In this document: positions 1 through 58,740 of the stretch, one piece after another
Numbering within the stretch: the first letter of the stretch is position 1
Layout: the number at the start of each line of letters is the position of its first letter
DNA from: a virus
Taxonomy: Duplodnaviria > Caudoviricetes
Length of the DNA: 58,740 nt
Reading direction: 5' to 3' (one strand)
IMG/VR virus record: IMGVR_UViG_3300046170_000273
Coordinates: 1-58,740 of that record
Made by a program: the position numbers and the translations under genes
The notes under the pieces: generated by a model
Database searches by the model: none
Told to the model about the DNA's origin: nothing
Seen by the model: only the letters and a program-made list of their open reading frames with translations

Positions 1-214
1 GAGATCGTTCTATTGTATCTTCTGCTAAAATAATTCCACCTTTAGTTTTTTCTTTTTGTTTAAAAGGTAAAACTAAAATTCTCCAACCTGTAGGTTCTGG
101 TAATTTTGAATCTTCGTTAATTTCTTTTTTCTTTTCTGATTCAACACCAACGAGAGTCTTATTTGGTAGGACTATCTTTTCCTTTGATGCTGATAATTGT
201 TCCTTCACTGTCAT
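1..214 (-). CDS. groES: Co-chaperonin GroES, N-terminal part (continues across the window end at 58740)
   Basis: AAGGAG SD, then ATG at 214: MTVKEQ...LPEPTGWRILVLPFKQKEKTKGGIILAEDTIERS. PxGxRILV and KTKGGIIL are GroES motifs. 71 codons + 1 nt joins 58740 in frame. Confidence 0.9.
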   Translation of the reverse strand, partial: MTVKEQLSASKEKIVLPNKTLVGVESEKKKEINEDSKLPEPTGWRILVLPFKQKEKTKGGIILAEDTIERS

Positions 215-392
215 TTTGCTCCTTTGTTTTTAGCAGGGTGGATATTTCCTGTAATAAATACTGATAAGTTCGTATTTGTCCTAACATATACTGGTATTTT
301 TCCATATTGTCAACACCACCGGAAGTCATTGCAACTACGACATCATCATGTCTCATTTTAATTATTCTTCTAATTTTTTCTACAAAATCCAT
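159..392 (-). CDS. Conserved hypothetical phage protein (upstream of GroES)
   Basis: 77-aa ORF, SD, TAATG coupling to the previous gene. Confidence 0.75.
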   Translation of the reverse strand: MDFVEKIRRIIKMRHDDVVVAMTSGGVDNMEKYQYMLGQIRTYQYLLQEISTLLKTKEQNDSEGTIISIKGKDSPTK

Positions 393-619
393 TATAGACT
401 ATCTCCTTTCTCAGGTTCAAACTCATCTAACACATCTAGCTTTTCTTTTGCATTAGCTATTTTTTCAACCTGCTTATTTACTTCATCTAAATGTTGAGGG
501 TGTTCTCCGATACCTACTGAATGATCTAAAAAGATATTTGCAGTCGCGTCTGCTTCCGCAATTTCAGCTTCGTATCTGGCTCTTAGTGCGTCTAGTATTG
601 ATCGTCTTAACATTTCCAT
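392..619 (-). CDS. Hypothetical phage protein
   Basis: 75-aa ORF with VGIGEH motif, in the late operon. Confidence 0.75.
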   Translation of the reverse strand: MEMLRRSILDALRARYEAEIAEADATANIFLDHSVGIGEHPQHLDEVNKQVEKIANAKEKLDVLDEFEPEKGDSL

Positions 620-894
620 CTCCGTCTAGCCTGACGGATTCTGGAATTTGGATCGTTTCTTGTTTTTGCTGATGACCTTTTTAATTGTCCTAGTGATCTA
701 GCGCAGTATGATTTCCTACGATTAGCAGCTTTTGATCCAGGCTTCACTTTTCCTGTCACGGCTGTTTTTAGTTTACTTCCAGGGTTTGCTCTTCTATAGG
801 CAGCGACACCTGCTTTAGTCATGCCTGCTCCAGACTTTGTAGATCTGTAGTTCTTTTTATTTTTTGAAATAGGGTTTTCTTTTCTAGTAGCCAT
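607..894 (-). CDS. Small highly basic protein (K/R-rich; RRKSYCARS...RRRWKC)
   Basis: 95-aa ORF, TAATG coupled, very basic. Confidence 0.8.
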   Translation of the reverse strand: MATRKENPISKNKKNYRSTKSGAGMTKAGVAAYRRANPGSKLKTAVTGKVKPGSKAANRRKSYCARSLGQLKRSSAKTRNDPNSRIRQARRRWKC

Positions 895-1169
895 TATACT
901 CTACCTCCAAACGCCATTCGTTTTCTTTTTGCAAACGTTGCAACGTTAGTAGGTTTTCCTCCAGGATTACCTGCAGCTCTCTTTCGTTTGACAGCAGAGG
1001 CCTTTTGCCCTTTTGTCATCCGTGTGGCTTTTGCAAGTGGGACGCATTTTGGATATTTTCTTTTGCTCCCTTTCGATCGACCGCAAGGTTGATACTTGCC
1101 GTTCTTCTTCGGAGCTCCGATGTCCACCCATTTCTCTTTGACCCATTTTCTTAGACCACCTTCAGCCAT
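894..1169 (-). CDS. Small highly basic protein ending in MAFGGRV
   Basis: 91-aa ORF, LRKWVKEKWVDI and YPKCVP motifs. Confidence 0.8.
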   Translation of the reverse strand: MAEGGLRKWVKEKWVDIGAPKKNGKYQPCGRSKGSKRKYPKCVPLAKATRMTKGQKASAVKRKRAAGNPGGKPTNVATFAKRKRMAFGGRV

Positions 1170-1318
1170 TATTTTCTCTTGGATTTTTTCTTCTTTTTTC
1201 CACCTGGTTTTATTTTACCAGAACATACAGCAGAGCCGTACATATTCGCGTAAGCACTAGGATAAACCTTGAACTTACGTTTTGCTGCTGCTTTACCTTT
1301 TGCACAAAGTTTAGCCAC
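1169..1318 (-). CDS. Small basic protein (GTG start; YPSAYAN motif)
   Basis: GGGAG SD before GTG at 1318: MAKLCAKGKAAAKRKFKVYPSAYAN... Confidence 0.7.
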   Translation of the reverse strand: MAKLCAKGKAAAKRKFKVYPSAYANMYGSAVCSGKIKPGGKKKKKSKRK

Positions 1319-1427
1319 AGACTTTTCTCCCTTTTTTGTAACCCATTCGTTTTGCAACTTGTGGAGCTACTTTTTTAAGTTTTCTTATTCCTTTTCCTTT
1401 TTTACCCTTAGGTAATGGTTTTGTCAT
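1311..1427 (-). CDS. 38-aa basic peptide (not in ORF track)
   Basis: AAGGAG SD, ATG 1427: MTKPLPKGKKGKGIRKLKKVAPQVAKRMGYKKGRKVCG. Confidence 0.65.
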   Translation of the reverse strand: MTKPLPKGKKGKGIRKLKKVAPQVAKRMGYKKGRKVCG

Positions 1428-1435
1428 AAGTCTCC

Positions 1436-1756
1436 TTATTTCTTTTTACTTCTATTTGCTTTTCTTCTTACAGCTGCTTTTTTACCTTTAACGATTCTTC
1501 CACCTTTTTTCGCCATGATACCAAATCCAAAAGGTTGAGATCTGTCATACTCTGAAAGATCAAACCCTAATTCGTTTGCGTTCATCATTTTGTTTCCTGT
1601 TTTCCCAATCATTGAATTAAGAAAACCATCGTTAGCATCTGCAGAGTTAAGCATAGCTTTTCTAGCTCTGTTATTCATAAATGCTTTTCCTAGTCCAGCG
1701 ATCGCTGCACCGGCACCAAGCATCTTAAGAGCTTTTTTAAGTTTTTTACTTGCCAT
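1436..1756 (-). CDS. Basic putative internal virion protein with MAKKGG tag
   Basis: 106-aa ORF, AAGGAG SD. Confidence 0.75.
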   Translation of the reverse strand: MASKKLKKALKMLGAGAAIAGLGKAFMNNRARKAMLNSADANDGFLNSMIGKTGNKMMNANELGFDLSEYDRSQPFGFGIMAKKGGRIVKGKKAAVRRKANRSKKK

Positions 1757-1766
1757 TTTTATCTCC

Positions 1767-2152
1767 TTATTTTTTTCCGTTACGGAAAATTTGTGTTCCC
1801 TTTATACCATAAATACTCGCAACTACAAGGATCCATAAATTAGTGAACCATGAAGGGAGCTGCGAGAACATCTCGAAGAACAATTTTACCTTGTCCATAG
1901 CAGTCGGATCGTCCGATACCACTGCCCAGGCCAAAATCATGACGGGCGTCGAGAGAATTATCAAGAACTGCCTCGTCCTTCCAATCCGATTGTCTAGCTT
2001 CAAGTAGTTTTCCCTTGGTAAGCTTCCTCACCTCGGGCCATCTTAGATGCATGCATAAGCTGTGCATCTGACATTGCCATTTTCGTTCTCTGCTTGTTAG
2101 CATAAATCTTACTTCCAGCAGAAACGGCTAATTTAATTGCCGATAACCACAT
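1767..2152 (-). CDS. Holin-like two-TM membrane protein, split by two +1 indels (probable sequencing errors)
   Basis: Joined frames give MWLSAIKLAV...QSDWKDEAVLIILSTPVMILAW...LWILVVASIYGIKG. Span 386 nt = 128 codons + 2. Confidence 0.65.
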
Positions 2153-2155
2153 GAT

Positions 2156-2347
2156 TTAGTACCAATCTGCTTTGCTTTTCTTTTCTGCAAGCATTGCTCT
2201 TTGACCTTTTACCTGAACTGACTGAGTTTCTGTTGGATTTGAAACTTCAACCTCAACTCCTCCATTTGGTAAACCGTCTTTGTTCAAGAACATGTCATGA
2301 TCTACATGAGTCATGCCTGCGTGACTGTTTTTTTTATTTTTTTTCAT
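2156..2347 (-). CDS. Hypothetical virion-module protein
   Basis: 63-aa ORF directly downstream of portal, AGAGGAG SD. Confidence 0.7.
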   Translation of the reverse strand: MKKNKKNSHAGMTHVDHDMFLNKDGLPNGGVEVEVSNPTETQSVQVKGQRAMLAEKKSKADWY

Positions 2348-2349
2348 AT

Positions 2350-4866
2350 TTATTCTCCTCTGTTTCTGATTATAGCTATATTTCCAGGCATTTCATCCAT
2401 TTTCGGTGCCGAAGGTATAGTTTTACTCAAAATTGTTTTCTCAATAGACGTATTAGCTCTTAATTTAGCTAATTCTTCGTTTTGTTCAAGTTTATCTTCT
2501 TGATTTCCTTGGTTCATCATAGCTTTTGACTTATCTAAGTTTATTCTTTGATCAGCTTGATCGTGTTTTTGTTGATTGTCCATAGCTCTAAGGTCTAATT
2601 CTCTTGCTTTTAGTTTAGCAATTGGATCATTTCCAAAATCACCCATGATTTTACTCTCTTCATCCTTAAATTCTTGTGTCATATCAGCAATTAATTTAGC
2701 TTTTCTTGCTTCAATAGCCATACTTAACTGCATAATTTGTTGTTGAACTTGTGGATTCTGTCCTACGTCTGGATTTTGTTGAGCCATTTGTTGTAATTGC
2801 ATTAATTGTTGTATCTCATCTCTAAATTCTATTTCTAATTGCTCTTGTGCCATTAAAGAAATGTGTTCAAAAATGTTTTTTTGTAATGCACCCATAATTA
2901 CTGGATTATTTTTTACCATATTAGTTGCCATGAAATTTAAGTGCGAAGTAATGTGTGCTCTGTGATCTTGACCTTTGAATGCTTGGAAAGGTTTACCACT
3001 CATTGCCATAATATTTTCTGCCGCTGGATCCATTGGCATTGGTTGTTGAGGTGGTGGTAAAATTTTATCAATATTTTTTACACCAATTGCAGTGTACATA
3101 TCTCTGTATGCTTCATACATATTATGCATTCCAGGATTTGACATTGCAAGTTGTAGTTCAGTTTGAGCCAAACTAATTCTTTGTGATTGTGAAAATATAT
3201 TTGGATCAGCTATAGGCATGATGTCTACTTTCTCATCAAAGTCTGCAACTTTAATATTTCGTTGTCCACCAATAACATCATAAGGATATTCTGGTGGTAA
3301 ATACGTTTTGAAGACATCTGATAATAAAACAAATTCTTTTTTTAATGCCACATACAATCTTTTATGTATGGCTGACATGACCCTGGAGCCTCGCTCTAAG
3401 AGGGCAATGGTCGTTCCAACAGCTGCCTGCTGGTTGCCGTCACCGACCTGCATGTCAGCTATGGCGGCAAATCGTTGACCTGCGTTTACTACGATGCCCA
3501 TCAGTTGTAATAATGTTGCTGATGGTTCTTTGAAAGGTAAAGGCATAAATGCGTCTCTAATGTTTCCGCCAGGTGCATCTACGTCTCTAAACTCTCCAGG
3601 TTGAATCGATTGCGCTTCATCTCTAACACGAATACCTCTTTGCTTAAATCCAGCCGGCATATTTGAAAATGTACCAGCATCTAATAATTGTCTAAGTGCA
3701 TTCGTTGCAGTTCTTGATAATCCACCGATCATGTGGATTAAGCCAAAACCATAAAACCCTAAACCCGGTAAAAATTTAAAATGTGCAAAGTATTCAATTT
3801 TATTTCTTAGTGGGTCTTCAGCTTTATAATTTCTTCTTATAGATAAAACTTCTCTTGACGATGTATCAATTGTTACAATGTATGGAAGTTTTATTCCTGT
3901 TGGGTTTTGTTCCATGTCTTTATCTTCAAAACCTTCAAGATCAAGATTAGTGTGTATTTCTAGAATAGTGAACATTTGTTCATCTCTAGTTTTTTTAACT
4001 CCTTCTAATTCTCTTTCTTTTTTATCTACTTCTGTTTCTTGAGAATAACCAGGTGTGATTTCTATGTCTCTATAAAAACCAGCTACTTGTTTTTTTCTTA
4101 AGTCGTTTTCTGACATTTTTAAAACATGCACAATTGATTCTGCATCTTCTAAAGATGTGGCTGTGTAAGGTACTATCAAATCATCTGCCGGAACAAATTT
4201 AGACACGGCTCTGCCAAGCAGTTCATCGTAATAAACTTTCTTGAATGCAGAGCCGCTAAGAGGGAGATAAAAAAGTAACTGATCGAACTCGGGTTCATAC
4301 TCTTTCATCACGTTCATGAGTTGATAGTTCATGAAATTTTTTACTCTCGTAGCTTGGTCTTCTTTTTGTCTATTGATCACACCCATAATTTGAGTGTGTA
4401 CTGGACCATTTGCTGGAAGTAATTCTTTGTAAGCATGTGCTTGAAACTGTGTTACCGCTTCAGCTAATACTGGGTGTGTTGCACCACTTGCATTTGTAAA
4501 CGGTTGTGATCTGTTTTCGTATTTAAATCCTAATAAATCTAAACCTTTAGTGTAAGCATCTTCCCAATCTTTTCTCGATGCTTTGTACTGCATATAGTTT
4601 TCATAAAGTTCAGAACCTAAAGTACCTAAAACATCCTCTGGTAATAGGTCTGCTAAATTATCAAAATGTTCGTTTGTACCTGGTTGGTTTATGGCTTCTG
4701 GATCAAAAGTAATAGTAGCTCCACCATCTTCGTCTTGTTCAACTTGAACATCTTCGGGTCCAACCTGTTCTTCGATATTCTCTTGAGATGCTTCTGCGAT
4801 CTCTTCTTCGCTAGGTAATTTTATTTCCTGCTCTACGTTGGGTAAAGCTTTGTCTATATCTGCCAT
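2350..4866 (-). CDS. Portal protein (P22-like podovirus type)
   Basis: 838 aa; HPVLAEAVTQFQA, SAFKKVYYD, FLPGLGFYGFG, Q-rich C-terminal barrel; near terL. Confidence 0.92.
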   Translation of the reverse strand: MADIDKALPNVEQEIKLPSEEEIAEASQENIEEQVGPEDVQVEQDEDGGATITFDPEAINQPGTNEHFDNLADLLPEDVLGTLGSELYENYMQYKASRKDWEDAYTKGLDLLGFKYENRSQPFTNASGATHPVLAEAVTQFQAHAYKELLPANGPVHTQIMGVINRQKEDQATRVKNFMNYQLMNVMKEYEPEFDQLLFYLPLSGSAFKKVYYDELLGRAVSKFVPADDLIVPYTATSLEDAESIVHVLKMSENDLRKKQVAGFYRDIEITPGYSQETEVDKKERELEGVKKTRDEQMFTILEIHTNLDLEGFEDKDMEQNPTGIKLPYIVTIDTSSREVLSIRRNYKAEDPLRNKIEYFAHFKFLPGLGFYGFGLIHMIGGLSRTATNALRQLLDAGTFSNMPAGFKQRGIRVRDEAQSIQPGEFRDVDAPGGNIRDAFMPLPFKEPSATLLQLMGIVVNAGQRFAAIADMQVGDGNQQAAVGTTIALLERGSRVMSAIHKRLYVALKKEFVLLSDVFKTYLPPEYPYDVIGGQRNIKVADFDEKVDIMPIADPNIFSQSQRISLAQTELQLAMSNPGMHNMYEAYRDMYTAIGVKNIDKILPPPQQPMPMDPAAENIMAMSGKPFQAFKGQDHRAHITSHLNFMATNMVKNNPVIMGALQKNIFEHISLMAQEQLEIEFRDEIQQLMQLQQMAQQNPDVGQNPQVQQQIMQLSMAIEARKAKLIADMTQEFKDEESKIMGDFGNDPIAKLKARELDLRAMDNQQKHDQADQRINLDKSKAMMNQGNQEDKLEQNEELAKLRANTSIEKTILSKTIPSAPKMDEMPGNIAIIRNRGE

Positions 4867-4975
4867 TATTTTTCTCCGAGTTCTTCACCACTATAATCTT
4901 TTTTTCAGGAACATTCAACCCCTGTGGGTTTGGTCCTCGAAGTGGTGGTATCGTCGTTGTTAGTTTTTTAATCAT
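4811..4975 (-). CDS. 54-aa peptide with PPLRGPNPQGL motif (not in ORF track)
   Basis: ATG overlaps the end of 4968..7217; ORF runs into the portal start. Confidence 0.5.
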   Translation of the reverse strand: MIKKLTTTIPPLRGPNPQGLNVPEKKIIVVKNSEKNNGRYRQSFTQRRAGNKIT

Positions 4976-7217
4976 CAAATAAGTCCATACCTTGTATCAC
5001 TGCAGAAGCTGCAAATCCACCTATTCCTGCTCTAGATAATAATCTTAATGCTGGTCCACGTAAACCTAATCTAGCTACCTTTTGAAGAGTTGGATTTAAT
5101 CCTCTAGTTAATTTTGGTGTTTGATCTGCAAATGCTGGATACAAATAGTTTAATGGATCTGTTGCTATATCTGTAAATGAGTCTCCTTCTGCAACTTGAC
5201 TAGCAATATCTCCAGCTGCAAAAGGTGCGAGTAGTGCAGGTGATGCTGCAATTCCAAGTCCTCTTCCTAAAACTCTTAAACCTGTTTTTGTTATACCTGG
5301 TCTTGGTTTTTTCTTTTCAATACCAAAAGCTCTAGACTTACTAGCTTTAATTGTTGATGGTGCAGCGAGTGCTGTTGACCCTGCAAGTGTTGCACCTAAT
5401 GCAGGTAATTGATAATCTAATATTGCAGGTCTTTCTATATCGATAGAAACAGGGTTTGTTGCCATATCAACCAACATATTTTTTTGTTGATCTTCATTTG
5501 ATAAATAAGTTGTTGGATCATCATTACTAAATGCTTTGACAAATCCTACAGCCGCTCCAACACCGGCACCGATACCAAATGTTTTTGGACCAGGTCCTTT
5601 TAAAAAATTTAAAAAACCTGTTGCTGCTTGTTTAAACTTACCTATCTTACTTGCATCATTTGCAAATTTTTTAGGGTTTTCTTGTATAGCTTCTTCGACA
5701 GCGTCGACACAACTTACAGTTCCCCCATTTGCTTTTTTAGTTCTAACAATTTTACATATAGGTCCGTTTGCTGCCGCATCTTCTCTTACATCAGAAAAAA
5801 GTTTGTAAGGATCTGTATCAAAACCTAATTGTTTTAGATTCTGCGATACTTTGGTTATTTCACCTTTTGGAATATTAGCCTGAGCTTCTTGAACTGCTTT
5901 AGCATTTTCCATAAAAAAATATCTATCAATAGGATTAGGTATTATTTTATCTATTGCTTTTATATTACCTCTAAAATTTTTTGGTGATACCTCCTGTATA
6001 CTTTTACCTTCAAAAAGACCAAAAGGGTCGATTGTTTTTGAAGAATCTAATCCTAAGCTATATATTTTTCTTGTAACAGGTTCTTCTACTTTAAAACTTT
6101 TATAACCTTTAGTTGCATAAGCAACAGCCGCTCCTTTATCATTAATTTTGTTTATTTTATCAATATATCCTTTTGGTTTATTTTTAAAAAGTTTGTCTCT
6201 TTCTTTGTAGAGTTGATTTAAATAAGGGTCTACGTTTTTTAATATTTCTTGATTTATTTGTTGAGGAGAATAACCAAGTGTTTGAAATTTAACCACCTGA
6301 CTTCCTAGGTCGTCCATGTGGGATAATTGAGATTCTTTACTGCCTTCCATAGCTCTTTCAAAAGCAGGAACACTAAATTTTTTAATTTTTTTCTTCCTAA
6401 CCTCTTGAACTTTTTTTGCAGACTCTTCTGGGTTAAAACCTTTTTCTTCTCTGTATTCTTTAACTAATGCAGCGGGAATTGCTTTTATGGTTTTTTCATT
6501 GATTAATTTAGAAACTAGTTTACGAACTCTCGACTCTTGAGTTGATGCCGGTAAATCAGGATAAAGTTTTTTACCCATCGTTTCACCCTTTAGTTTTCCA
6601 TAATTTTCTTTTACATATTTTAAAGATTCTGCATCTTCTAAATATGAAATATTAGGAGTGAGTGCACTATAACTTGTATTGTTATCTCTTAAAAGTTTTG
6701 CAATAGGTCTTGTGCTGGATTTATATGTTTCTGCTATTTCTTCTAATGTATCACCAGCTATAATTTTATTTTTAATTTTTTGTAAATCACCTTTTGGAAT
6801 TTTAGTGTTAGCATCGTATTTTGCTTTTTTTGCATCAGCCTGTGCAGCTAGTGCTTCTTTTTCTGAAGCAAAATATTCTATACTTGCTTTTGCTTTACCC
6901 TCCCCTCTTGTACTTCCAGATTTTTTATATCTCCAAGGTTTTTTTGGATCAGGTGGGTTTGCAACTTTTTTAACAGCAGGATCAAGGGCTCCTTGTTTTT
7001 TTATTTTATCTTGAATAATTTTATCTGTTTTTTTAACCCACTCATCTCTTTCTTTTTTAGCTATTTTTAATCCCGTAGGTGTGAAATCAAAATATTGTTT
7101 TTTTCCTGGAGCTCCTGTTCTCGATCCTCTAATAACATATTTTTTAGTTCCACTTGGATATGTGGCTTCGTATAGATATGGTTCGCCTTCTATTTTTTTA
7201 AAAACTGGTTGAGCCAT
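4968..7217 (-). CDS. Large putative internal/ejected protein: basic DNA-binding-like N-half, hydrophobic Gly/Ala C-half
   Basis: 749 aa between terL and portal; AP2-like and HTH-like segments; KANGG at the domain junction. Confidence 0.7.
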   Translation of the reverse strand: MAQPVFKKIEGEPYLYEATYPSGTKKYVIRGSRTGAPGKKQYFDFTPTGLKIAKKERDEWVKKTDKIIQDKIKKQGALDPAVKKVANPPDPKKPWRYKKSGSTRGEGKAKASIEYFASEKEALAAQADAKKAKYDANTKIPKGDLQKIKNKIIAGDTLEEIAETYKSSTRPIAKLLRDNNTSYSALTPNISYLEDAESLKYVKENYGKLKGETMGKKLYPDLPASTQESRVRKLVSKLINEKTIKAIPAALVKEYREEKGFNPEESAKKVQEVRKKKIKKFSVPAFERAMEGSKESQLSHMDDLGSQVVKFQTLGYSPQQINQEILKNVDPYLNQLYKERDKLFKNKPKGYIDKINKINDKGAAVAYATKGYKSFKVEEPVTRKIYSLGLDSSKTIDPFGLFEGKSIQEVSPKNFRGNIKAIDKIIPNPIDRYFFMENAKAVQEAQANIPKGEITKVSQNLKQLGFDTDPYKLFSDVREDAAANGPICKIVRTKKANGGTVSCVDAVEEAIQENPKKFANDASKIGKFKQAATGFLNFLKGPGPKTFGIGAGVGAAVGFVKAFSNDDPTTYLSNEDQQKNMLVDMATNPVSIDIERPAILDYQLPALGATLAGSTALAAPSTIKASKSRAFGIEKKKPRPGITKTGLRVLGRGLGIAASPALLAPFAAGDIASQVAEGDSFTDIATDPLNYLYPAFADQTPKLTRGLNPTLQKVARLGLRGPALRLLSRAGIGGFAASAVIQGMDLFDD

Positions 7218-8395
7218 TAGACCTCCAGGATCTTAGCTAAGCCACCACCTCTGAAAAGACCTTTCTCTCTTAATAGATCATCAATCTTATCTTTCAATGC
7301 TGGATCGCTGTCTGGATTTTTGAAAAACTTATATAGGTTTTTAAAATTTTTATTTGAACCTGCTTCACCACCTAAGTGTTTGAAGATTGCCGTCTTTTGT
7401 GCAGCTGTATATAAGCCTCTTACAATATTACCTGCACTATAACCTGGTCTTGCTAAACCACCATCTGCAAATTCAAAGTCATCTACCATTTCAGGATTAA
7501 ACGCTCTATCGGTAATTGTGTTACCTCTTGCGTCTTTTATCTTAACTAAATTTTCTGCAAAAGTTTGAATGTCGTCTGCGTTATCTAATTGTGCAACTGA
7601 CGATGCAACTTTGGGTCCAAAATATTTTTGTACTAATAACATAGGGTCGCCCATACCACCGCCACCACCTTCAGTCATAAATTTAAAATCATCTGCTTCC
7701 ATAATAGTAGACAATGATGGTCCACCTGGATTTGTTGGATCTTCTAAATCTTTTATTCTATTTAAAAACTCTCTAGCATTTGCTCTTGCAACAGGTTGAG
7801 CATTTGCTGATACACCGATATTTAAATAAATTTTATCTACAATATCATTTACAATTAAATTATTATTCTTAACATTTTTGATTGACTCAAGTCCTTCACC
7901 TGTAAATGGCGCTGCAATATCATCTGGTCCACCACGTGAACCTGGAGGTGGTAGATCATCTATCATACTTGATGGTAAGATTGTATCTCTTGGATCAACA
8001 CCTTCTGGTAAATCTACTTTTGATCTTAAAGACGCTAATCCTTCTTGATCTAAGTTTCTAGTTCTTGTCGCCATGTCTGTAATGTTTGCTGGCGCTGCAG
8101 ATGGAAAGTAAACTTCATCCATCTTCTGCATATTTTTTAAAAGCTGACCTGCTTGTATGTCATTCAGTTTACCTGATACAGCATAGCCAACAGAACTTTT
8201 TAATTCATCGACTGCTTTCGATCTTGGTAATACACCTAATGCTTCTGCGTTAATGTCCATGTCCAACATCAACTCTGGAGACTTACCCTTTCCTAAAAAA
8301 TTTACATTTGTTTTAGTCCCCATAACTTCATTTAAGTTTCCACCTAACTTTTTGTATAAAGCTAAAACTGCATCTAATGTTTGTTTCCTAGCCAT
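7217..8395 (-). CDS. Putative internal virion protein with FADGG and FRGGG tags
   Basis: 392 aa, overlaps the terL stop. Confidence 0.75.
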   Translation of the reverse strand: MARKQTLDAVLALYKKLGGNLNEVMGTKTNVNFLGKGKSPELMLDMDINAEALGVLPRSKAVDELKSSVGYAVSGKLNDIQAGQLLKNMQKMDEVYFPSAAPANITDMATRTRNLDQEGLASLRSKVDLPEGVDPRDTILPSSMIDDLPPPGSRGGPDDIAAPFTGEGLESIKNVKNNNLIVNDIVDKIYLNIGVSANAQPVARANAREFLNRIKDLEDPTNPGGPSLSTIMEADDFKFMTEGGGGGMGDPMLLVQKYFGPKVASSVAQLDNADDIQTFAENLVKIKDARGNTITDRAFNPEMVDDFEFADGGLARPGYSAGNIVRGLYTAAQKTAIFKHLGGEAGSNKNFKNLYKFFKNPDSDPALKDKIDDLLREKGLFRGGGLAKILEV

Positions 8396-9854
8396 AGTAT
8401 TCTAACCTACTTCTATCTGGTAGCGGTTCATCTTGATATGCATCTTTGTTACGAACCATGCCACCTTGTTTAATACGCATGATTGCCTGTGTTGTAGAGT
8501 CGACATAGTCATCGTGATCTCCAAACGGAAATGATGCGCACTCTTCCACAACCTCTTGAGCAAAATGTTCGTGCATAGGAGCCCAAATCATTCCCATCTC
8601 AAAAAGAGGTGCTACTGAGTTTACTCTAGCATGTTTATCATTTCCTCGGCTCGGCGTAAAGTTAATTACTGGAATTCCCATATCCCTCAATTCTGCTGTC
8701 AGAGGGATACCAGAGGCTTTGGCCTCCACGATCACCATGTCAGGACGCCAGTATAGATACTCTTCATGAGCAACTTTTCTAAGTTCTGGAAACTCATAAC
8801 GATCTTTAAAAGCATTGAGTAATATTATATTGGCTCTACCATCATCATCTTTGAAGACTCCCCACGTTGTAATAGCTGAAAAGTCGGCAGATTCTTTTTT
8901 AAGAAAAGCAGTATCGTAAGACTGAAGTATAAAATCACAGCTTGGTGGATTCTTATGTGTCCAATCTTGCCACCAGTCTCGTTTTAATATTGCACCTTCT
9001 TCAGCTGTTGGCTGTTGCATATACTGAGCATTCCAGTTGTTAACGGGAATAGATGCTTTGGTTTTCTCTAATTCATCCTTGGTCCAGTATTCCGGCCACA
9101 CGGGCTTTCCATCAGGAAGCAGGGCAGGTAGTTCTACAACTTCCCATTGATCAGAGTTCTCTTCTCCCTGAGCCTTGATTAATTGTCCAGTTATGTCCTT
9201 GGTACTCCAACGTGTCATAACCACCACGATACGACCTCCTGGTTGTAAACGTTGACGTGGACCTGATGTATACCAGTTCCATGCTTTATCAAACGACTTA
9301 CTATCTTTTTTAATATCTTGTTCTTTGTGTGGATCATCAATGATTAAAAGATCAGCACCACGACCTGTGATTGCTCCACCAACACCGGCTGCGAAGTATT
9401 CTCCTCCCTGTTCCGTTTTCCATTTACCAGCGGCTTGGGAGTCCTCCATCAATCTAGTGTCGAATAGTTGTTTGTAATTGGGTTGATCTACTAGGTTCTT
9501 GGTCTTACGGCCAAAGTCTATTGCTAGATCTGCCGTGTGTGTTGCTTGAATGATCTTTAACCGGGGATCGAGGCCAACCATCCATGCCGGGAGTAAGTAT
9601 GAGGCAAACTCCGACTTCGTGTGTCTTGGCGGCATGTTAATGATTAGTCTTTTAATTTTCCCGCTAGCGAGATCATTAAATTTTTTATTAATTTTTTTGT
9701 GATGAGAACCTTCAATAAACTCAGGCCAAACATACTTAACGAAGCTCAAAAAGTCTTTTTTGATTTTGGGTCTGGCTTTATCTAATTCTACACTCTTTTC
9801 TAGATCCAGAAGTCGTGCTCTTTCGTCTGGAGTCAATCCTGAAAAATTTTCCAT
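8388..9854 (-). CDS. terL: Terminase large subunit
   Basis: Walker A variant MPPRHTKS, GAITGRGADLLIIDDP (Walker B), VMTRW, nuclease DTA and HDDYVD. Confidence 0.96.
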   Translation of the reverse strand: MENFSGLTPDERARLLDLEKSVELDKARPKIKKDFLSFVKYVWPEFIEGSHHKKINKKFNDLASGKIKRLIINMPPRHTKSEFASYLLPAWMVGLDPRLKIIQATHTADLAIDFGRKTKNLVDQPNYKQLFDTRLMEDSQAAGKWKTEQGGEYFAAGVGGAITGRGADLLIIDDPHKEQDIKKDSKSFDKAWNWYTSGPRQRLQPGGRIVVVMTRWSTKDITGQLIKAQGEENSDQWEVVELPALLPDGKPVWPEYWTKDELEKTKASIPVNNWNAQYMQQPTAEEGAILKRDWWQDWTHKNPPSCDFILQSYDTAFLKKESADFSAITTWGVFKDDDGRANIILLNAFKDRYEFPELRKVAHEEYLYWRPDMVIVEAKASGIPLTAELRDMGIPVINFTPSRGNDKHARVNSVAPLFEMGMIWAPMHEHFAQEVVEECASFPFGDHDDYVDSTTQAIMRIKQGGMVRNKDAYQDEPLPDRSRLEYYG

Positions 9855-9960
9855 AAAATTTTTTATAATATTTTTAATATACCCTATTTTTGAAACCTTG
9901 GCTATAAGAGTCTAAATCTTACATATATGTATGACCTTGGGACCCCTTGTATATTATTAA

Positions 9961-9986
9961 GGGTGGGCCCTCCCTAGTTTTCAAGC
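9961..9986 (+). repeat. GGGTGGGCCCTCCC quasi-palindrome plus CAAGC (left boundary of the cassette region)
   Basis: Same 14-mer at 12367, 13116, 13598; variants at 12381 and 13080. Confidence 0.85.
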
Positions 9987-10035
9987 GAAAAATCAAGATG
10001 TAGTGGTACCTCTATTGGTACACACTAAATGTGGT

Positions 10036-10120
10036 TATGCAAAAAAGACATATGTTGTTTTTGCATACCCTAATGGGTTATTGTAGGATTTGTGGCTCAT
10101 ACCTAAACCACAAACCCTAG
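10036..10120 (-). terminator. Two tandem hairpins after the leftward early operon
   Basis: TATGCAAAAA/TTTTTGCATA and TAGGATTTGTGG/CCACAAACCCTA inverted repeats. Confidence 0.5.
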
Positions 10121-10128
10121 CGAGATAA

Positions 10129-10389
10129 TCAGAAAGGCATTTCCGATTGTTCTGTGTCTTTCACTTCATCAGTTAGTACAAGTGGTTTATCAACTGCACT
10201 AAAACTAACTTCTTGTAAGTGATAAGAAATTTGTTTCTTGTCCTCGTTCAATGTATCAAGAGCCAACAACTTTCTTATTGCATTAGTCAAGTTATACATT
10301 TCGGACTCGTGAATACGATAGTTCGTAGCCCACGAATATTTTTCTTTTTTAATTATGAAAAACTTTTTTTCATCTATTGGTTTTGTCAT
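10129..10389 (-). CDS. Hypothetical early protein
   Basis: 86 aa, AGGAG SD. Confidence 0.7.
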   Translation of the reverse strand: MTKPIDEKKFFIIKKEKYSWATNYRIHESEMYNLTNAIRKLLALDTLNEDKKQISYHLQEVSFSAVDKPLVLTDEVKDTEQSEMPF

Positions 10390-10467
10390 ATTATATTACT
10401 CCTAGTATAGTTAAAATAATGTAGCCATACAAAAGTACAGCTACATTAAAGATTGCTAATTGAATAC

Positions 10468-10659
10468 TCACAGCTTGATACTCCAACTATCACTCGCTGT
10501 TCTATATCCATCTTGGTCAACATCAAAATAAGTCATTAACATACGACCACTTTTTGATATCCAATATCTGCACTTATCTGTCCACAATGCATTTCTTGTT
10601 ATTGTTTTCTTATCACTTGCTGAAAAGTAAGTGATTTGAAAAGGTTTGTTATTTATCAT
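10468..10659 (-). CDS. Small WYL-like/SH3-fold hypothetical protein
   Basis: 63 aa; YFDVDQDGYRTA resembles phage WYL-like (DUF2693-type) proteins. Confidence 0.55.
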   Translation of the reverse strand: MINNKPFQITYFSASDKKTITRNALWTDKCRYWISKSGRMLMTYFDVDQDGYRTASDSWSIKL

Positions 10660-10691
10660 TTGTTTTCTCGCTTTCTATAACCTTATGTGGT

Positions 10692-10719
10692 TATGGGATT
10701 AATATACATTAATCCCATA
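10692..10719. promoter_or_regulatory. Perfect 12-bp-arm palindromic operator TATGGGATTAAT-ATAC-ATTAATCCCATA
   Basis: Intergenic; carries two TGGGAT boxes seen at other promoters. Confidence 0.65.
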
Positions 10720-10732
10720 GTTATTCAACAAA

Positions 10733-11734
10733 TTAATTCAAGTTATCCGAATTAATTTTCTGCTGTTGCATATATGCAACACGTTCTGCTATCTTTTGTT
10801 TTCTAGTTTTTTCAGTATTTTTCATACCTTTTATTCTTTCAGCTAGATTTTTCGGATTGTAAATAACAAGCCCTGTACTATTAGTTCTTATTATTTCGTG
10901 GTCAGTAATTTGAACATCAAGTTCATTTGCTAACTCAATCGCTTCATCTAACCATTTGTAGCCCTTTAATCCAATCTTGATTTCTTTCATTTGTTTCAAG
11001 ACTGAACTAATCCATTTTTCGTGAGCAACAATAAATTGACCTTTACTCGCTTTCCAAGAAACAAGAAAATTAAATTCTTGTTCGGTGCAAGCAATAGACC
11101 TATCACGACAATAATCACGACCAATTAAATCAAGATTATATTTTTCGTTCCACTCTTTACCATACTTGGTTTCATTGTTTCTTCCACCACTCAATCCAAG
11201 ATACTCATTGTTATTATCAACAAATTTTCTTTTGTGTGGATTGTCGTCTTTGTCAGCTTGTTCAATTAAGATATCAGCATTACAATTTTCTTGTGCGTTT
11301 ATCTCATCTCTAAACAAGGCAAAGCCATAACTACTATCACGACTAGAAGAATAATTGTTTTCAGTATCAATAGAACCATTTAATCTAAAATCAAAATGTT
11401 TCTCTATTGGTTTCTCAACCATTGATACATTTCCATTATAGTCTTTTTCTTCTGCTAGACCTTGATAGTGAAAATGAAAACAACTATCTTTTGCAATAGT
11501 TGAAACATTTTCAAACTTGTTTTGTAAGTAGTAAGCTTTTTCTACATCTTCATCTGTATAGTGTCGTCTTACTATGTCTTTTGCAACAGACCAAGCTTTG
11601 TCATTTATATCAACTTGTTCCCCTTTGAGAGTGTCATACTTTTTCTTCTCTTGGGTATCTTCTTGAAATAAAGACTGCTTGATACGATTTGCAACTTTGT
11701 TTCGGTACTCTTGGTTTAGTCTTATACGTGCCAT
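10733..11734 (-). CDS. Hypothetical early protein (333 aa)
   Basis: Long ORF, AGAGGA SD, downstream of a divergent promoter. Confidence 0.85.
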   Translation of the reverse strand: MARIRLNQEYRNKVANRIKQSLFQEDTQEKKKYDTLKGEQVDINDKAWSVAKDIVRRHYTDEDVEKAYYLQNKFENVSTIAKDSCFHFHYQGLAEEKDYNGNVSMVEKPIEKHFDFRLNGSIDTENNYSSSRDSSYGFALFRDEINAQENCNADILIEQADKDDNPHKRKFVDNNNEYLGLSGGRNNETKYGKEWNEKYNLDLIGRDYCRDRSIACTEQEFNFLVSWKASKGQFIVAHEKWISSVLKQMKEIKIGLKGYKWLDEAIELANELDVQITDHEIIRTNSTGLVIYNPKNLAERIKGMKNTEKTRKQKIAERVAYMQQQKINSDNLN

Positions 11735-11788
11735 TTGTCCTCTTTCTTTGTTAGTGTTTATATTTATTTATTTATTTCTTTTAAACTA

Positions 11789-11820
11789 TTGACTTTTAAA
11801 GTCAAGGGATTATATAAGAT
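11789..11820. promoter_or_regulatory. Divergent sigma70-like promoter region; TTGACT-TTTAA-AGTCAA gives a -35 on each strand
   Basis: Strand switch between 11734(-) and 11921(+); AGGGAT/TAAGAT boxes 10 bp apart. Confidence 0.6.
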
Positions 11821-11862
11821 AATATATTAATTTATAAAAACTTTAATATCAATTAAAGCATA

Positions 11863-11896
11863 CTTGCAGTTGGCAGTATAAAAACGCAACTGCAAG
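11863..11896 (+). promoter_or_regulatory. 5' leader stem-loop
   Basis: CTTGCAGTTG ... CAACTGCAAG, perfect 10-bp stem before the RBS. Confidence 0.6.
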
Positions 11897-11920
11897 TAGC
11901 ATAACAAGAAAGGACAGAAA

Positions 11921-12295
11921 ATGGCACTAAAATATTGCCAAAGTCATAAGTGCCATACTTATGACACAAAGGACAGAAAACGAGGTTCAAAAGATAACCG
12001 AAAAAATCAAACCAGAAGAAGATCAGAATTCTACTATGGTGGTGGAAATTTTTGCTCATTGAATTGCTACAATGATTGGGCAGATGATTTTATGAATAGA
12101 GCCATTGATCAAGTTTCTGGAAGATTACACGAACCTTTAACAATGAGTGAAGAAAATGCGTGGCGAAAAAGAAGAAGTTATAGTTTTGATAATGGAAATT
12201 ATCAACCAACTTATTTTTGGCATAATGCGTGTACAGGCGAGGACAGACAGATTACTGAAGAAGAATTCAGAAATCAATCTCAACCAAATTTATAG
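11921..12295 (+). CDS. Hypothetical Zn-finger early protein (CxxxxC...FCSLNC)
   Basis: 124 aa, AGAAAGGA SD; TRASH/MYM-like FCS motif. Confidence 0.75.
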   Translation: MALKYCQSHKCHTYDTKDRKRGSKDNRKNQTRRRSEFYYGGGNFCSLNCYNDWADDFMNRAIDQVSGRLHEPLTMSEENAWRKRRSYSFDNGNYQPTYFWHNACTGEDRQITEEEFRNQSQPNL

Positions 12296-12314
12296 TTTCA
12301 TCTGTCCTTGATGA

Positions 12315-12366
12315 TTTCCTAGTTTAGAACTATTCTAAACTAGGAAAAATTTTTTTTGTTTTTTTT
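12315..12366 (+). terminator. Intrinsic terminator
   Basis: TTTCCTAGTTTAGAA-CTA-TTCTAAACTAGGAAA perfect 15-bp stem, then T-tract. Confidence 0.75.
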
Positions 12367-12410
12367 GGGTGGGCCCTCCCGGGTGGGCCCAACCCCTCAA
12401 GCTTTAAGCT
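12367..12410 (+). repeat. Cassette head 1: tandem GGGTGGGCCC(TCCC) x2 plus CAAGC/TAAGCT
   Basis: Copies at 12367-12380 and 12381-12390. Confidence 0.85.
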
Positions 12411-12432
12411 GTGGATAACTTAAAAATAGTTA

Positions 12433-12462
12433 TTGACTTATTATAGGATAAAATGTTAAGTT
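12433..12462 (+). promoter_or_regulatory. sigma70-like promoter TTGACT-18-TAAGTT with TAGGAT in the spacer
   Basis: Upstream of the AAGGAG SD of 12490. Confidence 0.6.
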
Positions 12463-12489
12463 ATGCGAAACTAATAAAGGAGAAATAAA

Positions 12490-12885
12490 ATGGGACTAGA
12501 TCAATACGCAGGACTTCGAGATAGTAAGGGTGAAGTTCACGAAAAGTTTTATTGGAGAAAGCACGCACGCCTACAAGTGTTCTTTGCTAAACAATTCAAT
12601 AAACAGAAAAAAGATAAAGATCACAATACACATAGTGACCTACAACATTTAGGTTTTAATTGTGGTCAAGGTGGTGTTACAATTACTGAAGATGTAATCA
12701 AGGATCTGGAAGAGGCAATTAAAAATGGTTATTATAGTCATTTTGCTTCTGATGGTTTCTTCTGGGGTCAGCAATTCCAAGAAGAGCAGATTAAAGAATA
12801 CAAAGCCCAAGATGAAGAGTTTTTAAAATGGGCTAAAGAACAAATCAAAGAGGGTCGGCAAATCGGCTACGATTGTTCTTGGTAA
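12490..12885 (+). CDS. Conserved phage hypothetical protein (MGLDxY...YWRKH family)
   Basis: 131 aa, strong SD. Confidence 0.85.
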   Translation: MGLDQYAGLRDSKGEVHEKFYWRKHARLQVFFAKQFNKQKKDKDHNTHSDLQHLGFNCGQGGVTITEDVIKDLEEAIKNGYYSHFASDGFFWGQQFQEEQIKEYKAQDEEFLKWAKEQIKEGRQIGYDCSW

Positions 12886-12889
12886 AAAG

Positions 12890-12932
12890 TTTTGGGGGTG
12901 GCAAAGTCGGGCAAGTCCCACGCCCCCCAAAA
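12890..12932 (+). terminator. GC-rich hairpin after 12490..12885
   Basis: TTTTGGGGGTGG ... CCACGCCCCCCAAAA. Confidence 0.5.
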
Positions 12933-12934
12933 GC

Positions 12935-13058
12935 ATTTGGGCTAGTATAGGGCGCCTGGACGTTTCTGGGCTATATTCTAGGTCGCGGTGTCACTTTGGA
13001 GAACGTCCTCTCATTGTTCGAATTGGAAGAGGATCGCCTATTAGCCACTAGCCCAAAT
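12935..13058 (+). ncRNA. Candidate structured small RNA (unassigned)
   Basis: 12-bp closing stem ATTTGGGCTAGT/ACTAGCCCAAAT with nested stems, then T-tract; no ORF. Confidence 0.55.
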
Positions 13059-13079
13059 TAAATTTTTTTATTTTTTTTT

Positions 13080-13129
13080 GGGTGGGCCCGCCCATAGTTC
13101 ACAAGCTACAAGCTAGGGTGGGCCCTCCC
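13080..13129 (+). repeat. Cassette head 2: GGGTGGGCCCGCCC, CAAGCTA x2, GGGTGGGCCCTCCC
   Basis: Copies at 13080-13093 and 13116-13129. Confidence 0.85.
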
Positions 13130-13151
13130 TGAATAATTTAAAATTTTTTAG

Positions 13152-13180
13152 TTGACAAGCTAGCTGGGATATTGTAGGAT
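13152..13180 (+). promoter_or_regulatory. sigma70 promoter TTGACA-17-TAGGAT
   Basis: Consensus -35, TG extended -10, TGGGAT/TAGGAT boxes 10 bp apart. Confidence 0.8.
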
Positions 13181-13190
13181 GTATTTATCC

Positions 13191-13286
13191 CGTTTGATGG
13201 TATCCGGATTTAAAACTCAAACCATCACAACGCCGACCCCCTGAGGGAATAGCTTGAAAGATTAGCTCAATGCTCGGGGACTAGGC
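13191..13286 (+). promoter_or_regulatory. Structured 5' leader (two stem-loops)
   Basis: CGTTTGATGGT/ACCATCACAACG and CCCCTGAG/CTCGGGG stems before the AGAAAGGA SD. Confidence 0.5.
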
Positions 13287-13302
13287 ACAACAGAAAGGAT
13301 AT

Positions 13303-13542
13303 ATGACAACACAAACTGAAGAGAAAAAATACGAACGTAAGAACAGGTTCAACGGTGAGTCCGCAATGCTTACAGCTGATGAAGCTAAGAGACATGACCG
13401 GATCTTTACGAATGAGCTTGCAGCTACGCTGGAGGATAAGAAGCTAGGCTACGGCAGCTCTAAGCTATGGGACCAGGTCCGTAAGGATCTTAACTGGTTC
13501 AGGCAGCACAACGCCAGCGCTTACATGGCGTTACTTGATTAG
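13303..13542 (+). CDS. Conserved hypothetical early protein (...WFRQHNASAYMALLD)
   Basis: 79 aa, SD, own promoter. Confidence 0.8.
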   Translation: MTTQTEEKKYERKNRFNGESAMLTADEAKRHDRIFTNELAATLEDKKLGYGSSKLWDQVRKDLNWFRQHNASAYMALLD

Positions 13543-13550
13543 TCCGGATC

Positions 13551-13588
13551 AGGGCGCTTCGGGCCAGTACGGCCTTACCAGGCGCCCT
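13551..13588 (+). terminator. Hairpin AGGGCGC...GCGCCCT ending cassette 2
   Basis: Inverted repeat right after the stop; no clear U-tract. Confidence 0.4.
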
Positions 13589-13597
13589 TATCCACTG

Positions 13598-13664
13598 GGG
13601 TGGGCCCTCCCGTAAGGGGTCAAGCTACAAGCCCTCAAGCGCTCAAGCTTGACAGGCTACAAGC
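13598..13664 (+). repeat. Cassette head 3: GGGTGGGCCCTCCC plus five CAAGC
   Basis: 14-mer 13598-13611; CAAGC at 13621, 13628, 13636, 13644, 13660. Confidence 0.85.
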
Positions 13665-13677
13665 TCTATGTTATAAG
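13649..13677 (+). promoter_or_regulatory. sigma70 promoter TTGACA-17-TATAAG
   Basis: Near consensus, before the AGGAG SD of 13696. Confidence 0.75.
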
Positions 13678-13695
13678 ATATTATAGGAGAATATT

Positions 13696-14298
13696 ATGTT
13701 AAAAAAAGAAGCAAGAAAAATAACAGGCGGCCTGAGTAAGCCGTCGAAGATGCCAGGACCAGCGCACAACCTGCCGGCCGTGGCATGTAAGACTGGCGCT
13801 AAGCTGGTGAAGGTCCCGGGCTCAGTATGCGCGGGCTGTTACGCCCTGAAGGGGCGCTATAGATTTAACAATGTACAGCAGGCATTGCAACGACGCCTGG
13901 CAGCGCTCGAGGATCCGCGCTGGGTGGATGCGATGGTAACATTGATTAAGGACCAGGACTGGTTCAGGTGGCATGACTCAGGAGACATCCAGAGCATGAA
14001 GCATCTAGAAAATATATTTTTAGTGTGCAAGCGTACAAGCAAGACCAGACACTGGATGCCAACGCGCGAAGCGCAATTCCTGAAAAATTTAGATCCGGCC
14101 ACAGTTCCGCCAAATTTAATAATTAGAATGAGTTCACACATGATAGACCAGGGACCAGTTAAGCAATGGCCCTGGACGTCGACAGTCACCAGCGGAAGCG
14201 GCAGGACGTGCCCGGCCCCTGAACAGGAGAACAGCTGCGGGAGCTGCAGACAATGCTGGGACAGGTCCACACCAAACGTGTGTTACGGTAAACATTAA
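13696..14298 (+). CDS. GP88-family Cys-rich protein (radical-SAM-like)
   Basis: SKMPG, C..CAGCYA, FRWHDSGD, CPA...CGSCRQCW motifs. Confidence 0.85.
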   Translation: MLKKEARKITGGLSKPSKMPGPAHNLPAVACKTGAKLVKVPGSVCAGCYALKGRYRFNNVQQALQRRLAALEDPRWVDAMVTLIKDQDWFRWHDSGDIQSMKHLENIFLVCKRTSKTRHWMPTREAQFLKNLDPATVPPNLIIRMSSHMIDQGPVKQWPWTSTVTSGSGRTCPAPEQENSCGSCRQCWDRSTPNVCYGKH

Positions 14299-14299
14299 T

Positions 14300-14500
14300 A
14301 TGGAATTCAAACACCCGAAGTATTACGCTGCGCTCAGGAAGCAGGGCCGCAAGCCTACAAGCTCTCAAGCTCCAAGCGACAAGCGTCCCAACCCACGCTC
14401 AAGGGTTCAAGCTTCAAGCCAGAGTTCACAAGCTTCAGGATCTGATGACCAGGGTACAAGCGCACAAGCCCACGGTCCGGGGTACAAGCAACAAGGATAA
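14300..14500 (+). CDS. Short ORF with low-complexity S/Q/A tail made of CAAGC repeats
   Basis: ATG 1 nt after the GP88 stop; FKHPKYY N-terminus; overlaps the opposite-strand nuclease. Confidence 0.45.
   Translation: MEFKHPKYYAALRKQGRKPTSSQAPSDKRPNPRSRVQASSQSSQASGSDDQGTSAQAHGPGYKQQG
14350..14496 (+). repeat. Strand-polar CAAGC repeat array (11 exact copies, many 7-8 bp apart)
   Basis: CAAGC at 14350, 14358, 14366, 14373, 14380, 14408, 14415, 14429, 14457, 14465, 14485. Confidence 0.8.
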
Positions 14501-14720
14501 AGGTGTTCTGTGGGTGCTTCACGTGGAAGGCTACCTGGTGGGGTGAAAAGCGAATTTTGTCACCCAATGTCACCTTCAACTCTACTGTAAAAAAGGACCC
14601 ACTAATAGCATAGCCCAACAAATCGGGAGTACCATGTAAGCTACGATTCTCAAGGCGATTCCATGATATTTTTGTAATTTTTCTTTTAAGTTCATTGTAT
14701 AATTTAGCTTCTGGTTTCAG
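14355..14720 (-). CDS. VRR-NUC/Holliday-junction-resolvase-like PD-(D/E)XK nuclease, probable CTG start
   Basis: (L/M)KPEAKLY...RLEN...GTPDLL...TVELK...SPHQ; GAGGT SD 8 nt before CTG at 14720. Confidence 0.75.
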   Translation of the reverse strand: MKPEAKLYNELKRKITKISWNRLENRSLHGTPDLLGYAISGSFFTVELKVTLGDKIRFSPHQVAFHVKHPQNTFILVACTPDRGLVRLYPGHQILKLVNSGLKLEPLSVGWDACRLELESL

Positions 14721-14738
14721 GTGGGGTACCTCAGCTAA

Positions 14739-14966
14739 TTATAGTTTGCCAATTATCTTTGGCATCTTCCATGTTCCACCAAGTTCAACACCTTTTAAAT
14801 TTAAAATGTGAGTGTCTCTATCACCAATCATTCGAGATTCCAACAACTCAATTACCCCAAGGTCTAATTTTTCTCCGTTAGGCATTTGAATTTGTACTCT
14901 GGCATTTTGTGCCGCGGGTGATACTAGGAATTTGTCTAGATATTGTCGTAATTCTTTGGCTTTCAT
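14739..14966 (-). CDS. Hypothetical protein
   Basis: MKAKELRQYLDKF...; start 14966 follows a minus-strand TTGCAA-17-TATATA. Confidence 0.7.
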   Translation of the reverse strand: MKAKELRQYLDKFLVSPAAQNARVQIQMPNGEKLDLGVIELLESRMIGDRDTHILNLKGVELGGTWKMPKIIGKL

Positions 14967-14971
14967 AAGTA

Positions 14972-15004
14972 TTGATATATATCCCACAAATGTATATATT
15001 GCAA
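14972..15004. promoter_or_regulatory. Overlapping divergent promoters (+: TTGATA-17-TATATT; -: TTGCAA-17-TATATA) with ATCCCA box
   Basis: Sits at the strand switch. Confidence 0.55.
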
Positions 15005-15006
15005 GT

Positions 15007-15486
15007 ATGAGTCAAGAAATTGTCAAAAAGAAGGCACAGCCAATTACAGATTTAACAGAGATGCAGAGAAGATTCTGTGAGTATCTTATATTCAATGAAG
15101 GTAGAACAACCTTTGCCGAAGCTGCTAGACATGCTGGATACAGCCCAGATAGAGCTAACAGAGAAGGCTCAGAGTTAATGAGAAACCCGAAGATTCAAAA
15201 CTATATAGCTAAGAGATCAGCAGACGTTAATAGAGCATTTGCTGTAACCAAACATAACTATGTAAGAAGACAACAGAACCTATCACAAAAACTTGTAGAT
15301 GATGGTAAGATCAAAGACGCATTAGGATTTGAGACATTGATTGGTAAAGCTACAGGACAATTCAGTGAAACTAATTACAATGTAAATATCAATGCAACAG
15401 ACATTAAAGAACGTGAGGCAGAAATAAAACGACTCAAAGAATTAAACGAGAAAAGAATCACAGATACAAAGCTGCTTAAAGAGTAA
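15007..15486 (+). CDS. terS: Terminase small subunit
   Basis: LTEMQRRFCEY...AEAARHAGYS...LMRNPKIQNYI HTH signature. Confidence 0.8.
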   Translation: MSQEIVKKKAQPITDLTEMQRRFCEYLIFNEGRTTFAEAARHAGYSPDRANREGSELMRNPKIQNYIAKRSADVNRAFAVTKHNYVRRQQNLSQKLVDDGKIKDALGFETLIGKATGQFSETNYNVNINATDIKEREAEIKRLKELNEKRITDTKLLKE

Positions 15487-15763
15487 CCTTCTCCATCTTA
15501 ATTATACATCCAATTGGAAATACATTACGGTCTGAAAACAACTCATCACCTTCTTCATAAGATGCAAACGTTCTAATATTCTTTTTATCTTTGTTAAATA
15601 GATACGCATGAGTGACCATAATTGATGGTAGAAATCCTAAGAAGTCAAACTCATTAGCATGACCGCTATCACCTGTAATATCAGCCCATGTAATTTTATA
15701 AAAATAATATCTTTTCTTTTTGATTACAACTGATTTGTATTTAGATTTCTTTGGACGTCTCAT
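15476..15763 (-). CDS. Conserved hypothetical protein (ITWADI...FPIGCI)
   Basis: 95-aa ORF converging on terS. Confidence 0.7.
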   Translation of the reverse strand: MRRPKKSKYKSVVIKKKRYYFYKITWADITGDSGHANEFDFLGFLPSIMVTHAYLFNKDKKNIRTFASYEEGDELFSDRNVFPIGCIIKMEKVTL

Positions 15764-15859
15764 CAGATTCTGTATACCCCTTTTTGTATAAGTAATAAAT
15801 AAATATAAAAATCATGTGCGCGACCCCCTATTTCGTTGGTATTACTAGCTTTTTTAACA

Positions 15860-16111
15860 ATTGTACCAATTGTACCTCATTGTACCAAGCATCTTTGGTA
15901 CAAAATTGAGCAAATAACTGTTGGTATGTAACACTTTTTTAAATTGTACCAATTGTACCAGGGTTTTAAAAAAAATAAAAAAAATTTTTTTATTTTATAG
16001 AGAAAAAACGTATACAATTGTAAAAATATGCAATTATCCTTGATTTTACTCATCTTTTTGACCTAAAATTGTACCTGAGGGCTCTTTTTCTCTTGGTACA
16101 ATTGGTACAAT
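15860..16111. repeat. ATTGTACC iteron-like cluster around an A/T palindrome (putative origin or packaging site)
   Basis: Direct copies 15860, 15869, 15879, 15943, 15952, 16068; inverted copies 15897 (GGTACAAA), 16095, 16104; central AAAATAAAAAAAATTTTTTTATTTT. Confidence 0.75.
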
Positions 16112-16780
16112 TTTATAATATTCATCAACTCTACGTAGAAATTCATGCATATACCCCTGAAATTCTTCATCATGCACTTCAAACTTTTGAAAGAAGCAAT
16201 CCTTGCTACACATTAAAATGATTCCAGACTGTATCTTCGTGTCGTATACTTGATTGTGGGCCATAGCATAAGCTGCTAGCTGGGTAAAGTAGTCATCAAT
16301 CCATTCTCTTTGTTTAGGCTTGTTTGTTTGTTTGAAGTCTATTATACTTTCGCGTCCGTTATAAATTCCTACAACATCGGTAGCACCTGCATACAACCCA
16401 GGATAGTACAGTGTAACTTCACTACCCCATATCTCTTCCAGGTCCCCGAGTCCCGATTCAATAACAACTTTAGCCATTCGTTCTGCTTCACGGCCAATTG
16501 ACGTTAGGTCCATGTGGTTCTCACCAAGAATATACCCTTCCAAATACGTGTGCATTGCTGTGCCTCTCATGGCGCTCACATCACGAATCCGGTCTGCTGC
16601 CTGGGTACCTACCCGCTGCTTCCACTCTTCCAATTTCTTTTTCTTTTCAGCACTCTGAGTCGCTGACAATATAGTCGTCACCGAAGGCAACTTCTGGCCT
16701 GTTATCTCGTAATGTCTTTTACCTTCTATCGATGATCGAATCGATGCAGGATATTCAAATTTTTTATTCCACTTTAGCAT
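16046..16780 (-). CDS. PD-(D/E)XK exonuclease (MGME1/Cas4-like)
   Basis: LPSVTTIL, RGTAMH, YAGATD, IIDFKQ, QLAAYA motifs. Confidence 0.88.
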   Translation of the reverse strand: MLKWNKKFEYPASIRSSIEGKRHYEITGQKLPSVTTILSATQSAEKKKKLEEWKQRVGTQAADRIRDVSAMRGTAMHTYLEGYILGENHMDLTSIGREAERMAKVVIESGLGDLEEIWGSEVTLYYPGLYAGATDVVGIYNGRESIIDFKQTNKPKQREWIDDYFTQLAAYAMAHNQVYDTKIQSGIILMCSKDCFFQKFEVHDEEFQGYMHEFLRRVDEYYKIVPIVPREKEPSGTILGQKDE

Positions 16781-16886
16781 TATTACTTACCTTTATTACT
16801 TGATTTAATACTGTCGTCCATGGGTTAAAATCATAAGATTTATTCGCACAACCCGATAGTAAAATTAATATTATTAATAATCTCAT
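16764..16886 (-). CDS. 40-aa lipoprotein (not in ORF track)
   Basis: MRLLIILILLSG-C lipobox; ATGA coupling. Confidence 0.6.
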   Translation of the reverse strand: MRLLIILILLSGCANKSYDFNPWTTVLNQVIKVSNNAKVE

Positions 16887-16969
16887 TTTTCTTTATCCCA
16901 CATAACCATCATACCTATAACAAAACAATAGATACCAATGACAAATCCTAGCGATGCTATTATTTCCAT
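16883..16969 (-). CDS. 28-aa single-TM peptide (not in ORF track)
   Basis: MEIIASLGFVIGIYCFVIGMMVMWDKEK; AGGA SD. Confidence 0.5.
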   Translation of the reverse strand: MEIIASLGFVIGIYCFVIGMMVMWDKEK

Positions 16970-17112
16970 CGTTTCCTGTAGCCTGTTCCCTTGTCCCTGT
17001 TGCCCCAACGTTTCTGCCAGGACCAAGTATTTAGTTTACTGCTTAGACTTTCCAAGATGTTTAGAAACCAATCTATAATCCCCCAAGTCCACGATATTAT
17101 TATATTTTTCAT
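16960..17112 (-). CDS. 50-aa Trp-rich peptide overlapping the LAGLIDADG 3' end
   Basis: ...WFLNILESLSSKLNTWSWQKRW...; fills the gap in the operon. Confidence 0.4.
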   Translation of the reverse strand: MKNIIISWTWGIIDWFLNILESLSSKLNTWSWQKRWGNRDKGTGYRKRWK

Positions 17113-17488
17113 CTGTGTAATGTTCTATAATCTGTTGTATTTTAGGTAGTTTAGTATGCGCATATGGCCATAAAAGTCTACAAACATAGAACGCATCTCT
17201 GAATGTACACCTCCACTTCCATTGCATCAAGTATTTTGTACCATCTTTTCGTAAACCTTTTCGAGGTTTACGGTTGACAGTTCCAACATTTAATACTTCA
17301 TGCATCCATCGTATAACAGACTCATCTGTCATAGTGACTTCCATACTAATTCGTTGAGACATAGAGGTTCTATAACCTTTGCCTTTATGTTTCTTTTTCT
17401 TCTCTATTCTTCTAGCAAAATAAATACTACCTTCGCCATCAAAGAGTCCTGCTATATAAGCTATATCCTCACTGCTCAGTGTAGTCAC
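17036..17488 (-). CDS. Free-standing single-motif LAGLIDADG endonuclease-like protein
   Basis: YIAGLFDGEGSI motif, GTG start with SD. Confidence 0.85.
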   Translation of the reverse strand: MTTLSSEDIAYIAGLFDGEGSIYFARRIEKKKKHKGKGYRTSMSQRISMEVTMTDESVIRWMHEVLNVGTVNRKPRKGLRKDGTKYLMQWKWRCTFRDAFYVCRLLWPYAHTKLPKIQQIIEHYTDEKYNNIVDLGDYRLVSKHLGKSKQ

Positions 17489-17705
17489 GCACCCTCTTTT
17501 CGTAAGATGGTCCGTCTCTGAGTCTAGCTTTAAATTTTTCTACCTCATCCTCTTTCCATTGAGTTGCTTCTTTTAGCTCAGCTTCTAACTTTTTAATCTG
17601 AGCACCTGCACGTCTACATGTTGCTTGTAAGAATTTTACTTTACCCTCAAGAGCTTCTTTGTTGTCTTTCAAATGTTTAATTTGACTTTCTTTGTCTATC
17701 AACAT
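17469..17705 (-). CDS. Coiled-coil hypothetical protein
   Basis: 78 aa, GGAGG SD. Confidence 0.65.
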   Translation of the reverse strand: MLIDKESQIKHLKDNKEALEGKVKFLQATCRRAGAQIKKLEAELKEATQWKEDEVEKFKARLRDGPSYEKRVRDYTEQ

Positions 17706-17856
17706 CTTCTTCTACCTCCTCTTCTATTTCACCTTGGTTGTTGCAAAAATCACAATCAGCCCATTGTTCTTCTCTGACCTGTTCGTATGGGACTCGGACA
17801 AAACCGTTTCCATTACAAACAGAGCAGATTACTTTACGCGTTTTTGAGTTTGCCAT
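17677..17856 (-). CDS. DnaJ-type zinc-finger mini-protein (not in ORF track)
   Basis: CSVCNGNG ... CDFCNNQG, 59 aa. Confidence 0.75.
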   Translation of the reverse strand: MANSKTRKVICSVCNGNGFVRVPYEQVREEQWADCDFCNNQGEIEEEVEEDVDRQRKSN

Positions 17857-18007
17857 TTAACTTCTTCTCTTTCTCATTTACTAATAATGTTATGGTTTGA
17901 GATCTACTTATTGTCATCTCAGGAATCATAACTTTCCTTATCTTATCTATTTTATTATATGTATCTTTTGGAAGTGATACATTTTTATATTTGCTTATAT
18001 CAGTCAT
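17834..18007 (-). CDS. Ribbon-helix-helix (CopG/Arc-like) regulator (not in ORF track)
   Basis: 57 aa MTDISKYKNVSLPKDTYNKIDKIR...SRSQTITLLV; AAGGAG SD. Confidence 0.7.
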   Translation of the reverse strand: MTDISKYKNVSLPKDTYNKIDKIRKVMIPEMTISRSQTITLLVNEKEKKLNGKLKNA

Positions 18008-18076
18008 AAACTTTATACTCCTTTCTTAGATTTAAACTAATATAGGATTTATCTCACAATATACAATAGGTGTCAA

Positions 18077-18295
18077 ATGAAATTTTTATTAGCCTTATCA
18101 ATTTGTTCAAGTGTAATAGGTGAATGCATGCCTCCATTCAATTGGCATGAAACTTTTAGAACTCATTATGAATGTGCTCAATTTGGGTATTCTGAATCTA
18201 GTAAAAAACTAGAAGAGATTGGTAGTAAAGAGGTTAATAAATACGGTGTGGTTGTAAGTTTTACTTGTACTTTAATTCCTGGAGTTGATTCATAA
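18077..18295 (+). CDS. Small secreted Cys-containing protein
   Basis: Hydrophobic N-terminus, four Cys. Confidence 0.65.
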   Translation: MKFLLALSICSSVIGECMPPFNWHETFRTHYECAQFGYSESSKKLEEIGSKEVNKYGVVVSFTCTLIPGVDS

Positions 18296-18296
18296 T

Positions 18297-18418
18297 ACGG
18301 AGTACAGATCTGTGTGCACTGTACTGTACCCCGTCCGGCTTTGGTCGCTACCCTTTCAGGTCATAGCTAACGTAAGTGACTTAGCGCGAAGCATTTGTAT
18401 TGACGCCTACTCACCGGT
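18297..18418 (-). ncRNA. Candidate structured RNA: multi-branch fold plus terminal hairpin
   Basis: CCGG-closed junction with three hairpins including a GAAA tetraloop; G-U pairs favour the minus strand. Confidence 0.5.
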
Positions 18419-18628
18419 CTAATTTTGTATGCACCCATAAAAATCACCACTGCCATCATTCATGACATGTTGATTAATTGGTGCATCTAAATACGTTGTA
18501 AGTTTAAGTCTTAAAATCTCACACAACTCAAACAAATCAACTTCATTTACTAAAACTGTATCTGCCATCATCTGTTTCGTCACTGGTACTAGATGAAACA
18601 GACCATCATTTAGAATGATCAGTTCCAT
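18419..18628 (-). CDS. Hypothetical protein
   Basis: MELIILNDGLFHLV...FYGCIQN. Confidence 0.65.
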   Translation of the reverse strand: MELIILNDGLFHLVPVTKQMMADTVLVNEVDLFELCEILRLKLTTYLDAPINQHVMNDGSGDFYGCIQN

Positions 18629-18797
18629 ATTTTTTTGTACCCCAATCAATAATTCTTTTCAAACCTGGTGCAGAAATATCTACGTTAACACCGTAGGTTT
18701 TCCATGCTCTTTTCATAAGATTTAATTCCAACAAAAAGATAGACCATTGTTTATTTGTGATACCTTTTGGTCTTAGTGTTATAATTTTTTCTTTCAT
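18606..18797 (-). CDS. Hypothetical protein (probably leaderless)
   Basis: 63 aa; ATG 7 nt after the -10. Confidence 0.7.
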   Translation of the reverse strand: MKEKIITLRPKGITNKQWSIFLLELNLMKRAWKTYGVNVDISAPGLKRIIDWGTKKYGTDHSK

Positions 18798-18803
18798 TCC
18801 TAG

Positions 18804-18832
18804 ATACTAGGATATTTTGGGATGTTTGTCAA
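18804..18832 (-). promoter_or_regulatory. sigma70 promoter TTGACA-17-TAGTAT with ATCCCA/ATCCTA boxes
   Basis: Consensus -35 and spacing. Confidence 0.75.
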
Positions 18833-18975
18833 CGACCTTGGCCATGATATTTTTTGAAGCTACGTCGTTTTGATTTATTCATTTTGCATTTACTAGGATT
18901 TCTACCTATACTTGTTTTGTGAAATATAGGTTCGTGTGCAACTTTTGCGTATAAACCTTTAGCTTTCTTGGCCAT
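18829..18975 (-). CDS. 48-aa basic peptide ending YHGQGR (not in ORF track)
   Basis: MAKKAKG...MNKSKRRSFKKYHGQGR. Confidence 0.65.
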   Translation of the reverse strand: MAKKAKGLYAKVAHEPIFHKTSIGRNPSKCKMNKSKRRSFKKYHGQGR

Positions 18976-19180
18976 CTTCTATCTGTTCAAAGTATTTTGA
19001 TATTTGTTTTGGGTTTTGTAATTTAGGTATGTATCTTATAGATCCATTTACATGTTGTTCTAGATCTGCACCACAACTAACACATCTATAAAATTCTCTA
19101 CTCAAACCAATTAACATTGTAAGTTCTTCGCATGTCGGACACTTTCCATTAACTATTTCTGTATAAATTTTTAAAGACAT
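18959..19180 (-). CDS. Zn-ribbon protein (CPTC...CVSC)
   Basis: 73 aa, two CxxC. Confidence 0.75.
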   Translation of the reverse strand: MSLKIYTEIVNGKCPTCEELTMLIGLSREFYRCVSCGADLEQHVNGSIRYIPKLQNPKQISKYFEQIEDGQES

Positions 19181-19392
19181 TACTCCAATATTAACTTCTT
19201 TATAGATAAAGATCCATCAATATTTGACTCTAATTCTGCCATAGATTTTATGCATTGATACTGTACTTGTTTTTTAGTATCACGCATTGCAACTCTTTTA
19301 CCTTTCAGGCACTCAGACATAGATTCCTGAATTCTGTGTTCCTTGATCTCTCCGTTAATTATCATAAGAAGAGCCACGATCATTTCTGTCAT
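19180..19392 (-). CDS. Hypothetical protein
   Basis: 70 aa, ATGA-coupled. Confidence 0.7.
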   Translation of the reverse strand: MTEMIVALLMIINGEIKEHRIQESMSECLKGKRVAMRDTKKQVQYQCIKSMAELESNIDGSLSIKKLILE

Positions 19393-19553
19393 AATACTTT
19401 ACCTTTGTTTGGTCCTTCTTTTATTCTATACTTATGTGTGCCTGTACCATTAATTTCTACTTCTTTTTTAAGATCCTTTACATATCTCATTTGTTTAGCA
19501 GTACGTTGCATTTCTGTTATGTATTCTAATATCTGTCTACTAATGCGTCCCAT
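19389..19553 (-). CDS. 54-aa hypothetical protein (not in ORF track)
   Basis: MGRISRQIL...YRIKEGPNKGKVL; fills the gap. Confidence 0.6.
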   Translation of the reverse strand: MGRISRQILEYITEMQRTAKQMRYVKDLKKEVEINGTGTHKYRIKEGPNKGKVL

Positions 19554-19920
19554 TTCCATTGGCTCTTACCTTATCTTTTAATTCTTCAATATCTTTTAAT
19601 GCTTTTTCTAATTGTTCTCTTAAAAATTCTATGTTAACTTTGTTTGTCATGTTCATCTCTTGAGTCTCTTCCATTTTCTCAACGGACTTATAAAGATCTT
19701 CAAGTAAGAAATGTTGCTCCTGATCGACGGGGACCTGTTCGGACTTCTTAAGCAAATCATTTTCAAACAATTCACGTGAAGTCTCTAACGATACTAACCT
19801 CGAAGTCAGTTCTGTATATGCGAAGACGCCCATTGCTACGAGAATTATGAGGCTAGCTACGGTCTTCATCGGCATCTGCACAGCTGCCGATTCCGATATG
19901 TTTAGTGGTTTGTTACTCAT
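19540..19920 (-). CDS. Single-TM coiled-coil protein
   Basis: 126 aa. Confidence 0.75.
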   Translation of the reverse strand: MSNKPLNISESAAVQMPMKTVASLIILVAMGVFAYTELTSRLVSLETSRELFENDLLKKSEQVPVDQEQHFLLEDLYKSVEKMEETQEMNMTNKVNIEFLREQLEKALKDIEELKDKVRANGNGTH

Positions 19921-19991
19921 TGCGCCGGTCCTCCAAGAAATGCTAATAGCACCAACATTATAATTAATATTGCTGTAAACCTATAGTCCAT
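19917..19991 (-). CDS. 24-aa TM peptide (not in ORF track)
   Basis: MDYRFTAILIIMLVLLAFLGGPAQ; GGAG SD; ATGA coupling. Confidence 0.5.
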   Translation of the reverse strand: MDYRFTAILIIMLVLLAFLGGPAQ

Positions 19992-20135
19992 CTTGGCAAT
20001 CTCCATTTTAGAACCTATAATATAATTGCGCCGGCCAATATAACTGCAACAGCTACAATACAAATTTTATGATCTTGCCATAACTGTCTGTATCTTCTGT
20101 TTTGCCATGCACTCAAAACTTTATTTTTTATTTCA

Positions 20136-20786
20136 TTAATCATTTTTTTTCTCCTCAATTTCATAGAAGAATTTATCTGTATCCTCTGTTCTCCAGGCTC
20201 TACTATCTTCTACGTTCCAGTCACTCGTCTGCACTTTCCAATCCGGGATGTTATCTTTCACTGTAAAAGAAGGTATATCCCATATAATTCTATTGTTGGG
20301 CTGTGCTGCAAAATTACCATCATCTAAGGCAATAATGTGAGCGCACTTATGTTCGTGCGGTATCTCCGAATGATCGGTGTCAAGTATATTACTCTCTGGA
20401 TGTGCAAAGTCAACGGTAAATAAGTATTTACCTGGATGCCATTTCTTATCTTTACCTATGTATTTGCCGGCCTGGCCATCTAAAATATCAAAAGTATGAA
20501 CAGCAGGATAATAAGAAAAAGAATTCCAAAGCTGAAGTTCATCAAGGCGTCGCTTGGGAACGTCTTCGGGTCTAAATCCCTGTTGAATAAACGCGCTAAT
20601 AGGTAGGCGATAAAATATTGCACCGTTACCCATAATAGCGTGAAAAAGTATAGGCTTTCCTGTAATACAGCTAAGACCAAAGATAATGCAGTCTTCAACT
20701 TCTCCATGATGTTTTTTAAGATCATATAAATATTCTCTTCTTATCTGAGCATAAGTTGCTGGAGTGTTTGCATTTAAATAAGCCAT
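20136..20786 (-). CDS. Conserved marine-phage hypothetical protein (MAYLNAN family)
   Basis: 216 aa directly after polA. Confidence 0.8.
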   Translation of the reverse strand: MAYLNANTPATYAQIRREYLYDLKKHHGEVEDCIIFGLSCITGKPILFHAIMGNGAIFYRLPISAFIQQGFRPEDVPKRRLDELQLWNSFSYYPAVHTFDILDGQAGKYIGKDKKWHPGKYLFTVDFAHPESNILDTDHSEIPHEHKCAHIIALDDGNFAAQPNNRIIWDIPSFTVKDNIPDWKVQTSDWNVEDSRAWRTEDTDKFFYEIEEKKND

Positions 20787-20788
20787 AA

Positions 20789-22645
20789 TTAATCATGTAT
20801 CTCACCCCAGTTGTCACCATATTCATAGTCGACTTTGTTTGGGACTTCCAGTGTAACAGCGTGTTCCATAATTTCAACAATCTTTTTAGCGTGTGCTTCA
20901 TCTTGCACAGATATATCTAGCTCATCATGTATTTGTATGTGAGGTATGATACCTTCTCTGTACAATTCTAACATTGCTTTTTTAGTCATGTCAGCAGCAG
21001 ATCCTTGTATCAATTTATTAAGAGCTTTATAAGTGTAAGCTCTCTTGATCCCCGGTCCATGCTCCCTGAGTGCATCTTCGTGAGTCATAGCTTTATGCAT
21101 ACCGAAACTGTTAGGCTCCCACAGGTGAAACCTGCATAGTCTACCCAGCAATGTTCGTATCTGACCACGGTCTTGTGCTCTGTTAGATGCTTTGTCCATC
21201 AGTTGTTTTACAAATGGTACACGTGAGTGATACGTATTAAATAATTCTGCAGCTTTGTCTTTAGTAACTCCTAGCTCTGCTTGAAGTTTACCTTTACCCA
21301 TGCCATAGAAAAGACCCAAATTGATCGTCTTGGCCTGTGATCTTGGTATGTCTGCCATATCTGCTACAGTCTGGTGAAAGTCTGAATTAGAATCATTATT
21401 ATAAGCATCTATTACATCGTATACCGACGGTAATTTGTACAAAGATGCATAATGCACTACCAGCCTAGGCTCTTGCTGAGAATAGTCAAAACAACCCCAT
21501 GTATGGCCTTCCTCAGGTATAAATAACGACCTTATCTTAGGTCCTAGATCCTTGTTTCTTGCAGGAATTTGCTGAAGGTTTGGGTTCTGGTAAGAGAACC
21601 TACCAGTAACCGTACCACCTCCAGCATTCCTTAACTGATTTATCTCGGCATGTATTCTACCGTTATGTTCATAACGTAAAATAGAATCTAAAAATGTTGT
21701 GTGTGCTTTGTTGATCTCTCTTGCCTGTGCAATCATATTTACAACAGGGTGTTTATGTTCTTGTAAAAAGTTTTTTGTAAAACTAGGTGCTTCTGTTTTT
21801 TCTGTACGAGGATATTCTAATCTCAACATATCAAATACATTCGCAATAGATCTAGCTGCCCAGATCTGTGTATCAATATTTGTTTCACCTTTTATTTTGT
21901 GCAGTAATTCTTGTTCTGCTTTCTTAAATTCTTTTTTCATTTTGTGTGCACGTTCTACATCTACTCGTACACCTTTGAATCTCATGTCAACAAGACATGG
22001 AAACAAATCAGACTCCAGGTCAAATATATCTTCCAGGTCCTGATTGATAATTTCTTTTTTCATCTCTTGCCAAAGTCCTAGTGTAACTTCAGCATCACGT
22101 TCAGCATATGCACCAACATGCATTGATGGTAGTTTGTACATTTCTGATTTAGGATTGATACCCCATTCTTCTGCAGCTTCTGCAAGTGCAGCTTCGTTTT
22201 TACCATAACCAAGATAGTGCCATGATAAACTATTCAAATCATATCTGAATCTATTCTCATCGGTCACAGCTGCAGCTATCATTGTGCAAGCTATGTCACC
22301 ATTTATTTTGAATCCCATTGCCCGTAACCAACATACGTCGTAGATTGCATTGTGAAAAACTTTTGTTGATGGTGCTTCAAGTACATCCTTTAACCAAGAT
22401 AAAACTCTTGATCTATCCATGTTACCACCACCTTCATGTGCAATTGGAAAGTATCCTTTGTAAAATTTTGTAGCAACAGCGATACCTATAACTTCACCAT
22501 TACCTATTACAGAACCAGATCCCCTCTTTAACAGGTCTGGATCTTTTGTCTCCAAGTCAATTGCTATTTCATCTACATCACGTAGGTCTGGAAACTCTGT
22601 AGGTTTTAGCCACTCAGTCGGTGCTTCGAACTTAGGAATTTTCAT
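20789..22645 (-). CDS. polA: Family A DNA polymerase (3'-5' exonuclease + polymerase, Leu762 type)
   Basis: ExoI DLET, ExoII HNAIYD, TGRFS..PNLQ, motif A DYSQQE, motif B KTINLGLFYG, motif C IHDE. Confidence 0.96.
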   Translation of the reverse strand: MKIPKFEAPTEWLKPTEFPDLRDVDEIAIDLETKDPDLLKRGSGSVIGNGEVIGIAVATKFYKGYFPIAHEGGGNMDRSRVLSWLKDVLEAPSTKVFHNAIYDVCWLRAMGFKINGDIACTMIAAAVTDENRFRYDLNSLSWHYLGYGKNEAALAEAAEEWGINPKSEMYKLPSMHVGAYAERDAEVTLGLWQEMKKEIINQDLEDIFDLESDLFPCLVDMRFKGVRVDVERAHKMKKEFKKAEQELLHKIKGETNIDTQIWAARSIANVFDMLRLEYPRTEKTEAPSFTKNFLQEHKHPVVNMIAQAREINKAHTTFLDSILRYEHNGRIHAEINQLRNAGGGTVTGRFSYQNPNLQQIPARNKDLGPKIRSLFIPEEGHTWGCFDYSQQEPRLVVHYASLYKLPSVYDVIDAYNNDSNSDFHQTVADMADIPRSQAKTINLGLFYGMGKGKLQAELGVTKDKAAELFNTYHSRVPFVKQLMDKASNRAQDRGQIRTLLGRLCRFHLWEPNSFGMHKAMTHEDALREHGPGIKRAYTYKALNKLIQGSAADMTKKAMLELYREGIIPHIQIHDELDISVQDEAHAKKIVEIMEHAVTLEVPNKVDYEYGDNWGEIHD

Positions 22646-22853
22646 TATAGTCCCTTTCAAGTATCATTTCTATAAAGTGTATTGCTTTCAATAGATCTTG
22701 CTTCTTTCCCTTGTCACGATGTCTAATTATATATTTTATAGCACAACCTTCAGGATATAGCAATTCATTCTCTACTACAAACTTACTTGGTTGAATTTTA
22801 TACTTTTGATAGTGATTCCCGCCGTGCTGCTTATCCCAAACTTTCGATGTCAT
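22632..22853 (-). CDS. DUF3310/SaV-like protein (T7 gp1.7-related)
   Basis: GGNHY..IQP..AIKY..R..K..DL.KA pattern. Confidence 0.8.
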   Translation of the reverse strand: MTSKVWDKQHGGNHYQKYKIQPSKFVVENELLYPEGCAIKYIIRHRDKGKKQDLLKAIHFIEMILERDYNENS

Positions 22854-24324
22854 AACCTTGATCCTCCTTTTTTGCTGCCATGATGTATAAGTTTTGTTTT
22901 GTTCGTGTCACCCCAACATACCAAACTCTGTGTTCTTCATCTTGTTTATCTAAACTTTTTTCTACTGCATCTCGTATTGTTTTTGTGTTATCTAAAATTA
23001 ATAATACATTGTCAGCTTCACCACCTTTTGCTGAATGTATTGTAGATAGTTTTACTCTTGGGTCCTTTCTTAATTCTTCGCCATTACTTAACATTTCTCT
23101 TATGTATAAACATTCTTCATAGTCTGATTGAAACACATCATACCAAGGTGTGTCTTTAATAAAACCAAATTCTGCTAGATCATACATTCTTTCTTCTGTT
23201 AGTTCCGTATCTGTACCTGTATATTCAAATATATCTTTTACTTCTGCTAAAGATAATTCATCTCCTTTTTGCCATCTTAAATAATTTAGAATAGTTCTAA
23301 ACAAAGTTACCTTGTAACTTTTTCTATCTTTGTATTCAAAATAAATACCACGTTCTCTTAAGAATGGTTTGAGTCTATTTAATTTATCGTTATATCTTGC
23401 TAACACCAACCATTTACCTTCATCTATTGGAACATCTTCTAAACTATAAACATAGTTTACTGTGCCTTGTTCTTTTCTTGCTTTCCAATTTTTTTGTACT
23501 CGTCTACTGATAGGAATTAAATCTAATATCTTGTCGGCTAAACTTTGCACAGATTGTGGAACCCTGTAAGATTGTGGCAAAATTATGTCTTTCTTTGAAA
23601 CTTCCTGCTGAAATTTTTTTACATCTGCACCTGCCCAACCATAAATTGCTTGATCATCATCACCGGCTAGTATAACATATTTGCTATTTTCCTTGATAAT
23701 ATTGAACATTTTCCACTGTATTGGTGATAAATCTTGAGCTTCATCAATAAATGCTACGTCATATTTAGGACACAATCCTGACACAATAAATTTTTCGATC
23801 ATGTCTGTAAAATCTACCAAACCATACGATTGTTTATAATTATTTACTTCATCAGATATTATTTTTAATAATCTTTTATCCATATCTTGAGAGTACATAT
23901 CTGTGTTGTATTCATCTTCGATAGAAATATTTTTTATCCTAGCTGCATTAATTAAATTAAAGTATTCACTATCAGAATTTATAAAACCTGTATTCTCTTC
24001 ACCACCTTTATAGATTGTAACTTCAATACCTAGTTGTCTACCTATATCTTCGTAGTGTTCATCTTGCATAACCTGAGTCTTCTTCATACCTAATTGATTA
24101 AACGCTAGTGAGTGAAGTGTTTTAAAATGTTTTAAATCTTTTTTTTGAAAAGCTGTGTGGTAATCTAACATTCTATTTACTGCTTCGTTTGCAGCTTTAG
24201 TTGTAAATGCAAAGTATCCTATCTTATCTATAGGTGTACCTAGTTTTAAAAATGTTTTTACATATCTTAATAGTCTAGTTGTTTTCCCTGTTCCCGGAGG
24301 ACCGAATAATTTTCTACTAATCAT
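22831..24324 (-). CDS. UvrD/Rep-like SF1 helicase
   Basis: GPPGTGKT, DEAQD, GDDDQAIY, QSYR, STIHSAKGGE, YVGVTR. Confidence 0.93.
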   Translation of the reverse strand: MISRKLFGPPGTGKTTRLLRYVKTFLKLGTPIDKIGYFAFTTKAANEAVNRMLDYHTAFQKKDLKHFKTLHSLAFNQLGMKKTQVMQDEHYEDIGRQLGIEVTIYKGGEENTGFINSDSEYFNLINAARIKNISIEDEYNTDMYSQDMDKRLLKIISDEVNNYKQSYGLVDFTDMIEKFIVSGLCPKYDVAFIDEAQDLSPIQWKMFNIIKENSKYVILAGDDDQAIYGWAGADVKKFQQEVSKKDIILPQSYRVPQSVQSLADKILDLIPISRRVQKNWKARKEQGTVNYVYSLEDVPIDEGKWLVLARYNDKLNRLKPFLRERGIYFEYKDRKSYKVTLFRTILNYLRWQKGDELSLAEVKDIFEYTGTDTELTEERMYDLAEFGFIKDTPWYDVFQSDYEECLYIREMLSNGEELRKDPRVKLSTIHSAKGGEADNVLLILDNTKTIRDAVEKSLDKQDEEHRVWYVGVTRTKQNLYIMAAKKEDQGYDIESLG

Positions 24325-25952
24325 ATTATGTCCGTCTTATGTTTTGTAGCCTTGTGATGTATAGGCACTTCTTCAAAAGTTTTTCTATTTATCTGTATGA
24401 CATTCTTTGTTGATGAATTATATTTACTCTTTTCTTTTGATGGATATCTTTTCTGATCTAAAAATTCTATCTCACAATCTTGATATGTAACTTGCATCAT
24501 ACGGCCTGTTTTATCTTCACTGTATTTCCAGTTCTTTGCTTTTAACTTGTCATAAAATTTATCAAACTTAAAGAAAGCATACTCACCTTCAATTAATACA
24601 GAACCAGTTTTAAATGCAGCATCACTTGTAGCTTTAGGTCCATTTATTTTTGCATGTAATACATCATGTAATTTTTCTTTTGGTGATGTACCTACAGGTG
24701 GCTGTACTGTTTTCTGTGTCGTGTACAATGCATCCATAACAAACTGTTCTTCCTCACCTTTAATCAAAGGCGGAAAGAATCCTGCAGCTTTTGATATTGC
24801 ATTTCTTCTCTTACGTTGATCATTTAAATGTTCAACAGTTCTACAGTGTACTGTAGCTGTACTAATGCCATCTGGTTTTGTTACATCAAATTCATATTCT
24901 GGTTCTGGATCTAGATCTATTTTCTTTAGATTAGTTAAGACAGGATAAGAACCTTTTGTCCCACGTAAGACTCCAAACTTTTTCTTTACACAGATACCTT
25001 TTTTACAATGCTCGCTTAATGGACTTTCAGTACAAGTATAACCTTTACTACTTCTATTCCAAGATTTTACTTTTGCATTTAAAAGTTTATCATCCCATGC
25101 ATTAGCATGTTGACCTGAAAAATATTTTACCGGTGCATTCTTTACTTTTTGTTGCCAGTTGTCTGGATACTTCATCTTAACCATGACATGATAGTTGTAC
25201 ATAAACCTATCCTTACCATCAAACTTTTCTTGATTTGCTATTTTAGATATTGCTGCTAGACATGGTGGACCCTCTATAAATTCTTCGTCAACACCCTCCA
25301 TACTTTTGCTTTCGATTCCTTCGGTAATTTCTTTCAGTCTTTCTTTGTTAACCAGGTTTGCACTGATTACTTTTATGAATTGATCCAAGGTAAATTTGGT
25401 ACCATCAACGTTTAAAGCTTTACGCTCCTCACCGAAATAAGGTAGATTTATAAATTGTCCTGGTCTTAGTTGTCCTGTCTCACTGTCTTTTGTTAACTGT
25501 GTTTGCTTTGGAAAAATTTCACAGTCTGGTTTCAACCCAAACAAAGACAACAGGTTAGATAAAAATGATTTGATTAATGATGCATCTGTAAATTTATCCA
25601 TAAATAAAAATAAATGCAGACCACCGCTCTTAGATTCTACTGGTAATAAAGGTAATTTAAATTGTTGTATAACATCTATATAATCTTTCTTGTTAAAGTT
25701 TGAGTAGTCTTTTGGATCTATATCTATTACTCCAAACTTAACTTCTGAATCTTCTGTACAAGGCTGTATACCAATAGACAGCTTGCCTTCTAAATGTTGT
25801 TGATAAATATCTGTTGTAAGTTCTTCAAAGTTCCATCTGTATACAGGTTTCTTTTTACCTGTTTCAGAATCTACTTTGGAATCCTGGTGATTGAAGTCAG
25901 CTACACCATAAGCATTCCTATATCCGTTAAAATATTCTATGTATCTTTCCAT
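24321..25952 (-). CDS. Archaeo-eukaryotic primase with PriL-like Cys domain
   Basis: IDID, SKSGGLH, INLPY; PPCL...YTC...C...C. Confidence 0.8.
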   Translation of the reverse strand: MERYIEYFNGYRNAYGVADFNHQDSKVDSETGKKKPVYRWNFEELTTDIYQQHLEGKLSIGIQPCTEDSEVKFGVIDIDPKDYSNFNKKDYIDVIQQFKLPLLPVESKSGGLHLFLFMDKFTDASLIKSFLSNLLSLFGLKPDCEIFPKQTQLTKDSETGQLRPGQFINLPYFGEERKALNVDGTKFTLDQFIKVISANLVNKERLKEITEGIESKSMEGVDEEFIEGPPCLAAISKIANQEKFDGKDRFMYNYHVMVKMKYPDNWQQKVKNAPVKYFSGQHANAWDDKLLNAKVKSWNRSSKGYTCTESPLSEHCKKGICVKKKFGVLRGTKGSYPVLTNLKKIDLDPEPEYEFDVTKPDGISTATVHCRTVEHLNDQRKRRNAISKAAGFFPPLIKGEEEQFVMDALYTTQKTVQPPVGTSPKEKLHDVLHAKINGPKATSDAAFKTGSVLIEGEYAFFKFDKFYDKLKAKNWKYSEDKTGRMMQVTYQDCEIEFLDQKRYPSKEKSKYNSSTKNVIQINRKTFEEVPIHHKATKHKTDII

Positions 25953-25965
25953 AATAACTGTTTCT

Positions 25966-25995
25966 GCGGGCCCTCCACTCTCGCTTCAGGCCCAC
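25966..25995 (-). promoter_or_regulatory. Hairpin upstream of primase
   Basis: GTGGGCCT-GAA-GC-GAGA-GT-GGA-GGGCCCGC, GNRA loop and purine internal loop. Confidence 0.5.
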
Positions 25996-26019
25996 ACTGT
26001 GCACATATCCCCTAAGGAA

Positions 26020-26781
26020 TTATATAATGCTTTTTTGGTCCTTCGGTTTCTCTTCGCCATGTTTAGCTTTCACAGCACCTTTTGAGATGCTATCGCTAAA
26101 ACCTTTAGCTTGATCGTAAAGACCTTTGTCAGTTACTGGGCCGACTTTACTAACTTCCCAACCAAACCAAGTGCCTTTATCGTTTGACATTTGGGTAGTC
26201 TTTAGTTTGTAAATGTGGCTGAAAGATGCCGGTGTAAACATTCCGTTTGCACCCTTCATTTTAATTCCAGACATCATTGAGTTCCACTTTCTACTAATTT
26301 TTAATTGAGTAGATTTCATAGAGATCAACGCTGTCGATGGACTATCTCCCGATACTATAACAAAGTGAGATGCAGTCTTCTCAATATAATTACCATTTGG
26401 TAATCTATCTTTGTAGTTTGCATCCGGTGTTGTTTTAGACATGATATCAGATGATGAATCATAGATTGCAATTGGTGCACCTAGACCTTCTCCTCTATCT
26501 TTCCATTCAATGTACTCCAACTTATAAAAGCATGGTATTACATTGATACCTTTCACTCCATCATAGAGTTCTCCAGAGACAGAATTGAATATCATTCCTG
26601 GCTCTGCACCTTCGACATACTTACCATCACGTTTGTTAACTTCTGGTGAAAGCTGTCCAAGGATTTTTAGAAAAGGTAAGGCTAGATCTTCTTGACCTAT
26701 TGCACCTAAACCTTTTGCTGCATCATCTTCAAACATATTTGCTGGAAGACCCGCAGACTTTTTCTCTGTTACTTGGTTCAT
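26020..26781 (-). CDS. Putative single-stranded DNA-binding protein
   Basis: 253 aa in the replication module; MKSTQLK and KGTWFGW aromatic motifs. Confidence 0.6.
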   Translation of the reverse strand: MNQVTEKKSAGLPANMFEDDAAKGLGAIGQEDLALPFLKILGQLSPEVNKRDGKYVEGAEPGMIFNSVSGELYDGVKGINVIPCFYKLEYIEWKDRGEGLGAPIAIYDSSSDIMSKTTPDANYKDRLPNGNYIEKTASHFVIVSGDSPSTALISMKSTQLKISRKWNSMMSGIKMKGANGMFTPASFSHIYKLKTTQMSNDKGTWFGWEVSKVGPVTDKGLYDQAKGFSDSISKGAVKAKHGEEKPKDQKSII

Positions 26782-26783
26782 GT

Positions 26784-27371
26784 TTATTTACTCCTCGTTA
26801 TTTTAGTCCTGTTTCCTGCGAACACATTAAATAGGTCAGAAGGCATCTCTTGTCCAGACTCAAGACGCTCTCTGACTAGTGCTTTAAGAGTCATTGGTTC
26901 GACCTTTAGTTTCTGGACAGGTTCGTACCCGTGACCCTTTGCAAGGTCTGCATATTTGCTCGCCTTGTTATCTTCGTTACGACCAAAGGAAACTGTAATC
27001 TCATTTTTAATAAGATCACCTAGGCCGTTTTCTCGAAGCCATGTATAGGCTGCTTCTTTATTAGCTACTGTAATAGAAGCGCCATAAACTGGTTTTACTT
27101 CAACTGAAGAACCATCTGCTAGTTTTAATGTAGAGATATTCATCTCTTGCATCATGGTAGGTATAACCTCACCAGAAACTAGTTCGACTTTTCTTTTCAG
27201 TTCTTTTAATTCTTTTTCTTTATCTACCAACTCGTCCTCTAATTGTTTTAGTTTGACAACTTGATCCGATAATGATTTTGCATCGTTTACTGAATTAAGA
27301 TCCTCTCTTTGATCTTCCTCAAAGTTTATTGATCCACTTCCAGTAAACACTTTTACTTTAACATCACTCAT
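26784..27371 (-). CDS. Conserved replication-module coiled-coil protein
   Basis: 195 aa; AYTWLRENGLGDLIK, PMTLKA. Confidence 0.75.
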   Translation of the reverse strand: MSDVKVKVFTGSGSINFEEDQREDLNSVNDAKSLSDQVVKLKQLEDELVDKEKELKELKRKVELVSGEVIPTMMQEMNISTLKLADGSSVEVKPVYGASITVANKEAAYTWLRENGLGDLIKNEITVSFGRNEDNKASKYADLAKGHGYEPVQKLKVEPMTLKALVRERLESGQEMPSDLFNVFAGNRTKITRSK

Positions 27372-27720
27372 TTATTTTTCCTTTCTCATATAAGTTAATT
27401 TTAATAGGATAGTATCTTCTTTCTTGTCTGTCCCATTTAAGTAAGTTGTATTTACCATTTGTAATATCAGATACAATAGAACACGCAACACCAATAATAG
27501 CAGGATCACCAGTTAACAACAAATAATCATCAGCTTTGAAATCTTTTAAAAGTTTTCTAAGTTTAAAAATTAATGGTCCTGGTGAAAAAATAATTTGAGA
27601 TAATTCAGGTAGTAATGTTTTTATCTCACCATAATGCATTGCACCTGTTATATTTATTTTAGGTGTACCTGCTTGGCTTCCTGGTACTTCTTGTACTACA
27701 TAAACTATTCTTTCTGACAT
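27364..27720 (-). CDS. Hypothetical alpha/beta protein (YLLLTGDP), probably leaderless
   Basis: Start MSERIVYVVQE 7 nt after the -10. Confidence 0.7.
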   Translation of the reverse strand: MSERIVYVVQEVPGSQAGTPKINITGAMHYGEIKTLLPELSQIIFSPGPLIFKLRKLLKDFKADDYLLLTGDPAIIGVACSIVSDITNGKYNLLKWDRQERRYYPIKINLYEKGKINE

Positions 27721-27756
27721 TGACAAACAATATAAAGATGTTATATACTTTGTCAA
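27720..27756. promoter_or_regulatory. Face-to-face overlapping promoters (+: TTGACA-18-TATACT; -: TTGACA-18-TATTGT)
   Basis: Two consensus -35 hexamers in inverted orientation at the strand switch. Confidence 0.75.
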
Positions 27757-27776
27757 TAGAAAGAAGAAAAAATATT

Positions 27777-29210
27777 ATGAATTATAAATTTAAAACACAG
27801 CCATACGAGCATCAGCTTAAGGCGTTAGAAATGTCATGGGAAAGACCCTACTTTGCATACTTTATGGAGATGGGTACTGGTAAATCTAAAGTATTAATAG
27901 ATAATATATCTATGCTGTATGATAATGGTAAGATCAATGGTGTTCTAATTGTGGCACCAAAAGGTGTAGTAAAGAATTGGCATGAGGGAGAGATACCCAC
28001 ACACTTAGTAGACCATATAGAACACAAAAATATTTTGTGGCAATCATTAATCAATGTAAAGCAACAAAGAAAATTAGATACATTGTTTGAAACAGGTGAA
28101 GACCTACACATATTAGTTATGAATGTAGAGTCTTTGTCTACTAAAAAAGGTGTAGCGTTTGCAGAAAAATTTTTAAACTCACATAGAACATTGATGGCTA
28201 TTGATGAGTCTACAACAATAAAAAATCCAGAAGCTAAACGTACAAAAAATATTGTCGGTCTTGGTAAGCTTGCAATATATAGAAGAATACTTACAGGTTC
28301 ACCTGTAACTAAATCACCATTAGATCTATACAAACAATGTGAGTTTTTAGAAGATGAACTACTAGGTTTTAATTCTTACTATGCATTTAGAACTAGGTAT
28401 GCGGTTATGAGAACCGCAAACTTTAGTGGTCGATCTGTACAGATAGTTGTAGGTTATAGAAACTTAGATGAACTTGCTGATAAATTAAAAGCATTTTCTT
28501 ACAGAGTATTAAAAGATGAATGTTTAGATCTTCCAAAGAAGACATTTATGAAGAGAGAAGTAATGTTGACGCCAGATCAAACCAAAGCTTATCTGCAAAT
28601 GCAGAAGCTAGCTCACGCTCAAATGAATGGTAAGCTAATGTCTACAGCTACTGTATTAACTCAATTAATGAGGCTACAACAGATAACTTGTGGCCATTTT
28701 ACAGCTGATGATGGTACGATACAAGAACTGCCAAACAATAGAATAAGTGAGCTATTAGATGTATTAGATGAAGTTGAGGGTAAGGTTGTTATTTGGGCTC
28801 AGTTTCAAAGAGATGTACATAATATTATAAAAGCTTTACACAAAGAGTATGGTGAGAGTTCTTTTGTTGATTACTATGGACTAACACCACAAGAAGATAG
28901 GCAGAAAAATATACAAAAATTTCAGGACCCTGATTCCGGAGTCCGGTTTTTCATAGGCACCACACAAACTGGTGGTTATGGTATTACATTAACTGCTGCA
29001 TCAACTATGATTTATTATTCTAATGGTTATGATTTAGAGAAAAGACAACAATCAGAAGCTAGAATAGATCGTATAGGTCAAACAAAACCAATGACTTACA
29101 TTGACATTATATGTGAGAATACTGTAGATACGCGAATAGTGAAAGCACTACGTAAGAAAGTAGATATAGCCACACAGATAATGGGAGAGGATTTAAAAGA
29201 ATGGATTTAA
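27777..29210 (+). CDS. SNF2-family (SF2) helicase
   Basis: EMGTGKS, DES, LTGSP, GITLT, QSEARIDRIGQ. Confidence 0.93.
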   Translation: MNYKFKTQPYEHQLKALEMSWERPYFAYFMEMGTGKSKVLIDNISMLYDNGKINGVLIVAPKGVVKNWHEGEIPTHLVDHIEHKNILWQSLINVKQQRKLDTLFETGEDLHILVMNVESLSTKKGVAFAEKFLNSHRTLMAIDESTTIKNPEAKRTKNIVGLGKLAIYRRILTGSPVTKSPLDLYKQCEFLEDELLGFNSYYAFRTRYAVMRTANFSGRSVQIVVGYRNLDELADKLKAFSYRVLKDECLDLPKKTFMKREVMLTPDQTKAYLQMQKLAHAQMNGKLMSTATVLTQLMRLQQITCGHFTADDGTIQELPNNRISELLDVLDEVEGKVVIWAQFQRDVHNIIKALHKEYGESSFVDYYGLTPQEDRQKNIQKFQDPDSGVRFFIGTTQTGGYGITLTAASTMIYYSNGYDLEKRQQSEARIDRIGQTKPMTYIDIICENTVDTRIVKALRKKVDIATQIMGEDLKEWI

Positions 29211-29274
29211 GACCCGGTGTTGTAATTAGAATGGGACTATGGATTAGTCTTGTAGCCTGTATACTTTGGTATTT

Positions 29275-29751
29275 TTAAACTAGATCTTTTGCTTTTCCAA
29301 GAACAGGTTTATATTTAGTCTTACCTTCTGATTTGTAAGCCCAAAGATATGATGCTCTAGGTTTATCTGCAATCCAACTACAATGTATCCAGCCCGAATT
29401 AGGTTCGCCAGGAGTGTAGAACTCGAGGATGAGCTGATCATACGGAAGTTCTCTATGAATCCAATCTGCAAGCTCTGCATTGTCTACGCCTGGACATTCG
29501 AAATCTGCCGCCTCAGCTTTTGCATGCTGCGAATTAACCGAGCTGCCGATTGCAACACACAACTCTGGGCTACGAAATCCGCTCGTCACCTTAACTCTAC
29601 CGAAGTGATCACGCACTGGTTGTAAAATATTTTCACAAAGTAATTTTAAATTTTCTATTTGACCAGCATTAGGATTATTATTAATCCCACGCCTGATAGC
29701 TGTGTCTGATTTAATAAGCTCTGAAAGGCTAAAGTTACGTGTAAGTTCCAT
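29275..29751 (-). CDS. Peptidase M15A endolysin
   Basis: SGFR...SQH...AAD...WIH Zn ligands. Confidence 0.88.
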   Translation of the reverse strand: MELTRNFSLSELIKSDTAIRRGINNNPNAGQIENLKLLCENILQPVRDHFGRVKVTSGFRSPELCVAIGSSVNSQHAKAEAADFECPGVDNAELADWIHRELPYDQLILEFYTPGEPNSGWIHCSWIADKPRASYLWAYKSEGKTKYKPVLGKAKDLV

Positions 29752-29915
29752 TATAGTTTTCCTTGTAGTTCTTTTAAATATTTTTCGTTTTCTTCTAGTT
29801 CAATTTGTTCTGGAGTTTTTTTAATTTTATTTAACACATAGTATACAACAAGAGCTCCTATACATATACACCCCATGCCATAAAAAAACATTCCTATGCC
29901 AAAACTAGCTGTCAT
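29751..29915 (-). CDS. 54-aa TM protein (not in ORF track)
   Basis: TAATG-coupled at both ends; N-terminal TM segment. Confidence 0.6.
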   Translation of the reverse strand: MTASFGIGMFFYGMGCICIGALVVYYVLNKIKKTPEQIELEENEKYLKELQGKL

Positions 29916-30094
29916 TATTTCATATAGTTCATGACTAAAGCTAGGATAACTGACCCCATTCCTCCTACAATCATGTATTCTATTCTTCTAATACGTTCTT
30001 TCATTTCTTTTATTTGTTCGAACGTTTGCTTCTGCATTATTCTGCAAAGCTTTTCATGAGATTCTATTTTTTCTAATGCCGATTTTCTAGCCAT
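29915..30094 (-). CDS. 59-aa coiled-coil/C-terminal TM protein (XhlA/holin-like; not in ORF track)
   Basis: HEKLC..., C-terminal TM, upstream of the endolysin. Confidence 0.6.
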   Translation of the reverse strand: MARKSALEKIESHEKLCRIMQKQTFEQIKEMKERIRRIEYMIVGGMGSVILALVMNYMK

Positions 30095-30096
30095 AA

Positions 30097-33000
30097 TTAT
30101 CCTGTTGGAAATAGTATTCTTAATTTTTGTTCTGTTGTCAAGCTAGAAAGTTGGTTTCCAGAGTTAACATTATTAACATTACCAACAATATTTGAGTCAA
30201 TACTAGGTAGATTCAATGATGATGGCGTCGCAGGTGTGTCTTGAAAGATAGGTAATAATGGATTTTCGATTAAAGGAAACTCAGGTTCTAATAAAGAAGT
30301 TGTTCGTAACTGTTGTTGTATTTGACCTAATGCATCTCCTGCAGCAAGTAAAGGGTTAGACTCACCTATCTTTGCAGCATTTTCTGCAAACGCTTGTCGT
30401 ATTTCTGGTGAAATATTAATTGGTCTAAATATATTATTATCTATAGATGCAATTTCTACATTGGAAAGTCTATCAGTAGAATTTCTTAAACCACTCTGTG
30501 TGATACCTAATATTCTTGCTGCGTCTACATCTAATTTAAAATTTTTTCTAACATTAAACAATGCTCTGTTTGCATTAATGTATGCATCTACAATTTCATT
30601 TGGTTCTACTGGTCCACCTTTTAAAGCTTCTCTAGTAAACAATTGTCTAGATTCCCTTACACCTCTTTGATAGTTTGCAACTTTATATTTTAAAGTTCTA
30701 TCTGGATTTACTTTTACAGATCTAAAACCAAACAAACCTGCAAACTCATCACCAAACTCATATGCTTGTCCGTATTTATCAAACTTACCTTTTTGTAATA
30801 CATTAACAGACTCTATTGATTGATCTAATCTTTTTAATTGGTTAAGTGAAAACGGCATTTGTGCCTCTACTAAGTGAGCCATAATTTTATATGACTTATC
30901 ACCTGCAGTATCTTGTGGATTAAATACCTGGAAACCATCTCTAGTTCTACCACCTCTAGCTATAATATCTGTTACAGCTTCAGTCCAAATAGATTCTGAT
31001 ATAAAAGGCTGAGCAAATTCTTTCATTGATGTAAACATACCACCGATAAAATCATTCATGATTCCATCTTCATCTGTTCTACCATCAGCTACTGAGTTTA
31101 ATACAGTTTGAATAGGTCTAGATAACGTGTCGTAAGCATTAGCGTGACTAAAATCTACGTATTTAAAATTACCTTCTTCATCTTTTATTGGCAGTAGTGT
31201 TGAGTTTTTAGACCAGTCAGCTACATATCTTCTAAGAGCTTCTCTCTCATCATCCGTTACATTATAGATTGCAGCAAATGCTTCTGCTGTTGCAGCTGGT
31301 ACAGCTAATGTAGTTGCACCCATACCAAATAATCTAGTGTATCCAATACTTTCAAATGGTTTTACTTTTGTGCCATCAGGTAAAATTATTTCTTCGTTTA
31401 TTTCTCTAAGACCACGTCTTATAATATTAGTTCCTGTTCTAGCTATCTCTGCAGGAAACGATACGAAGTTACCAATAGGTAATTTTCTTAAACCTTTTAC
31501 AAAGTCTGATACAAAGTCATAGTTTGGTATATTATTTTTTACAATGTCTGCTGCTTCTCTTTTTAAAAAGTTATCATCAAAAACTGTTTCAATACCATTT
31601 CTTGTAAACGTTTGTCCTTTGACTAAACCTTTTGCTGAAAGACTTTTTTCTATTCTAGATTTTTCCATGGCCCATGATGCTATTTTCCAGAAGTCATCTT
31701 CAGCTGTATATAAATCTTGTGATACTTGTTTTAGTTTTGATAATGGTTTTAACAACATTCTAAAACCTTTGTCTGCTGTCATTGTTTCACCAAAGTTTAC
31801 ATCTTCTAACAGTCTTGTTAGATCTCCTAACCTTACGTTGTTGTTTACTACACCTAATTGTAATAGTTCTTCATACAAATCATTTTGTTGTCTTGTACCT
31901 TTTAGTGGTGTTTGTAATGCTTGGTATGCTTGTTTAATAGCTTGACCATCAGGTATGATACCATTTGCTGTAGCAAAGAAACTAGCACTAACAAAGTTTC
32001 TCATATGTGTTACCGGTGATAAAATTGTTTTAGCTACTTGTGATAAACCTTTTGGATATAAAACTAAACTTTCATACAACTTACCTAACATAGTAGGATC
32101 TGCTTGTTGTAGTCCTGTATCTTTTAAAGCTTTTGCAACACCAGGTCTTGCAAAAAATTGTCCTTCAGAGAAAGGATTTGTTGCACCTGTAGCAACATTA
32201 GCTTTATCTATAACTTCTTTTTTAACACCTTTACCTGCATCGATAGTTAATCTTTTTGCAGGATCAATTACTTCAACAGGTACAAAGTCTGTACCAAATA
32301 ATTCTCTAGCTTCATCTTCGCTTTTAGCTAAGAAAGGTTTTACATTACTTTTTCCAGAACTAAAAGCTGTAGCTACCTCATCATTCTTTGCCATTAAATT
32401 TTTAAAAAACATATTACGTCTTGTAAGCATAGATAGTTTTGCAGTAGCACCTATGATTGTTTGCATTGGATTTCTTTGTTTACCAAATAATTCTTCGAAG
32501 ACTTCTCTATCTGCTTTTGATTTTATCTCACCAATAGATACTAAAGGTGTTGCAGTTCTTCTTTTTAATGTTTCATCTAATACAGTTCTGTTTACAAAAA
32601 ATTCTGGTACCTGAAAGATTACATCTGAAGGTTTATCTAATCTAAAACCTTTGGGTAAATTAGGATTTTTTAATGCATTAGCTACAATCTCTTCTGCTTG
32701 CAGGTCTGTTATAGGTTTGCCTGCTTCTTCAGCACTTGACATAAATACTTTTTTTGCTCTTTCAATTGCTTCTCTTACGGGTGTGTATGCAAAGAAAGGT
32801 ATAATACTTTTGTTTTGAAATACATCATACGTTGCACCAATGTAGTTTTTAAATTTATTACCAAATAATTTTTTAAATTCTGCTATCTCATTCTTACCTA
32901 AAGTTCTTCCTAGATTAGAAAACAGATCAGCCCATCTATCTCTAATAGTCGTTAAACTTCCAAAGACAGTTCCAATAGTATCGTCATCAACTTTTAAAGC

Positions 33001-34020
33001 TTTTAATTTTTTAAGTAAGGCTTCTTTTTTTGTTTGATCCAATGCTCCAAATTTTGCAACACCAAGATCATCTATCTTTGCTTCTCCTGATAACAATAAA
33101 TCATTGATATCTTTTAATAATGCATCTCTATTTTTTTGACCTGTTCTGTTAGCTATGTTTCTAAACGGAGGAAATATTTTATCTATAGATAAATCTAATT
33201 CTCTAGATATATTTTTTGCTGCTATGGCATCAGAAGATCTCTGACCAATATTAGTTCTTTCAATATCAAAAAACTCTTGAGTCTTACCACTTCGTGCCCT
33301 GAACCCTGATGCAATTTTATCGATCCATCTATCAATCTTATCGTTAGAATCTGTTATACTTTTATTTCTATTCGTTAATCTTTTAATTACTTTACCAGTA
33401 CCACCAATTAGACCTGTAAATAAAGCACCTTCTGTACCAAACTTAACTCTGTTAATTAAATCTTTTACCGGATCACCATCAGACTCTCTGTCTATTTCTG
33501 TAGGCCCACCAATTAAATCACCAAACGTACCTATCTTTTCTACGTCACCAACAAAAGTTGCTTCACCAATACCGCCACCGATAGCTCCACCAATAAATCT
33601 ATTTGTTTTACCTCTAGTATTTAATTTTAAAATATCATCACCAAGTTTTTTTACCTGACTTGTAGGTTTAAAATACCTCATGTTCTTTGATGCTTTCATT
33701 GCATCTGCTGCAATTTTAGATCCTATTTTAAAACCTGCAGCTCCAGGTATACCAATGTTAACTAATGCCTCTGTTATTTGACCAGCAGTTGTTGCCTCTG
33801 CTTTTTCGTCTAGTGTTGTAAGATCATCAAAGAATGCTTCTACTCTAGCTGCTCTGTTTTGATCTACACCTAAATCTAAAAGTGTTGCACCTAATGAAAA
33901 GAAACCTTTGGGTATTGCAAGAAGACCTGATCCGATACCAGCTAGTACAGATTCAATTGTGCCTACTTTATTATTGTCGTCATTTGCTGACGCCATTTCT
34001 AGTTCTCTTAGAGTAGCCAT
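30097..34020 (-). CDS. Large internal virion (DNA ejection) protein
   Basis: 1307 aa, last of the ejection cluster. Confidence 0.75.
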   Translation of the reverse strand: MATLRELEMASANDDNNKVGTIESVLAGIGSGLLAIPKGFFSLGATLLDLGVDQNRAARVEAFFDDLTTLDEKAEATTAGQITEALVNIGIPGAAGFKIGSKIAADAMKASKNMRYFKPTSQVKKLGDDILKLNTRGKTNRFIGGAIGGGIGEATFVGDVEKIGTFGDLIGGPTEIDRESDGDPVKDLINRVKFGTEGALFTGLIGGTGKVIKRLTNRNKSITDSNDKIDRWIDKIASGFRARSGKTQEFFDIERTNIGQRSSDAIAAKNISRELDLSIDKIFPPFRNIANRTGQKNRDALLKDINDLLLSGEAKIDDLGVAKFGALDQTKKEALLKKLKALKVDDDTIGTVFGSLTTIRDRWADLFSNLGRTLGKNEIAEFKKLFGNKFKNYIGATYDVFQNKSIIPFFAYTPVREAIERAKKVFMSSAEEAGKPITDLQAEEIVANALKNPNLPKGFRLDKPSDVIFQVPEFFVNRTVLDETLKRRTATPLVSIGEIKSKADREVFEELFGKQRNPMQTIIGATAKLSMLTRRNMFFKNLMAKNDEVATAFSSGKSNVKPFLAKSEDEARELFGTDFVPVEVIDPAKRLTIDAGKGVKKEVIDKANVATGATNPFSEGQFFARPGVAKALKDTGLQQADPTMLGKLYESLVLYPKGLSQVAKTILSPVTHMRNFVSASFFATANGIIPDGQAIKQAYQALQTPLKGTRQQNDLYEELLQLGVVNNNVRLGDLTRLLEDVNFGETMTADKGFRMLLKPLSKLKQVSQDLYTAEDDFWKIASWAMEKSRIEKSLSAKGLVKGQTFTRNGIETVFDDNFLKREAADIVKNNIPNYDFVSDFVKGLRKLPIGNFVSFPAEIARTGTNIIRRGLREINEEIILPDGTKVKPFESIGYTRLFGMGATTLAVPAATAEAFAAIYNVTDDEREALRRYVADWSKNSTLLPIKDEEGNFKYVDFSHANAYDTLSRPIQTVLNSVADGRTDEDGIMNDFIGGMFTSMKEFAQPFISESIWTEAVTDIIARGGRTRDGFQVFNPQDTAGDKSYKIMAHLVEAQMPFSLNQLKRLDQSIESVNVLQKGKFDKYGQAYEFGDEFAGLFGFRSVKVNPDRTLKYKVANYQRGVRESRQLFTREALKGGPVEPNEIVDAYINANRALFNVRKNFKLDVDAARILGITQSGLRNSTDRLSNVEIASIDNNIFRPINISPEIRQAFAENAAKIGESNPLLAAGDALGQIQQQLRTTSLLEPEFPLIENPLLPIFQDTPATPSSLNLPSIDSNIVGNVNNVNSGNQLSSLTTEQKLRILFPTG

Positions 34021-34029
34021 AAGTTAGTC

Positions 34030-35409
34030 CTAACCCATTATTTCGTCTAGATCTACAAATGCTATTTGATTGCCTTTTTTCTCTACGGCTCTTTTGTTTA
34101 CAACATAGATACCATCATCTAGACCAGAGTAGTTTTCTTGGAAGTAATCTATTTCGTCTTTACCTTTGTTGTTATCGTTTCTTTCCCATTTTTGAAACTT
34201 GTCATCAGGTAGTGTAAGTGCATCAGTACCTTTAGATCTAATAAACTCTGTAACAATATCACTTGTTACTGTACCTGCACCAGATTTAGCAGAGGTTGCT
34301 GCTATCATATCAGCTACTGAAGTACCACCTAATTCTTTTGTTAATTTTCTAGCTTGTAATAATCTTAATTCATTAAGTACTTCATTAGCTGGATCAGATT
34401 GTTTAATATCTTTTTCAATCTCACCTTTAAGTATTGCAGCGTTAATCTGTTTTTTGAGATCAGCTGATGAATCTAAGTTTTTAGATATAGCTGATATAAT
34501 TCTGTTTTGTAAATTACCTGATTGAATAGATCCTTTAAGATCTCCACCTTCTTCAGAAACAATTTTACTTGCATCAATCAATGAATTGTAAGCTGCTTTC
34601 TTATTCATCTTATCAATACCCATTAACTTGTAATATTTTTCTCTTGTTTCGTTTATTCTATCTTCATTAATTTTAGCTTTTTCTTCTTCAGTTTTTGGAG
34701 TTTTAACTGCGCCTGTTCCATCATTAGGAACTGTTGTAATTTTATCTGTTCTCTCTAATTTTGTATCTCCGCCTGTTACTTTTGGTTCATCAGGACCAAA
34801 TGGATCAAACTTTGTACCCGGTACTAGGAAGTTTGCAAATCCTTTTGCTGTGTCTATAGCTAAAGGAAACCCTATTTCACCTGCACTATACGTTAAACTA
34901 GGTGTTGATGCTGCTAGAATTTTATTTTCTCTTATAGCCATACCTAATTTTCTAGGATCTTTTAAAGCTTGTAGATAACTTAATTTACCTGTTGCATCTA
35001 CTTTTGAACCGTAAGGAACTAAAGCTCCTTTAGTTGTTCCTGTTCCACCCATAGGTATCATAGAACCTGAACTTCTAAATCTACTACTAGGCAACATATA
35101 TTTTTGCATAAATACAGGAAGCTTACTTACAATACCTTCTGTAGCTGGTGTAAAATTCGTTGGTGTTTTTATACCAGACATAACGTTTTTAAAAAAACCA
35201 GGTGTCTGAGATACTCCTCTTCCTAAAGCAGCTCTAGCTGTATTAAATAAAGCGGCTGCAGCTGTACCATAACCATATTGTGACCTACCATCAGGTCCTT
35301 TTGGATATACAGGGTCACCCACAAGAGCAGGTTTACTTTTCATTCCAGTCATGACCCCTTCTTTAATAGGACCACCATATCTAAACATAGGTCTATTTAA
35401 AGGTCTCAT
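34030..35409 (-). CDS. Internal virion protein (LNRPMFRYGG N-terminus)
   Basis: 459 aa. Confidence 0.75.
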   Translation of the reverse strand: MRPLNRPMFRYGGPIKEGVMTGMKSKPALVGDPVYPKGPDGRSQYGYGTAAAALFNTARAALGRGVSQTPGFFKNVMSGIKTPTNFTPATEGIVSKLPVFMQKYMLPSSRFRSSGSMIPMGGTGTTKGALVPYGSKVDATGKLSYLQALKDPRKLGMAIRENKILAASTPSLTYSAGEIGFPLAIDTAKGFANFLVPGTKFDPFGPDEPKVTGGDTKLERTDKITTVPNDGTGAVKTPKTEEEKAKINEDRINETREKYYKLMGIDKMNKKAAYNSLIDASKIVSEEGGDLKGSIQSGNLQNRIISAISKNLDSSADLKKQINAAILKGEIEKDIKQSDPANEVLNELRLLQARKLTKELGGTSVADMIAATSAKSGAGTVTSDIVTEFIRSKGTDALTLPDDKFQKWERNDNNKGKDEIDYFQENYSGLDDGIYVVNKRAVEKKGNQIAFVDLDEIMG

Positions 35410-35615
35410 TTCTTCCTCTTTTTCATTGCTTTACCAAAACCACGTTTGGCTATTCCACATCCTCTAACTCTACCACCGTCTTTAAGTCCTAACATTTTCA
35501 TACCCATGTCAAGAGCAGTGTGTCCGTACATACCACTTTCAAGTATTTTTCTACCCATTGATTTACTAGGGTCTAAAGGATTTAAAAATTTTAAAATTTT
35601 ATTTTGTTTAGCCAT
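35406..35615 (-). CDS. Small basic protein with LKDGG..GCGIAKRG
   Basis: 69 aa, overlaps both neighbours. Confidence 0.7.
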   Translation of the reverse strand: MAKQNKILKFLNPLDPSKSMGRKILESGMYGHTALDMGMKMLGLKDGGRVRGCGIAKRGFGKAMKKRKK

Positions 35616-36402
35616 ACAGTTTACCGAATAATCCGCCGATACCTAAAGCTGTACTTAAACCTGTTGCAAATGGACTACTCTGAGGTAATGGTGCAGACAT
35701 AGCTCCTAATGCTGCAGCTTGGTTAATACCTGTTCCATATTGTTGTAGTCTTTGGTACGGCTCGTAAGCTGCTGTTCTTGCAGCGTCGGCATCTGCTTGT
35801 AGTTGTTGTTGATTTAATCCTTGTCTAAATGCCCCAAGGTTACCTTGTGTAGCAACATCTCCTGCTAGACCGGCTCTTTGGAAATTAGATAATGCAAATT
35901 GATTTTGTAAATCTGACGCTCTTCTTGCTGTTGCATCTTGAAAAGCTTGTTGTTGTAATTGTGCTGCAATACCTGTTCTAGCTGCTGTAGTATCAGCCAT
36001 GTATTGTCCTTCTAATGCACCTTGTCTACCACCACCGAATGCACCTGACGTGTAAGCATTTTGACCTATCTGTTGCATACCTGCTTGTCTAGATAAATCA
36101 AATTGTCTTAAAGATTCATCTATAACACCTGTTTGATATGGTGACATAAATGATGCGATAGAACCTGCGCTGCCTGCTCCTCCGGCCCCGGTTCCTGTTA
36201 AAGTCTGTGCTTGTGTTAAGTATGGTTGATAAGATCCTAGACCAGCTGTAGCGTCCTGTATTGCTGATGTTTGTAATGGGTCTGCTCCTGCAACAAAAGA
36301 TCTACCTGTAAATGTACCTGTATTAATAGGTGCCGACGTTGTAGCGGTGAGCTGTCGTGCGTAATCTTTTCCTGCTTCTTGTAAATAATCTGGTAATGCC
36401 AT
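35608..36402 (-). CDS. Gln/Ala-rich DNA transfer (pilot/ejection) protein
   Basis: FMSPY, GAFGGGR, Q-rich, hydrophobic Gly C-terminus. Confidence 0.75.
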   Translation of the reverse strand: MALPDYLQEAGKDYARQLTATTSAPINTGTFTGRSFVAGADPLQTSAIQDATAGLGSYQPYLTQAQTLTGTGAGGAGSAGSIASFMSPYQTGVIDESLRQFDLSRQAGMQQIGQNAYTSGAFGGGRQGALEGQYMADTTAARTGIAAQLQQQAFQDATARRASDLQNQFALSNFQRAGLAGDVATQGNLGAFRQGLNQQQLQADADAARTAAYEPYQRLQQYGTGINQAAALGAMSAPLPQSSPFATGLSTALGIGGLFGKLYG

Positions 36403-37703
36403 TATTCTATTCTATTCTCCAACATTTGTGATTGATCGAACATTTCTTGTGCAGGATTTTCCATGCCCTGGGACTCTTCTGATATATTACCACCAGATTC
36501 TAGATTGTCCATCATATTTTGCATAACTTCTGCACCTTTGTCTATGTCGCCACCACCTGCATTTCTTACAGCGTCTGCTGTAAATACAAATTCATTCTTG
36601 CTGAGTCTAGCTGGCACATCGTCCGCTCTTTCCTCAGCTCCTAGTGGTACAAAACCACCCTCTCTGTAATCTTTTTCAAGACCACCCATGTCCATAATAC
36701 CGCCTTCGGCTTTTCTATCTCTTAAAGCATCATAAATCATTTTATCGTCACCACCTGAATATAGATCATCATAGCTACCCATGAAATTATCTATATCATC
36801 ACCACCTAATTTTAGTCTTTTAGCTACGATCTCAAGAGCTCCTTCATCTAAAGCATTAATTGCATAACTACCATCTTCTGCTTTAGTAATATCAAAACCT
36901 TCTTGAATTAATTCTTCCATAACTTTTGCAGCTTTGCCTGACTTAGGTGTTACAAAAACATCTTGACCAACAGCTTGTGCTTGTAATCCTGCATCTGTCA
37001 TAACATCTTCATCTCTAACACTAATGTTTATATCTGCATCATCAAATAATGATTTAACTTTTTTAACTCCACCTCTTATTGCATTCATAATACCGCCACC
37101 AAGTCTATAACCTGGTCTAGCTAGTCCACCATCAGCGTAGAAAGAACTTTGTACAGCTGACTTAGGAGGCATAAAGTATAATGCAGAGTTTGTTGGATCG
37201 TTATAATATTTTCTAGCTTGATTTCTTACATCTTCTATCATTGGCTGTGCCATAGTAAAAGGTGTACCTTCATCAACTTCTTCTTCACCCATAAAAAATG
37301 GTGCTGCTACTGCTGCTCCTGCACCTAGTCCACCTAATATTCTAGGTATACTAAACTTAGCTCCTTCTTTACCACCTACTCTAAATAAATCTCCTAGTGT
37401 ACTAAACTTACCACCTTGTCCAAGTAATGCACCAATACCCCCAGTGTTTCCAAAAATACCAGAAGCTGCACCACCTAATCTTGCTCTACCAAGTAGTCCA
37501 CCAAACTGTGTGCCAGGCATACCAAACATCATGGCTCCTGTTAAAGCTGCTTTACCTAATGGTGATTTAACAACTTTCTTTACAGTTTTTCCAATTTTTT
37601 TTACAATCTTACCTAGAAAATATCCTTGTCTCGGCTCTTCGAGTGTCATAAGTCCACCCATATTACGAAGTTGTCTTTCCATATTCATTCTTGAAATTGC
37701 CAT
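36402..37703 (-). CDS. Internal virion protein with multiple xxGG tags and C-terminal DDVPARLSKNEFVFT module
   Basis: 433 aa. Confidence 0.75.
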   Translation of the reverse strand: MAISRMNMERQLRNMGGLMTLEEPRQGYFLGKIVKKIGKTVKKVVKSPLGKAALTGAMMFGMPGTQFGGLLGRARLGGAASGIFGNTGGIGALLGQGGKFSTLGDLFRVGGKEGAKFSIPRILGGLGAGAAVAAPFFMGEEEVDEGTPFTMAQPMIEDVRNQARKYYNDPTNSALYFMPPKSAVQSSFYADGGLARPGYRLGGGIMNAIRGGVKKVKSLFDDADINISVRDEDVMTDAGLQAQAVGQDVFVTPKSGKAAKVMEELIQEGFDITKAEDGSYAINALDEGALEIVAKRLKLGGDDIDNFMGSYDDLYSGGDDKMIYDALRDRKAEGGIMDMGGLEKDYREGGFVPLGAEERADDVPARLSKNEFVFTADAVRNAGGGDIDKGAEVMQNMMDNLESGGNISEESQGMENPAQEMFDQSQMLENRIE

Positions 37704-37737
37704 AATCTTACCTTTTTATAGTCTTTTTCTCTTATAA

Positions 37738-38859
37738 TCAATCATATATATCTACTAGATCTGCTAGTCCACCGTCCATATAATCAGTTCTTCCTTTACC
37801 AGTTCTATTACTTACAGGACCACCTGTTGTTGCATTGGTACCAAATCCTTGGCCTGAATCATAAGATTGCTGGCCATCACTACCTAATCCATAGTTAGTT
37901 GCTCCATGTATAGTAGGGTCATATTGTCTTGCTGATTCTGCTCTAGATTCGGCTGCTTTTCTTTCAGCTTCTATTCTAGCATTTCTTTCTGCAGTTTTTC
38001 TATCTAAATCTCTTCTTATTGTTTGTTGTTTGTAGAAATTATATTTAGCTAAATTCATTTTGTTCATCTTATTAGCGTACGCTGCATTTGGACCTTCAAA
38101 CATTCCTGTTTCAGGATTAAATGTTGCACCAGCATATTGTGATTTGCTACCAATTTTTCCAGTTGGACTTAAAACGTCACCAAGACTACCATATTTATCT
38201 CCAACATATTCTGCATAGTTACCGAATCCAGATCTAACATTTATTCCAAAAGGATCTTTACTTAATCCTGAATCATTTGGACCAAATACTGTTGGACCTT
38301 TGTAGCCCATATTCATATTAATAAATTCTTGATCGGCATAAGGTAATGAACCAAACCTATCCATTTTACTCATTAAAAAACTTACTGGACCTAGGCCGCC
38401 TGCTTTACCCATTAAATTTTGAATACCGCCTGTGACATTTCCTAACGCATTTTGAACTCTACCTGCTGTAGTTAGTTCTAAAGGAACATCAGTTCCTGTT
38501 CCAATATACTCACCCATATCCGGACCTGTTAATTCTTGTTGTCTATAACTCGGCATACCCATGAAAGTTTTATCAACTTTACTTTGATATAGATTATCTA
38601 CATTAGGTGTATCTTGATTGTTAAAATATTTATCTGATGTATATTTATAAAAATTATTATAGTCCATCATTGGAGAACCAGCCTGTAATGTTCCGCCTCC
38701 ACCACCTGAACCACCTGGTTGATATATAGCAGGTAGACCTGAAGGAACTTTGTTTTCATCTCCTGATGGTACTTGAAATGGATTTAATAGATATTGACTT
38801 TGAGGTATGTATTTATACCCTGCATCATATACCGATTGATCGTATGGACTTAAAACCAT
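37738..38859 (-). CDS. Putative internal virion protein ending YMDGGLADLV
   Basis: 373 aa. Confidence 0.75.
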   Translation of the reverse strand: MVLSPYDQSVYDAGYKYIPQSQYLLNPFQVPSGDENKVPSGLPAIYQPGGSGGGGGTLQAGSPMMDYNNFYKYTSDKYFNNQDTPNVDNLYQSKVDKTFMGMPSYRQQELTGPDMGEYIGTGTDVPLELTTAGRVQNALGNVTGGIQNLMGKAGGLGPVSFLMSKMDRFGSLPYADQEFINMNMGYKGPTVFGPNDSGLSKDPFGINVRSGFGNYAEYVGDKYGSLGDVLSPTGKIGSKSQYAGATFNPETGMFEGPNAAYANKMNKMNLAKYNFYKQQTIRRDLDRKTAERNARIEAERKAAESRAESARQYDPTIHGATNYGLGSDGQQSYDSGQGFGTNATTGGPVSNRTGKGRTDYMDGGLADLVDIYD

Positions 38860-39101
38860 TATTCTGACCCTGCTCCTAATGGCGGCATTGCCGCAACTTT
38901 TATTTTTACAGATCTAACTACATGTTCTTTTTGTGTGGCTGTATCTGGATTTGCAATATCATCTTCTGCTTCTTTGTCTGAATTATACTCGTAATTAGTT
39001 TCCTTGTTTCTTAGAACTACTTCTGTTTCACATTTTACAACAGGTACTTTTTTACCATTTATGTATGTGTATGCTACTTCACCTTCTTCTATAAACGCCA
39101 T
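38859..39101 (-). CDS. Hypothetical protein
   Basis: 80 aa, AGGAG SD. Confidence 0.7.
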   Translation of the reverse strand: MAFIEEGEVAYTYINGKKVPVVKCETEVVLRNKETNYEYNSDKEAEDDIANPDTATQKEHVVRSVKIKVAAMPPLGAGSE

Positions 39102-39109
39102 GACTTCTC

Positions 39110-39439
39110 CTATTCTCTGTTTATCTCTAATATTGATGCAATAATATGTAATTCATTTGCATCTGCTGCTTGTGCCTTTAATACCTCATTTTCTTGTAAA
39201 ATTAAAGGATGAGTTAACAGCTCTGTTGTTGCTTTTGAGGCTATTGCTTTGTCTTTAAACAAATTAAATACTGCTGCAGCAGCATTTGTTATTGTAAAAG
39301 TTACCGTGGTCCCTGATCCAGCATCTTCAGACACTATAAGACTTTTAATTATGGCTCTAGAATCAGATGGTGCTGTGTACACTACAGTATTATCTGTAGT
39401 GCTTAGATCTATTAATGAGTTTTTATATATATTAGCCAC
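39110..39439 (-). CDS. Small beta-rich tail/structural protein
   Basis: 109 aa. Confidence 0.7.
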   Translation of the reverse strand: MANIYKNSLIDLSTTDNTVVYTAPSDSRAIIKSLIVSEDAGSGTTVTFTITNAAAAVFNLFKDKAIASKATTELLTHPLILQENEVLKAQAADANELHIIASILEINRE

Positions 39440-39599
39440 TTATAAACCAAGAAAATCTTTCTTGCTCCTGTTTTTGTTCGTCTAAAAATGTAGAGTTTAA
39501 TTGTTCTACAATTAAAGCAACTGCTCTGTTAATTTGTTTTTGATTAGATTCATCGTATTCTTTTTTTGGTTCTGGTAATCTTATTACTATTTTAGCCAT
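39432..39599 (-). CDS. Small tail-associated protein
   Basis: MAKIVIRLPEPKKEY, TAATG-coupled to the previous gene. Confidence 0.65.
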   Translation of the reverse strand: MAKIVIRLPEPKKEYDESNQKQINRAVALIVEQLNSTFLDEQKQEQERFSWFISG

Positions 39600-41539
39600 T
39601 ATCTTCTCCCGTCTGGTTGTACGTCTAATCTCATAGTTCCAAATCTCCAAGATTCACTAACATCGGTATTTGCTATTTTTATATTAACAAAACGCCCTCT
39701 TGCCCTAGTATCTTTTTTCTGAGTAGAAGTTGTAATAGTAAAAGGACTTAGTGCTGTTGTTGTTTGTGAGTCAGATGGATATCTTTTAACTGCAAGCGTT
39801 ACTTTTGCATTTCCTGCAAGATCTTTAAAGTCAGGTAAAAATCTTCTAACTGCAAGAAAAACATCGCCTGCTACAGCATATGCTTGACCTCTAGTTCTTT
39901 GTTGAAGATCATAATCATAAGATTGTATAAATGATGTGACAGTTGTTGTGCTACCATCAGGATTAACTTGATCAGTTCCTACTTCGTGTTCAAATAAAGT
40001 AGTTTGCCCGAGCCCTGATTCTCCGACAATGACCGGAAAGGTTCCTGTAGAACTGTCATTAAATTTAGTTGCAATAGGATTAGGATATACAGTTGCATCA
40101 ATCCAAGTTGTTCTAGCTTCTGTGCCTATGTACCAAACTCCTCCTGGTATTCTAGGTCCACTTTCTCCATAATTAAATATAACATATTGATCATTGTATT
40201 CAGAGTTTGTTGATGGATAATACCAAGTTACTTCTGTGTATTGATTATTTAAACCTGCATATACTTGTTGTCCTTTTGTTGTATCTGCTTGATCATAAAC
40301 ATAATCTTCAACAGTGCATGGTAATGATTTAACTGTACCATCAAACGCAAAGAAACCGTTTGTAGACATCCAATAAGCTACACCATCTATTTCAACAGCT
40401 GCATTCTTACCAATCAATCCACAGTTTGTACCAACTTGTTCAAATCCAAATGTGAAAGGAGCACCAATAAATTTCATGGTGTACAATGCATTGTCTGTCC
40501 AAACTAGAATAGTTTCTTTTGCTTTCAAAGCACCAATAATTTTTGTACCATCTTGAAGTCTTTGTGTACCTGCAGAGTTAATTGCAGTTACTGTATAATC
40601 ATTTATATCTTCTTGTTCTGAAAATCTTATAAACATATCATCTTGTGTTGATGGTGTACCGATTGTTGTTTCAGTTCCTAGATGAATTAAGTGACGTGTT
40701 GTTGGTGATACTAATGTCACCCTTGTTGCAGTTGGATTATTTGTAGTTACAAAACCAGATGTAGCTGTTGATGCTCTTACTGTTAAAGGATCTGTAGCTC
40801 CTGCATTCCAAGTAAATGTTTTACCATTTGCAATTGTTGCAACAAGAACTTGACCAAAATTACTTAATGACCATAGGCCTGGTTCTAGTGTTACGTCTGT
40901 TGCAGAAGAGGCTTCACCCCATTTACCTGCTGACCAAGTATCTGTACCCCAACCATAACCGTATGATTGTGCAGCTGGACCTACTGTCTCATAAGGTTTA
41001 ACATCCATGCTACCACCTGTAGTTACAGTTGCAGATGCGTTAGAACTTTGTGTGATTGTAAATATACTTGAACTTGTAACACTTGTTACTTGAAATAATT
41101 TATCTTCAAAATCTGAATCAGAATAACCAGTACCTGATGGTAAAGTTACGTTATCTAATAATACAATATCTCCTGCTACTAGGTTATGACTTGTTTTTGT
41201 AATAGAACAAACTGCCGAACCCGATGTTGTTGCAAGAGTGCAAGAACCTAGTGTAGTTTTTAAAGGCGTAACATCATATAGCTGTCCTTCAAAATAAATA
41301 AGTAGAAACTTGTCTGTTCCAATAGCAACATATCTATTACCTGCTAAATCAACAAATGCAAATTCACGTCTTGCAACACCAACAATTGTATCTGTAATAA
41401 GTGAAGACCAACCACCAACTTTTTCTGGTAGCATATATCTAAATCGTACGTTGTCACAATCTACCCAACGTTGTTCAGCGCCTACTGTTGTATTTTGTTT
41501 GTCAATTCCTGGAACAAATTGAAAATCAAGAAGAGCCAT
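39599..41539 (-). CDS. Tail stabilisation/nozzle protein (P22 gp10/T7 gp12-like)
   Basis: 646 aa beta-rich; NVRF..PEKVGGW, IRFS.QE, NCG, RARGR motifs. Confidence 0.75.
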   Translation of the reverse strand: MALLDFQFVPGIDKQNTTVGAEQRWVDCDNVRFRYMLPEKVGGWSSLITDTIVGVARREFAFVDLAGNRYVAIGTDKFLLIYFEGQLYDVTPLKTTLGSCTLATTSGSAVCSITKTSHNLVAGDIVLLDNVTLPSGTGYSDSDFEDKLFQVTSVTSSSIFTITQSSNASATVTTGGSMDVKPYETVGPAAQSYGYGWGTDTWSAGKWGEASSATDVTLEPGLWSLSNFGQVLVATIANGKTFTWNAGATDPLTVRASTATSGFVTTNNPTATRVTLVSPTTRHLIHLGTETTIGTPSTQDDMFIRFSEQEDINDYTVTAINSAGTQRLQDGTKIIGALKAKETILVWTDNALYTMKFIGAPFTFGFEQVGTNCGLIGKNAAVEIDGVAYWMSTNGFFAFDGTVKSLPCTVEDYVYDQADTTKGQQVYAGLNNQYTEVTWYYPSTNSEYNDQYVIFNYGESGPRIPGGVWYIGTEARTTWIDATVYPNPIATKFNDSSTGTFPVIVGESGLGQTTLFEHEVGTDQVNPDGSTTTVTSFIQSYDYDLQQRTRGQAYAVAGDVFLAVRRFLPDFKDLAGNAKVTLAVKRYPSDSQTTTALSPFTITTSTQKKDTRARGRFVNIKIANTDVSESWRFGTMRLDVQPDGRR

Positions 41540-41549
41540 TTTTTAGCTC

Positions 41550-42270
41550 CTATATTTTATCTTTGTATACCCAGCCTCTCGTTGCATTAACATATACTAA
41601 CGTGAAGGCTGAAGCATTGGCTGAAACAACTAGATCTGAACTAGATCCATTTATATTAGAACTGTTTCTTCCAATTGTTAAGTTGTTAGATGCAAGGTTA
41701 TTACCACTATCGATAAATGTAACTTCATTTCCTATAGCTGGAGATGCGGGTAAATTGATAGTGATTGCAGTACCAATACCACTTCCAGAAGTATCTATTA
41801 ACACTTGGTCACCATTAACTGTAGTGTATGTAGTCGTTGGTGTGTAATATCCTTTTGTCTGTAGTTTTCCTGTAATATTTGTACCATCTGAATACAGCAC
41901 TGTTGTCGATCCAACCGGTAAAGCTAGCCCGGTTCCCTGATACAGTTTTAACTGTAAGAGTGTAGTTACTAGATGATCTAGCTGTAGCATCTTCTACAAT
42001 AAAAACTCTTTCTGCAGAGTCTGGCATTGTGACTGTTCTGTTAGCAGTTAGTGTGCCTGTTAATTTAAAGTATAAATTTTTTCCATTTGCTGTAGCGTGA
42101 TTAGCTAAAGATAGAGCAACGTCTGCTCCACCTACTGCTAATGATAAATAGCCTGATGCTGCTTGTTCTAATATCTGTAAATTTGTATTTGTAATAGTAC
42201 CCCAGGTTCCTGATTTCTCACCTGTAGTAATTAATTCTAGTTTTAAGTCGCTCGATGTACTTGACGCCAT
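41550..42270 (-). CDS. Tail/fibre-base protein, one +1 frameshift near 41935 (probable error)
   Basis: MASSTSSDLKLELITTGEKSGTWG joins ...LPASPAIGNEV...NATRGW. Confidence 0.7.
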
Positions 42271-42279
42271 ATGTTTCTC

Positions 42280-42598
42280 CTACGGATTGTTCGGGTCAAT
42301 AGGTATCCAGGTACCAGTTGCTCCTGGAACTATCGGGTTCCATGATATCACAGAAGAGGTGCCACTTGCAAGGTTTATTCTTACTCCTGTTAAGGCTACT
42401 GTTTTACCTATTTTGATAACAGCATTACCTACTGTTATTTCTATTTCATTACCACTCGGTAATATTCTGGCAGAGGCTGTAATACCTACTGTTCCAGGTG
42501 CTTACATTAACCCTGTTTCCTGTTAAACTAACAAATACACTTACACCACCTGGATCGGCGAATGGTGCTCCAGCAAATGTGCTTCCTCCAAAATACAT
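42280..42598 (-). CDS. Virion structural protein, one +1 frameshift
   Basis: MYFGGSTFAGAPF...WIPIDPNNP; 319 nt; paralog of the next gene. Confidence 0.6.
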
Positions 42599-42601
42599 AG
42601 T

Positions 42602-43320
42602 TTATCCTAATGATGTTTGTACTGGAGTCCAAGTCATGCTAGCTCCCGGTACAACACCGTCCCATTTTTTAATTAATACAGAACCATCTGCAACATTTAT
42701 TCTGCTGCCATCTGGAGTAACTGTTGCTTTTGCTACAATCGTCACGGTTCCTGTTGAAAGATTTTGTCTATTGGTTGTAACAGTTACAGTTGCATTTGCT
42801 GCAGTTGTTACATTTCCTACTGCTACATCTACTCTACTACCTGTAACAGATAAGTTTGCATCTGCTGTAATCGTTACAGATCCTGTGCTAACATCTACTC
42901 TAGAACCGTTTGGTAATACGGTTGCTTTACCAATTGTTGTAACACTTCCTGTAGCTAGCTTCTATTCTAGATCCTTTAGCAGCATATTCAAAAGCAATGA
43001 TTGCGTGTGCCTGTATTTAAATTTACTCTAGATCCGGTTAGTGCTGTTACTGCTTTTGCAACAATAGTTGGATCACCACTAGATACATTGATACGACTAC
43101 CATCTGGAGATACAATAACACCTGTACCCTCTATAATCGTTACATTTCCAATAGTAAAATTAAGTCTACTTCCTGTAACAGTTAAGTTAGCATTACCTAC
43201 TAAACCTACTGTGCCTGTTGATTCATTAATTCTAGATCCACTTACACTAACAAATGCGTTAGGGTTAAATCCTGAATCTCCAAAAGGTGCTCCTGCAAAG
43301 GTAGTTCCGCCAAAAAACAT
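42602..43320 (-). CDS. Beta-repeat virion structural protein, frameshifted near 42950-43010
   Basis: MFFGGTTFAGAPF; repeated xTGSR(I/V) units; ends WTPVQTSLG. Confidence 0.65.
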
Positions 43321-43338
43321 ATATTATAATCCTTAAAA

Positions 43339-43374
43339 GGAGACTGTGCGGTATGTGGTGGTGACACAGTCTCC
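43339..43374 (-). terminator. Hairpin between the oxygenase cluster and structural genes
   Basis: GGAGACTGTG/CACAGTCTCC 10-bp stem followed on minus by CTTTT. Confidence 0.55.
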
Positions 43375-43388
43375 ATCTAAGGATTATA

Positions 43389-44042
43389 TTACTTTTTAAA
43401 CCAACTTGGAAGTCCTAAATAAGGTCTTCTATCATACATGTTTTGATCAGCACCTTTAGATTTTTGATCATTATAATGAAGAAAAACTTGAGCGCAGTCA
43501 TCTCCTTGAAACTCTTCTCTCCAATGTTCTAATTCCATACCCCTGTAAACCAACATATCACCAGGTTTTAAAATAATAGAAATACCTTTATTATTACTAT
43601 TTACAGTAATTTTTTTACCATCGGGTATACCTACATTTTTCTTAGGTTCTAAATGTATAGGCCAAGGATCTCCACCAAGATTTAAAGTTGTAGATATCTC
43701 ACAACTAAATCTGTCTTTGTGTCTTTTAAGAACATCTCCAGCTTTATAAATTCTTGCATAAGAATATGTTGGATTTAACTTAAGTCCTGTCTTCTTTTGC
43801 ATTATATAAAGAGTTCTAATTAACAAAGTTTCCATAACTAAATCTGAATAGTGAGAATACGTATTTGGAACTTGTTCATCTGCCCACGTTCCCCATTCCT
43901 CTGTAAATTGAGAGATATATCTTTGATCAAATAAAGTTCTTGCAACTTTTCTTTTTAATAAAAAATAATTATATGCGAACTCTGCTAATACTTTTGGTAC
44001 AGCTTCTTTGATAACTATATATTTATTTTTTTTGAAGCTCAT
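43389..44042 (-). CDS. 2OG-Fe(II) oxygenase
   Basis: HKD...HWRE...QVFLHY. Confidence 0.85.
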   Translation of the reverse strand: MSFKKNKYIVIKEAVPKVLAEFAYNYFLLKRKVARTLFDQRYISQFTEEWGTWADEQVPNTYSHYSDLVMETLLIRTLYIMQKKTGLKLNPTYSYARIYKAGDVLKRHKDRFSCEISTTLNLGGDPWPIHLEPKKNVGIPDGKKITVNSNNKGISIILKPGDMLVYRGMELEHWREEFQGDDCAQVFLHYNDQKSKGADQNMYDRRPYLGLPSWFKK

Positions 44043-44760
44043 CTTTTTGACTCCTTTCTTTTGATATTGTTGTTTCAACAACTTTAATATTAAAATGTAT
44101 AAATCTAAAAGGATCTAATCCTGCATCGACTGCAAACTCGTGAGGGACATAACCTGGAAATATAATCATCGTTCCTGGCTTAGGTCTATAATGCACTTGA
44201 TCTGTACCCATTGTAATTTGTGATGGATTTTTTAAAGGTAGCTTTGTCATTTCTGCACCGGGTCTTGGTTCGTGAAAGATAGGATAAGATGTTTTTTCAC
44301 TACACTTTAAAAAATAGAATCCTGATACGTGTTGATTCCAATGTTGATGTGTAGAGTGATGACCACCACCTCTTTTACTAAATTCTTGTACCCAAAATTC
44401 TGTAAAGTGTAAGCTGTGATTTCTTAAATCAAAACCTTGCCAATCTAAAAACTCATAGGATCGTTGACCAATGAACTCTACTAGATCTTTAGCTTTAGGG
44501 TCTTGTGAAAAACTTTCACTATGATTAGATAAACCAAAATCTCCTATTTCTTTTTTCCATTTAGGATCATTTTTCATTTTATCTTTTAATAATTTCTCAC
44601 CTTTTTTTAAATACTTATCTGTTAGTTTAATTGCATTTTTTAAAAACATTGGAGCTTCTGCAATCCATACTGGTGTTTGAAAATAAAACGCAGATTTAAA
44701 ATCTACGTGTCCTTTTGGTTTTGGTAATGTGCTACTACCACCTTGTTTTATATCATTCAT
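44023..44760 (-). CDS. 2OG-Fe(II) oxygenase (TIGR02466-like)
   Basis: HQH..SGFYFL...FPGYVPH...R.IHFN. Confidence 0.85.
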   Translation of the reverse strand: MNDIKQGGSSTLPKPKGHVDFKSAFYFQTPVWIAEAPMFLKNAIKLTDKYLKKGEKLLKDKMKNDPKWKKEIGDFGLSNHSESFSQDPKAKDLVEFIGQRSYEFLDWQGFDLRNHSLHFTEFWVQEFSKRGGGHHSTHQHWNQHVSGFYFLKCSEKTSYPIFHEPRPGAEMTKLPLKNPSQITMGTDQVHYRPKPGTMIIFPGYVPHEFAVDAGLDPFRFIHFNIKVVETTISKERSQKDELQKK

Positions 44761-44761
44761 A

Positions 44762-45409
44762 TTATTTAAATGGATAACCTAGATTCCATATCACTAGACT
44801 ATTCCTCTCTCCTTTAGTTACGGGTTTAACTCTATGCCATACAAATGAAGGGAATACAACCAAAGAGCCTTTTGGTAATATTTCTGTACACGTTCTCATA
44901 TTAGGTTTTTTATCAGGATCTTCATTCCTTAAATCAAACTCTAACTCTCCACCTTTGTATTCTTTTGGATCTGTTAACGTTACGGTTACAGATAATTTTC
45001 TAATCTTTCCTTTTGTTGGACCTTCTTCTGCATAAGGTTTATCCCAACTATCACAGTGCCAATCGTAATATTGCCCCTTTTTTATATATTGTAAACTGAC
45101 AAGATTCAGACCAATCCCATTCAAAATTCCAACCTGCATTTTTATTAGCTTGATGTATATAAGGTTGTATTTCTTTGTAAACCCATCTATCGTTCATCCA
45201 AATAATATTAGAATCTCTTTTCTTTTGTAAATCTTTTTACTTCTTCTTTGTTAAGAGGATTTTTACTTAAATCTCTATCTCTACCAAAGCCACCTGTAAT
45301 GGCCATAATTCTCTCTTTCTTTTTCTGACTTACCATATTTAACAATAAGATCACATATTCTTGGTGGTATTGCAGATTTAAAGTACCAATAGTAATTAGA
45401 TATATTCAT
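44762..45409 (-). CDS. 2OG-Fe(II) oxygenase (prolyl-hydroxylase/PKHD-like), several +1 frameshifts (probable errors)
   Basis: YDWHCD, RKLS, GGEL, FPSFVWHRV.PV..GERNSLV.W; N-terminus MNISNYYWYF in another frame. Confidence 0.8.
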
Positions 45410-45947
45410 AGTTAATTGTTAAAATTATATTTAAGCCATTAGAAGTATTGGGTGAAAAAGAATACTTATTAGTAGCAGGGAACATTATAAAGTGATTATC
45501 TTTTATAGGTAAATGCCAAGTTCTATTTTTTCTTCTGTTATCATCATATTCAATAATACATTCTGAAGAACCTTCTTTAACATCAACACCATAAATAAGT
45601 GTGTAGTCTGGTGAGTTTCGTAAATCAACTGGATCAACTTGATGTCTTGTCCAAGACTTTTCTTTAGGATGCATAACATTGCCGTGCATATTTTTTTGCA
45701 CTAAAGTTCTACCATACTCAACTCTCCAATGATCTCTAACGTAATCTTGCATCCATTGTAAGGGTTGAGAATAAGGTACAACATAATCATCAAAAGCATA
45801 AGCTTGTGGATTAGTGTTAATTCTATTTTTTTTAACAAAAGATTCTATAATGTCGTTTCTTATTTTATCACGATCAATATCAAAGCCTTTAGGCATTTGA
45901 ATTTCACCTGTATATAAGTCTACTTCTGTTAATACTTTCTTGTGCAT
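45396..45947 (-). CDS. Degenerate 2OG-Fe(II) oxygenase-fold protein
   Basis: MFPATNKYSF lacks the distal His. Confidence 0.6.
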   Translation of the reverse strand: MHKKVLTEVDLYTGEIQMPKGFDIDRDKIRNDIIESFVKKNRINTNPQAYAFDDYVVPYSQPLQWMQDYVRDHWRVEYGRTLVQKNMHGNVMHPKEKSWTRHQVDPVDLRNSPDYTLIYGVDVKEGSSECIIEYDDNRRKNRTWHLPIKDNHFIMFPATNKYSFSPNTSNGLNIILTINYEYI

Positions 45948-45991
45948 ACCTATATGATATGTAATTAAATCTAATTAAAATGTCAAGTGTG

Positions 45992-46408
45992 TTATCTAGC
46001 TGTTTTATCCCAAGCACCTGTAGATTCATTCCACTCATAATAATGAGTAAGAGTTTCTTCTTCAGATAGTGCTGGTGCATCACCTATTGGTGATTTCCAA
46101 CTAGCTGTAGGAACATCTAAAACCCAACTAGCGTAAGGTTTAGCACTAATGAAAATATCGTTATCTTCATCATAAGTCATACCTATGCCTGCGTAGTTAC
46201 CTCTTAAAGGTGTTCCGCCGTCTTTGTGTTGTCCACCAGCTGTATTGTAAGATGTTTTTTTCCAAAGAGGCCAGCTATGAATATTTTCTAAAAACTGTCT
46301 CCCCACTTCTTCATCTTCAACACCATCAGCATTTTGACAATCTTTATCAGCTACAACATGAACTGCTATAACTTTATTGTTTGCTCCTAGTTTTGCGTAA
46401 TGTGCCAT
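45992..46408 (-). CDS. Tail-fibre-associated protein (MAHYAKL family)
   Basis: WKKTSYN, RGNYAGIG, FI..KPY.SW; follows the fibre genes. Confidence 0.75.
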   Translation of the reverse strand: MAHYAKLGANNKVIAVHVVADKDCQNADGVEDEEVGRQFLENIHSWPLWKKTSYNTAGGQHKDGGTPLRGNYAGIGMTYDEDNDIFISAKPYASWVLDVPTASWKSPIGDAPALSEEETLTHYYEWNESTGAWDKTAR

Positions 46409-46447
46409 AATGTTTCTCCTTATATATTATTTTTAATTATCATTCAA

Positions 46448-47797
46448 CTATTGAAATTTATATCTTATTATTACTATACCTGAACCACCAGAACCACCTA
46501 CTCCACTTGGTCCACCACCATTACTTCCACCGCCACCACCGCCTGTGTTGTCAGTTCCATTTGTAGCCGCAACAGAACTTCCTGGATAGGGTCCAGATGC
46601 ACCACAACCACCGCCACCAGGGCCTCCTGTTCCTTTATTAGCAGGGTCAGATCCACCACCGCCACCTCCAGCGAATGTTGTTGCTGATCCATTGATACTT
46701 GTTGTTGCTCCTGCACCTCCAGGTCCACCTGTACCTGATCCTGCATTTCCTCCAACTGCAGTAGCACCGCCACCGCCTCCTTGTGCGTAAGGTGGAGCAT
46801 CACGAGTTGTTCCTGCATTATTACCTTGAGGGGGAGTTGTTGGTGGAGTATTTCCTGCAGCACCTGATCTTGCAGTACAACCTGTTCCGGTAGCACCAGC
46901 CGATCCTCCAGAGCCACCAGCATCTGCAGCACAAACTCGACCACCTGCACCACCACCTGCTGAACTAATCGTACTAAAAGTTGAAACACTTCCGGGTGCG
47001 CCTTTAGTATAAGGAGATGATTCATCAGATGCCCCTCCACCACCAACTGCAATAGGAAAACCTGTTGCTGTTACTGTAATTCTATTTCCAGGTGTTGAAT
47101 ATCCATCTAAAGGACTTGCCGTATAAGGTGTGGCTGGAGATTTTAATTCTCTAAAACCACCTGCTCCACCTGCTCCACCTCTATCGTGAGCTGATCCACC
47201 ACCTCCAGCTACTACAACATAAGAAACTAAATTATTAGCAGCGCAACCTGATACAGAACTAACTGTAAAAGTTCCATCGCTCGTAAATGTATGAATTTTG
47301 TCATCACCACAAGTAGTTATTGTTCCTCCAGTTGCTACCATAAAAGATTCACCTGCAAAAGTTGATGAATCATCTTGTGTTGCTACCCATCCTTGAGTTG
47401 CATCTACATAAACTAAAAATATTGAAGCACCAGCAGTTTTTATAACTACATCAGCATCAGAGGCACCATTAATAGGAGATCCACCTCTACCAATTGTTAA
47501 ATTAGCAGTTGCAAAATTTCCGTTATAATCTTTTAATCCTACAATATCTCCTGCACTAGGAGAACTAGGAAGTGTTAAAGTAAAAGCTCCACTTGCTGCT
47601 GTATCACAAAAATATCCTTCTCCTGATACTGCAGTAAAGTTAGTTGTCTTTTTTGTAGTAACCCAGTTTACTGTTCCTGTTCTACCAAATCCTGTTTGAG
47701 TTGCACCACAAGCCAAAGTTACTGCTGTGCCTGGCCCACCTAATTCTAGGGTGCTTCCATTTCGTTTATCTATTTTATTTACTTTAACTGTGCTCAT
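46448..47797 (-). CDS. Glycine-rich tail fibre 3
   Basis: TLPSSPSAGD domain, VVAGGG...GGSGIVIIRY. Confidence 0.85.
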   Translation of the reverse strand: MSTVKVNKIDKRNGSTLELGGPGTAVTLACGATQTGFGRTGTVNWVTTKKTTNFTAVSGEGYFCDTAASGAFTLTLPSSPSAGDIVGLKDYNGNFATANLTIGRGGSPINGASDADVVIKTAGASIFLVYVDATQGWVATQDDSSTFAGESFMVATGGTITTCGDDKIHTFTSDGTFTVSSVSGCAANNLVSYVVVAGGGGSAHDRGGAGGAGGFRELKSPATPYTASPLDGYSTPGNRITVTATGFPIAVGGGGASDESSPYTKGAPGSVSTFSTISSAGGGAGGRVCAADAGGSGGSAGATGTGCTARSGAAGNTPPTTPPQGNNAGTTRDAPPYAQGGGGGATAVGGNAGSGTGGPGGAGATTSINGSATTFAGGGGGGSDPANKGTGGPGGGGCGASGPYPGSSVAATNGTDNTGGGGGGSNGGGPSGVGGSGGSGIVIIRYKFQ

Positions 47798-47803
47798 AAT
47801 TTT

Positions 47804-49204
47804 TTAACTATTAAATGTACCATCCGATGTAAATATTCTAACTGTGTCTGAACCACAAGTTAAAACAACGTTACCACCAGCAGTTGTTGGAGTTGCATCT
47901 GATGTTGCGTGTTTAATAACTACTATACCTGATCCACCAGTTCCTCCTGCGCCATTGTGTTGTCCAGCTGCTCCACCACCAGTATTTGCAGTTCCATTTT
48001 GTGCTGCAGAACTACCACCTCCTCCGGCACCACCAGTTCCATTACTTCCTGGAGAAGGAGGAAAACCACCTCTACCAGAACCACCGCCTGAAAAATATCT
48101 TCCAGGACTTGGACCCGGAGTTCCATAAGTTGGGGCTGCAGGTAATGAACCAAAAATTGCATTGGGAGAACCAGCTCCACCATTTCCTCCGGTATTAGGA
48201 CCTAAAGGTGCACCACATTGCCCTTGACCAGCAGCACCACCACCGCCACCTGATCTAACATTTCCAGAAGATACTAATGCATTACCACCAGGTTGTCCTT
48301 GAGGTGGACTTACTGGAGGAGTATTACCCGCGTGATTTGTTGAACAACCACCTGGACCTCCACCGCCACCACCTGTACCACCGCCTGATCCACCTGTTGC
48401 TTCTGCAACAGACGGCTGGCCGTCTGTTGTTCCACCGCCACCACCAGCAGAGGTTATTGTTGAAAAAACTGAAGGAGTTCCTCTAATAGCATCATTACCT
48501 GAAGCAGTTCCTGGAGCTCCTCCTCCTACAGTAATAGTAAAAGCTGTAGCGCCATCTATAGAAAAGTTTTTTGAACAAACTGTTCTAAAACCACCAGCTC
48601 CACCACCGCCACCGCCATATGTTCCACCAGAACCTCCACCGCCACCTGCTACTACTAAATATTGAACATTGTATGGAACAGTACCTGTTACATCTGTTGT
48701 TGAATCTTGAACTGATAGCCAACCTTTTGTACCATCAACATAAATTAAAGTTACTGACTGACTTTCTGTGCTTAAATTTGCACAACCACATGTTCCATTT
48801 ATTTTTGATCCATTTCTAGCTATTATTAACTTGTTGGTATCCCAAGTATCTGCATAATCTTTAAATGAAACAATATCTCCTGCTGATGGAGAAGCTGGTA
48901 AAGTCACTGTAATAGTTCCACCTGTTGTATTTACAAAATATCCATTGCCTGAAGAAACTGTTAAAGGACTTGTCTTTACTGTTGTACACCAATTTACAGA
49001 GCCTGATCTTCCAAATCCTGATTGAGTTGCACCTGATGCAAGATTAACAGCACCACCACATCTACCTAACGTTACTGTTGCACCGTCTATAACAATAGTT
49101 TGACCAGAACCTGATCCAACTGTCGTTGTTGTTCCACATTTTTTAATGATGTTAGAATCGTCTGAAACTTTTTGTATGTTATCTGTTTTAATTATACTTG
49201 CCAT
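47804..49204 (-). CDS. Glycine-rich tail fibre 2
   Basis: Same architecture, paralog. Confidence 0.85.
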   Translation of the reverse strand: MASIIKTDNIQKVSDDSNIIKKCGTTTTVGSGSGQTIVIDGATVTLGRCGGAVNLASGATQSGFGRSGSVNWCTTVKTSPLTVSSGNGYFVNTTGGTITVTLPASPSAGDIVSFKDYADTWDTNKLIIARNGSKINGTCGCANLSTESQSVTLIYVDGTKGWLSVQDSTTDVTGTVPYNVQYLVVAGGGGGSGGTYGGGGGGAGGFRTVCSKNFSIDGATAFTITVGGGAPGTASGNDAIRGTPSVFSTITSAGGGGGTTDGQPSVAEATGGSGGGTGGGGGGPGGCSTNHAGNTPPVSPPQGQPGGNALVSSGNVRSGGGGGAAGQGQCGAPLGPNTGGNGGAGSPNAIFGSLPAAPTYGTPGPSPGRYFSGGGSGRGGFPPSPGSNGTGGAGGGGSSAAQNGTANTGGGAAGQHNGAGGTGGSGIVVIKHATSDATPTTAGGNVVLTCGSDTVRIFTSDGTFNS

Positions 49205-49211
49205 AATTTAC

Positions 49212-50633
49212 CTATTGAAATTTATATCTTATCATTACTATACCTGATCCACCTGCACCACCATTTGTACATCCAGGTACTCCTGCTCCTGGCCCTTGTC
49301 TTGAGGTACCTCCACCACCTCCACCAGTGTTAGCAGTAGCAGCTACACCTGCACCAGGTGAAGTTGGGCCTGGACCTGCTCGTCCTCCGCCACCCTCTCC
49401 TCCTGCGCCATTAGTTCCTGCTGGATTACCTGCTCCTCCTTCTACTCCACCGCCTCCTCCACCTGCAAAATATCTTGTTGAAGAAACTGGACCTGGTGTT
49501 CCATAACTTGGGGCTGTTGGACCAATAAATGCGTCACCTAAAAAAGAACCTATACCACCTGTACCACCATTATTACTACTACCATTTGTTCCAACTGCTC
49601 CGGCTCCTCCACCGCCTCCAGCTGCTCTACAAGAACTTCCTGTTCCACCTTGTCCTCCATTATTTCCTTGTGGTGGAGAAACTGGTGGTTGATTACCACT
49701 AAATACACTTGCTCCATTTGGATTTTCACCTCTTTGTCCTGCTCCTGATCCTCCTGATCCATCTGCAAAACCTGGTGCTGGCACGTTTCCTCCTGTGCTT
49801 GCTCCACCTCCTGCGGATGTAATTGAAGAAAAAATTGAATTTGATCCTTTAGAGCCACAAGCTCCAACAGCTGCTCCACCTGCACCTACTGTAATTGGAT
49901 ATGTTGTTGATGATGAAATAGATATACCTGTTGGATTTGACAAAGGGGACATTGTTGGTGCTGCAACACAAAGATCATTTGATACTCTAAAACCACCTGC
50001 TCCAGCTCCAGCTGTTTGTGTCTGACCTGCGCCACCGCCTCCTCCTGCAACCACAAAATAATCTGCTGTGTTGTTTCCTGGTGTTGGTGCTGTAGTAACT
50101 GCAAAACAACCACTTGCAGTAAATATATGTGTTTTATAATCACCAGTAGTTACTACAGTTCCTCCAGTTGCAACAATAAAATTAGGGCTTCCTGAAATAT
50201 TAGCACTTGAATCTTGTATGTCTTGCCAACCTTTAGTCCCATCAACATAAATTAATGTAACTGATTGAGCTCTAGTATTTAAATCTGCGTTAGAGCATAC
50301 ACCACCAATTTTTGATCCATTTCTACAAACTGTAAGAACATTAGAATCCCAAGTACTTGCATAATCTTTGAAAGCTACAACATCTCCAGCGCTTGGCGAT
50401 GACGGAAGTGTAACTGTAATAGATCCACCTGTGGTATTTACAAAATATCCTACTTTATCTACTGCTGTAAAAGGAGAAGTCTTCGCTGTTGTACACCATA
50501 ATACTGATGAAGATGGAGTACCAAAACCTGTTTGAGTTGCACCAGATCCTAGAGTTACAGCAGTTCCTGGGCCTCCTATTGTAAGAGTAGAACCACTTTG
50601 TTTAACTAATTCATTTACTTCTATTTTACTCAT
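49212..50633 (-). CDS. Glycine-rich tail fibre 1
   Basis: Start MSKIEVNEL at 50633 (TAATG coupling). Confidence 0.85.
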   Translation of the reverse strand: MSKIEVNELVKQSGSTLTIGGPGTAVTLGSGATQTGFGTPSSSVLWCTTAKTSPFTAVDKVGYFVNTTGGSITVTLPSSPSAGDVVAFKDYASTWDSNVLTVCRNGSKIGGVCSNADLNTRAQSVTLIYVDGTKGWQDIQDSSANISGSPNFIVATGGTVVTTGDYKTHIFTASGCFAVTTAPTPGNNTADYFVVAGGGGGAGQTQTAGAGAGGFRVSNDLCVAAPTMSPLSNPTGISISSSTTYPITVGAGGAAVGACGSKGSNSIFSSITSAGGGASTGGNVPAPGFADGSGGSGAGQRGENPNGASVFSGNQPPVSPPQGNNGGQGGTGSSCRAAGGGGGAGAVGTNGSSNNGGTGGIGSFLGDAFIGPTAPSYGTPGPVSSTRYFAGGGGGGVEGGAGNPAGTNGAGGEGGGGRAGPGPTSPGAGVAATANTGGGGGGTSRQGPGAGVPGCTNGGAGGSGIVMIRYKFQ

Positions 50634-51409
50634 TAAATTACTACTACTGTTCCTGTTATTGTTTGTGTTCCCGTTATAGTTACAGGTCCAGCTAAAACTC
50701 CAGATGCAATTGTTTGATCTTGTGAAAGAGTTGTAGCGTGTGTAACTATATAATCTGTGGCTGTCATAGATGGTGACATTGATCTCGATGCTGGTAGTGT
50801 ACAAAATACATTTTTAGTACCTGCCGAAAAATTTACTTTGCTATCACTATTTGATGACGAGATAACTGTATCTCTTGTAAGATTACCGACTGTAGCTGTT
50901 GTTGCAGTAAAACCCATTCCAGCGTGGTTTGTGCAATAAGCATATAAAGTTGGAGCTGATGATGCTACTACAATTACAGTTTTTGCACCAGCACTTCCCG
51001 GCGTCCCAGTGGCTGTTACACCGGTTGTATATTCTGTTCCGCCTGCAGCGTCCGCTGCAGTTGCAAATCTTAATGGATGACCTGCGTTAGAAGAATCAGA
51101 TTGATCAAAAGTATAAGTAACGGTTTCTGCTAGATCAATAGAAGCTTGTAAAGATCCATCTAAGTAATATTTATTACCACTTCCTGGATTTACAACAGTA
51201 ACTGCAAAAGATACAGCTGCATTTACCGTACCAATTCCTACTTCAAACTCACCTGCAGAATTGTTTTCAATTGCATAGTAAGTTGTATTGCCAGCACTAA
51301 TACCTGAAACAAAAGTCTCATAACCTTGTTCTGCTCCGCCAAAGTTAATTGTTCCTGTTCCAGTAGTTGTACTTGTTTCTTTAACTCTATCGTTAACTAT
51401 TAAAGCCAT
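50633..51409 (-). CDS. Tail structural protein with an inserted beta domain
   Basis: MALIVNDRVKET...FEVGIG [insert] LTRDTVISSSN..VFCT. Confidence 0.75.
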   Translation of the reverse strand: MALIVNDRVKETSTTTGTGTINFGGAEQGYETFVSGISAGNTTYYAIENNSAGEFEVGIGTVNAAVSFAVTVVNPGSGNKYYLDGSLQASIDLAETVTYTFDQSDSSNAGHPLRFATAADAAGGTEYTTGVTATGTPGSAGAKTVIVVASSAPTLYAYCTNHAGMGFTATTATVGNLTRDTVISSSNSDSKVNFSAGTKNVFCTLPASRSMSPSMTATDYIVTHATTLSQDQTIASGVLAGPVTITGTQTITGTVVVI

Positions 51410-51426
51410 TACTACTCCAAATTTTA

Positions 51427-51858
51427 TTACGCGTCGCCAAGTCTAATGATTGCACTAGATGAGTTAGCAGTTGGAAACTGAACAACAAAATCTCCGTTTG
51501 TTGCAGTCTTTGTTCCGCCAAAATCTAAAACTAATACAGCTTCATTACTTGAACCTTTATAAATCAGTGCTCCTACTGCTGATAACGTTACAGATGAAAA
51601 AGTTAAATCTGCAAAGTCAACATATCCAACATTACTTGCAACTGCTACACCGTTATTTGTTAAAGTGTTTCCACCAGCAGTATAACTTGTACCAGATGAA
51701 GAAACTTCATTACTAGTTGTATATGCTGCTGTTGCCGTTGTTAAGCCAGATATATTAGTGTAAAGAGCGAGTTTAAAAGTGCTTCCACCGGAAGCAGCAA
51801 AATTAAACGTTCCTTTTAACAGGTCTGTTTTAAAAGAGTCAGGTACTACATTTGCCAT
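51427..51858 (-). CDS. Virion structural protein
   Basis: 143 aa, FKLALYT...VLDFGG. Confidence 0.75.
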   Translation of the reverse strand: MANVVPDSFKTDLLKGTFNFAASGGSTFKLALYTNISGLTTATAAYTTSNEVSSSGTSYTAGGNTLTNNGVAVASNVGYVDFADLTFSSVTLSAVGALIYKGSSNEAVLVLDFGGTKTATNGDFVVQFPTANSSSAIIRLGDA

Positions 51859-51871
51859 TTATATTATCTCC

Positions 51872-52546
51872 TTAGTTTGGTGATGGCGACTTAATTTGAG
51901 AACGAATAGCGCCATCTTGCCATTCATCTCTACGTCTTCTACCTTCTTGTTCGATAGAATAAGATTTTGCAGCCCGTCTATATGACTGTTCGTAGTATTG
52001 TATCAGATCCGCTGGACCTTTCAAGTATCCATATGCTTCTACCAGACATGCGTACAAAAGTAAATCCTGATATTTATTGGATGTAAAAGTACCACTAGAG
52101 CTTACAGATGAGTCTGTAATACTTGTTGGTTGTTTGACGTATGCCAAAGTAATTTCAAATGTAGCGTTTGGTGTAGGTGCTACTACCCAAAAATTAGCAT
52201 CCCAATTGGCATAATACTTAGGTAAACCGCTAGCTGTGCTAGGAGTATTGTAGTATTCTGTCATGAAACTAGTATCTCTTTTTTCTAAAAATACTTGATT
52301 ATCAGATCCATCTTTTAACTGAACATACCTAATTATTCTAAGATCAGAGGGGATAGTTACATATCTATTTCCTGATTGTAAATTTGATGTAGCATAAAAT
52401 CTATTATCATCAGAATCTACATCTCTATAAATTCTATTTTCAGCATTTTTAATTATGGTATTTAAAACACCTGTAGATAAAACAGAGCTGTCTACTTCTG
52501 TATAGTTTCTAATATCATCTTGTAAGTTTGTAAGTGTATATGCCAT
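51872..52546 (-). CDS. Head-tail adaptor-like protein
   Basis: 224 aa, PKYY...APTP...LLYACL. Confidence 0.7.
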   Translation of the reverse strand: MAYTLTNLQDDIRNYTEVDSSVLSTGVLNTIIKNAENRIYRDVDSDDNRFYATSNLQSGNRYVTIPSDLRIIRYVQLKDGSDNQVFLEKRDTSFMTEYYNTPSTASGLPKYYANWDANFWVVAPTPNATFEITLAYVKQPTSITDSSVSSSGTFTSNKYQDLLLYACLVEAYGYLKGPADLIQYYEQSYRRAAKSYSIEQEGRRRRDEWQDGAIRSQIKSPSPN

Positions 52547-53040
52547 TATGGTGATAGTGTAACCGGACCAGCCGATATACTTCCTCCTCCTATTTTTGCA
52601 GTTGCAGTTGCTGTTCCTGCAGCTGTAAATGTGTAATTATTAGCATTTGTAACTGTAATTGTAAATCCCGAAGCGTTATTAATATCTGCAGCAGTTATAC
52701 CTGCACCGGGTTCAGCATCTCTAAATCTAACTGTATCACTTGTAGATCTTCCATGATTGTCTTCAAATACTGTTATAGTTGTAGACCCATCTGTAGCAGA
52801 TAATGGATTTAAAGTTAATATTCTTGCAACAGCAGGTTCTGTTCTTGCAGGTCTTGCATTTAATAAACCTTGTGGATCTGCCGCATGAGGTTTTGGTTCT
52901 AGTTGTGGATGTTTTTTTTCAAATTCTGATATGTGAACTCTAGCTCCATTCCATTCTATTACCATTTCAGAATATGGAAACTCTAATCCTGATCTATCAG
53001 AAATAAATTTTGCGTATTTACCTGAAGAAAGATTTGACAT
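52546..53040 (-). CDS. Virion-module hypothetical protein
   Basis: 164 aa, DRSG..EW....KHPQL. Confidence 0.7.
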   Translation of the reverse strand: MSNLSSGKYAKFISDRSGLEFPYSEMVIEWNGARVHISEFEKKHPQLEPKPHAADPQGLLNARPARTEPAVARILTLNPLSATDGSTTITVFEDNHGRSTSDTVRFRDAEPGAGITAADINNASGFTITVTNANNYTFTAAGTATATAKIGGGSISAGPVTLSP

Positions 53041-53765
53041 TAAGACTCCGGATAATAAACTTTAGGACTAATATAAGTACTTGATGACGAGCCGTCCTCT
53101 TGTAAAGCTCTTTGTAATTCATCTTCGTACAACATCTTTAGCATTTGAACTCTGTCAGGTGAATTTTTAATTGCAAGATAGTAAGCTAAACCTGCAGTCA
53201 TACATGGTACAAATCGATATGGTACATCTGCATCATTAGTATAATCACCTGCATCTTGAATTCTTTTTACATAATAATAATTTAAAAACTTACCTGCTTC
53301 ACTGGATCCAGGAGTTAAATATAAAGTAACTGTAATTTTATCTATAAATCTTTGAACAAAATATTGTGATGGTGTTCCAGTAGATGTTTTATTTGAAAAT
53401 GCTTGATACTGTGATCTGCTTACTTTTGTAAGTGGTGTGTCTACATTAGCGTTTCTATAAGAAGCTTCTAATATATCATCAACACCATAGACAGCTGTAG
53501 CACTTGAAGTACCATCACCTGTTGATCTGAACATTGTATATGTTGCTTGATCTGCAACTAATGTAATATTATTGTTTGCAACTTCCCAATAATGCAAACC
53601 TCTGTTTGCCCATTCTTGAAATAAAATATTAAGAGATCTTCTTGCAGATTTTAATTGGTAGCCAGAAACACCTTGTATGCCTAATCTTTCATACGCTTCT
53701 TCAACAATATCTGAAATAGAAAAACCTTTTTCAAAGGTAGTTGTACCCGAAGTAGTGTTAGCCAT
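53040..53765 (-). CDS. Head-tail connector/adaptor protein
   Basis: 241 aa, ARRSLN...W.NRG...GLAYYL. Confidence 0.7.
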   Translation of the reverse strand: MANTTSGTTTFEKGFSISDIVEEAYERLGIQGVSGYQLKSARRSLNILFQEWANRGLHYWEVANNNITLVADQATYTMFRSTGDGTSSATAVYGVDDILEASYRNANVDTPLTKVSRSQYQAFSNKTSTGTPSQYFVQRFIDKITVTLYLTPGSSEAGKFLNYYYVKRIQDAGDYTNDADVPYRFVPCMTAGLAYYLAIKNSPDRVQMLKMLYEDELQRALQEDGSSSSTYISPKVYYPES

Positions 53766-53773
53766 TTACTCTC

Positions 53774-54043
53774 CTATTTATCTATAATAACAGTTGCCGT
53801 TGCATTTGATATAGCAGAAACTGTCATTCCGCCTTCAAATAATATTCCGTCTTCTGCTAGATTATAAGAAAATACATCACCTGCTGGTACATCGACTTGA
53901 AACTGTGTTACTGAGTTTCCGTCTTGTAATGTAACTGAACCTGCAGAACCTGTTGATGCTAAAATAATTCCTCTTAATCTTGTTCTTCCTGCAAAGACTG
54001 ATGTAGCGTCTGTTTTTCTAACTGCTTTTACGTCTGATTTCAT
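53774..54043 (-). CDS. Small beta-rich virion protein
   Basis: 89 aa, paralog-like to the next gene. Confidence 0.7.
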   Translation of the reverse strand: MKSDVKAVRKTDATSVFAGRTRLRGIILASTGSAGSVTLQDGNSVTQFQVDVPAGDVFSYNLAEDGILFEGGMTVSAISNATATVIIDK

Positions 54044-54357
54044 TATCCTGTGTATCCTATTGTTACAGAGTCTGTAGTAGTTAAATCTAAGTAGACTCCA
54101 TTTTTAAATCTTATACCAGAACCAGGAATCATTATATCTAATCCTTCAGAACTAAATTTAGCTTGAAACTCTAAAGAACCTGTACCATCTGTTCCATCGT
54201 GTAATTTAACTAAACAGTTAGTACCACCATGAGCTTGAATGTAAGTAACTCTGCATGGTCCTAAATTTGTACTACCACCTGTTATAGTTTTAAAACTACC
54301 ATCTCCTGTTAGAGTAGTAAATTTTTGATCGCTTATAAATGATCCACCGCCTGCCAT
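54043..54357 (-). CDS. Small beta-rich virion protein
   Basis: 104 aa, IPGSGIRF..G.Y. Confidence 0.7.
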   Translation of the reverse strand: MAGGGSFISDQKFTTLTGDGSFKTITGGSTNLGPCRVTYIQAHGGTNCLVKLHDGTDGTGSLEFQAKFSSEGLDIMIPGSGIRFKNGVYLDLTTTDSVTIGYTG

Positions 54358-54378
54358 AATTATTCTCCGTTAAATTGA

Positions 54379-54398
54379 TGTGGGGCCGAAGCCCCACA
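54379..54398 (-). terminator. C(UUCG)G hairpin
   Basis: TGTGGGGC-TTCG-GCCCCACA on minus. Confidence 0.7.
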
Positions 54399-54409
54399 CT
54401 AATTATTTA

Positions 54410-54799
54410 TTATGCTTCTTTAGCAAAAGTTCCTCTAACTTGAGTAACTTGCCATGCAGTAGTTCCATCTAATGATGCAATTACAACATAGTCACCTTGT
54501 CTTGAAGTAGCTTTTGTATTGATTAAGTCTTTGTCATCTGTTGATGAACCAGCATAAGTGATTCCGTCAGATGCATTAGGACTGATCGTCATTGTGTTTT
54601 GTCCATCAGGCGCATTGTTTGCGAACTTGAATGAGTATCCAACTGCAATTGCAGGTAAAGTGAATACCACACCATCTGTTTCAGAAACAAAAGTTTTTCC
54701 TGAATCAGCGTTAGTCACAGTGTAACTTGAAGCTTTAGTTTCAATGTTAACACCTTCTTTACCTTGAAGTACTGGACCTGAAAATGTAGTTTTTGCCAT
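54410..54799 (-). CDS. Head decoration/fibre-like protein (MAKTTFSGPV)
   Basis: 129 aa, AGGAGG SD, own promoter. Confidence 0.75.
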   Translation of the reverse strand: MAKTTFSGPVLQGKEGVNIETKASSYTVTNADSGKTFVSETDGVVFTLPAIAVGYSFKFANNAPDGQNTMTISPNASDGITYAGSSTDDKDLINTKATSRQGDYVVIASLDGTTAWQVTQVRGTFAKEA

Positions 54800-54807
54800 A
54801 ATTATAT

Positions 54808-54883
54808 CCTCCTAGTTTACAGATCATAGTCTCTAGGCCGTCGACTATACGCGTCTATGATCTTTTGATAATTGTATAGTGAG
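54808..54883 (-). ncRNA. Candidate cis-regulatory double-pseudoknot 5' UTR
   Basis: 9-bp stem whose loop pairs both upstream (7 bp) and with the SD (5 bp). Confidence 0.6.
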
Positions 54884-54886
54884 TTT

Positions 54887-54915
54887 TTTATATACTAGAT
54901 TTGAGTAGAGTGCAA
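54887..54915 (-). promoter_or_regulatory. sigma70 promoter TTGCAC-17-TATAAA
   Basis: Directly upstream of the structured leader. Confidence 0.6.
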
Positions 54916-54962
54916 GAGAGCCTGTAGTGTGGAGTGGATTTATCCAACGATGTAGCTTTTTA

Positions 54963-55187
54963 TTAAGTAGCTACAGAAACTTCAGGAGCGGCATTATCAA
55001 TAGTATTCTGCCTGTGGGCTATTGCTGCTTCTTCCAGCTTGATCTTTGTGATAACTTCTCTAACTTTGTCATCAATTCTGACCATTTCAAGAGTATATCT
55101 ATTATTAGATAGATGCTCTTGTTCCCACTTCAACTCCAAGGACCTTTTTGCTTTGTAAAGGTCTTGTATCATTACTAACCTCCTCAT
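54963..55187 (-). CDS. Hypothetical protein (likely start 55172)
   Basis: GGAGG SD before ATG 55172. Confidence 0.7.
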   Translation of the reverse strand: MRRLVMIQDLYKAKRSLELKWEQEHLSNNRYTLEMVRIDDKVREVITKIKLEEAAIAHRQNTIDNAAPEVSVAT

Positions 55188-55359
55188 AGGTTATTCGATA
55201 AGGAATTTTTCTAAACATTCCTGTTGATTCCCAAGTTATACTATTTTCTCCTAGTTTGTCAACTATTGATTGTTCTAGGGAAACAGCGTCATCATTAGAT
55301 TCTACTTCAAATCTAGCGTGATGATCATAAGCGTATATGTTTACAAGGAATTTTTTCAT
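55105..55359 (-). CDS. Hypothetical protein
   Basis: 84 aa after the MCP hairpin. Confidence 0.65.
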   Translation of the reverse strand: MKKFLVNIYAYDHHARFEVESNDDAVSLEQSIVDKLGENSITWESTGMFRKIPYRITYEEVSNDTRPLQSKKVLGVEVGTRASI

Positions 55360-55383
55360 GGTTTTTTCTTTCTATAATTGAAA

Positions 55384-55408
55384 TGAGGCGGGATTGTGTC
55401 CCGCCTCA
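55384..55408 (-). terminator. Hairpin/terminator after the major capsid gene
   Basis: TGAGGCGGGA/TCCCGCCTCA perfect 10-bp stem. Confidence 0.75.
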
Positions 55409-55418
55409 AATTTATTGA

Positions 55419-56327
55419 TTAAGCACCTGGTGATGCAAAAATACCTCTAGGGTCTGATACGCCAAATACGTATCTTTCTCTAGCTTTGTATCTTACGTTT
55501 CCAGTATCGAAATCGCCTTCCATTTTAGTAGTCAATGGAGCTCTTTCCATATGCTTCATACCATTTGGTACGTCTGTAGTGATGTAGAACGCATCTGTGT
55601 CAGTTAAATAGTGGTTAACTGTGTATCCACCAGGAACCATTCCCATAGATACAAGTGCGTTAATATCATTATCAGCAGTTCCAACTCTTTGTGAAGACTT
55701 CATAAGTCTTTCAGCAGTGAATTGTAGTGCAGATGGAATGATCATCTTCACAGCTTTCGCAGCGATCTTTAAACCTCTTTCATCAGTAAGCGCAGCAATG
55801 TCAATCATTGATTGCTCTAATGAAGTTTCGTTTAAGTCCGCAGCTGTTGCCAATGTATTACTGAAAGTTCCAGAAATAGTTGGGTGCGAAGCGTTGAAAA
55901 GAGATACACCATCACCTGAAGTGAATGTTAAACCTGGTAAACCATTGTTTAACGGTGCAGCTGCTTTAACTTGTTTAGTTTGAGCCATAGATCTTGCTAA
56001 AGCTTTTGTATATCTAGACGCAAGTCTGTCATACAAATTGTCCTCAATAGCTTCTTCAGTGATAGCAAACCCAAGAGCAATTGTCTCGTGTGTGTATCTA
56101 GCTGTGAAAGTTTCTTGAGCACTGTCGTAAGTTACGCCAGAACCTTCTGGTTTAACTTGTGCTTGAGCGAAACCTGATAACATAACTTCTTCTTCAAAAG
56201 CTCTGTCAGATGACTCAGTTGTGTATATTTCAGCATGTTCTTGTTCATACTGTTTATACTCCAGGCCGAATAGTGCATTCAATCCTGGCTCTAGTTCTTT
56301 AACTAGTTGATTACGTGATATAGCCAT
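55419..56327 (-). CDS. Major capsid protein
   Basis: MAISRNQLVKELEPGLNALFG, KARERY.FG..DPR; follows scaffold. Confidence 0.92.
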   Translation of the reverse strand: MAISRNQLVKELEPGLNALFGLEYKQYEQEHAEIYTTESSDRAFEEEVMLSGFAQAQVKPEGSGVTYDSAQETFTARYTHETIALGFAITEEAIEDNLYDRLASRYTKALARSMAQTKQVKAAAPLNNGLPGLTFTSGDGVSLFNASHPTISGTFSNTLATAADLNETSLEQSMIDIAALTDERGLKIAAKAVKMIIPSALQFTAERLMKSSQRVGTADNDINALVSMGMVPGGYTVNHYLTDTDAFYITTDVPNGMKHMERAPLTTKMEGDFDTGNVRYKARERYVFGVSDPRGIFASPGA

Positions 56328-56342
56328 AATTATATACTCCTA

Positions 56343-56915
56343 TTATATCCCTGCTACGTTATTTCCTAAGATATGCTCATTGATAATAACTCTAAGAGCA
56401 AAGCCCTCAGCAGTAGTATCAGAATGATTCGGATCTCTAGAAACACCTAGTATTTTAAGTTGAGCAATAGAAGCACTTGTTGTAGCCGAAATTTTTGATT
56501 TCGAAATGAACAACGGAGTAGTTCCTACTGCTGCGACCTGGTCAGCACATCCACCAACTTCATTTTGGTTGAATGCAGTGTCCGCAGACATGATTTCATA
56601 AACCTGTCTAGGGTCGTCGTTTACGAATGCAACAATATCAGTAGCAGTGTTACTTGCTTTTGAAAAGTTTGCAAACGTTGGTTTGTTTGTGTCGGCATCA
56701 GTATAGAAAACGCCATTCAGTGTACCCAGATTATTTGCATCTGTGTTTCCTGAAGCGAGTACAACACCATCCGCAGTTAATTGCACCATTGCTGCGTGCG
56801 AAATTAAAGCAGAAGAAGCTGCAACGCTGTACTCTGTAAGAGCACCTACGTTATCTGTCTGACCAACTTTTTTAATGGGTCTCAAACCGAACCCAGTTGT
56901 TGACGCGTTAGCCAT
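56343..56915 (-). CDS. Minor capsid/cement protein
   Basis: FGLRP...DDP...INEH; directly upstream of MCP. Confidence 0.7.
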   Translation of the reverse strand: MANASTTGFGLRPIKKVGQTDNVGALTEYSVAASSALISHAAMVQLTADGVVLASGNTDANNLGTLNGVFYTDADTNKPTFANFSKASNTATDIVAFVNDDPRQVYEIMSADTAFNQNEVGGCADQVAAVGTTPLFISKSKISATTSASIAQLKILGVSRDPNHSDTTAEGFALRVIINEHILGNNVAGI

Positions 56916-56932
56916 ACGTTTTCTCCTTAAAT

Positions 56933-56959
56933 GTACCTGCCCTTTCAGGCCTCCAGTAC
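56933..56959 (-). promoter_or_regulatory. Leader hairpin before the cement-protein RBS
   Basis: GTAC-TGGAG-GCCT-GAAA-GGGC-AG-GTAC, then AAGGAG. Confidence 0.45.
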
Positions 56960-56992
56960 GGTTAATTCGCTGGTTTCGGAATTGTTAAAAAA

Positions 56993-57490
56993 TTAACTTT
57001 TCTTTGAACCACCGAAGGTTACACGAGTATCTCTATCAACATTGATAGGCATACTCTTATGCTGTTCCTTCGCAAGATCGGCGTCTATTGCAGCCTGCTG
57101 ATCCTGTGCCTGTCTGGCATAGTATTCAGTTCTTTGCTGCGCGATCTCCTCTGGTACCCTTGTCAGCACAAGGCCTCCGTGCCCGATAACCCCTGCGTAT
57201 TTGCCATCTGCGATAGTTGGAAAGTCCTCTTCGGGATATTCATCTGATCTTACTAACTCATACCCTGACCTTAAGCGTCCTTGTATGTTTTTCGTATCAA
57301 CGAATCCTAGGATTTCTGTTCTGACCCATCTGTGTCTATATCCATTTGGCGCGTTGGGCGTATCTAAGTACGATGGTGGAGTCCAAACTTTCGGTCTCTC
57401 TTGTGGAGCTACCGTTTTTGCTTGTGCTTCAACTTTTGTCGAATCACTTTTCTTTGCTTGGCTCGCACGAGTTGGTTGTTCTTTTTTCAT
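56993..57490 (-). CDS. Conserved head-module protein
   Basis: WTPPS.L..P...GYRHRWVR...GGLVL. Confidence 0.75.
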   Translation of the reverse strand: MKKEQPTRASQAKKSDSTKVEAQAKTVAPQERPKVWTPPSYLDTPNAPNGYRHRWVRTEILGFVDTKNIQGRLRSGYELVRSDEYPEEDFPTIADGKYAGVIGHGGLVLTRVPEEIAQQRTEYYARQAQDQQAAIDADLAKEQHKSMPINVDRDTRVTFGGSKKS

Positions 57491-57494
57491 ATGC

Positions 57495-58502
57495 CTATAC
57501 CTCCTTCGTGTTCATAAGTTGTTTCGCATATTCTTCTAGTGGCACACCTAATTTTTTAGCAATTGCTACTTGAGATGATGTGAGTCTCACTGATTTACGA
57601 CTAGTCTTTGAACTACGCGTTGCAGAGGCAACGGTCTGTGTAGGTTTACTAACCGGTTTGTCCATAGGTTTATCAAATTTATGCGGAAATTCCAACCTAA
57701 TTCTTTTGTCTATTTCCGTATAATATTCGCTTGACCTAGGGTCAATTCCTTCTTCTTCGGTAAGTTTTCTATGCAAATCAAACGCTGTATACGTCATTGC
57801 ACTGTCTTTACCGAACCACTCATTATTACTAGCCCAATCTTCTGCCCTTGGATCTGGCGGAGTTTGAGCCTGTGCTTGTGGTTGTTGATATAATGGTTGT
57901 TCAACAGGTTTTTCTTTAGATGCTGTTTCTTGCATCTGATGCTGGGTTTTTAATTCAGCTAATTTACCCTGTTCATAACCAAGTTGAGATATAGAAGCTA
58001 AAGCTTCTGTCTCAGCTTTAGGGTCTTCATTCTGTCTAGCAGCTCTTAGTTTTTCTTGAGCCGCTGCAATAGAAGAAGTGATTCTACCTTCCATTTCTGC
58101 AACATAATTTTTATCTAAAGAATCTGCTGTAGTTTTAAACTTGTCTCTTTCCTGTTTAATACTTTCAGCAAAACGTAAAGCTTCTTCTTTTTGTCTTTCA
58201 GCTTCACGCATTCTTTTCGTTAATTTAGCTATTCGCTTTTTAACGCCTTCAGAATACTCTTCAATTTGCTTAGTGTTGTCTTCTTGTTTATCACTTGTTT
58301 CGCTATCAGACTGCTGTACAGATTTCTCAGATGAGTCATCGGCGCTACCACCGTCTTCAAGCTTTGTTTCACGTTCGTTTTCATATGTTTTGTCCTCTTG
58401 TGGTTGTTCTGCAACCTCTTCTGTTTTTTCTTCTGGCAATTGAATATCTACTTCGGGACCGGAAGTATCAATATCAACTGTTTTCTTTTCTTCTTCTTGC
58501 AT
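57495..58502 (-). CDS. Capsid scaffolding protein
   Basis: Acidic N-terminus, coiled coil, W...N.WF, C-terminal AKKLGVPLEEYA. Confidence 0.75.
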   Translation of the reverse strand: MQEEEKKTVDIDTSGPEVDIQLPEEKTEEVAEQPQEDKTYENERETKLEDGGSADDSSEKSVQQSDSETSDKQEDNTKQIEEYSEGVKKRIAKLTKRMREAERQKEEALRFAESIKQERDKFKTTADSLDKNYVAEMEGRITSSIAAAQEKLRAARQNEDPKAETEALASISQLGYEQGKLAELKTQHQMQETASKEKPVEQPLYQQPQAQAQTPPDPRAEDWASNNEWFGKDSAMTYTAFDLHRKLTEEEGIDPRSSEYYTEIDKRIRLEFPHKFDKPMDKPVSKPTQTVASATRSSKTSRKSVRLTSSQVAIAKKLGVPLEEYAKQLMNTKEV

Positions 58503-58519
58503 AGTATCTCCTATGATTG

Positions 58520-58740
58520 TTAAAATTCGTGGAATATATCTTGAGGGTCTTCCACGGTTGCTAAAACTTCATCGTCGTTTAGAAGTCTTATCTCACCCCC
58601 ATCTATTTTAATTCGTGATCCAGCATATCTTGCAAAGATAATCCAATCACCTTTTTTACACCATGGTCCTTCTGGGTATCTTTCTTTATCATAGCAGTGC
58701 GGACCCATTCTTAAAACTAAACCACAAGTTGATGCTACTT
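58520..58740 (-). CDS. groES: Co-chaperonin GroES, C-terminal part
   Basis: KKGDWIIFARYAG..IKIDG.E.RLLNDDEVLA. Confidence 0.9.
   Translation of the reverse strand, partial: VASTCGLVLRMGPHCYDKERYPEGPWCKKGDWIIFARYAGSRIKIDGGEIRLLNDDEVLATVEDPQDIFHEF

Follow-up and report, generated by a model that had tools for sequence, protein, structure and literature searches.

The window analyzed here, a viral DNA of 58,740 nucleotides, is a near-complete genome of the HTVC023P-type pelagiphages, an abundant ocean virus group whose hosts are SAR11 bacteria. Its terL-terS region carries junction modules of recurring anatomy built around a GC-rich box. The box is conserved among relatives and always lies on one strand, and the content of small gene cassettes between the boxes varies. 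We assign a probability of about 0.55 to the reading that this region is a hyperplastic one of early/delayed-early genes, divided up by composite junction modules that resemble the PeSL elements of T4-type phages. In this reading the box and its associated heptad repeats are a candidate site for protein binding and offer a patch of homology through which cassettes would be exchanged.

Results

Sequence and distribution of the GC box

The six intergenic, same-orientation copies of GGGTGGGCCCNCCC noted in the preliminary description are real; they occur only on the + strand, between ORFs, and within 9961-13611. GGGTGGGCCCTCCC is exact on this strand at 9961, 12367, 13116, and 13598, and inexact at 13080 (one mismatch, T>G) and 12381 (two mismatches). 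The GGGTGGGCCCTCCC search of the window returned 12 rows against 0.02 expected, which was matched by 0 of 100 shuffles; the minus-strand rows are the + strand sites re-read, the sequence being a near-palindrome. The 10-mer core GGGTGGGCCC was found six times forward and zero times in reverse in the whole 58,740-base record, and the backwards control was found once. The copies are flanked by terL (8388-9854, -) and the ORF at 10129-10389 (-), and by the + strand ORFs at 11921-12295, 12490-12885, 13303-13542, and 13696-14298. In 110 unique contexts from relatives the consensus is GGGTGGGCCCNCCC, with N being G in 68, T in 27, C in 12, and A in 3.

Table 1. Features of the terL-terS region in window coordinates.
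Feature	Position	Strand	Remarks
terL-proximal conserved block	9916..9947	-	TGTAAGAT -10-like, complement of 9914-9921; TGGGACCCCT (9938-9947) at -35 position
GC box 1 (9961-9974), 7 nt, CAAGC (9982-9986)	9961..9986	+	near-universal terL-side anchor
GTGGTACCTCTAT	10003..10015	+	most invariant block upstream of terL
Two hairpins, end of leftward operon	10033-10070, about 10089-10114		inverted repeat and sequence
Leftward operon, ORFs of 86, 63, and 333 aa	10129..11734	-	homologues of HTVC027P gp36, gp35
Predicted divergent promoter region, boxless	11735..11920		sequence
o124, first rightward gene, 124 aa, Cys-rich, basic	11921..12295	+	ORF list
Predicted intrinsic terminator, 15-bp hairpin (12315-12347) and T-tract (12350-12366)	12315..12366	+	DNA fold z -6.9
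GC boxes 2 and 3, tandem, zero spacing to T-tract	12367..12394	+	second near-universal anchor, after ORF 11921-12295
CAAGC/TAAGC, exact DnaA-box-like TGTGGATAA (12410-12418), predicted promoter	12398..12462	+	TTGACT (12433), 18 nt, TAAGTT (12457)
Cassette A ORF (o131), 131-aa ORFan	12490..12885	+	present in 10/16 genomes
Structured 3' region, long-range stem 12936-12946/13047-13057, then T-tract 13063-13079	12889..13079	+	
GC box 4, CAAGC x2 (13102, 13109), GC box 5	13080..13129	+	36-bp box-heptad unit, repeated
Predicted promoter TTGACA-17-TAGGAT within CTGGGATATTGTAGGAT	13152..13180	+	sequence
Cassette B ORF (o79), 79 aa	13303..13542	+	5/16 genomes; other ORFans elsewhere
GC box 6, five CAAGC heptads (13621-13664), TATAAG (13672-13677)	13598..13677	+	heptads straddle TTGACA (13649-13654)
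GP88-family gene (PF17338)	13696..14298	+	E 8.9e-29; conserved, closes variable slot
Eleven-copy CAAGC array, spacing mostly 7-8 bp	14350..14489	+	overlaps 3' end of minus-strand gene 14355..14720
Conserved ~126-aa gene, GTPDLLGY...FFTVELK	14355..14720	-	weak Hjc-like resolvase lead
terS, right border of region	15010..15486	+	PF03592, E 5.3e-13

Architecture of the junction modules

The box almost always has CAAGC repeats after it. The genome contains 38 forward-strand copies of this pentamer, 26 of them within 9900-14600. The first CAAGC follows the box by 7-8 nt in 65 of the 110 unique contexts and by 5-10 nt in 84, and the repeats, termed heptads, are then spaced by 7 (101 cases) or 8 (93 cases). 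The commonest box-to-box spacing in unique contexts is 34-36 nt. The register between box and CAAGC is unchanged even in relatives that carry the unit across GTGGTACCTCTAT on the opposite side. The putative functional unit is the box, 7-8 nt, and CAAGC, set between a predicted terminator and a predicted sigma-70-like promoter whose -35 element lies about 19-38 nt from the box end.

A grammar of hairpin and T-tract, box, CAAGC repeats, promoter with a TRGGAT box, Shine-Dalgarno, and ORF had been proposed to repeat at 12367, 13080, and 13598. It is largely right: the predicted terminator at 12315-12366 adjoins boxes 12367/12381, the T-tract at 13063-13079 abuts box 13080, and predicted promoters lie at 13152-13180 and 13649-13677. 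The box at 13598 has no T-tract, and TRGGAT is not one element: it is a -10 hexamer at 13175-13180, at 12444-12449 it lies 5 nt past the -35, and at 13686 it corresponds to the Shine-Dalgarno TAGGAG. TRTAGGAT alone is not enriched (6 found versus 4.4 expected). The promoters at 12433-12462, with a TG at 12454, and at 13649 (TTGACA, 17 nt, TATAAG at 13672) were read by eye. Of 23 unique contexts in which a T-tract meets a box, 16 have a hairpin with z < -2 ahead of it (median -5.5), with at least four different stem sequences, and the region at 12889-13079 has an RNA fold of -62.2 kcal/mol (z -2.0).

On the terL side, conserved columns cover the TGTAAGAT/TGGGACCCCT block in 52 unique terL-upstream sequences, and TGGGACCCCT occurs once in the window; the two may constitute a putative late terL promoter. 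GTGGTACCTCTAT also precedes terL in two phages that lack the box, HTVC027P and HTVC023P. The hairpins at 10033-10114 probably act as terminators of the leftward operon. Its largest product, the top early protein o333, gave no structural match.

GP88 and the right border

The GP88 model (pLDDT 95.6) is an alpha/beta barrel-like enzyme fold, and its best structural matches are radical-SAM enzymes at Z 5.0-5.8, against a tool noise level of about 8. Heptad arrays flank GP88 in all mapped relatives, including HTVC027P and 023Pt_psg01. The GP88 promoter has heptads without a box in at least 8 of 16 slot-bearing genomes, and HTVC027P has heptads and no box at all, which indicates that the box is dispensable for heptad promoters. 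The array at 14350-14489 is not intergenic; it overlaps the conserved gene on the minus strand (14355-14720) at that gene's 3' end. The window has no ATG, GTG, or TTG at the position where this gene starts in relatives. Its family profile matched 1ob8 in the PDB at E 0.46, Pfam Hjc was matched by two of seven members (best E 0.014), and the window copy matched zero Pfam families.

Conservation and variable gene content in relatives

Sufficient upstream DNA was available for 56 loci, whose TerL proteins are 73-99% identical; 54 of them have the box core no more than 300 nt upstream of terL. The other two relatives also carry it, at a distance of 207 nt upstream from the match to TerL. Conservation over this range of identity indicates that the copies are not one recent duplication. 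Two complete relatives have five boxes each on one strand within about 3.5 kb, and the one-strand orientation is uniform in every genome examined.

The slot between the second anchor and GP88 was compared in 16 genomes. It spans 339-1426 nt and holds zero to two ORFan cassettes (three in one genome) from about nine families together with one to five boxes. Genomes with two or more cassettes have four to five boxes and those with zero or one have one to three; terL-terS gene content varies, and extra cassettes bring extra boxes rather than varying outright independently of them. None of 15 cassette ORFs reached the Pfam cut-off, and o124 matched no family in Pfam or PHROG scans. Homologues of o79, F116, and o124 are located in the leftward early operon of HTVC027P and of TerL-73% relatives, that of cassette B being gp39 of HTVC027P. 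Per-gene identities are incongruent across relatives: for o131, identity is 90% to a relative with 80% TerL identity but 68% to one with 95%, and for o124 it is 66% in relatives whose TerL is 99% identical.

The region had been described as early. Homology to HTVC027P bears this out for the leftward block, where gp35 is labelled Early in the supplement of PMC12753301, and assigns GP88 and the neighbouring rightward genes to early-to-middle expression. The HTVC027P homologues with heptad promoters, gp33 and gp34, form a distinct early-to-middle class, and gp33 expression peaks alongside middle genes (PMC12753301 supplement).

Homology edges relative to the modules

The most recurrent edges of replaced segments, at 12380, 13062, 13129-13142, and 13594, are at boxes. 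Cassette A is missing in relative L040 exactly between the T-tract and box modules (12380/13060), and cassette B is replaced in L020 between 13129 and 13596. At the 13598 box, identity rises from <50% to >92% in all three close relatives (L008, L009, L020), and metagenome contigs branch at 12366, 13054/5, 13113/4, and 13633. These recurrent edges fit the proposed cassette exchange at the motif, but neither of two tests gave a significant concentration of breakpoints. In the first, 7 of 61 edge clusters lay within 30 nt of a box (6.8% expected, p 0.12), as did 7 of 31 intergenic clusters (24% expected, p 0.63). In the second, the counts were 7 of 36 within 15 nt (10% expected, p 0.07) and 7 of 22 for non-coding clusters (24% expected, p 0.26). 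Many edges are instead at ORF ends (12314, 12891, 13693), and the boxless leftward operon (10129-10659) varies too. Conserved islands in divergent spacers would produce edges at the island borders even without a crossover there.

Candidate readers of the box

A single box folds no better than shuffles (z 0.1), and Rfam gave no match; the box is not an RNA element. Among 300 other Pelagibacteraceae genomes, 20 contained the core, at 21 places in all, versus 12 control matches. The right half was absent in 9 of 10 places read, and most of these look like coding sequence, which speaks against a host regulon. Pfam scans of 48 small ORFs and PHROG scans of 40 larger ORFs detected no DNA-binding regulator. 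The variable box-to-promoter distance argues against a face-of-helix activator, and ten invariant bases are unusual for a phage-encoded binder while proteins diverge to 40-70% identity.

Discussion

Read 5' to 3' on the + strand, a module would begin with the intrinsic terminator of the preceding unit and continue with one to three units of about 27-36 bp (the invariant GGGTGGGCCCNCCC, 7-8 nt, then CAAGC heptads). A strong promoter of the host sigma-70 type would come next, often with more heptads lying across it, and then a leader with a Shine-Dalgarno sequence followed by a small ORFan. The box-heptad unit would be a double-stranded DNA site for a sequence-specific protein; the box itself is probably recognized by a conserved phage protein and not by a host regulator. 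From its untranscribed spacer the unit may set the boundaries or timing of adjacent promoters, and the heptads across the -35 may serve in repression or timing. Homologous recombination between units could delete, insert, or swap cassettes because the units are the only near-identical stretches common to otherwise unrelated cassettes. The exchange might take place within one genome or between co-infecting relatives, using a phage exonuclease and perhaps the Hjc-like nuclease, and a dedicated recombinase would be unnecessary, the same logic as in PeSL.

An unlikely alternative is a replication origin, with heptads as iterons, T-tracts as unwinding elements, GC boxes as clamps or initiator sites, and host DnaA recruited by the DnaA-like box; the arrays over the promoter and downstream of GP88 would mimic the iterons flanking a plasmid rep gene. 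The invariable flanking of GP88 by heptads fits this, as do T-tracts of 17-20 nt, the gp33 peak coinciding with middle genes, other repeat families within the same interval of HTVC023P, and the exact TGTGGATAA at 12410, which many relatives keep. Several relatives lack it, however, and DnaA-box matches are not enriched in the window (15 found versus 20 expected, at most one mismatch). The GP88 fold is enzyme-like (its radical-SAM matches below noise) and not that of a DNA-binding initiator, units of seven bases would make short iterons, the array extends into a coding region, and three or more serial units are not expected of a single origin. It is similarly improbable that the box needs no binder and is a downstream clamp strengthening weak AT-rich terminators, or a cruciform or G-quadruplex that insulates adjacent transcription units; downstream DNA does affect termination at T3/T7 terminators. 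A T-tract directly abutting the box in 21 of 110 unique contexts, a stem with 4 G-C pairs in 15 (hairpin 12315-12347), pairing of neighbouring boxes (DNA fold z -3.2, 13074-13135), and the tandem boxes at 12367-12394, which read GGG-N1-GGG-N7-GGG-N1-GGG, all suit such a structure. Any GC-rich run would clamp, yet ten bases are invariant and the CAAGC register is fixed; moreover, 45 of the 110 contexts are of the terL type without a T-tract, and a lone box is no better folded than shuffles.

Packaging or strand interruption is a poor prospect. The unit would be a terminase pac site or a nickase site for strand-specific nicks, for which T5 or phiKMV nicks and an oriT-like inverted repeat cut about 8 nt downstream are the comparison. 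One-strand orientation, the fixed palindrome-N7/8-conserved pentamer architecture, the location between terL and terS, and the anchor adjoining terL in all relatives are consistent with this. No support emerged for the earlier proposal of stop or processing sites for staged DNA entry or packaging: the start position differs among three complete relatives, contig ends have no preferred distance from the box, and terS identity drops to 23-47% against an invariant box. The metagenome contigs, which by their nature do not show molecule ends, gave no place at which many molecules start or stop. Six pac cuts within 3.7 kb would fragment the genome, and no HUH or relaxase-like gene was found in Pfam/PHROG scans. 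Equally doubtful is integron-like site-specific recombination, in which a phage protein would recombine box-heptad units and mobilize cassettes as circles. Uniform orientation, box number scaling with cassette number, recurrent edges at boxes, plentiful genes of unknown function, and the weak Hjc-like nuclease gene overlapping a heptad array would accommodate it. Pfam and PHROG scans of the window detected no tyrosine or serine recombinase, transposase, or HUH domain, and o333 offers no structural lead; the statement that no recombinase is evident remains true of site-specific enzymes, but the genome does encode nucleases of general recombination. The edges are also spread over the whole module and ORF ends, not at one crossover point, and a predicted promoter accompanies every cassette, a difference from integrons.

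The PeSL analogy drawn in the preliminary description fits the anatomy, a terminator and strong sigma-70-like promoter flanking ORFans, and by this analogy the box junctions are best read as working like the promoter-terminator junctions of T4-like phages. As described by Arbiol et al. (2010, PMC2839356) and Comeau et al. (2014, PMC4122927), PeSL are small composite elements that combine a strong sigma-70-like promoter with a terminator stem-loop. They are repeated in hyperplastic regions, where they flank ORFans, so that every cassette is expressed and insulated separately. They are proposed homology patches for indels and replacements with no dedicated recombinase, and the authors speculate on a binder for a GGGG...CCCC motif (PMC2839356, PMC4122927). 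Pelagiphage modules are likewise repeated promoter/terminator junctions flanking ORFans. They differ in belonging to a podovirus-like HTVC023P-type phage instead of a T4-like myovirus, in unrelated sequence, in an extra invariant 14-bp box with fixed CAAGC register between terminator and promoter, in a GC-rich element that is not the terminator stem, and in occupying one region per genome instead of many.

Integrons share small unrelated genes in one orientation, imperfect palindromic repeats between them, and variable cassette number. No integrase was found in the window by Pfam and PHROG scans, and the pelagiphage cassettes have their own predicted promoters and terminators. The attC sites are structured and 57-141 nt long, whereas the pelagiphage repeat is 14 bp and the lone box unfolded. 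In P1 incC-repA-incA, iteron arrays flank the rep gene, and the conserved GP88 gene is similarly preceded by promoter-overlapping repeats and followed by a larger array. GP88 differs in its weakly Fe-S/radical-SAM-type predicted enzyme fold and in units of 7-8 bp versus iterons of 17-22 bp. The omega protein of pSM19035 is a ribbon-helix-helix repressor with heptad-repeat operators. No ribbon-helix-helix protein was found among the 48 small ORFs scanned against Pfam. The pelagiphage heptads have another sequence and occur together with a GC box, and one of their arrays lies within coding sequence. As with omega operators, runs of 7-bp direct repeats (7-8 bp in the pelagiphage) lie upstream of and across the -35 and would give cooperative repression.

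The box and its conservation

The preliminary description reported a GC-rich word repeated on one strand and between genes, and motif counts and ORF positions confirm this observation. The 14-bp box GGGTGGGCCCTCCC occurs in exact and variant copies, all six on the plus strand between ORFs, and the chance expectation for the box rows in the window is 0.02. Its 10-mer core is found six times forward and never in reverse in the whole genome. CAAGC is clustered in the same place: 26 of the 38 forward copies in the genome fall in the box region, where they recur at 7–8 nt as heptads. A box with its heptads is called the unit.

Conservation was analyzed in 80 TerL loci from IMG/VR whose TerL proteins are 73–99% identical. 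These loci hold 127 copies of the core in 117 unique 120-nt contexts, or 110 unique 80-nt contexts. The box always lies on the strand opposite terL, apart from three boxes that are perfect palindromes and match both strands. A box lies ≤300 nt upstream of terL in 54 of the 56 loci with ≥250 nt of upstream DNA; in the other two its apparent absence is an artefact of the ORF start, and the box lies 207 nt upstream of the TerL match in both. The copies described as bracketing the divergent unit 10129–12295 are both near-universal anchors in relatives, one upstream of terL and the other directly after the terminator of o124, the first ORF of the rightward block. Two complete relatives carry five boxes each, all on a single strand and confined to about 3.5 kb. 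The contexts yield the consensus GGGTGGGCCCNCCC, in which N is G in 68 contexts, T in 27, C in 12 and A in 3; CCC occupies positions 12–14 in 100 of 110 contexts.

The exact 14-mer is present in at least 149 IMG/VR stretches. Among the matches listed, 114 of 152 unique contexts have at least one of three neighbours: heptads, an abutting T-tract or a nearby GTGGTACCTCTAT. The other 38 comprise 20 from loci with G+C ≥0.52, which are probably chance matches, and 18 AT-rich contexts with other boxes or upstream heptads; about 130 of the 152 unique contexts among the matches listed belong to the box type. The related phage 023Pt_psg01 keeps the core with a different right half, and the box is absent from the 19-kb stretches examined of HTVC027P and of HTVC023P. 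A description of the box was not found in the phage literature searched: among the papers listed, none of those containing the box string is about phage regulation, and none of the pelagiphage papers mentioning intergenic DNA describes such a motif in its title or first abstract lines; the accessible part of PMC9599517 makes no mention of a promoter, palindrome, intergenic, hypervariable or terminal-repeat element.

Phage, gene content and host

The window, 58,740 bases long, is an entire IMG/VR record that is classed as 'linear' and 96% complete. Its TerL is 66% identical to that of 023Pt_psg01, 63% to that of Pelagibacter phage HTVC027P and 56% to that of HTVC023P. The latter two are the nearest cultured relatives, and a near-identical cultured phage was not found by megablast. 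PHROG and Pfam scans identified portal, capsid, tail, DNA polymerase A, primase, helicases, exonuclease, endolysin and terS, and detected no RNA polymerase, integrase or recognizable transcription regulator among the window ORFs. HTH, RHH, integrase and transposase domains were likewise absent by Pfam from 15 + 48 proteins and by PHROGs from 40 proteins, and neither tRNA nor tmRNA was found in the window. Genes lie on the minus strand nearly throughout, except for the rightward block 11921–15486, and G+C is 49% at 13–14 kb versus about 35% elsewhere.

In a Pelagibacteraceae single-cell genome (L246, G006:C7), a contig of 59,509 bases has five box positions that match those of an IMG/VR relative with 99% TerL identity, and a second SAR11 single-cell genome (L241) contains a 20-kb fragment with boxes. 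The single-cell contig links the clade directly to its host, and a SAR11 host therefore fits the window phage. A 2,989-base contig of another Pelagibacteraceae genome (L254, G165:C50) carries one full GGGTGGGCCCGCCC and has no heptads in the 56 nt downstream of the box; the contig may be a piece of a phage, or the match may be due to chance.

Architecture of the box-heptad unit

The first CAAGC follows the box at 7–8 nt in 65 of 110 contexts and at 5–10 nt in 84. Successive heptads are spaced by 7 nt (101 cases) or 8 nt (93 cases), and successive boxes by 34–36 nt, equal to one box plus two heptads, or by 14 nt or 55–59 nt; tandem units reach three in other contigs. The sequence upstream of the box (n = 110) is of the terL type with GGGACCCC in 45 contexts, a T-tract abutting with zero spacing in 21, a heptad at ≤3 nt in 17, GTGGTACCTCTAT in 13, another box in 2 and other sequence in 12. 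The unit is placed on one or the other side of GTGGTACCTCTAT depending on the subclade, and so behaves as a self-contained module.

Strong hairpins precede the T-tract in 16 of 23 unique T-tract contexts (z < −2, median z −5.5), and their stems have at least four different sequences. This diversity suggests that the predicted intrinsic terminators are real and are maintained through compensatory change. Downstream of the box are sigma-70-like promoters, with equivalent promoter-like sequence matches in relatives; the distance from box to −35 varies from about 19 to 38 nt, and the −35 of the promoter of GP88, the gene that closes the variable slot, is straddled by heptads. With predicted terminators upstream and promoter-like sites downstream, the unit fills the spacer between transcription units. 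A sigma-32-like reading of the minus-strand GCTTGA was rejected because its transcripts would directly enter a bidirectional terminator.

Features of the window discussed in the text
Feature	Motif or detail	Position	Strand	Basis
terL		8388-9854	-	
TGGGACCCCT	upstream of terL	9938-9947		
Box, exact	GGGTGGGCCCTCCC	9961, 12367, 13116, 13598	+	motif count
Box, variant		12381, 13080	+	motif count
GTGGTACCTCTAT	upstream of terL	10003-10015		
CTGGGATATTRTAGGAT-like words	≤3 mismatches	10073, 13164, 18807	+	
CTGGGATATTRTAGGAT-like words	≤3 mismatches	47536, 56337	-	
o124		11921-12295	+	
Terminator	hairpin + T-tract	12315-12366		predicted
TGTGGATAA, exact		12410-12418		
Sigma-70-like promoter	TTGACT-18-TAAGTT, upstream TG	12433-12462	+	read from sequence
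Cassette A (o131)		12490-12885	+	
Structured region	11-bp long-range stem	12889-13057		
Sigma-70-like promoter	TTGACA-17-TAGGAT	13152-13180	+	sequence match
Leader hairpin	TTTG-NNGG ... CCNN-CA	13185-13235		
Cassette B (o79)		13303-13542	+	
Heptads at GP88 promoter	CAAGC	13621-13664		
Sigma-70-like promoter, GP88	TTGACA-17-TATAAG	13649-13677	+	read from sequence
GP88 gene	PF17338	13696-14298	+	
Hjc-like gene	~126 aa	14355-14720	-	weak matches
terS		15010-15486	+	
LAGLIDADG endonuclease gene	PF00961, E 4.4e-05	17036-17488	-	

Cassettes and timing of expression

Cassette content was surveyed in the 16 genomes in which o124 and GP88 are both plus-strand genes. The o124–GP88 interval measures 339–1426 nt and contains 1–5 boxes and 0–2 ORFs (three in one genome). 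The cassette family o131 is present in 10 of the 16 genomes, o79 in 5, and F116, F82 and F161 in 2 each, while F204, F154, F326 and F470 occur in one genome each. Intervals with two or more cassettes have 4–5 boxes and those with none or one have 1–3. None of the 15 cassette ORFs reached the Pfam cut-off. Homologues of o79, F116 and o124 are found in the leftward early operon of HTVC027P and of the subclade with 73% TerL identity, and the same small genes thus take different places and orientations. Gene-by-gene identities are incongruent with TerL identity among the relatives.

Two RNA-level features were seen within the slot. At the 3′ end of cassette A, a long-range stem closes a structured region of ~170 nt (z −2.0), and the leaders of o79 and F116 (the window, L008 and L019) have a common hairpin with compensatory changes in three genomes.

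The timing of window genes was assigned by homology to HTVC027P. According to the accessible part of PMC12753301, the leftward genes gp35 and gp39 of HTVC027P are labeled Early, with a very high TPM for gp35; 'extra cluster 2', with high expression at 6–9 h, is made up of gp34 and the GP88 homologue gp33; gp32 belongs to the middle genes, and terS and terL to the late ones. The tables in that part of the source disagree on gp33 and gp34, which are 'Middle'/'Early' in one and 'Extra cluster 2' in the other. Both genes have CAAGC heptads with strict 7-bp spacing immediately upstream of TTGACA, and a larger heptad array lies past gp33. The heptads therefore accompany a distinct delayed-early class and predate the box.

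Possible exchange at the junctions

The preliminary description proposed self-contained expression cassettes exchanged by recombination at the motif, and this interpretation is supported in part. Locus L040 lacks cassette A, with a gap from 12380 to 13060 and a shared T-tract and box; in L020 cassette B is replaced from 13129 to 13596; and breaks at both 13143 and 13592–13644 are seen in L019, L062, L086 and L038. At the box at 13598, identity to L008, L009 and L020 rises from <50% to >92% in all three comparisons. Homology edges recur at 12380, 13062, 13129–13142 and 13594, and contigs in four public runs (short contigs only) branch at 12366, 13054/5, 13113/4 and 13633.

Box enrichment of homology edges was not significant in either formal test. 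Edge clusters fell ≤30 nt from a box in 7 of 61 cases versus 6.8% expected (p = 0.12), or 7 of 31 intergenic clusters versus 24% (p = 0.63), and within 12100–13900 in 15 loci ≤15 nt from a box in 7 of 36 cases versus 10% (p = 0.07), or 7 of 22 non-coding clusters versus 24% (p = 0.26); because the loci are related to one another, independence holds neither for these counts nor for the p-values. Edges are also numerous at ORF ends, and variation extends to the leftward operon, which has no boxes. The descriptive evidence thus favors exchange at the motif whereas the formal tests speak against it, and the data do not place the crossover at the 14-mer itself. Our reading is that cassettes may be swapped together with, or between, junction modules.

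A model for the junctions and its rivals

Judged by their observed anatomy, conservation, strand bias and variable cassettes, the junctions are best described as PeSL-like composite junctions. The box-heptad unit, lying in the spacer that separates transcription units, would be bound by a sequence-specific protein as an operator or boundary site, and would double as a preferred patch for homologous exchange of cassettes, being the only near-identical DNA common to unrelated cassettes. We give this reading a probability of about 0.55.

Several other roles were weighed. An RNA element was rejected: the whole window has no Rfam match at gathering thresholds, 9800–15100 at E ≤1 gives only a chance snoRNA match (E 0.54), and the hairpin formed by a single box is no better than shuffles (z 0.14 and 0.13). 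A host regulon was also rejected, as 300 other Pelagibacteraceae genomes have the core at 21 places (in 20 of these genomes), which is no enrichment over the 12 reversed-control matches, and nine of ten places examined lack the right half, most resembling coding sequence. Assemblies show no link between the box and fixed DNA ends: the distances of contig ends from the box have no peak except a 300-nt fetch artefact. A pac or nick site is a rival, as are an iteron-type replication origin and a structural clamp. A pac site specific to TerS is unlikely because the box is invariant while terS is strongly mosaic, with 23–99% identity to the window gene in genomes whose TerL proteins are 80–99% identical; the sequence comparison suggests that terS is replaced allelically and independently of terL.

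The remaining rival is a dedicated recombination site, in which GGGTGGGCCCNCCC-N7/8-CAAGC would be the cis site of a system whose conserved phage protein reads the box and catalyzes or directs strand-specific cutting and exchange. If so, the phage would own an integron-like exchanger of early host-takeover genes that belongs to no known recombinase family. Pfam and PHROG scans identified no site-specific recombinase among the window ORFs, and we regard this reading as improbable. The array also differs from integrons in that these scans detect no tyrosine-recombinase integrase (IntI) beside it, each cassette has its own promoter-like site, and a single box lacks a structured attC-type fold.

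Composite junctions of the PeSL kind are the preferred reading, and the PeSL elements of T4-type phages (Arbiol et al. 2010, PMC2839356; Comeau et al. 2014, PMC4122927) are the closest system. Like PeSLs, the window junctions contain what reads as a strong sigma-70-like promoter, adjoin a stem-loop that is a predicted terminator, and are repeated in a hyperplastic region flanking ORFans. They differ in phage lineage and in junction sequence: the PeSL consensus is lacking, a PHROG scan found no T4-like gene set in the window, and the junctions add an invariant box beyond promoter or terminator function. They are therefore best regarded as an analogue, not a member, of the PeSL family. The junction logic is that of PeSLs. 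The junctions would make a second case of PeSL-style modular shuffling, independent of the first, in another phage lineage and host, which suggests that the strategy is general. The clade is among the ocean's most abundant phages and its early genes are mostly ORFans; the junction word is a searchable handle to find and catalogue these accessory genes in metagenomes, and helps account for assembly breaks beside terL. The unit also provides a defined 27-bp probe toward a regulator or boundary factor in a phage group without recognizable transcription regulators.

Candidate proteins

The phage encodes an exonuclease (phrog_298, E 1.5e-49). A conserved gene for a protein of ~126 aa (GTPDLLGY...FFTVELK) has weak matches to the Hjc Holliday-junction resolvase (PDB 1ob8, E 0.46; Pfam Hjc in two of seven members). 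The window copy lacks ATG, GTG or TTG where its relatives start, and its last ~45 codons overlie the CAAGC array; a plus-strand ORF at 14300–14500 is therefore probably spurious.

GP88 belongs to a very large family, counting 2,548 representative clusters (E ≤0.001) as well as >7,999 close homologues, and has seven invariant Cys residues and an RWHDSGD motif. The best matches of its model (pLDDT 95.6) are radical-SAM enzymes (SPL, QueE, PFL-AE, viperin) at Z 5.0–5.8, below the noise level of the tool. Foldseek found no match at E ≤0.001, the PDB holds no sequence relative and an atlas search returned GP88 clusters only. GP88 was also considered as the initiator protein of an iteron-type origin; judged from this model, it does not appear to be an obvious DNA binder. 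The model of o333, an early protein of the leftward operon, has a pLDDT of 72.9 and no Foldseek match at E ≤0.001.

The replication module contains a free-standing LAGLIDADG endonuclease gene of the single-motif type, which PHROGs labels HNH endonuclease. It was dropped as a reader of the box because a homologue is annotated in the box-less HTVC027P; o124 was dropped because HTVC027P has a member of its family. Among the small phage proteins, two Zn-ribbon ORFs lie at 17677–17856 and 18959–19180.

Other conserved elements

Words resembling CTGGGATATTRTAGGAT occur five times in the window versus 0.26 expected, and may mark phage promoters or operators with a signature that extends past the −10. 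The sole exact TGTGGATAA in the genome, the DnaA-box consensus, lies between the anchor boxes and the cassette A promoter and is kept in many relatives but not in all. The box at 13598 is abutted by a copy with one mismatch, TTATCCACT.

Upstream of terL, TGGGACCCCT and GTGGTACCTCTAT are conserved more deeply than the GC-rich box; across 52 unique sequences, no block is more invariant than GTGGTACCTCTAT. The box-less HTVC027P (L236) and HTVC023P (L238) retain GGTACCTCTAT and a GGGACCC-type element at this place. Across the HTVC023P-type group as a whole, TGGGACCCCT and GTGGTACCTCTAT may serve as signals of late promoters or of packaging. HTVC023P itself, which has neither boxes nor CAAGC arrays, carries other repeat families in its terS–terL interval: three ~30-nt repeats after terS and TTGAGAATAACAACGAAA-type repeats, at 4152–4344 and 6667–7083.

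What the first reader, a model, noticed from the sequence alone, without database searches (positions are those of the whole stretch)
36402..36730. Lambda tape-measure C-terminal-like module in a podovirus internal protein: candidate reader of the GG tag
Seen: YREGGFVPLGAEERADDVPARLSKNEFVFTADAVRNAG. From memory, lambda gpH and many tape measure proteins have FAxGG...GEFVF/V..A near the C-terminus, flanked by (F/Y)AxGG motifs, and gpH is proteolytically matured. No standard prohead protease is recognisable here. Inference: this module may be the (auto)protease or receptor acting on xxGG-tagged proteins, linking siphovirus tape-measure maturation to podovirus cargo processing.
Basis: inference. 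Interest (0 to 1): 0.7.

Follow-up and report, generated by a model that had tools for sequence, protein, structure and literature searches.

The report
Tape-measure tail module in podovirus protein
The end of a 433-residue protein of an abundant marine short-tailed phage carries the same small glycine-bounded module that sits near the end of long-tailed phages' tape-measure proteins, including lambda's, which links two kinds of DNA-injection proteins, but nothing shows that it is a protease.

Summary
The peptide lies at residues 346-383 of a 433-aa minus-strand protein (36402-37703). It is part of a ~60-aa module bounded by Gly-Gly on both sides.

A profile built only from 8 siphophage tape-measure proteins (TMPs) finds this ORF alone among 849 window ORFs (E 1.8e-19). 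A 90-sequence profile aligns it to lambda gpH 729-791 (hhalign 93%, E 2.5e-7). The same module occurs in the TMPs of phages Douge and JBD30, unresolved in both structures. It also occurs in large proteins encoded after the portal gene in HMO-2011-type podoviruses.

In TMP-sized ORFs from IMG/VR the module starts a median 114 aa from the C-terminus, as here. The gene lies downstream of a nozzle homologue in a podovirus genome of the HTVC023P type, in a block that looks like an internal-virion (ejection) protein operon.

AlphaFold gives no globular fold: an extended, invariant stretch and then two helices. My reading is a partner-dependent docking "hook" at the end of an ejected, TMP-like protein.

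The protease or "GG-tag reader" idea has no support. There is no enzyme fold, lambda's copy lacks the invariant Asp and Ser, and T5 is cut at an AEGG site without having the module. It is a new variant of a known kind, of moderate interest.

The parts
36402..37703 (-). CDS of the 433-aa module-bearing protein (P0001). Gly-rich (15% Gly). Putative ejected, TMP-like internal virion protein.
   Evidence: ORF and translation. 7998 of the 8000 scored near-length candidates match at E<=1e-3. 15% Gly.
36480..36668 (-). TMP-type module, residues 346-408: upstream YREGG, an extended invariant stretch (348-370), helix 376-382, helix 387-402, downstream LESGG.
   Evidence: PHROG TMP hits. TMP-only HMM E 1.8e-19. 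PDB-sequence hits to the Douge and JBD30 TMPs. Lambda gpH 729-791. Secondary structure and pLDDT. Invariant G350, D361, P364, S368, E371 in 90 sequences.
36555..36668 (-).
   Evidence: String search and coordinate conversion.
36681..36713 (-). Junction KAEGGIMDMGG (residues 331-341) just upstream of the module. It resembles the residues around the mapped T5 pb2 cut (R1127|AEGGMMYPG).
   Evidence: G334, G335, G340 and G341 are invariant in 73 family members. The T5 likeness is statistically insignificant (hhalign 1.4%).
36408..36455 (-). C-terminal helix (residues 417-432) after the module. Positional analogue of the TMP C-terminal helix that sits in the baseplate hub (inference).
   Evidence: AlphaFold helices 417-432 and 98-113 of the fragment. 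Resolved C-terminal helices in JBD30, T5 and Douge.
37107..37139 (-). Central junction motif YADGGLARPGY (residues 189-199). Family consensus ADGGRxGYxxGG.
36804..37046 (-). Small alpha/beta domain (residues 220-300). The only confidently folded part; fold generic.
   Evidence: pLDDT about 92 for residues 250-280, lower at the edges. Best structural matches Z 5.1 or lower, unrelated families.
37284..37565 (-). Gly/Ala-rich, moderately hydrophobic region (residues 47-140) with GxxxG-like repeats. Possible membrane-active part (inference).
   Evidence: Sequence. Two relatives reach a Kyte-Doolittle TM-like score at about 113-145; P0001 itself does not.
7439..7471 (-). FADGGLARPGY in the 392-aa protein P0385 (7217-8395, minus strand). 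It shares 10 identical residues in a row with the central junction of P0001.
   Evidence: [FYW]A.GG is kept in 63 of 80 IMG/VR relatives.
39599..41539 (-). Context: 646-aa tail nozzle/hub homologue, upstream of the block.
   Evidence: phrog_3287 E 2.2e-107. PDB sequences 9nwi_Y E 9.7e-11 and 8zkk_O 'nozzle gp16' E 1.6e-4.
30097..36402 (-). Context: downstream genes of 264, 69, 459 and 1307 aa. By size and order they resemble podoviral ejection-protein sets (inference).
   Evidence: ORF list. phrog_22602 'virion structural protein' for the 1307-aa protein. Gene orders in phiRIO-1/T7 and Pa223. No sequence match to solved ejection proteins.

Best explanation
The last ~100 residues of the 433-aa protein are a 'TMP C-terminal cassette'. 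Its parts, in order, are a GG junction, a ~60-aa module (an extended invariant stretch GGFVP..G....DD-VPA-RLS-xNE-FVF, then two short helices), a second GG, and a terminal helix.

Shown:
- The module is homologous to one found about 115 residues from the end of many siphophage tape-measure proteins, with a degenerate copy in lambda gpH 729-791.
- It also occurs in large proteins encoded after the portal gene in HMO-2011-type podoviruses.

Inferred:
- The carrier is a virion-internal protein that is ejected at infection. It would be a short-tailed phage's functional counterpart of a tape-measure protein.
- The module has no stable fold of its own. It becomes ordered only when it docks onto a partner or onto copies of itself. 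It then acts as a hook that holds the protein's C-terminal end in the exit channel (nozzle, adaptor or portal lumen) until triggering, or anchors it there afterwards.
- The variable Gly-rich part leaves the virion and helps to build the trans-envelope conduit.
- The xxGG motifs are the hinges or boundaries of this cassette, not tags read by it.
For: Homology:
- five PHROG families annotated as TMP.
- 224 phage records; 44 of the 60 listed rows are annotated as TMP.
- Douge gp16 E 1.9e-33 with two copies; JBD30 gp46 1019-1068 E 3.4e-9.
- TMP-only HMM E 1.8e-19, next best 0.21 of 849 ORFs.
- lambda, 93.4%.

Position:
- In 66 closed IMG/VR ORFs of 602-3449 aa the module starts a median 114 aa from the end (IQR 106-123).
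- In 383 of 383 family proteins the core lies 54-73 aa from the end.
- The N-terminal and middle parts vary in length (134-1112 aa in the stored set, fragments included), while the C-terminal 109 aa stay 69-79% identical in the 120 longer proteins listed.

No autonomous fold:
- pLDDT is under 50 for residues 348-370, although nearly every residue there is invariant in 73 sequences.
- Helices 376-382 and 387-402 are confident only in the full-length run (block means 79-90). In the fragment run the block means are 55-71.

Published parallel:
- The same JBD30 segment (1022-1066) was predicted by its authors to be a 'hook' of two helices and a hairpin, and proposed to anchor the TMP in the baseplate.
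- They drew the analogy to the 43 C-terminal residues of T5 pb2* seen in the hub crevice (PMC11445458 and PMC10038345, passages).

Context:
- SU10-type portal and adaptor and a nozzle homologue upstream.
- Internal-virion-protein operons lie downstream of the nozzle in most podoviruses (PMC4819975, passages).
- HTVC023P and HTVC027P are podoviruses by morphology (bioRxiv 10.1101/2019.12.14.876532, passages).
Against: - No experiment or solved structure shows the module bound to anything. It is unresolved in Douge (only 1658-1699 built), in JBD30 (last 33 aa) and in lambda (690-817 not resolved).
- The JBD30 'hook' is itself a prediction, and the T5 anchor is not detectably homologous.
- The module is not always near the C-terminus. 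It is near the N-terminus of HMO-2011 gp49, in mid-protein in CRP-9 gp54 and in giant actinophage TMPs, and doubled in Douge. A plain 'terminal plug' does not explain that.
- Presence of this protein in virions is inferred from synteny only. No match to T7-type or Pa223-type ejection proteins was found.
- P0001's own Gly-rich region does not reach a transmembrane hydropathy score.
- Strictly conserved Asp, Ser and Glu could equally mean chemistry or metal binding.
Confidence: 0.45

Rival explanations
1. The module is a self-cleaving or trans-acting protease, or a receptor, that recognises xxGG junctions and matures TMPs and podoviral cargo proteins.
For: - GG junctions bracket the module.
- T5 pb2 is cut exactly before AEGG.
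- Lambda gpH is cut somewhere in the Gly-rich region just upstream of its module copy, by an unknown activity. Computed masses allow a cut anywhere between about 700 and 732: residues 1-710 weigh 77.7 kDa and 1-730 weigh 79.3 kDa.
- Asp361, Ser368 and Glu371 are invariant in 90 sequences.
That is a lead, not independent evidence.
Against: - No globular or enzyme-like fold in two AlphaFold runs.
- No family or PDB-sequence match to any peptidase. The structure search aligned only the central domain, at Z 5.1 or lower.
- Lambda, the proven case of cleavage, lacks the Asp and Ser equivalents: a 4-residue deletion, and His in place of Ser.
- T5, the mapped case, lacks the module.
- In the stored set most junction motifs sit inside the same proteins as the module, not on separate cargo.
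Confidence: 0.07
2. The cassette is mainly an incorporation signal. The conserved C-terminal ~100 aa bind the portal, scaffold or core during assembly so that a variable payload is packed. They play no role at ejection.
For: - The C-terminus is near-invariant and the rest is highly variable in length and content.
- A related short motif sits in a second protein, encoded beside the terminase and two genes upstream of the portal gene.
- In HMO-2011-type phages the module-bearing protein is encoded after the portal gene, with one to two short ORFs between.
Against: - In siphophages the module sits in TMPs, which are tail proteins, not head proteins, and which assemble on the tail tip.
- A head-targeting signal would therefore have to serve a different purpose in most of its carriers.
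Confidence: 0.2
3. The module acts on the host envelope. It would bind or help to cut peptidoglycan, or insert into a membrane, once the protein has left the virion.
For: - One weak hit to a PHROG annotated as endolysin (phrog_971, E 0.0011).
- In T5 the region after the cut (pb2C) is reported to be muralytic.
- In the Rhodococcus phage REQ1 TMP the module is followed by a stretch that I recall as an M15/VanY-like signature; this was not tested.
- Gly-rich hydrophobic stretches precede the cassette in lambda and T5.
Against: - No lysin family matches the module itself.
- The module is conserved from actinobacterial to proteobacterial phages, whose envelopes differ greatly.
- This phage carries a separate M15 endolysin.
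- The module is polar and acidic, not hydrophobic.
Confidence: 0.12

Closest known systems
Lambda gpH (tape measure), residues about 729-791 within the cleaved C-terminal fragment gpHC
   Same: - The same order of elements: FATGG, a loop, PA..GEFVFT..A, G.GNL, YATGG. About 60 aa more follow, whose end binds the hub protein gpI.
- hhalign 93.4%, E 2.5e-7.
- The Nitrincola phage TMP copy bridges the two: 41% identity to gpH 733-784. Its E of 5e-10 is for a two-protein database with composition correction off.
   Different: - Lambda's copy is degenerate. A four-residue deletion removes the T.TSD stretch, and the Asp and Ser equivalents are lost.
- gpH is an 853-aa TMP of a long-tailed phage, with a chaperone and a tail tube.
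- gpH's Pfam and NCBIfam models do not match the window protein.
JBD30 gp46 TMP residues 1019-1068 (the 'hook' predicted by its authors) and Douge gp16 TMP (two copies: 962-1026 and 1412-1473)
   Same: Clear sequence homology to the module profile: E 3.4e-9 and E 1.9e-33. The predicted shape is the same: an extended or hairpin part, then two helices.
   Different: These are siphophage TMPs of 1158 and 1699 aa. The module is unresolved in both structures, so its partner is unknown.
T5 pb2: cut after R1127; the pb2* C-terminal 43 residues anchor in the hub crevice; pb2C plugs the hub
   Same: - The architecture, by analogy: a hydrophobic Gly-rich stretch, a GG junction (R|AEGGMMYPG against K-AEGGIMDMG), a short region and a terminal helix.
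   Different: No detectable homology of the module (hhalign 1.4% and 0.2%). Only the junction looks alike.
Podoviral internal virion/ejection proteins (T7 gp14/15/16, P22 gp7/16/20, Pa223 gp53/54/56)
   Same: The gene lies downstream of the nozzle in a block with a small, a middle-sized and a very large gene. By inference the protein is packed and ejected.
   Different: No sequence match to any of them. None of the passages I read in those papers mentions a TMP-type module.

Membership tests
Tail tape-measure protein (TMP) of long-tailed phages | Gene lies between the tail assembly chaperone (G/GT type) and the distal tail/hub genes of a long tail module that has a tube protein. | tested here: not met
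   The neighbours are a nozzle homologue upstream and genes of 264, 69, 459 and 1307 aa downstream. No tube or chaperone family was found among the ORFs scanned. Portal and adaptor are of the SU10 podovirus type.
Tail tape-measure protein (TMP) of long-tailed phages | Long, mostly alpha-helical protein whose length sets the tail length. | tested here: inconclusive
   AlphaFold gives mean pLDDT 60, few helices, and Gly-rich low-confidence regions. Stored family lengths run from 134 to 1112 aa, fragments included. No tail-length data exist.
Tail tape-measure protein (TMP) of long-tailed phages | Conserved GG-bounded module about 115 aa from the C-terminus, followed by a terminal helix. This feature was defined here, not by a curated model. 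| tested here: met
Lambda-family TMP models (Pfam TMP_2, Tape_meas_lam_C; NCBIfam TIGR01541) | Match above the curated cut-off. | tested here: not met
   gpH matches all three. The window protein matches none, at E up to 0.01 in Pfam and up to 10 in NCBIfam. Tape_meas_lam_C covers gpH 627-701, which is upstream of the module.
Phage maturation or self-processing protease | A recognisable peptidase fold or family with conserved catalytic residues. | tested here: inconclusive
   No family or PDB-sequence hit. No globular fold predicted for the module. The Asp and Ser equivalents are absent from lambda's copy. A new, partner-dependent chemistry cannot be excluded by these tools.
Podoviral internal virion/ejection proteins | Encoded in the block downstream of the nozzle (tubular tail B). 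| tested here: met
   The nozzle homologue at 39599-41539 is followed on the same strand by genes of 72, 109, 80, 373, 433 (this protein), 264, 69, 459 and 1307 aa. The rule comes from PMC4819975.
Podoviral internal virion/ejection proteins | Present in the virion and expelled at infection. | not testable with these tools
   No proteomics of HTVC023P-type virions turned up in the papers I read. The supplements of those papers were not opened.
crAss-like cargo protein 1 (Pfam PF25725) | Match to the family model. | tested here: inconclusive
   Only a weak language-model lead (score 0.78, below the tool's 0.9 guide). The Pfam scans of the protein (E up to 0.01) and of the 14 module copies (E up to 10) did not list the family. 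I did not check whether the Pfam copy in use holds that model.

The most novel reading that the evidence does not exclude
The GG-bounded module is the long-sought determinant of tape-measure processing. On docking in the tail or exit channel it positions the neighbouring xxGG junction for cleavage, either self-catalysed or by a bound partner. The same device would mature ejection proteins of abundant marine podoviruses. Siphophage TMP maturation (lambda gpH to gpH*, T5 pb2) and podoviral cargo processing would then share one mechanism.
Probability: 0.08. Interest if true: 0.8.

Novelty: new variant of a known kind. Interest (0 to 1): 0.5.

Why it matters
- Tape-measure proteins of long-tailed phages and ejection proteins of short-tailed phages are thought to do the same job: leave the virion first and build the conduit for DNA. 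They are not known to share sequence. A shared, strongly conserved cassette would be direct evidence of common parts. It would also give one handle for testing how such proteins are held and released.
- The module is widespread. It matches 3518 clusters at E<=1e-3 in the 50%-identity library. No Pfam family matched any of the 14 copies scanned, and the module is unresolved in the solved tails that carry it.
- The carrier family belongs to the HTVC023P-type pelagiphages, which are described as among the most abundant ocean viruses and whose structural proteins are largely unassigned.
- It also marks where to look for the unmapped lambda gpH cleavage site.

Tried and rejected
- Pfam and NCBIfam on the whole protein and on the fragment: nothing. 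Pfam on all 14 module copies at E<=10: only stray single hits.
- phmmer of the whole protein against PDB sequences: only chance hits, E 0.02 or worse.
- Megablast of window 30000-42000 against the phage collection: no match.
- VIA-align wide search with the full-length model: best Z 5.1, only the central domain 215-301, unrelated families. The module itself was barely tested. The second model (mean pLDDT 57) was not searched because it is too uncertain.
- ESM Atlas: a weak crAss cargo lead (0.78), not confirmed.
- T5 pb2C against the module profiles: no homology.
A closer 6-sequence alignment worked.
- Literature:
  - A search for the junction strings returned only noise.
  - Searches on tape measure, podovirus and ejection proteins and on HMO-2011 virion proteomics listed no paper describing a TMP module in a podoviral protein. 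I read only passages of five of the listed papers. This is not proof that it is unpublished.
  - The HMO-2011 PNAS paper is not held.
- PDB-sequence searches with the neighbouring 1307-, 749-, 459-, 373- and 264-aa proteins: nothing significant.
- The search of earlier findings by place and by sequence: nothing.
Full report
**1. What is there**

The stated range lies in the 3' end of a minus-strand ORF, 36402..37703 (433 aa, P0001). The quoted peptide is residues 346-383, window 36555-36668. The plus strand has no credible gene here. The only + ORF in the range (36463-36669, 68 aa) is antisense to a coding region with thousands of relatives.

The protein is abundant in marine metagenomes:
- 7998 of the 8000 scored near-length candidates match at E<=1e-3.
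- The C-terminal 114 aa match 3518 clusters of the 50%-identity library at E<=1e-3, and 906 at E<=1e-30.

**2. The genome**

The window is a whole IMG/VR virus record, 96% complete by CheckV. PHROGs, Pfam and PDB sequences give this map:

| Coordinates | Assignment |
|---|---|
| 8388-9854 | large terminase |
| 2350-4866 | SU10-type portal |
| 55419-56327 | major capsid protein |
| 51872-52546 | SU10-type adaptor |
| 46448-51409 | fibre genes |
| 39599-41539 | nozzle/hub homologue (9nwi_Y E 9.7e-11; 8zkk 'nozzle gp16' E 1.6e-4) |
| 29275-29751 | M15 endolysin |

The only cultured relatives found by tblastn are Pelagibacter phage HTVC027P and phage 023Pt_psg01. They share just the C-terminal module (65-66% identity), and the module sits in the same gene order. 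HTVC023P and HTVC027P are podoviruses by morphology, with largely unassigned structural proteins (bioRxiv 10.1101/2019.12.14.876532, passages; PMC9599517, passages).

After the nozzle, on the same strand, come genes of 72, 109, 80, 373, 433 (this one), 264, 69, 459 and 1307 aa. In most podoviruses the internal-virion (ejection) protein operon follows the nozzle gene (PMC4819975, passages). Phage Pa223 shows a comparable run of small, 55-aa, 505-aa and large genes (preprint passages). That P0001 is an internal, ejected protein is therefore an inference from synteny. No sequence match to known ejection proteins was found.

**3. The module is real and is shared with tape-measure proteins**

- The C-terminal fragment hits five PHROG families annotated as TMP: 5448, 23013, 4197, 3547 and 6090. 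It also hits one family annotated as endolysin and one of unknown function.
- tblastn of 67 aa found 224 phage records. Among the 60 listed rows, 44 lie under features annotated as tape measure, in phages of Gordonia, Mycobacterium, Vibrio, Tsukamurella, Streptomyces, Rhodococcus and Nitrincola.
- The other 16 listed rows are unannotated or differently named homologues in related phages, and podoviruses.
- In the podoviruses HMO-2011 (gp49), CRP-9 (gp54) and ctYwJ313, the module lies in a 762-1395-aa protein encoded after the portal gene, with one to two short ORFs between. It is near the N-terminus in one and in mid-protein in the other two.
- A 14-sequence profile (A1) hits two TMPs in PDB sequences: Douge gp16, with two copies (E 1.9e-33), and JBD30 gp46 1019-1068 (E 3.4e-9).
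- An HMM built from the eight siphophage copies alone finds P0001 at E 1.8e-19 among 849 six-frame ORFs. The next best is E 0.21.
- No Pfam or NCBIfam model covers the module.

**4. Lambda**

Direct BLASTP is not significant, though its top HSP is the motif (E 0.13). Eight of the 14 module copies pick gpH 718-784 as their best local match. The Nitrincola copy does so at 41% identity (E 5e-10). These E-values are for a two-protein database with composition correction off.

hhalign gives 69% with A1. With the 90-sequence alignment A4 it gives 93.4%, E 2.5e-7, gpH 729-791. Both flanking GG motifs align. Lambda's copy has a four-residue deletion and lacks the equivalents of Asp361 and Ser368.

**5. 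Architecture**

An IMG/VR scan with the canonical pattern matched at least 590 stretches, of which 574 were confirmed by tblastn; 80 loci were kept. These hold 84 copies.
- In the 66 ORFs closed at both ends (602-3449 aa, median 1030), the module starts a median 114 aa from the C-terminus (IQR 106-123).
- A bulky-x-x-GG motif is present upstream in 59 of 84 copies and downstream in 74 of 84.

In A4 the invariant positions are G350, D361, P364, S368 and E371. Conserved at 90% or more are G349, A365, L367, V373, A376, G404 and G405.

Within the P0001 family:
- In 383 of 383 stored proteins the core lies once, 54-73 aa from the end.
- The rest of the protein varies from 134 to 1112 aa, fragments included. 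It is punctuated by repeated A.GGR.GY-type junctions.
- The number of junctions rises with length (Spearman 0.57; examples).
- In the 73-sequence alignment, residues 328-430 are almost invariant.

**6. Structure**

- Full-length AlphaFold (73 sequences): mean pLDDT 60. One small alpha/beta domain (residues 220-300, about 92 for 250-280) is confident. Residues 348-370 are under 50. Helices 376-382 and 387-402 score 79-90. There is a terminal helix at 417-432.
- The C-terminal 114 aa with the 90-sequence alignment gave the same helices, at lower confidence (block means 55-71), and no fold for the invariant stretch.
- The structure search found only weak generic matches, all to the central domain (Z 5.1 or lower).
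- A stretch that is invariant yet unstructured on its own is what one expects of a segment that folds on a partner or on copies of itself.
- The JBD30 authors predicted the same segment (1022-1066) to be a 'hook' of two helices and a hairpin. They proposed that it anchors the TMP in the baseplate, by analogy with the T5 pb2* residues seen in the hub crevice. None of the solved tails resolves the module.

**7. The protease/reader idea**

For it:
- Junctions bracket the module.
- T5 pb2 is cut at R1127|AEGG, and P0001 has K-AEGGIMDMGG 15 residues upstream of the module.
- The protease that cuts lambda gpH is unknown, and the computed fragment masses allow a cut just before FATGG.

Against it:
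- No enzyme-like fold or family.
- Lambda lacks the conserved Asp and Ser.
- T5 lacks the module.
- The residue before the junction is not conserved in the family.
- The 'tags' are mainly internal punctuation of module-bearing proteins.

There is one exception in this window. The 392-aa protein at 7217-8395 shares ADGGLARPGY with P0001, and [FYW]A.GG is kept in 63 of 80 of its relatives. That points to a short linear motif with a function of its own, still unknown.

The binding test could not be run.

**8. Verdict**

- The homology claim is supported.
- The functional inference is not supported, though not excluded.
- Most likely the module is a partner-dependent docking cassette at the end of a TMP-like, ejected podovirus protein (confidence 0.45).
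- This is a new variant of a known kind: a TMP terminal cassette outside long-tailed phages.

I treated it as a lead and re-derived the T5 and lambda points myself.

Noticed in passing
window 41550-41990 (-) and 41815-42270 (-): Two overlapping ORFs in different frames match the C-terminal part (242-363) and the N-terminal part (1-122) of the same PHROG 31104. This is possibly one fibre-like gene split by a frameshift or a sequencing error.
   Followed up: no
window 7217-8395 (-), motif at 7439-7471: The 392-aa protein encoded next to the large terminase carries FADGGLARPGY, 10 residues in a row identical to the central junction of P0001. 63 of 80 IMG/VR relatives keep [FYW]A.GG (typical form DFEFADGGRVPFF), and three carry it twice. 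Function unknown; no Pfam or PHROG family.
   Followed up: partly
window 39599-41539 (-): The 646-aa 'virion structural protein' (phrog_3287) matches solved podophage nozzle/hub chains (9nwi_Y E 9.7e-11; 8zkk 'nozzle gp16' E 1.6e-4). It is probably the tail nozzle.
   Followed up: partly
proteins P0125, P0161, P0220, P0298 and other relatives of P0001: Long family members (760-1112 aa) are strings of variable segments separated by repeated A.GGR.GY-type junctions. Junction count rises with length (Spearman 0.57).
   Followed up: partly
L015 (Rhodococcus phage REQ1 TMP), downstream of the module: The module is followed by a stretch that I recall as an M15/VanY-type SxHxxGxAxD signature. If so, the module would sit just before a lytic domain in some TMPs. 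Not tested against any family library.
   Followed up: no
window 43389-45139 (-) and 20136-20786 (-): Auxiliary metabolic genes: a ferrochelatase-like protein, two 2OG-Fe(II) oxygenases, and a ferredoxin-family protein (phrog_3704).
   Followed up: no
window 27663-29210 (+): A 515-aa ORF on the strand opposite to nearly all other genes, next to the endolysin. The relatives 023Pt_psg01 and HTVC027P have an oppositely oriented DEAD/SF-II helicase at the matching place. Not scanned here.
   Followed up: no
window 57495-58502 (-): A 335-aa protein (phrog_28737, unknown function; no Pfam hit) lies between the portal gene and the capsid gene, where I recall that many phages encode a prohead protease or scaffold. 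Its nature was not tested.
   Followed up: no

Follow-up and report, generated by a model that had tools for sequence, protein, structure and literature searches.

A minus-strand leader in the 58,740-nt stretch of viral DNA analyzed here (hereafter, the window) raises two questions: whether the interlocking complementary segments ahead of a 129-aa open reading frame form a genuine RNA structure and, if so, what that structure does for the gene behind it. The preliminary description of this locus had proposed a double pseudoknot that sequesters the Shine-Dalgarno sequence, acting as a ligand- or protein-controlled translational switch on a head decoration gene.

Architecture of the leader and its genomic setting

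The elements under discussion, in the order in which they are read on the minus strand, are as follows.

54910..54915, minus strand: −35-like hexamer TTGCAC, read directly, within the conserved block TCTCTTGCACTCTA
54887..54892, minus strand: −10-like hexamer TATAAA, read directly, 17-nt spacer from TTGCAC
54874..54880, minus strand: 5′ strand of PK1, ACUAUAC, partner at 54844–54850, at the predicted mRNA 5′ end
54855..54863, minus strand: 5′ strand of P1, AGAUCAUAG, compensatory changes at all 9 pairs
54842..54853, minus strand: P2 mini-helix CG/CG, bracketing an unpaired C and the 3′ strand of PK1
54844..54850, minus strand: 3′ strand of PK1, GUAUAGU, in the loop, also inverted repeat I5
54830..54841, minus strand: junction AC-GG, 5′ strand of PK2 CCUAG (54833–54837), and junction AGA, with covariation in other lineages
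54821..54829, minus strand: 3′ strand of P1, CUAUGAUCU, pairing with AGAUCAUAG, also inverted repeat I2, found by RNAalifold
54808..54815, minus strand: 3′ strand of PK2, CUAGG (54811–54815), overlapping the Shine-Dalgarno sequence AGGAGG (54808–54813), read directly
54410..54799, minus strand: downstream gene, a 129-aa ORF (ATG at 54799–54797, N-terminus MAKTTFSGPV), probable capsid cement or decoration protein
54379..54398, minus strand: terminator-like hairpin GUGGGGC-UUCG-GCCCCAC, closing the one-gene unit

The helices and promoter hexamers first described were all confirmed on the minus strand at these positions. Every pair of P1, PK1, and PK2 in the window is Watson–Crick, with no mismatch. 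The 9-bp P1 surrounds a 25-nt core in a leader RNA of about 70 nt, and an extra 2-bp helix, P2 (C54853–G54842 and G54852–C54843), flanks the loop strand of PK1. When the 90-nt leader was shuffled 20,000 times with dinucleotides preserved, no shuffle gave a 9-bp stem whose loop carried a 7-nt complement of the 5′ flank together with a 5-nt complement of the 3′ flank, and at relaxed limits of 7/5/4 the topology appeared in 329 of 20,000. The stability of the nested-only fold is unremarkable (MFE −14.4 kcal/mol, z = −0.59), so the signal in the leader lies in pseudoknot topology and conservation rather than in energy. Because CCUAG and CUAGG both include the palindrome CUAG, the self-complementarity of PK2 in the window is weaker evidence than it appears; it is covariation seen elsewhere among the lineages, not the window's own letters, that establishes PK2. 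Model R1 scored the leader at 107 bits and nothing else in the phage above 22.5 bits, giving a single copy per genome, and the promoter block TCTCTTGCACTCTA occurs once in the window. Two additional pairings were considered and dropped: a third helix, GUC/GAC around CCUAG, for which the paired change in one relative (L052) fits P2 instead, and a competing hairpin in the window, UAUAGU...ACUAUG, which is missing from relatives such as L028.

Conserved spacing supports the reading of TTGCAC-17-TATAAA as a promoter. TATAnn lies exactly 6 nt before the PK1-initial ACU in 152 of 160 unique type-1 leaders, and 136 of 149 unique type-1 promoter regions carry TTGCAC (97), TTGCGC (33), or TTGCAA (6) at the 17-nt spacing. 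Since the −10 box sits at a fixed 6 nt before PK1, the fold would start at the predicted mRNA 5′ end; transcription is predicted to begin at about 54880, with the structure starting 0–4 nt from the predicted 5′ end. More broadly, a −10-like hexamer is found 2–11 nt before PK1 in 61 of the 84 leaders parsed from the unbiased sample described below. The gene is bounded by its own promoter-like signals and the terminator-like hairpin. Contigs from four seawater metatranscriptome runs span the coding region and the leader core to ~54854, with low depth at 54872–54925; the contig ends fall where strains diverge, and these RNA-library contigs cannot show the start. In phage HTVC027P, gp62 carries the leader, and the supplement of one study (PMC12753301) places gp62 in the "Late" class with high read counts. 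A T7-type phage promoter was also considered and rejected: CTCACTATA in the leader has no second exact copy anywhere in the window, and one-mismatch matches numbered 8 against 17 expected.

The downstream gene probably encodes a capsid cement or decoration protein, as suggested by modeling of a sister class. Its N-terminal peptide, MAKTTFSGPV, is conserved, and the remainder of the 129-aa protein is hypervariable between phages; synonymous sites vary, so the N-terminal conservation is at the protein level only. Residues 1–14 are all that it shares with the sister class of 153 aa, whose model (pLDDT 73, pTM 0.68) returned as top PDB matches the cement proteins of phages GP4, KHP30, and Pam1 (E 4.8e-4 to 1.1e-3), with TM-scores on the query of 0.56, 0.53, and 0.43, respectively, the Pam1 alignment being poor (rmsd 13.2). 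The copy in phage DSL-LC04 is annotated as a "cement protein". The earlier assignment to a head decoration gene is thus plausible from the sister-class fold and this annotation, but draws nothing from the AF2 model of the window's own protein, which was unusable (pLDDT 37). Searches with the window protein gave nothing usable in PHROGs and Pfam, only a short stretch matching actinohivin (E 3e-7) in a PDB profile search, only unnamed viral clusters in Atlas, and no tblastn match among cultured phages.

The capsid protein of the window matches PF10124 at 21.9 bits (cut-off 20.1) and also PF25209. Two small ORFs and a conserved promoter lie between its gene and the leader in the window; in L042, HTVC023P, and DSL-LC04, the leader directly follows the capsid gene. 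The gene cassette is hypervariable, with the leader and the N-terminal codons making up its conserved edge, and in one relative (L110) the window's leader stands ahead of a different protein.

Conservation and covariation among related phages

Covariation was judged by pair counts and a purpose-written parser. In the type-1 alignment, A1 (150 unique close-relative leaders), all nine pairs of P1 and four of the seven pairs of PK1 were changed on both sides. Pairing held in 99.4% of PK1 cells. Sliding the 3′ partners lowered pairing in the alignment to 20–44%, and the covariation score of A1 was equalled by none of 500 shuffles. RNAalifold independently recovered eight of the nine P1 pairs. Within P1 of the type-1 alignment, G–U cells numbered 62 and A–C cells 4, an asymmetry that argues for selection as RNA on the sense strand of the gene. 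The sequence of PK2 does not vary within type 1, whereas other lineages contain 26 distinct self-consistent strings, including the non-palindromic CAUGCA:UGCAUG and GUAUAG:CUAUAC.

An unbiased sample was assembled by picking loci through the N-terminal peptide rather than the RNA, yielding 120 loci with 118 unique leaders. The core grammar fitted 84 of the 118; among these 84, PK1 reached at least 5 bp in every leader and PK2 in 78. The double pseudoknot fits 78 of the 118 unbiased leaders, in which PK1 takes 28 distinct sequences and PK2 takes 26. Null values for PK1 and PK2 were 40% and 28% by cross-pairing and 31% and 24% by shuffling. At E < 0.01, a core model, R2, picked up a further 15 among the 34 leaders left unparsed. 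The core of the window aligns without gaps to 66 other cores. P2, which is 2–3 bp long in the general fold, varies as well: its pair 10–21 in the core alignment A3 is GC in 23 cases, AU in 20, UA in 18, and CG in 6, and in L052 a P2 pair is swapped from G:C to C:G. The helices all change in sequence around constant junction letters (A, AC, G, AGA), and A, AC, and GA are present again in 84 of the 118 unbiased leaders, although their invariance in the core alignment is partly imposed by the parser's own rules.

The preliminary description had named a lack of covariation in the pseudoknot helices as the outcome that would speak against it. On the contrary, alignment of leaders from N-terminus homologues revealed covariation in all helices (P1, PK1, PK2, and P2), upholding the claim of a conserved interlocked leader RNA. 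These comparisons indicate that the doubly knotted fold is preserved in hundreds of related phages, and we consider it almost certain that the structure is genuine, acts in cis as RNA, and is under selection. Repeated rewriting of four helices, within a fixed architecture and around constant junction letters, is a mark of RNAs whose function makes strict demands on three-dimensional shape.

Proposed kinship with the Mu-gpT-DE motif

A scan against Rfam 15 (4227 families, E up to 10, using 1.1 kb and 121 nt) left the element unmatched; the only match in the leader was a weak plus-strand one to PVX_3 (9.3 bits, E 9.6). The smaller leader that precedes the same gene in other phages is, however, the Rfam motif Mu-gpT-DE (RF03012), and junction nucleotides are common to both forms. 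The novelty first suggested for the element therefore holds with respect to a direct catalog match and is reduced by this kinship. Weinberg et al. reportedly introduced Mu-gpT-DE in 2017 as an orphan motif without an assigned function. Rfam gives its type as "Gene; sRNA", and the Rfam consensus spans the Shine-Dalgarno sequence and AUG of the next gene.

At the level of covariance-type scoring, the two forms could not be joined. With E allowed up to 10, RF03012 (gathering threshold 49 bits) gave no match to the leader of the window; with E up to 1, it likewise missed all 15 other leaders tried outside the mini class, which were double-pseudoknot or unclassified. The positive controls L278 and L299 scored 68.4 and 52.1 bits. 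Model R2 reached Mu-gpT-DE members, the small forms, only at E 0.08–0.4, and a model-level link was rejected. Instead, the proposed kinship draws on context, grammar, and intermediates. Both forms occupy the niche after a Mu-gpT-like capsid gene (in the window, the PF10124 match), both stand directly before the MAxTTFxGPV gene family, and both are recovered by the same N-terminal pattern. They share a grammar that runs outer stem, A, C..G hairpin, AC, about 9 unpaired nucleotides, GA, outer stem, Shine-Dalgarno sequence, and AUG. Four intermediates (L293, L348, L383, and L391) combine PK1 and a long P1 with a Mu-gpT-DE-type UUGCCAAGA junction. The differences are nonetheless clear. Mu-gpT-DE has a capped hairpin and a 4-bp outer stem whose 3′ strand is itself the Shine-Dalgarno sequence (CAGGAG), whereas the 9-bp P1 of the window (3′ strand at 54821–54829) is separate from the Shine-Dalgarno sequence (54808–54813), two flank pseudoknots are present, and a PK2 strand takes the place of the conserved UAGCCA.

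We read the window element as a new, doubly pseudoknotted large form of the Mu-gpT-DE leader family that is uncataloged in Rfam 15. The cataloged form would then be the small end of a much larger family, and Mu-gpT-DE would gain a concrete reading as the 5′ leader, including the Shine-Dalgarno sequence and AUG, of a post-capsid gene that probably encodes a cement protein. Our literature searches found no paper on pelagiphage pseudoknots, none on the function of Mu-gpT-DE among those naming it, and only unrelated papers on phage double pseudoknots at the Shine-Dalgarno sequence. A differing ZWD version of Mu-gpT-DE has been mentioned (PMC7657543), and a recent catalog gives 8,495 unnamed IMG/VR RNA candidates (PMC10690425). 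Either that catalog or the 2017 Mu-gpT-DE supplement may already hold this fold.

What the leader may do for its gene

The 3′ strand of the fold abuts or includes the Shine-Dalgarno sequence of the next gene in every class. PK2 overlaps that sequence in 33 of 77 members, window included, and ends 0–13 nt upstream of it in 44 of 77; the mean PK2 length is 5.45 bp with overlap versus 6.93 bp without. Sequestration of the Shine-Dalgarno sequence, central to the original proposal, would be possible in the window, where the overlap occurs, but it is not a conserved feature: 44 of the 77 members lack the overlap, and the helices are shorter where it exists. No conserved alternative fold was seen in the leaders examined.

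Tentatively, we favor a constitutive mechanism, in which the leader is a 5′-terminal stabilizer and a tuner of the ribosome site, over a protein operator or a riboswitch. On this reading, the late mRNA of the gene that comes next to the major-capsid module, on its downstream side, carries the element as a structured 5′ leader acting in cis, and the fold would form constitutively, with no switching. PK1 would bury the first nucleotides of the transcript, thereby shielding the message from 5′-end-dependent decay. PK2 would set a compact structure flush against the ribosome-binding site, its placement fixing the initiation rate for a protein needed in capsid-scale amounts. The Shine-Dalgarno sequence is mostly free and the overlapping PK2 helices are short, as this mechanism would have it, and the modeled cement fold of the sister class fits a capsid-scale demand.

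Known systems offer partial likenesses. Paired structure near the 5′ end is said, from the 1992 work of Emory, Bouvet, and Belasco, to stabilize bacterial mRNAs against RppH- or RNase E-dependent decay, and, as in the ompA-type 5′ hairpin, the structure in the window lies within a few nucleotides of a 5′ end (here a predicted one). Flaviviral xrRNAs are alike in having two pseudoknots, the first securing the 5′ end and the other connecting a loop with sequence further downstream. The present element shows no sequence or model similarity to either, and its type-2 and Mu-gpT-DE forms are not promoter-proximal. In the type-2 relatives HTVC023P and DSL-LC04, the order is capsid gene, its terminator, and then the motif; here, as with Mu-gpT-DE, the motif follows the capsid-gene terminator with no evident promoter, and the fold is not at a primary 5′ end, which weighs against the stabilizer and tuner. 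So does the consideration that a plain hairpin would suffice as a stabilizer. Furthermore, a junction that stays invariant whether the phage is AT-rich or GC-rich is more suggestive of a binding pocket or of a site for a protein, and the outer stem of Mu-gpT-DE contains the Shine-Dalgarno sequence, which points to repression of translation rather than protection.

The invariant junction letters and the position of the Mu-gpT-DE Shine-Dalgarno sequence inside the outer stem also speak for a translational operator, which we regard as possible but rather unlikely. The leader would be read either by the capsid protein or by cement protein not yet assembled, the latter acting through its N-terminal arm; once bound, the protein would block or trap the 30S subunit, coupling synthesis to assembly. 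The leader is strictly tied to one gene family across very different phages, with nearly all 118 unbiased leaders taking either the large or the Mu-gpT-DE form. In every case the fold finishes at or within the ribosome-binding site, and in the protein nothing beyond the first ~14 residues is conserved. That segment (MAxTTFxGPV) is not basic, however, and is more simply read as a capsid anchor, and the contact letters of a co-evolving protein–RNA pair would be expected to drift more. Protein-dependent pseudoknot operators include those for T4 gene 32 and for E. coli S4 (alpha-operon) and S15 (rpsO). Like the window element, these are pseudoknotted 5′ leaders of highly expressed genes, lying at or near the ribosome-binding site, and a phage precedent is among them, but their architecture differs from that in the window, and the binding protein is known there, whereas only candidates exist here. 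We know of no precedent for autoregulation by a decoration protein. The pseudoknot operator in the T4 gene 32 leader is also described in the catalog cited above (PMC10690425).

It seems unlikely to us that the two pseudoknots make up an aptamer belonging to a new class of switch, one that senses a metabolite, an ion, or the capsid protein and has Mu-gpT-DE as its minimal form. If true, a new switch class would gate cement-protein synthesis in some of the ocean's most abundant phages. Either a switch or a nuclease-blocking 5′ knot would represent a new mechanism class in phage gene expression, and the mechanism is directly approachable because cultured pairs exist (HTVC027P and HTVC023P on Pelagibacter HTCC1062).

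A riboswitch in line with the original proposal, here pictured as a small-molecule or ion aptamer in which the ligand would stabilize PK2 and lessen ribosome access, is distinctly improbable. It would account for a compact 25-nt core with fixed unpaired letters among freely varying helices, and for a pseudoknot that touches the Shine-Dalgarno sequence in the window and the other overlapping members. Small pseudoknot riboswitches are similar in size and topology. SAM-II, SAM-V, and preQ1-II/III share with the window a small, loop-to-3′-tail pseudoknot reaching the Shine-Dalgarno sequence and fixed junction letters, but the window adds a second pseudoknot to the 5′ end, its overlap with the Shine-Dalgarno sequence is not conserved (44 of 77 members lack it), and its ligand is only putative. 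No Rfam 15 riboswitch model matched at E up to 10, the regulated gene encodes a virion protein rather than a metabolic or transport protein, and a conserved competing structure was not seen. PK2 spans 8 bp in 20 of the 84 parsed leaders and is thus long enough to form without a ligand. The distribution of the element, at one copy per genome, also argues against a riboswitch. Bacterial genomes gave at least 120 pattern matches; among the matches listed, 112 were chance and 8 were the true motif, of which seven lay on 3–10-kb contigs of MAGs or single-cell genomes and one, with a leader identical to that of the window, on a 59.5-kb Pelagibacteraceae single-cell contig, and none was found on a long chromosomal contig.

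We give very little credence to the idea that the element belongs to the capsid mRNA as a 3′ (downstream) feature, or forms a small RNA of its own, and would serve to mark or stabilize the end of that message with no action on the next gene. The "Gene; sRNA" type assigned by Rfam and the position of the motif directly after the capsid gene and terminator in HTVC023P and DSL-LC04 are what such an element would predict. In the window, however, two ORFs and a conserved promoter intervene between the capsid gene and the leader. The 3′ strand, moreover, meets the next gene's Shine-Dalgarno sequence in every class, the Rfam consensus continues through that sequence and the AUG, and sampling by the downstream N-terminus recovers the RNA almost every time.

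Finally, a reading in which the complementarity is accidental, or in which CTAG palindromes form a signal in the DNA itself (such as a site for recombination or protein binding), is scarcely credible: the CUAG shared by CCUAG and CUAGG and the leader's place at the edge of a hypervariable cassette, with another protein behind it in L110, would suit it, but it is disfavored by the 0 of 20,000 shuffles that gave the topology, the compensatory changes in all helices, the 62-to-4 ratio of G–U to A–C cells, which is not expected of a DNA duplex signal, and the non-palindromic PK2 strings in other lineages.

Fold and covariation of the leader

A conserved double-pseudoknot RNA of sense-strand polarity sits at the ribosome-binding site of a gene family. 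In the window, it is housed in a 163-nt gap on the minus strand, between a 74-aa and a 129-aa ORF, where a 9-bp stem (P1) is interlocked with a 5′ pseudoknot (PK1) and a 3′ pseudoknot (PK2).

Elements of the leader in the window, in 5′ to 3′ order
54915-54910, minus: TTGCAC, then a 17-nt spacer
54892-54887, minus: TATAAA, then 6 nt to PK1
54880-54874, minus: ACUAUAC, PK1 5′ strand, then a 10-nt A/U-rich linker
54863-54855, minus: P1 5′ strand, AGAUCAUAG
54854-54830, minus: core, A-CG-C-GUAUAGU-CG-AC-GG-CCUAG-AGA
54829-54821, minus: P1 3′ strand, CUAUGAUCU, then GUAAA
54815-54811, minus: CUAGG, PK2 3′ strand, overlapping AGGAGG at 54813-54808
54799, minus: ATG of the 129-aa ORF

Sequence reading and an inverted-repeat search found all three pairings of the preliminary description to be exact. 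Of 20,000 dinucleotide-shuffled leaders, 0 reproduced the interlocked topology (329 under relaxed limits); unusual stability of the nested fold alone was not found in the window leader (z = -0.59).

Relatives were gathered from viral contigs by a scan guided by the 129-aa protein, of whose 287 relatives the best 80 were used. Two loci with no upstream DNA (L035, L069) were left out, and the window and two GenBank phages were added. The resulting 43 unique 100-nt leaders comprised, by eye, 39 of the window's kind (type 1), three of a second type, and one of a third (L051). At least 120 further stretches came from a pattern scan; because the pattern itself fixed AGTCGA, CCTAG, and CTAGGAG, PK2 invariance in that set is uninformative. 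Among the matches listed were 189 type-1 leaders; removal of duplicates left 150 sequences, which were aligned.

Covariation was present in both the stem and the 5′ pseudoknot, with both-side changes at 9/9 pairs of P1 and 4/7 pairs of PK1 (99.4% paired), where ACUAUAC:GUAUAGU is exchanged for ACUGUAU:AUACAGU, ACUGCG:CGCAGU, or ACUAUAU:AUAUAGU. No shuffle out of 500 attained the observed covariation score (0.302), and shifting the 3′ partners by 1-3 columns lowered pairing from 94.5% to 20-44%. RNAalifold on its own returned eight pairs of P1, every one with compensatory changes. PK2 was without any variation in this alignment, part of which was sampled with the PK2 letters fixed. Type-1 P1 cells held 62 G-U versus 4 A-C. 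The structure is thus under selection as sense-strand RNA of the gene.

The wider family and Mu-gpT-DE

The second type, represented by 31 unique leaders, keeps the architecture with rewired pairings: a 5′ tail CUAGG pairs with loop CCUAG, the mini-helix inside P1 (P2) is CUG/CAG, and PK2 is CUCGUA:UACGAG, CUUAC:GUAAG (L260), or CAUAC:GUAUG (L242, L253). A sampling unbiased to RNA sequence, by scanning for DNA that encodes the conserved N-terminal peptide, gave at least 120 loci and, among the matches listed, 118 distinct leaders 100 nt or longer. A parser with the grammar "P1, A, C..G, loop, C..G, AC, J, GA, P1", in which the junction J holds the PK2 5′ strand, fits 84/118 of these listed leaders. 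In 84/84 parsed leaders, the upstream flank contains 5 nt or more complementary to the P2 loop, and in 78/84 the stretch from P1 to the start codon contains 5 nt or more complementary to J. The proposed 3′ pseudoknot is thus supported outside type 1, by 26 differing self-consistent PK2 strings (alongside 28 PK1 strings and four P2 types in the listed set) at a frequency well above the nulls for loops against other lineages' flanks (PK1 40%, PK2 28%) and for shuffled flanks (PK1 31%, PK2 24%).

The 39-nt core aligns nearly gap-free, with 3-6 pair types per P1 pair and, at P2 pair 10-21, 23 GC, 20 AU, 18 UA, and 6 CG. As the parser demanded pairing, the evidence in this set lies solely in pair-type diversity, and the invariance of the junction letters is partly imposed. 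R2, a model of the core, recovers 15/34 unparsed leaders at E < 0.01 and matches the leaders of the Pelagibacter phages HTVC027P (50.2 bits) and HTVC023P (48.1 bits) and of phage DSL-LC04 (31.8 bits). The leader of phage 023Pt_psg01, which carries the fold by eye, was not found by R2, whose sole L002 match is elsewhere and unrelated (11.6 bits, E 0.75). Among the matches listed, double pseudoknots make up about 93 of the 118 leaders; the remainder divide into about 18 small forms, 4 intermediates, 2 marginal cases, and 1 other.

The Rfam scan found no family match to the window leader, in agreement with the earlier view that it differs from SAM-II, SAM-V, and preQ1. The small form that other phages carry ahead of this gene is Mu-gpT-DE (RF03012), an orphan motif (Weinberg et al. 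2017), at 68.4 bits in L278 and 52.1 bits in L299; three further small leaders, at 47-48 bits, fall just short of the 49-bit threshold. The RF03012 match was absent from 15/15 other non-mini leaders (double-pseudoknot or unclassified) scanned together. The RF03012 consensus, CCCUG-A-CAGcc...ggCUG-ACAcUAGCCAcGA-CAGG-AGAUuaACAUG, shares its junction grammar with the window core and extends through the next gene's Shine-Dalgarno and start codon. Its outer stem is the Shine-Dalgarno, in contrast with the large form, whose fold adjoins the ribosome-binding site. Four intermediates (L293, L348, L383, L391) combine PK1 and a long P1 with a Mu-gpT-DE-type UUGCCAAGA junction. On small forms, R2 gave no significant score (E 0.08-0.4). 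Because the grammar is shared and intermediates exist, yet the RF03012 and R2 models do not cross-match, we call the window element a new variant of the Mu-gpT-DE kind, outside RF03012.

Literature found under the motif's name does not discuss a function, and the main text of the 2017 paper (PMC5737381) does not mention Mu-gpT-DE. In 10/15 unique leaders, the unpaired conserved UAGCC of Mu-gpT-DE complements GGCUA, which spans +3 to +7 (AUG GCU A..) of the gene that follows; one carries a paired change, UUGCC:GGCAA (L333), and 4/15 do not fit. The loci concerned include L278, L299, L302, L317, L328, L333, L344, L362, L380, and L392. Such pairing may form a pseudoknot that covers the start codon, as a counterpart of PK2. 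The third leader kind (L051:1404-1503), from a relative with an 85% identical protein, combines two hairpins, GGGGG...CCCCC and GACUGC-AUAA-GCAGAC, with a CUUCC...GGAAGG complementarity that involves its own Shine-Dalgarno; it matches neither the double pseudoknot nor Mu-gpT-DE.

Promoter, ribosome-binding site, and possible role

Among the matches listed, 152/160 unique type-1 leaders have the end of TATAnn exactly 6 nt ahead of PK1, with variation in the 6 nt themselves, and in 136/149 TTGCAC, TTGCGC, or TTGCAA lies 17 nt further upstream. Across all classes, a -10-like hexamer, commonly just behind the capsid gene's terminator, ends 2-11 nt before PK1 in 61/84 parsed leaders among those listed. 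Given the fixed spacing, transcription is predicted to start at PK1 or 2-3 nt before it. In type 2 and Mu-gpT-DE, no promoter is evident and the leader directly follows the terminator. The -35 region (window 54897-54920, minus) holds a conserved block, TCTCTTGCACTCTA (across 149 relatives among the matches listed, 70-99% in each column), which exceeds a hexamer in length, occurs once in the window, and may be a late-activator site rather than a plain sigma-70 -35 box.

The preliminary description had PK2 able to sequester the Shine-Dalgarno. The overlap stands in the window, but among the matches listed the PK2 3′ strand ends within the Shine-Dalgarno in only 33/77 members, including the window's type, versus 0-13 nt before the GG in 44/77. 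Overlapping helices are short (5 bp in 25/33; mean 5.45 bp), and non-overlapping ones longer (mean 6.93 bp; 8 bp in 19/44). Occlusion of the ribosome-binding site by PK2 is therefore not conserved across the family; the conserved trait is a compact fold flush with that site.

The leader occurs once per genome, and the motif was not seen on a long bacterial chromosomal contig in 120 stretches among the matches listed. We infer a cis-acting role in stability, in translation, or in both. Since promoter spacing is fixed, the Shine-Dalgarno mostly free, and PK2 helices long, without a conserved competing fold, we tentatively favor a constitutive role, in which PK1 would bury the 5′ end of the transcript and PK2 would set initiation. 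The invariant junction letters (partly parser-imposed), the strict link to a single gene family, and Shine-Dalgarno sequestration in the small form keep two regulatory readings in play: a protein operator, which is rather unlikely, and a riboswitch, which is more doubtful still. Some mechanism outside those listed has a slim chance, a 3′ element or small RNA is slightly less probable than that, and chance or a DNA signal is very improbable.

The downstream gene and its head module

The first ten residues, MAxTTFxGPV, are kept at the protein level while synonymous sites vary freely. Beyond the N-terminus, the protein is completely different between phages sharing the leader; the 129-aa class of the window and a 153-aa class have only residues 1-14 in common. 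In the PDB, the structure model of the 153-aa class (pLDDT 73) comes closest to cement proteins of capsids, namely GP4 8h89_J (E 4.8e-4, TM 0.56), KHP30 7dn2_1 (TM 0.53/0.62), Pam1 7eel_H, and KHP40 7dou_4. The DSL-LC04 copy is annotated "cement protein". The head decoration role proposed earlier finds a fold resemblance in the sister class; because the 129-aa protein itself gave no usable model, we infer from position and N-terminus that it, too, is probably a cement protein. Cement proteins equal the capsid protein in capsid numbers, e.g., 540 each in GP4 (PMC9698820). The HTVC027P transcriptome (PMC12753301) places gp62, which the leader precedes, in the class "Late". The last three count columns, as interpreted, read 52192, 40897, and 57723 for gp62 (519 nt), 233541, 187807, and 268359 for the capsid gene gp59 (909 nt), and 10620, 7811, and 11594 for gp63 (312 nt).

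In the window (54410-54799, minus) and at loci such as L110, L155, and L177, the leader is followed by a gene that is a swappable cassette: leaders with the window's sequence, or very nearly so, precede proteins unrelated after about residue 14. Recombination edges could be provided by the terminator hairpin at one end and, at the other, by the conserved promoter, leader, and N-terminal codons. The 129-aa gene ends in a terminator-like hairpin; a sub-threshold Rfam match to antisense_SR1 (54372-54538, minus; 28.4 bits versus 45, E 0.0027) covers this hairpin and the 3′ end of the gene, is seemingly hairpin-driven, and is probably chance.

The window is a podophage akin to HTVC027P, HTVC023P, and 023Pt_psg01 (72-76% nucleotide identity in the capsid region) and encodes portal and adaptor proteins of the SU10 type together with replication genes, among them one for a family A DNA polymerase. 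The leader sits within the head module, whose 302-aa capsid protein has matches to Phage_capsid_4 and, barely over threshold, Mu-like_gpT. Directly after the capsid gene lies a strong 10-11-bp GC-rich hairpin (55384-55408) that resembles a terminator on either strand; in relatives, a comparable hairpin has the leader immediately behind it. Elsewhere, three tandem genes (46451-50804, minus; 449, 466, and 530 aa), each with a Gly_rich_2 domain at the C-terminal end, probably encode paralogous tail-fibre-like proteins.
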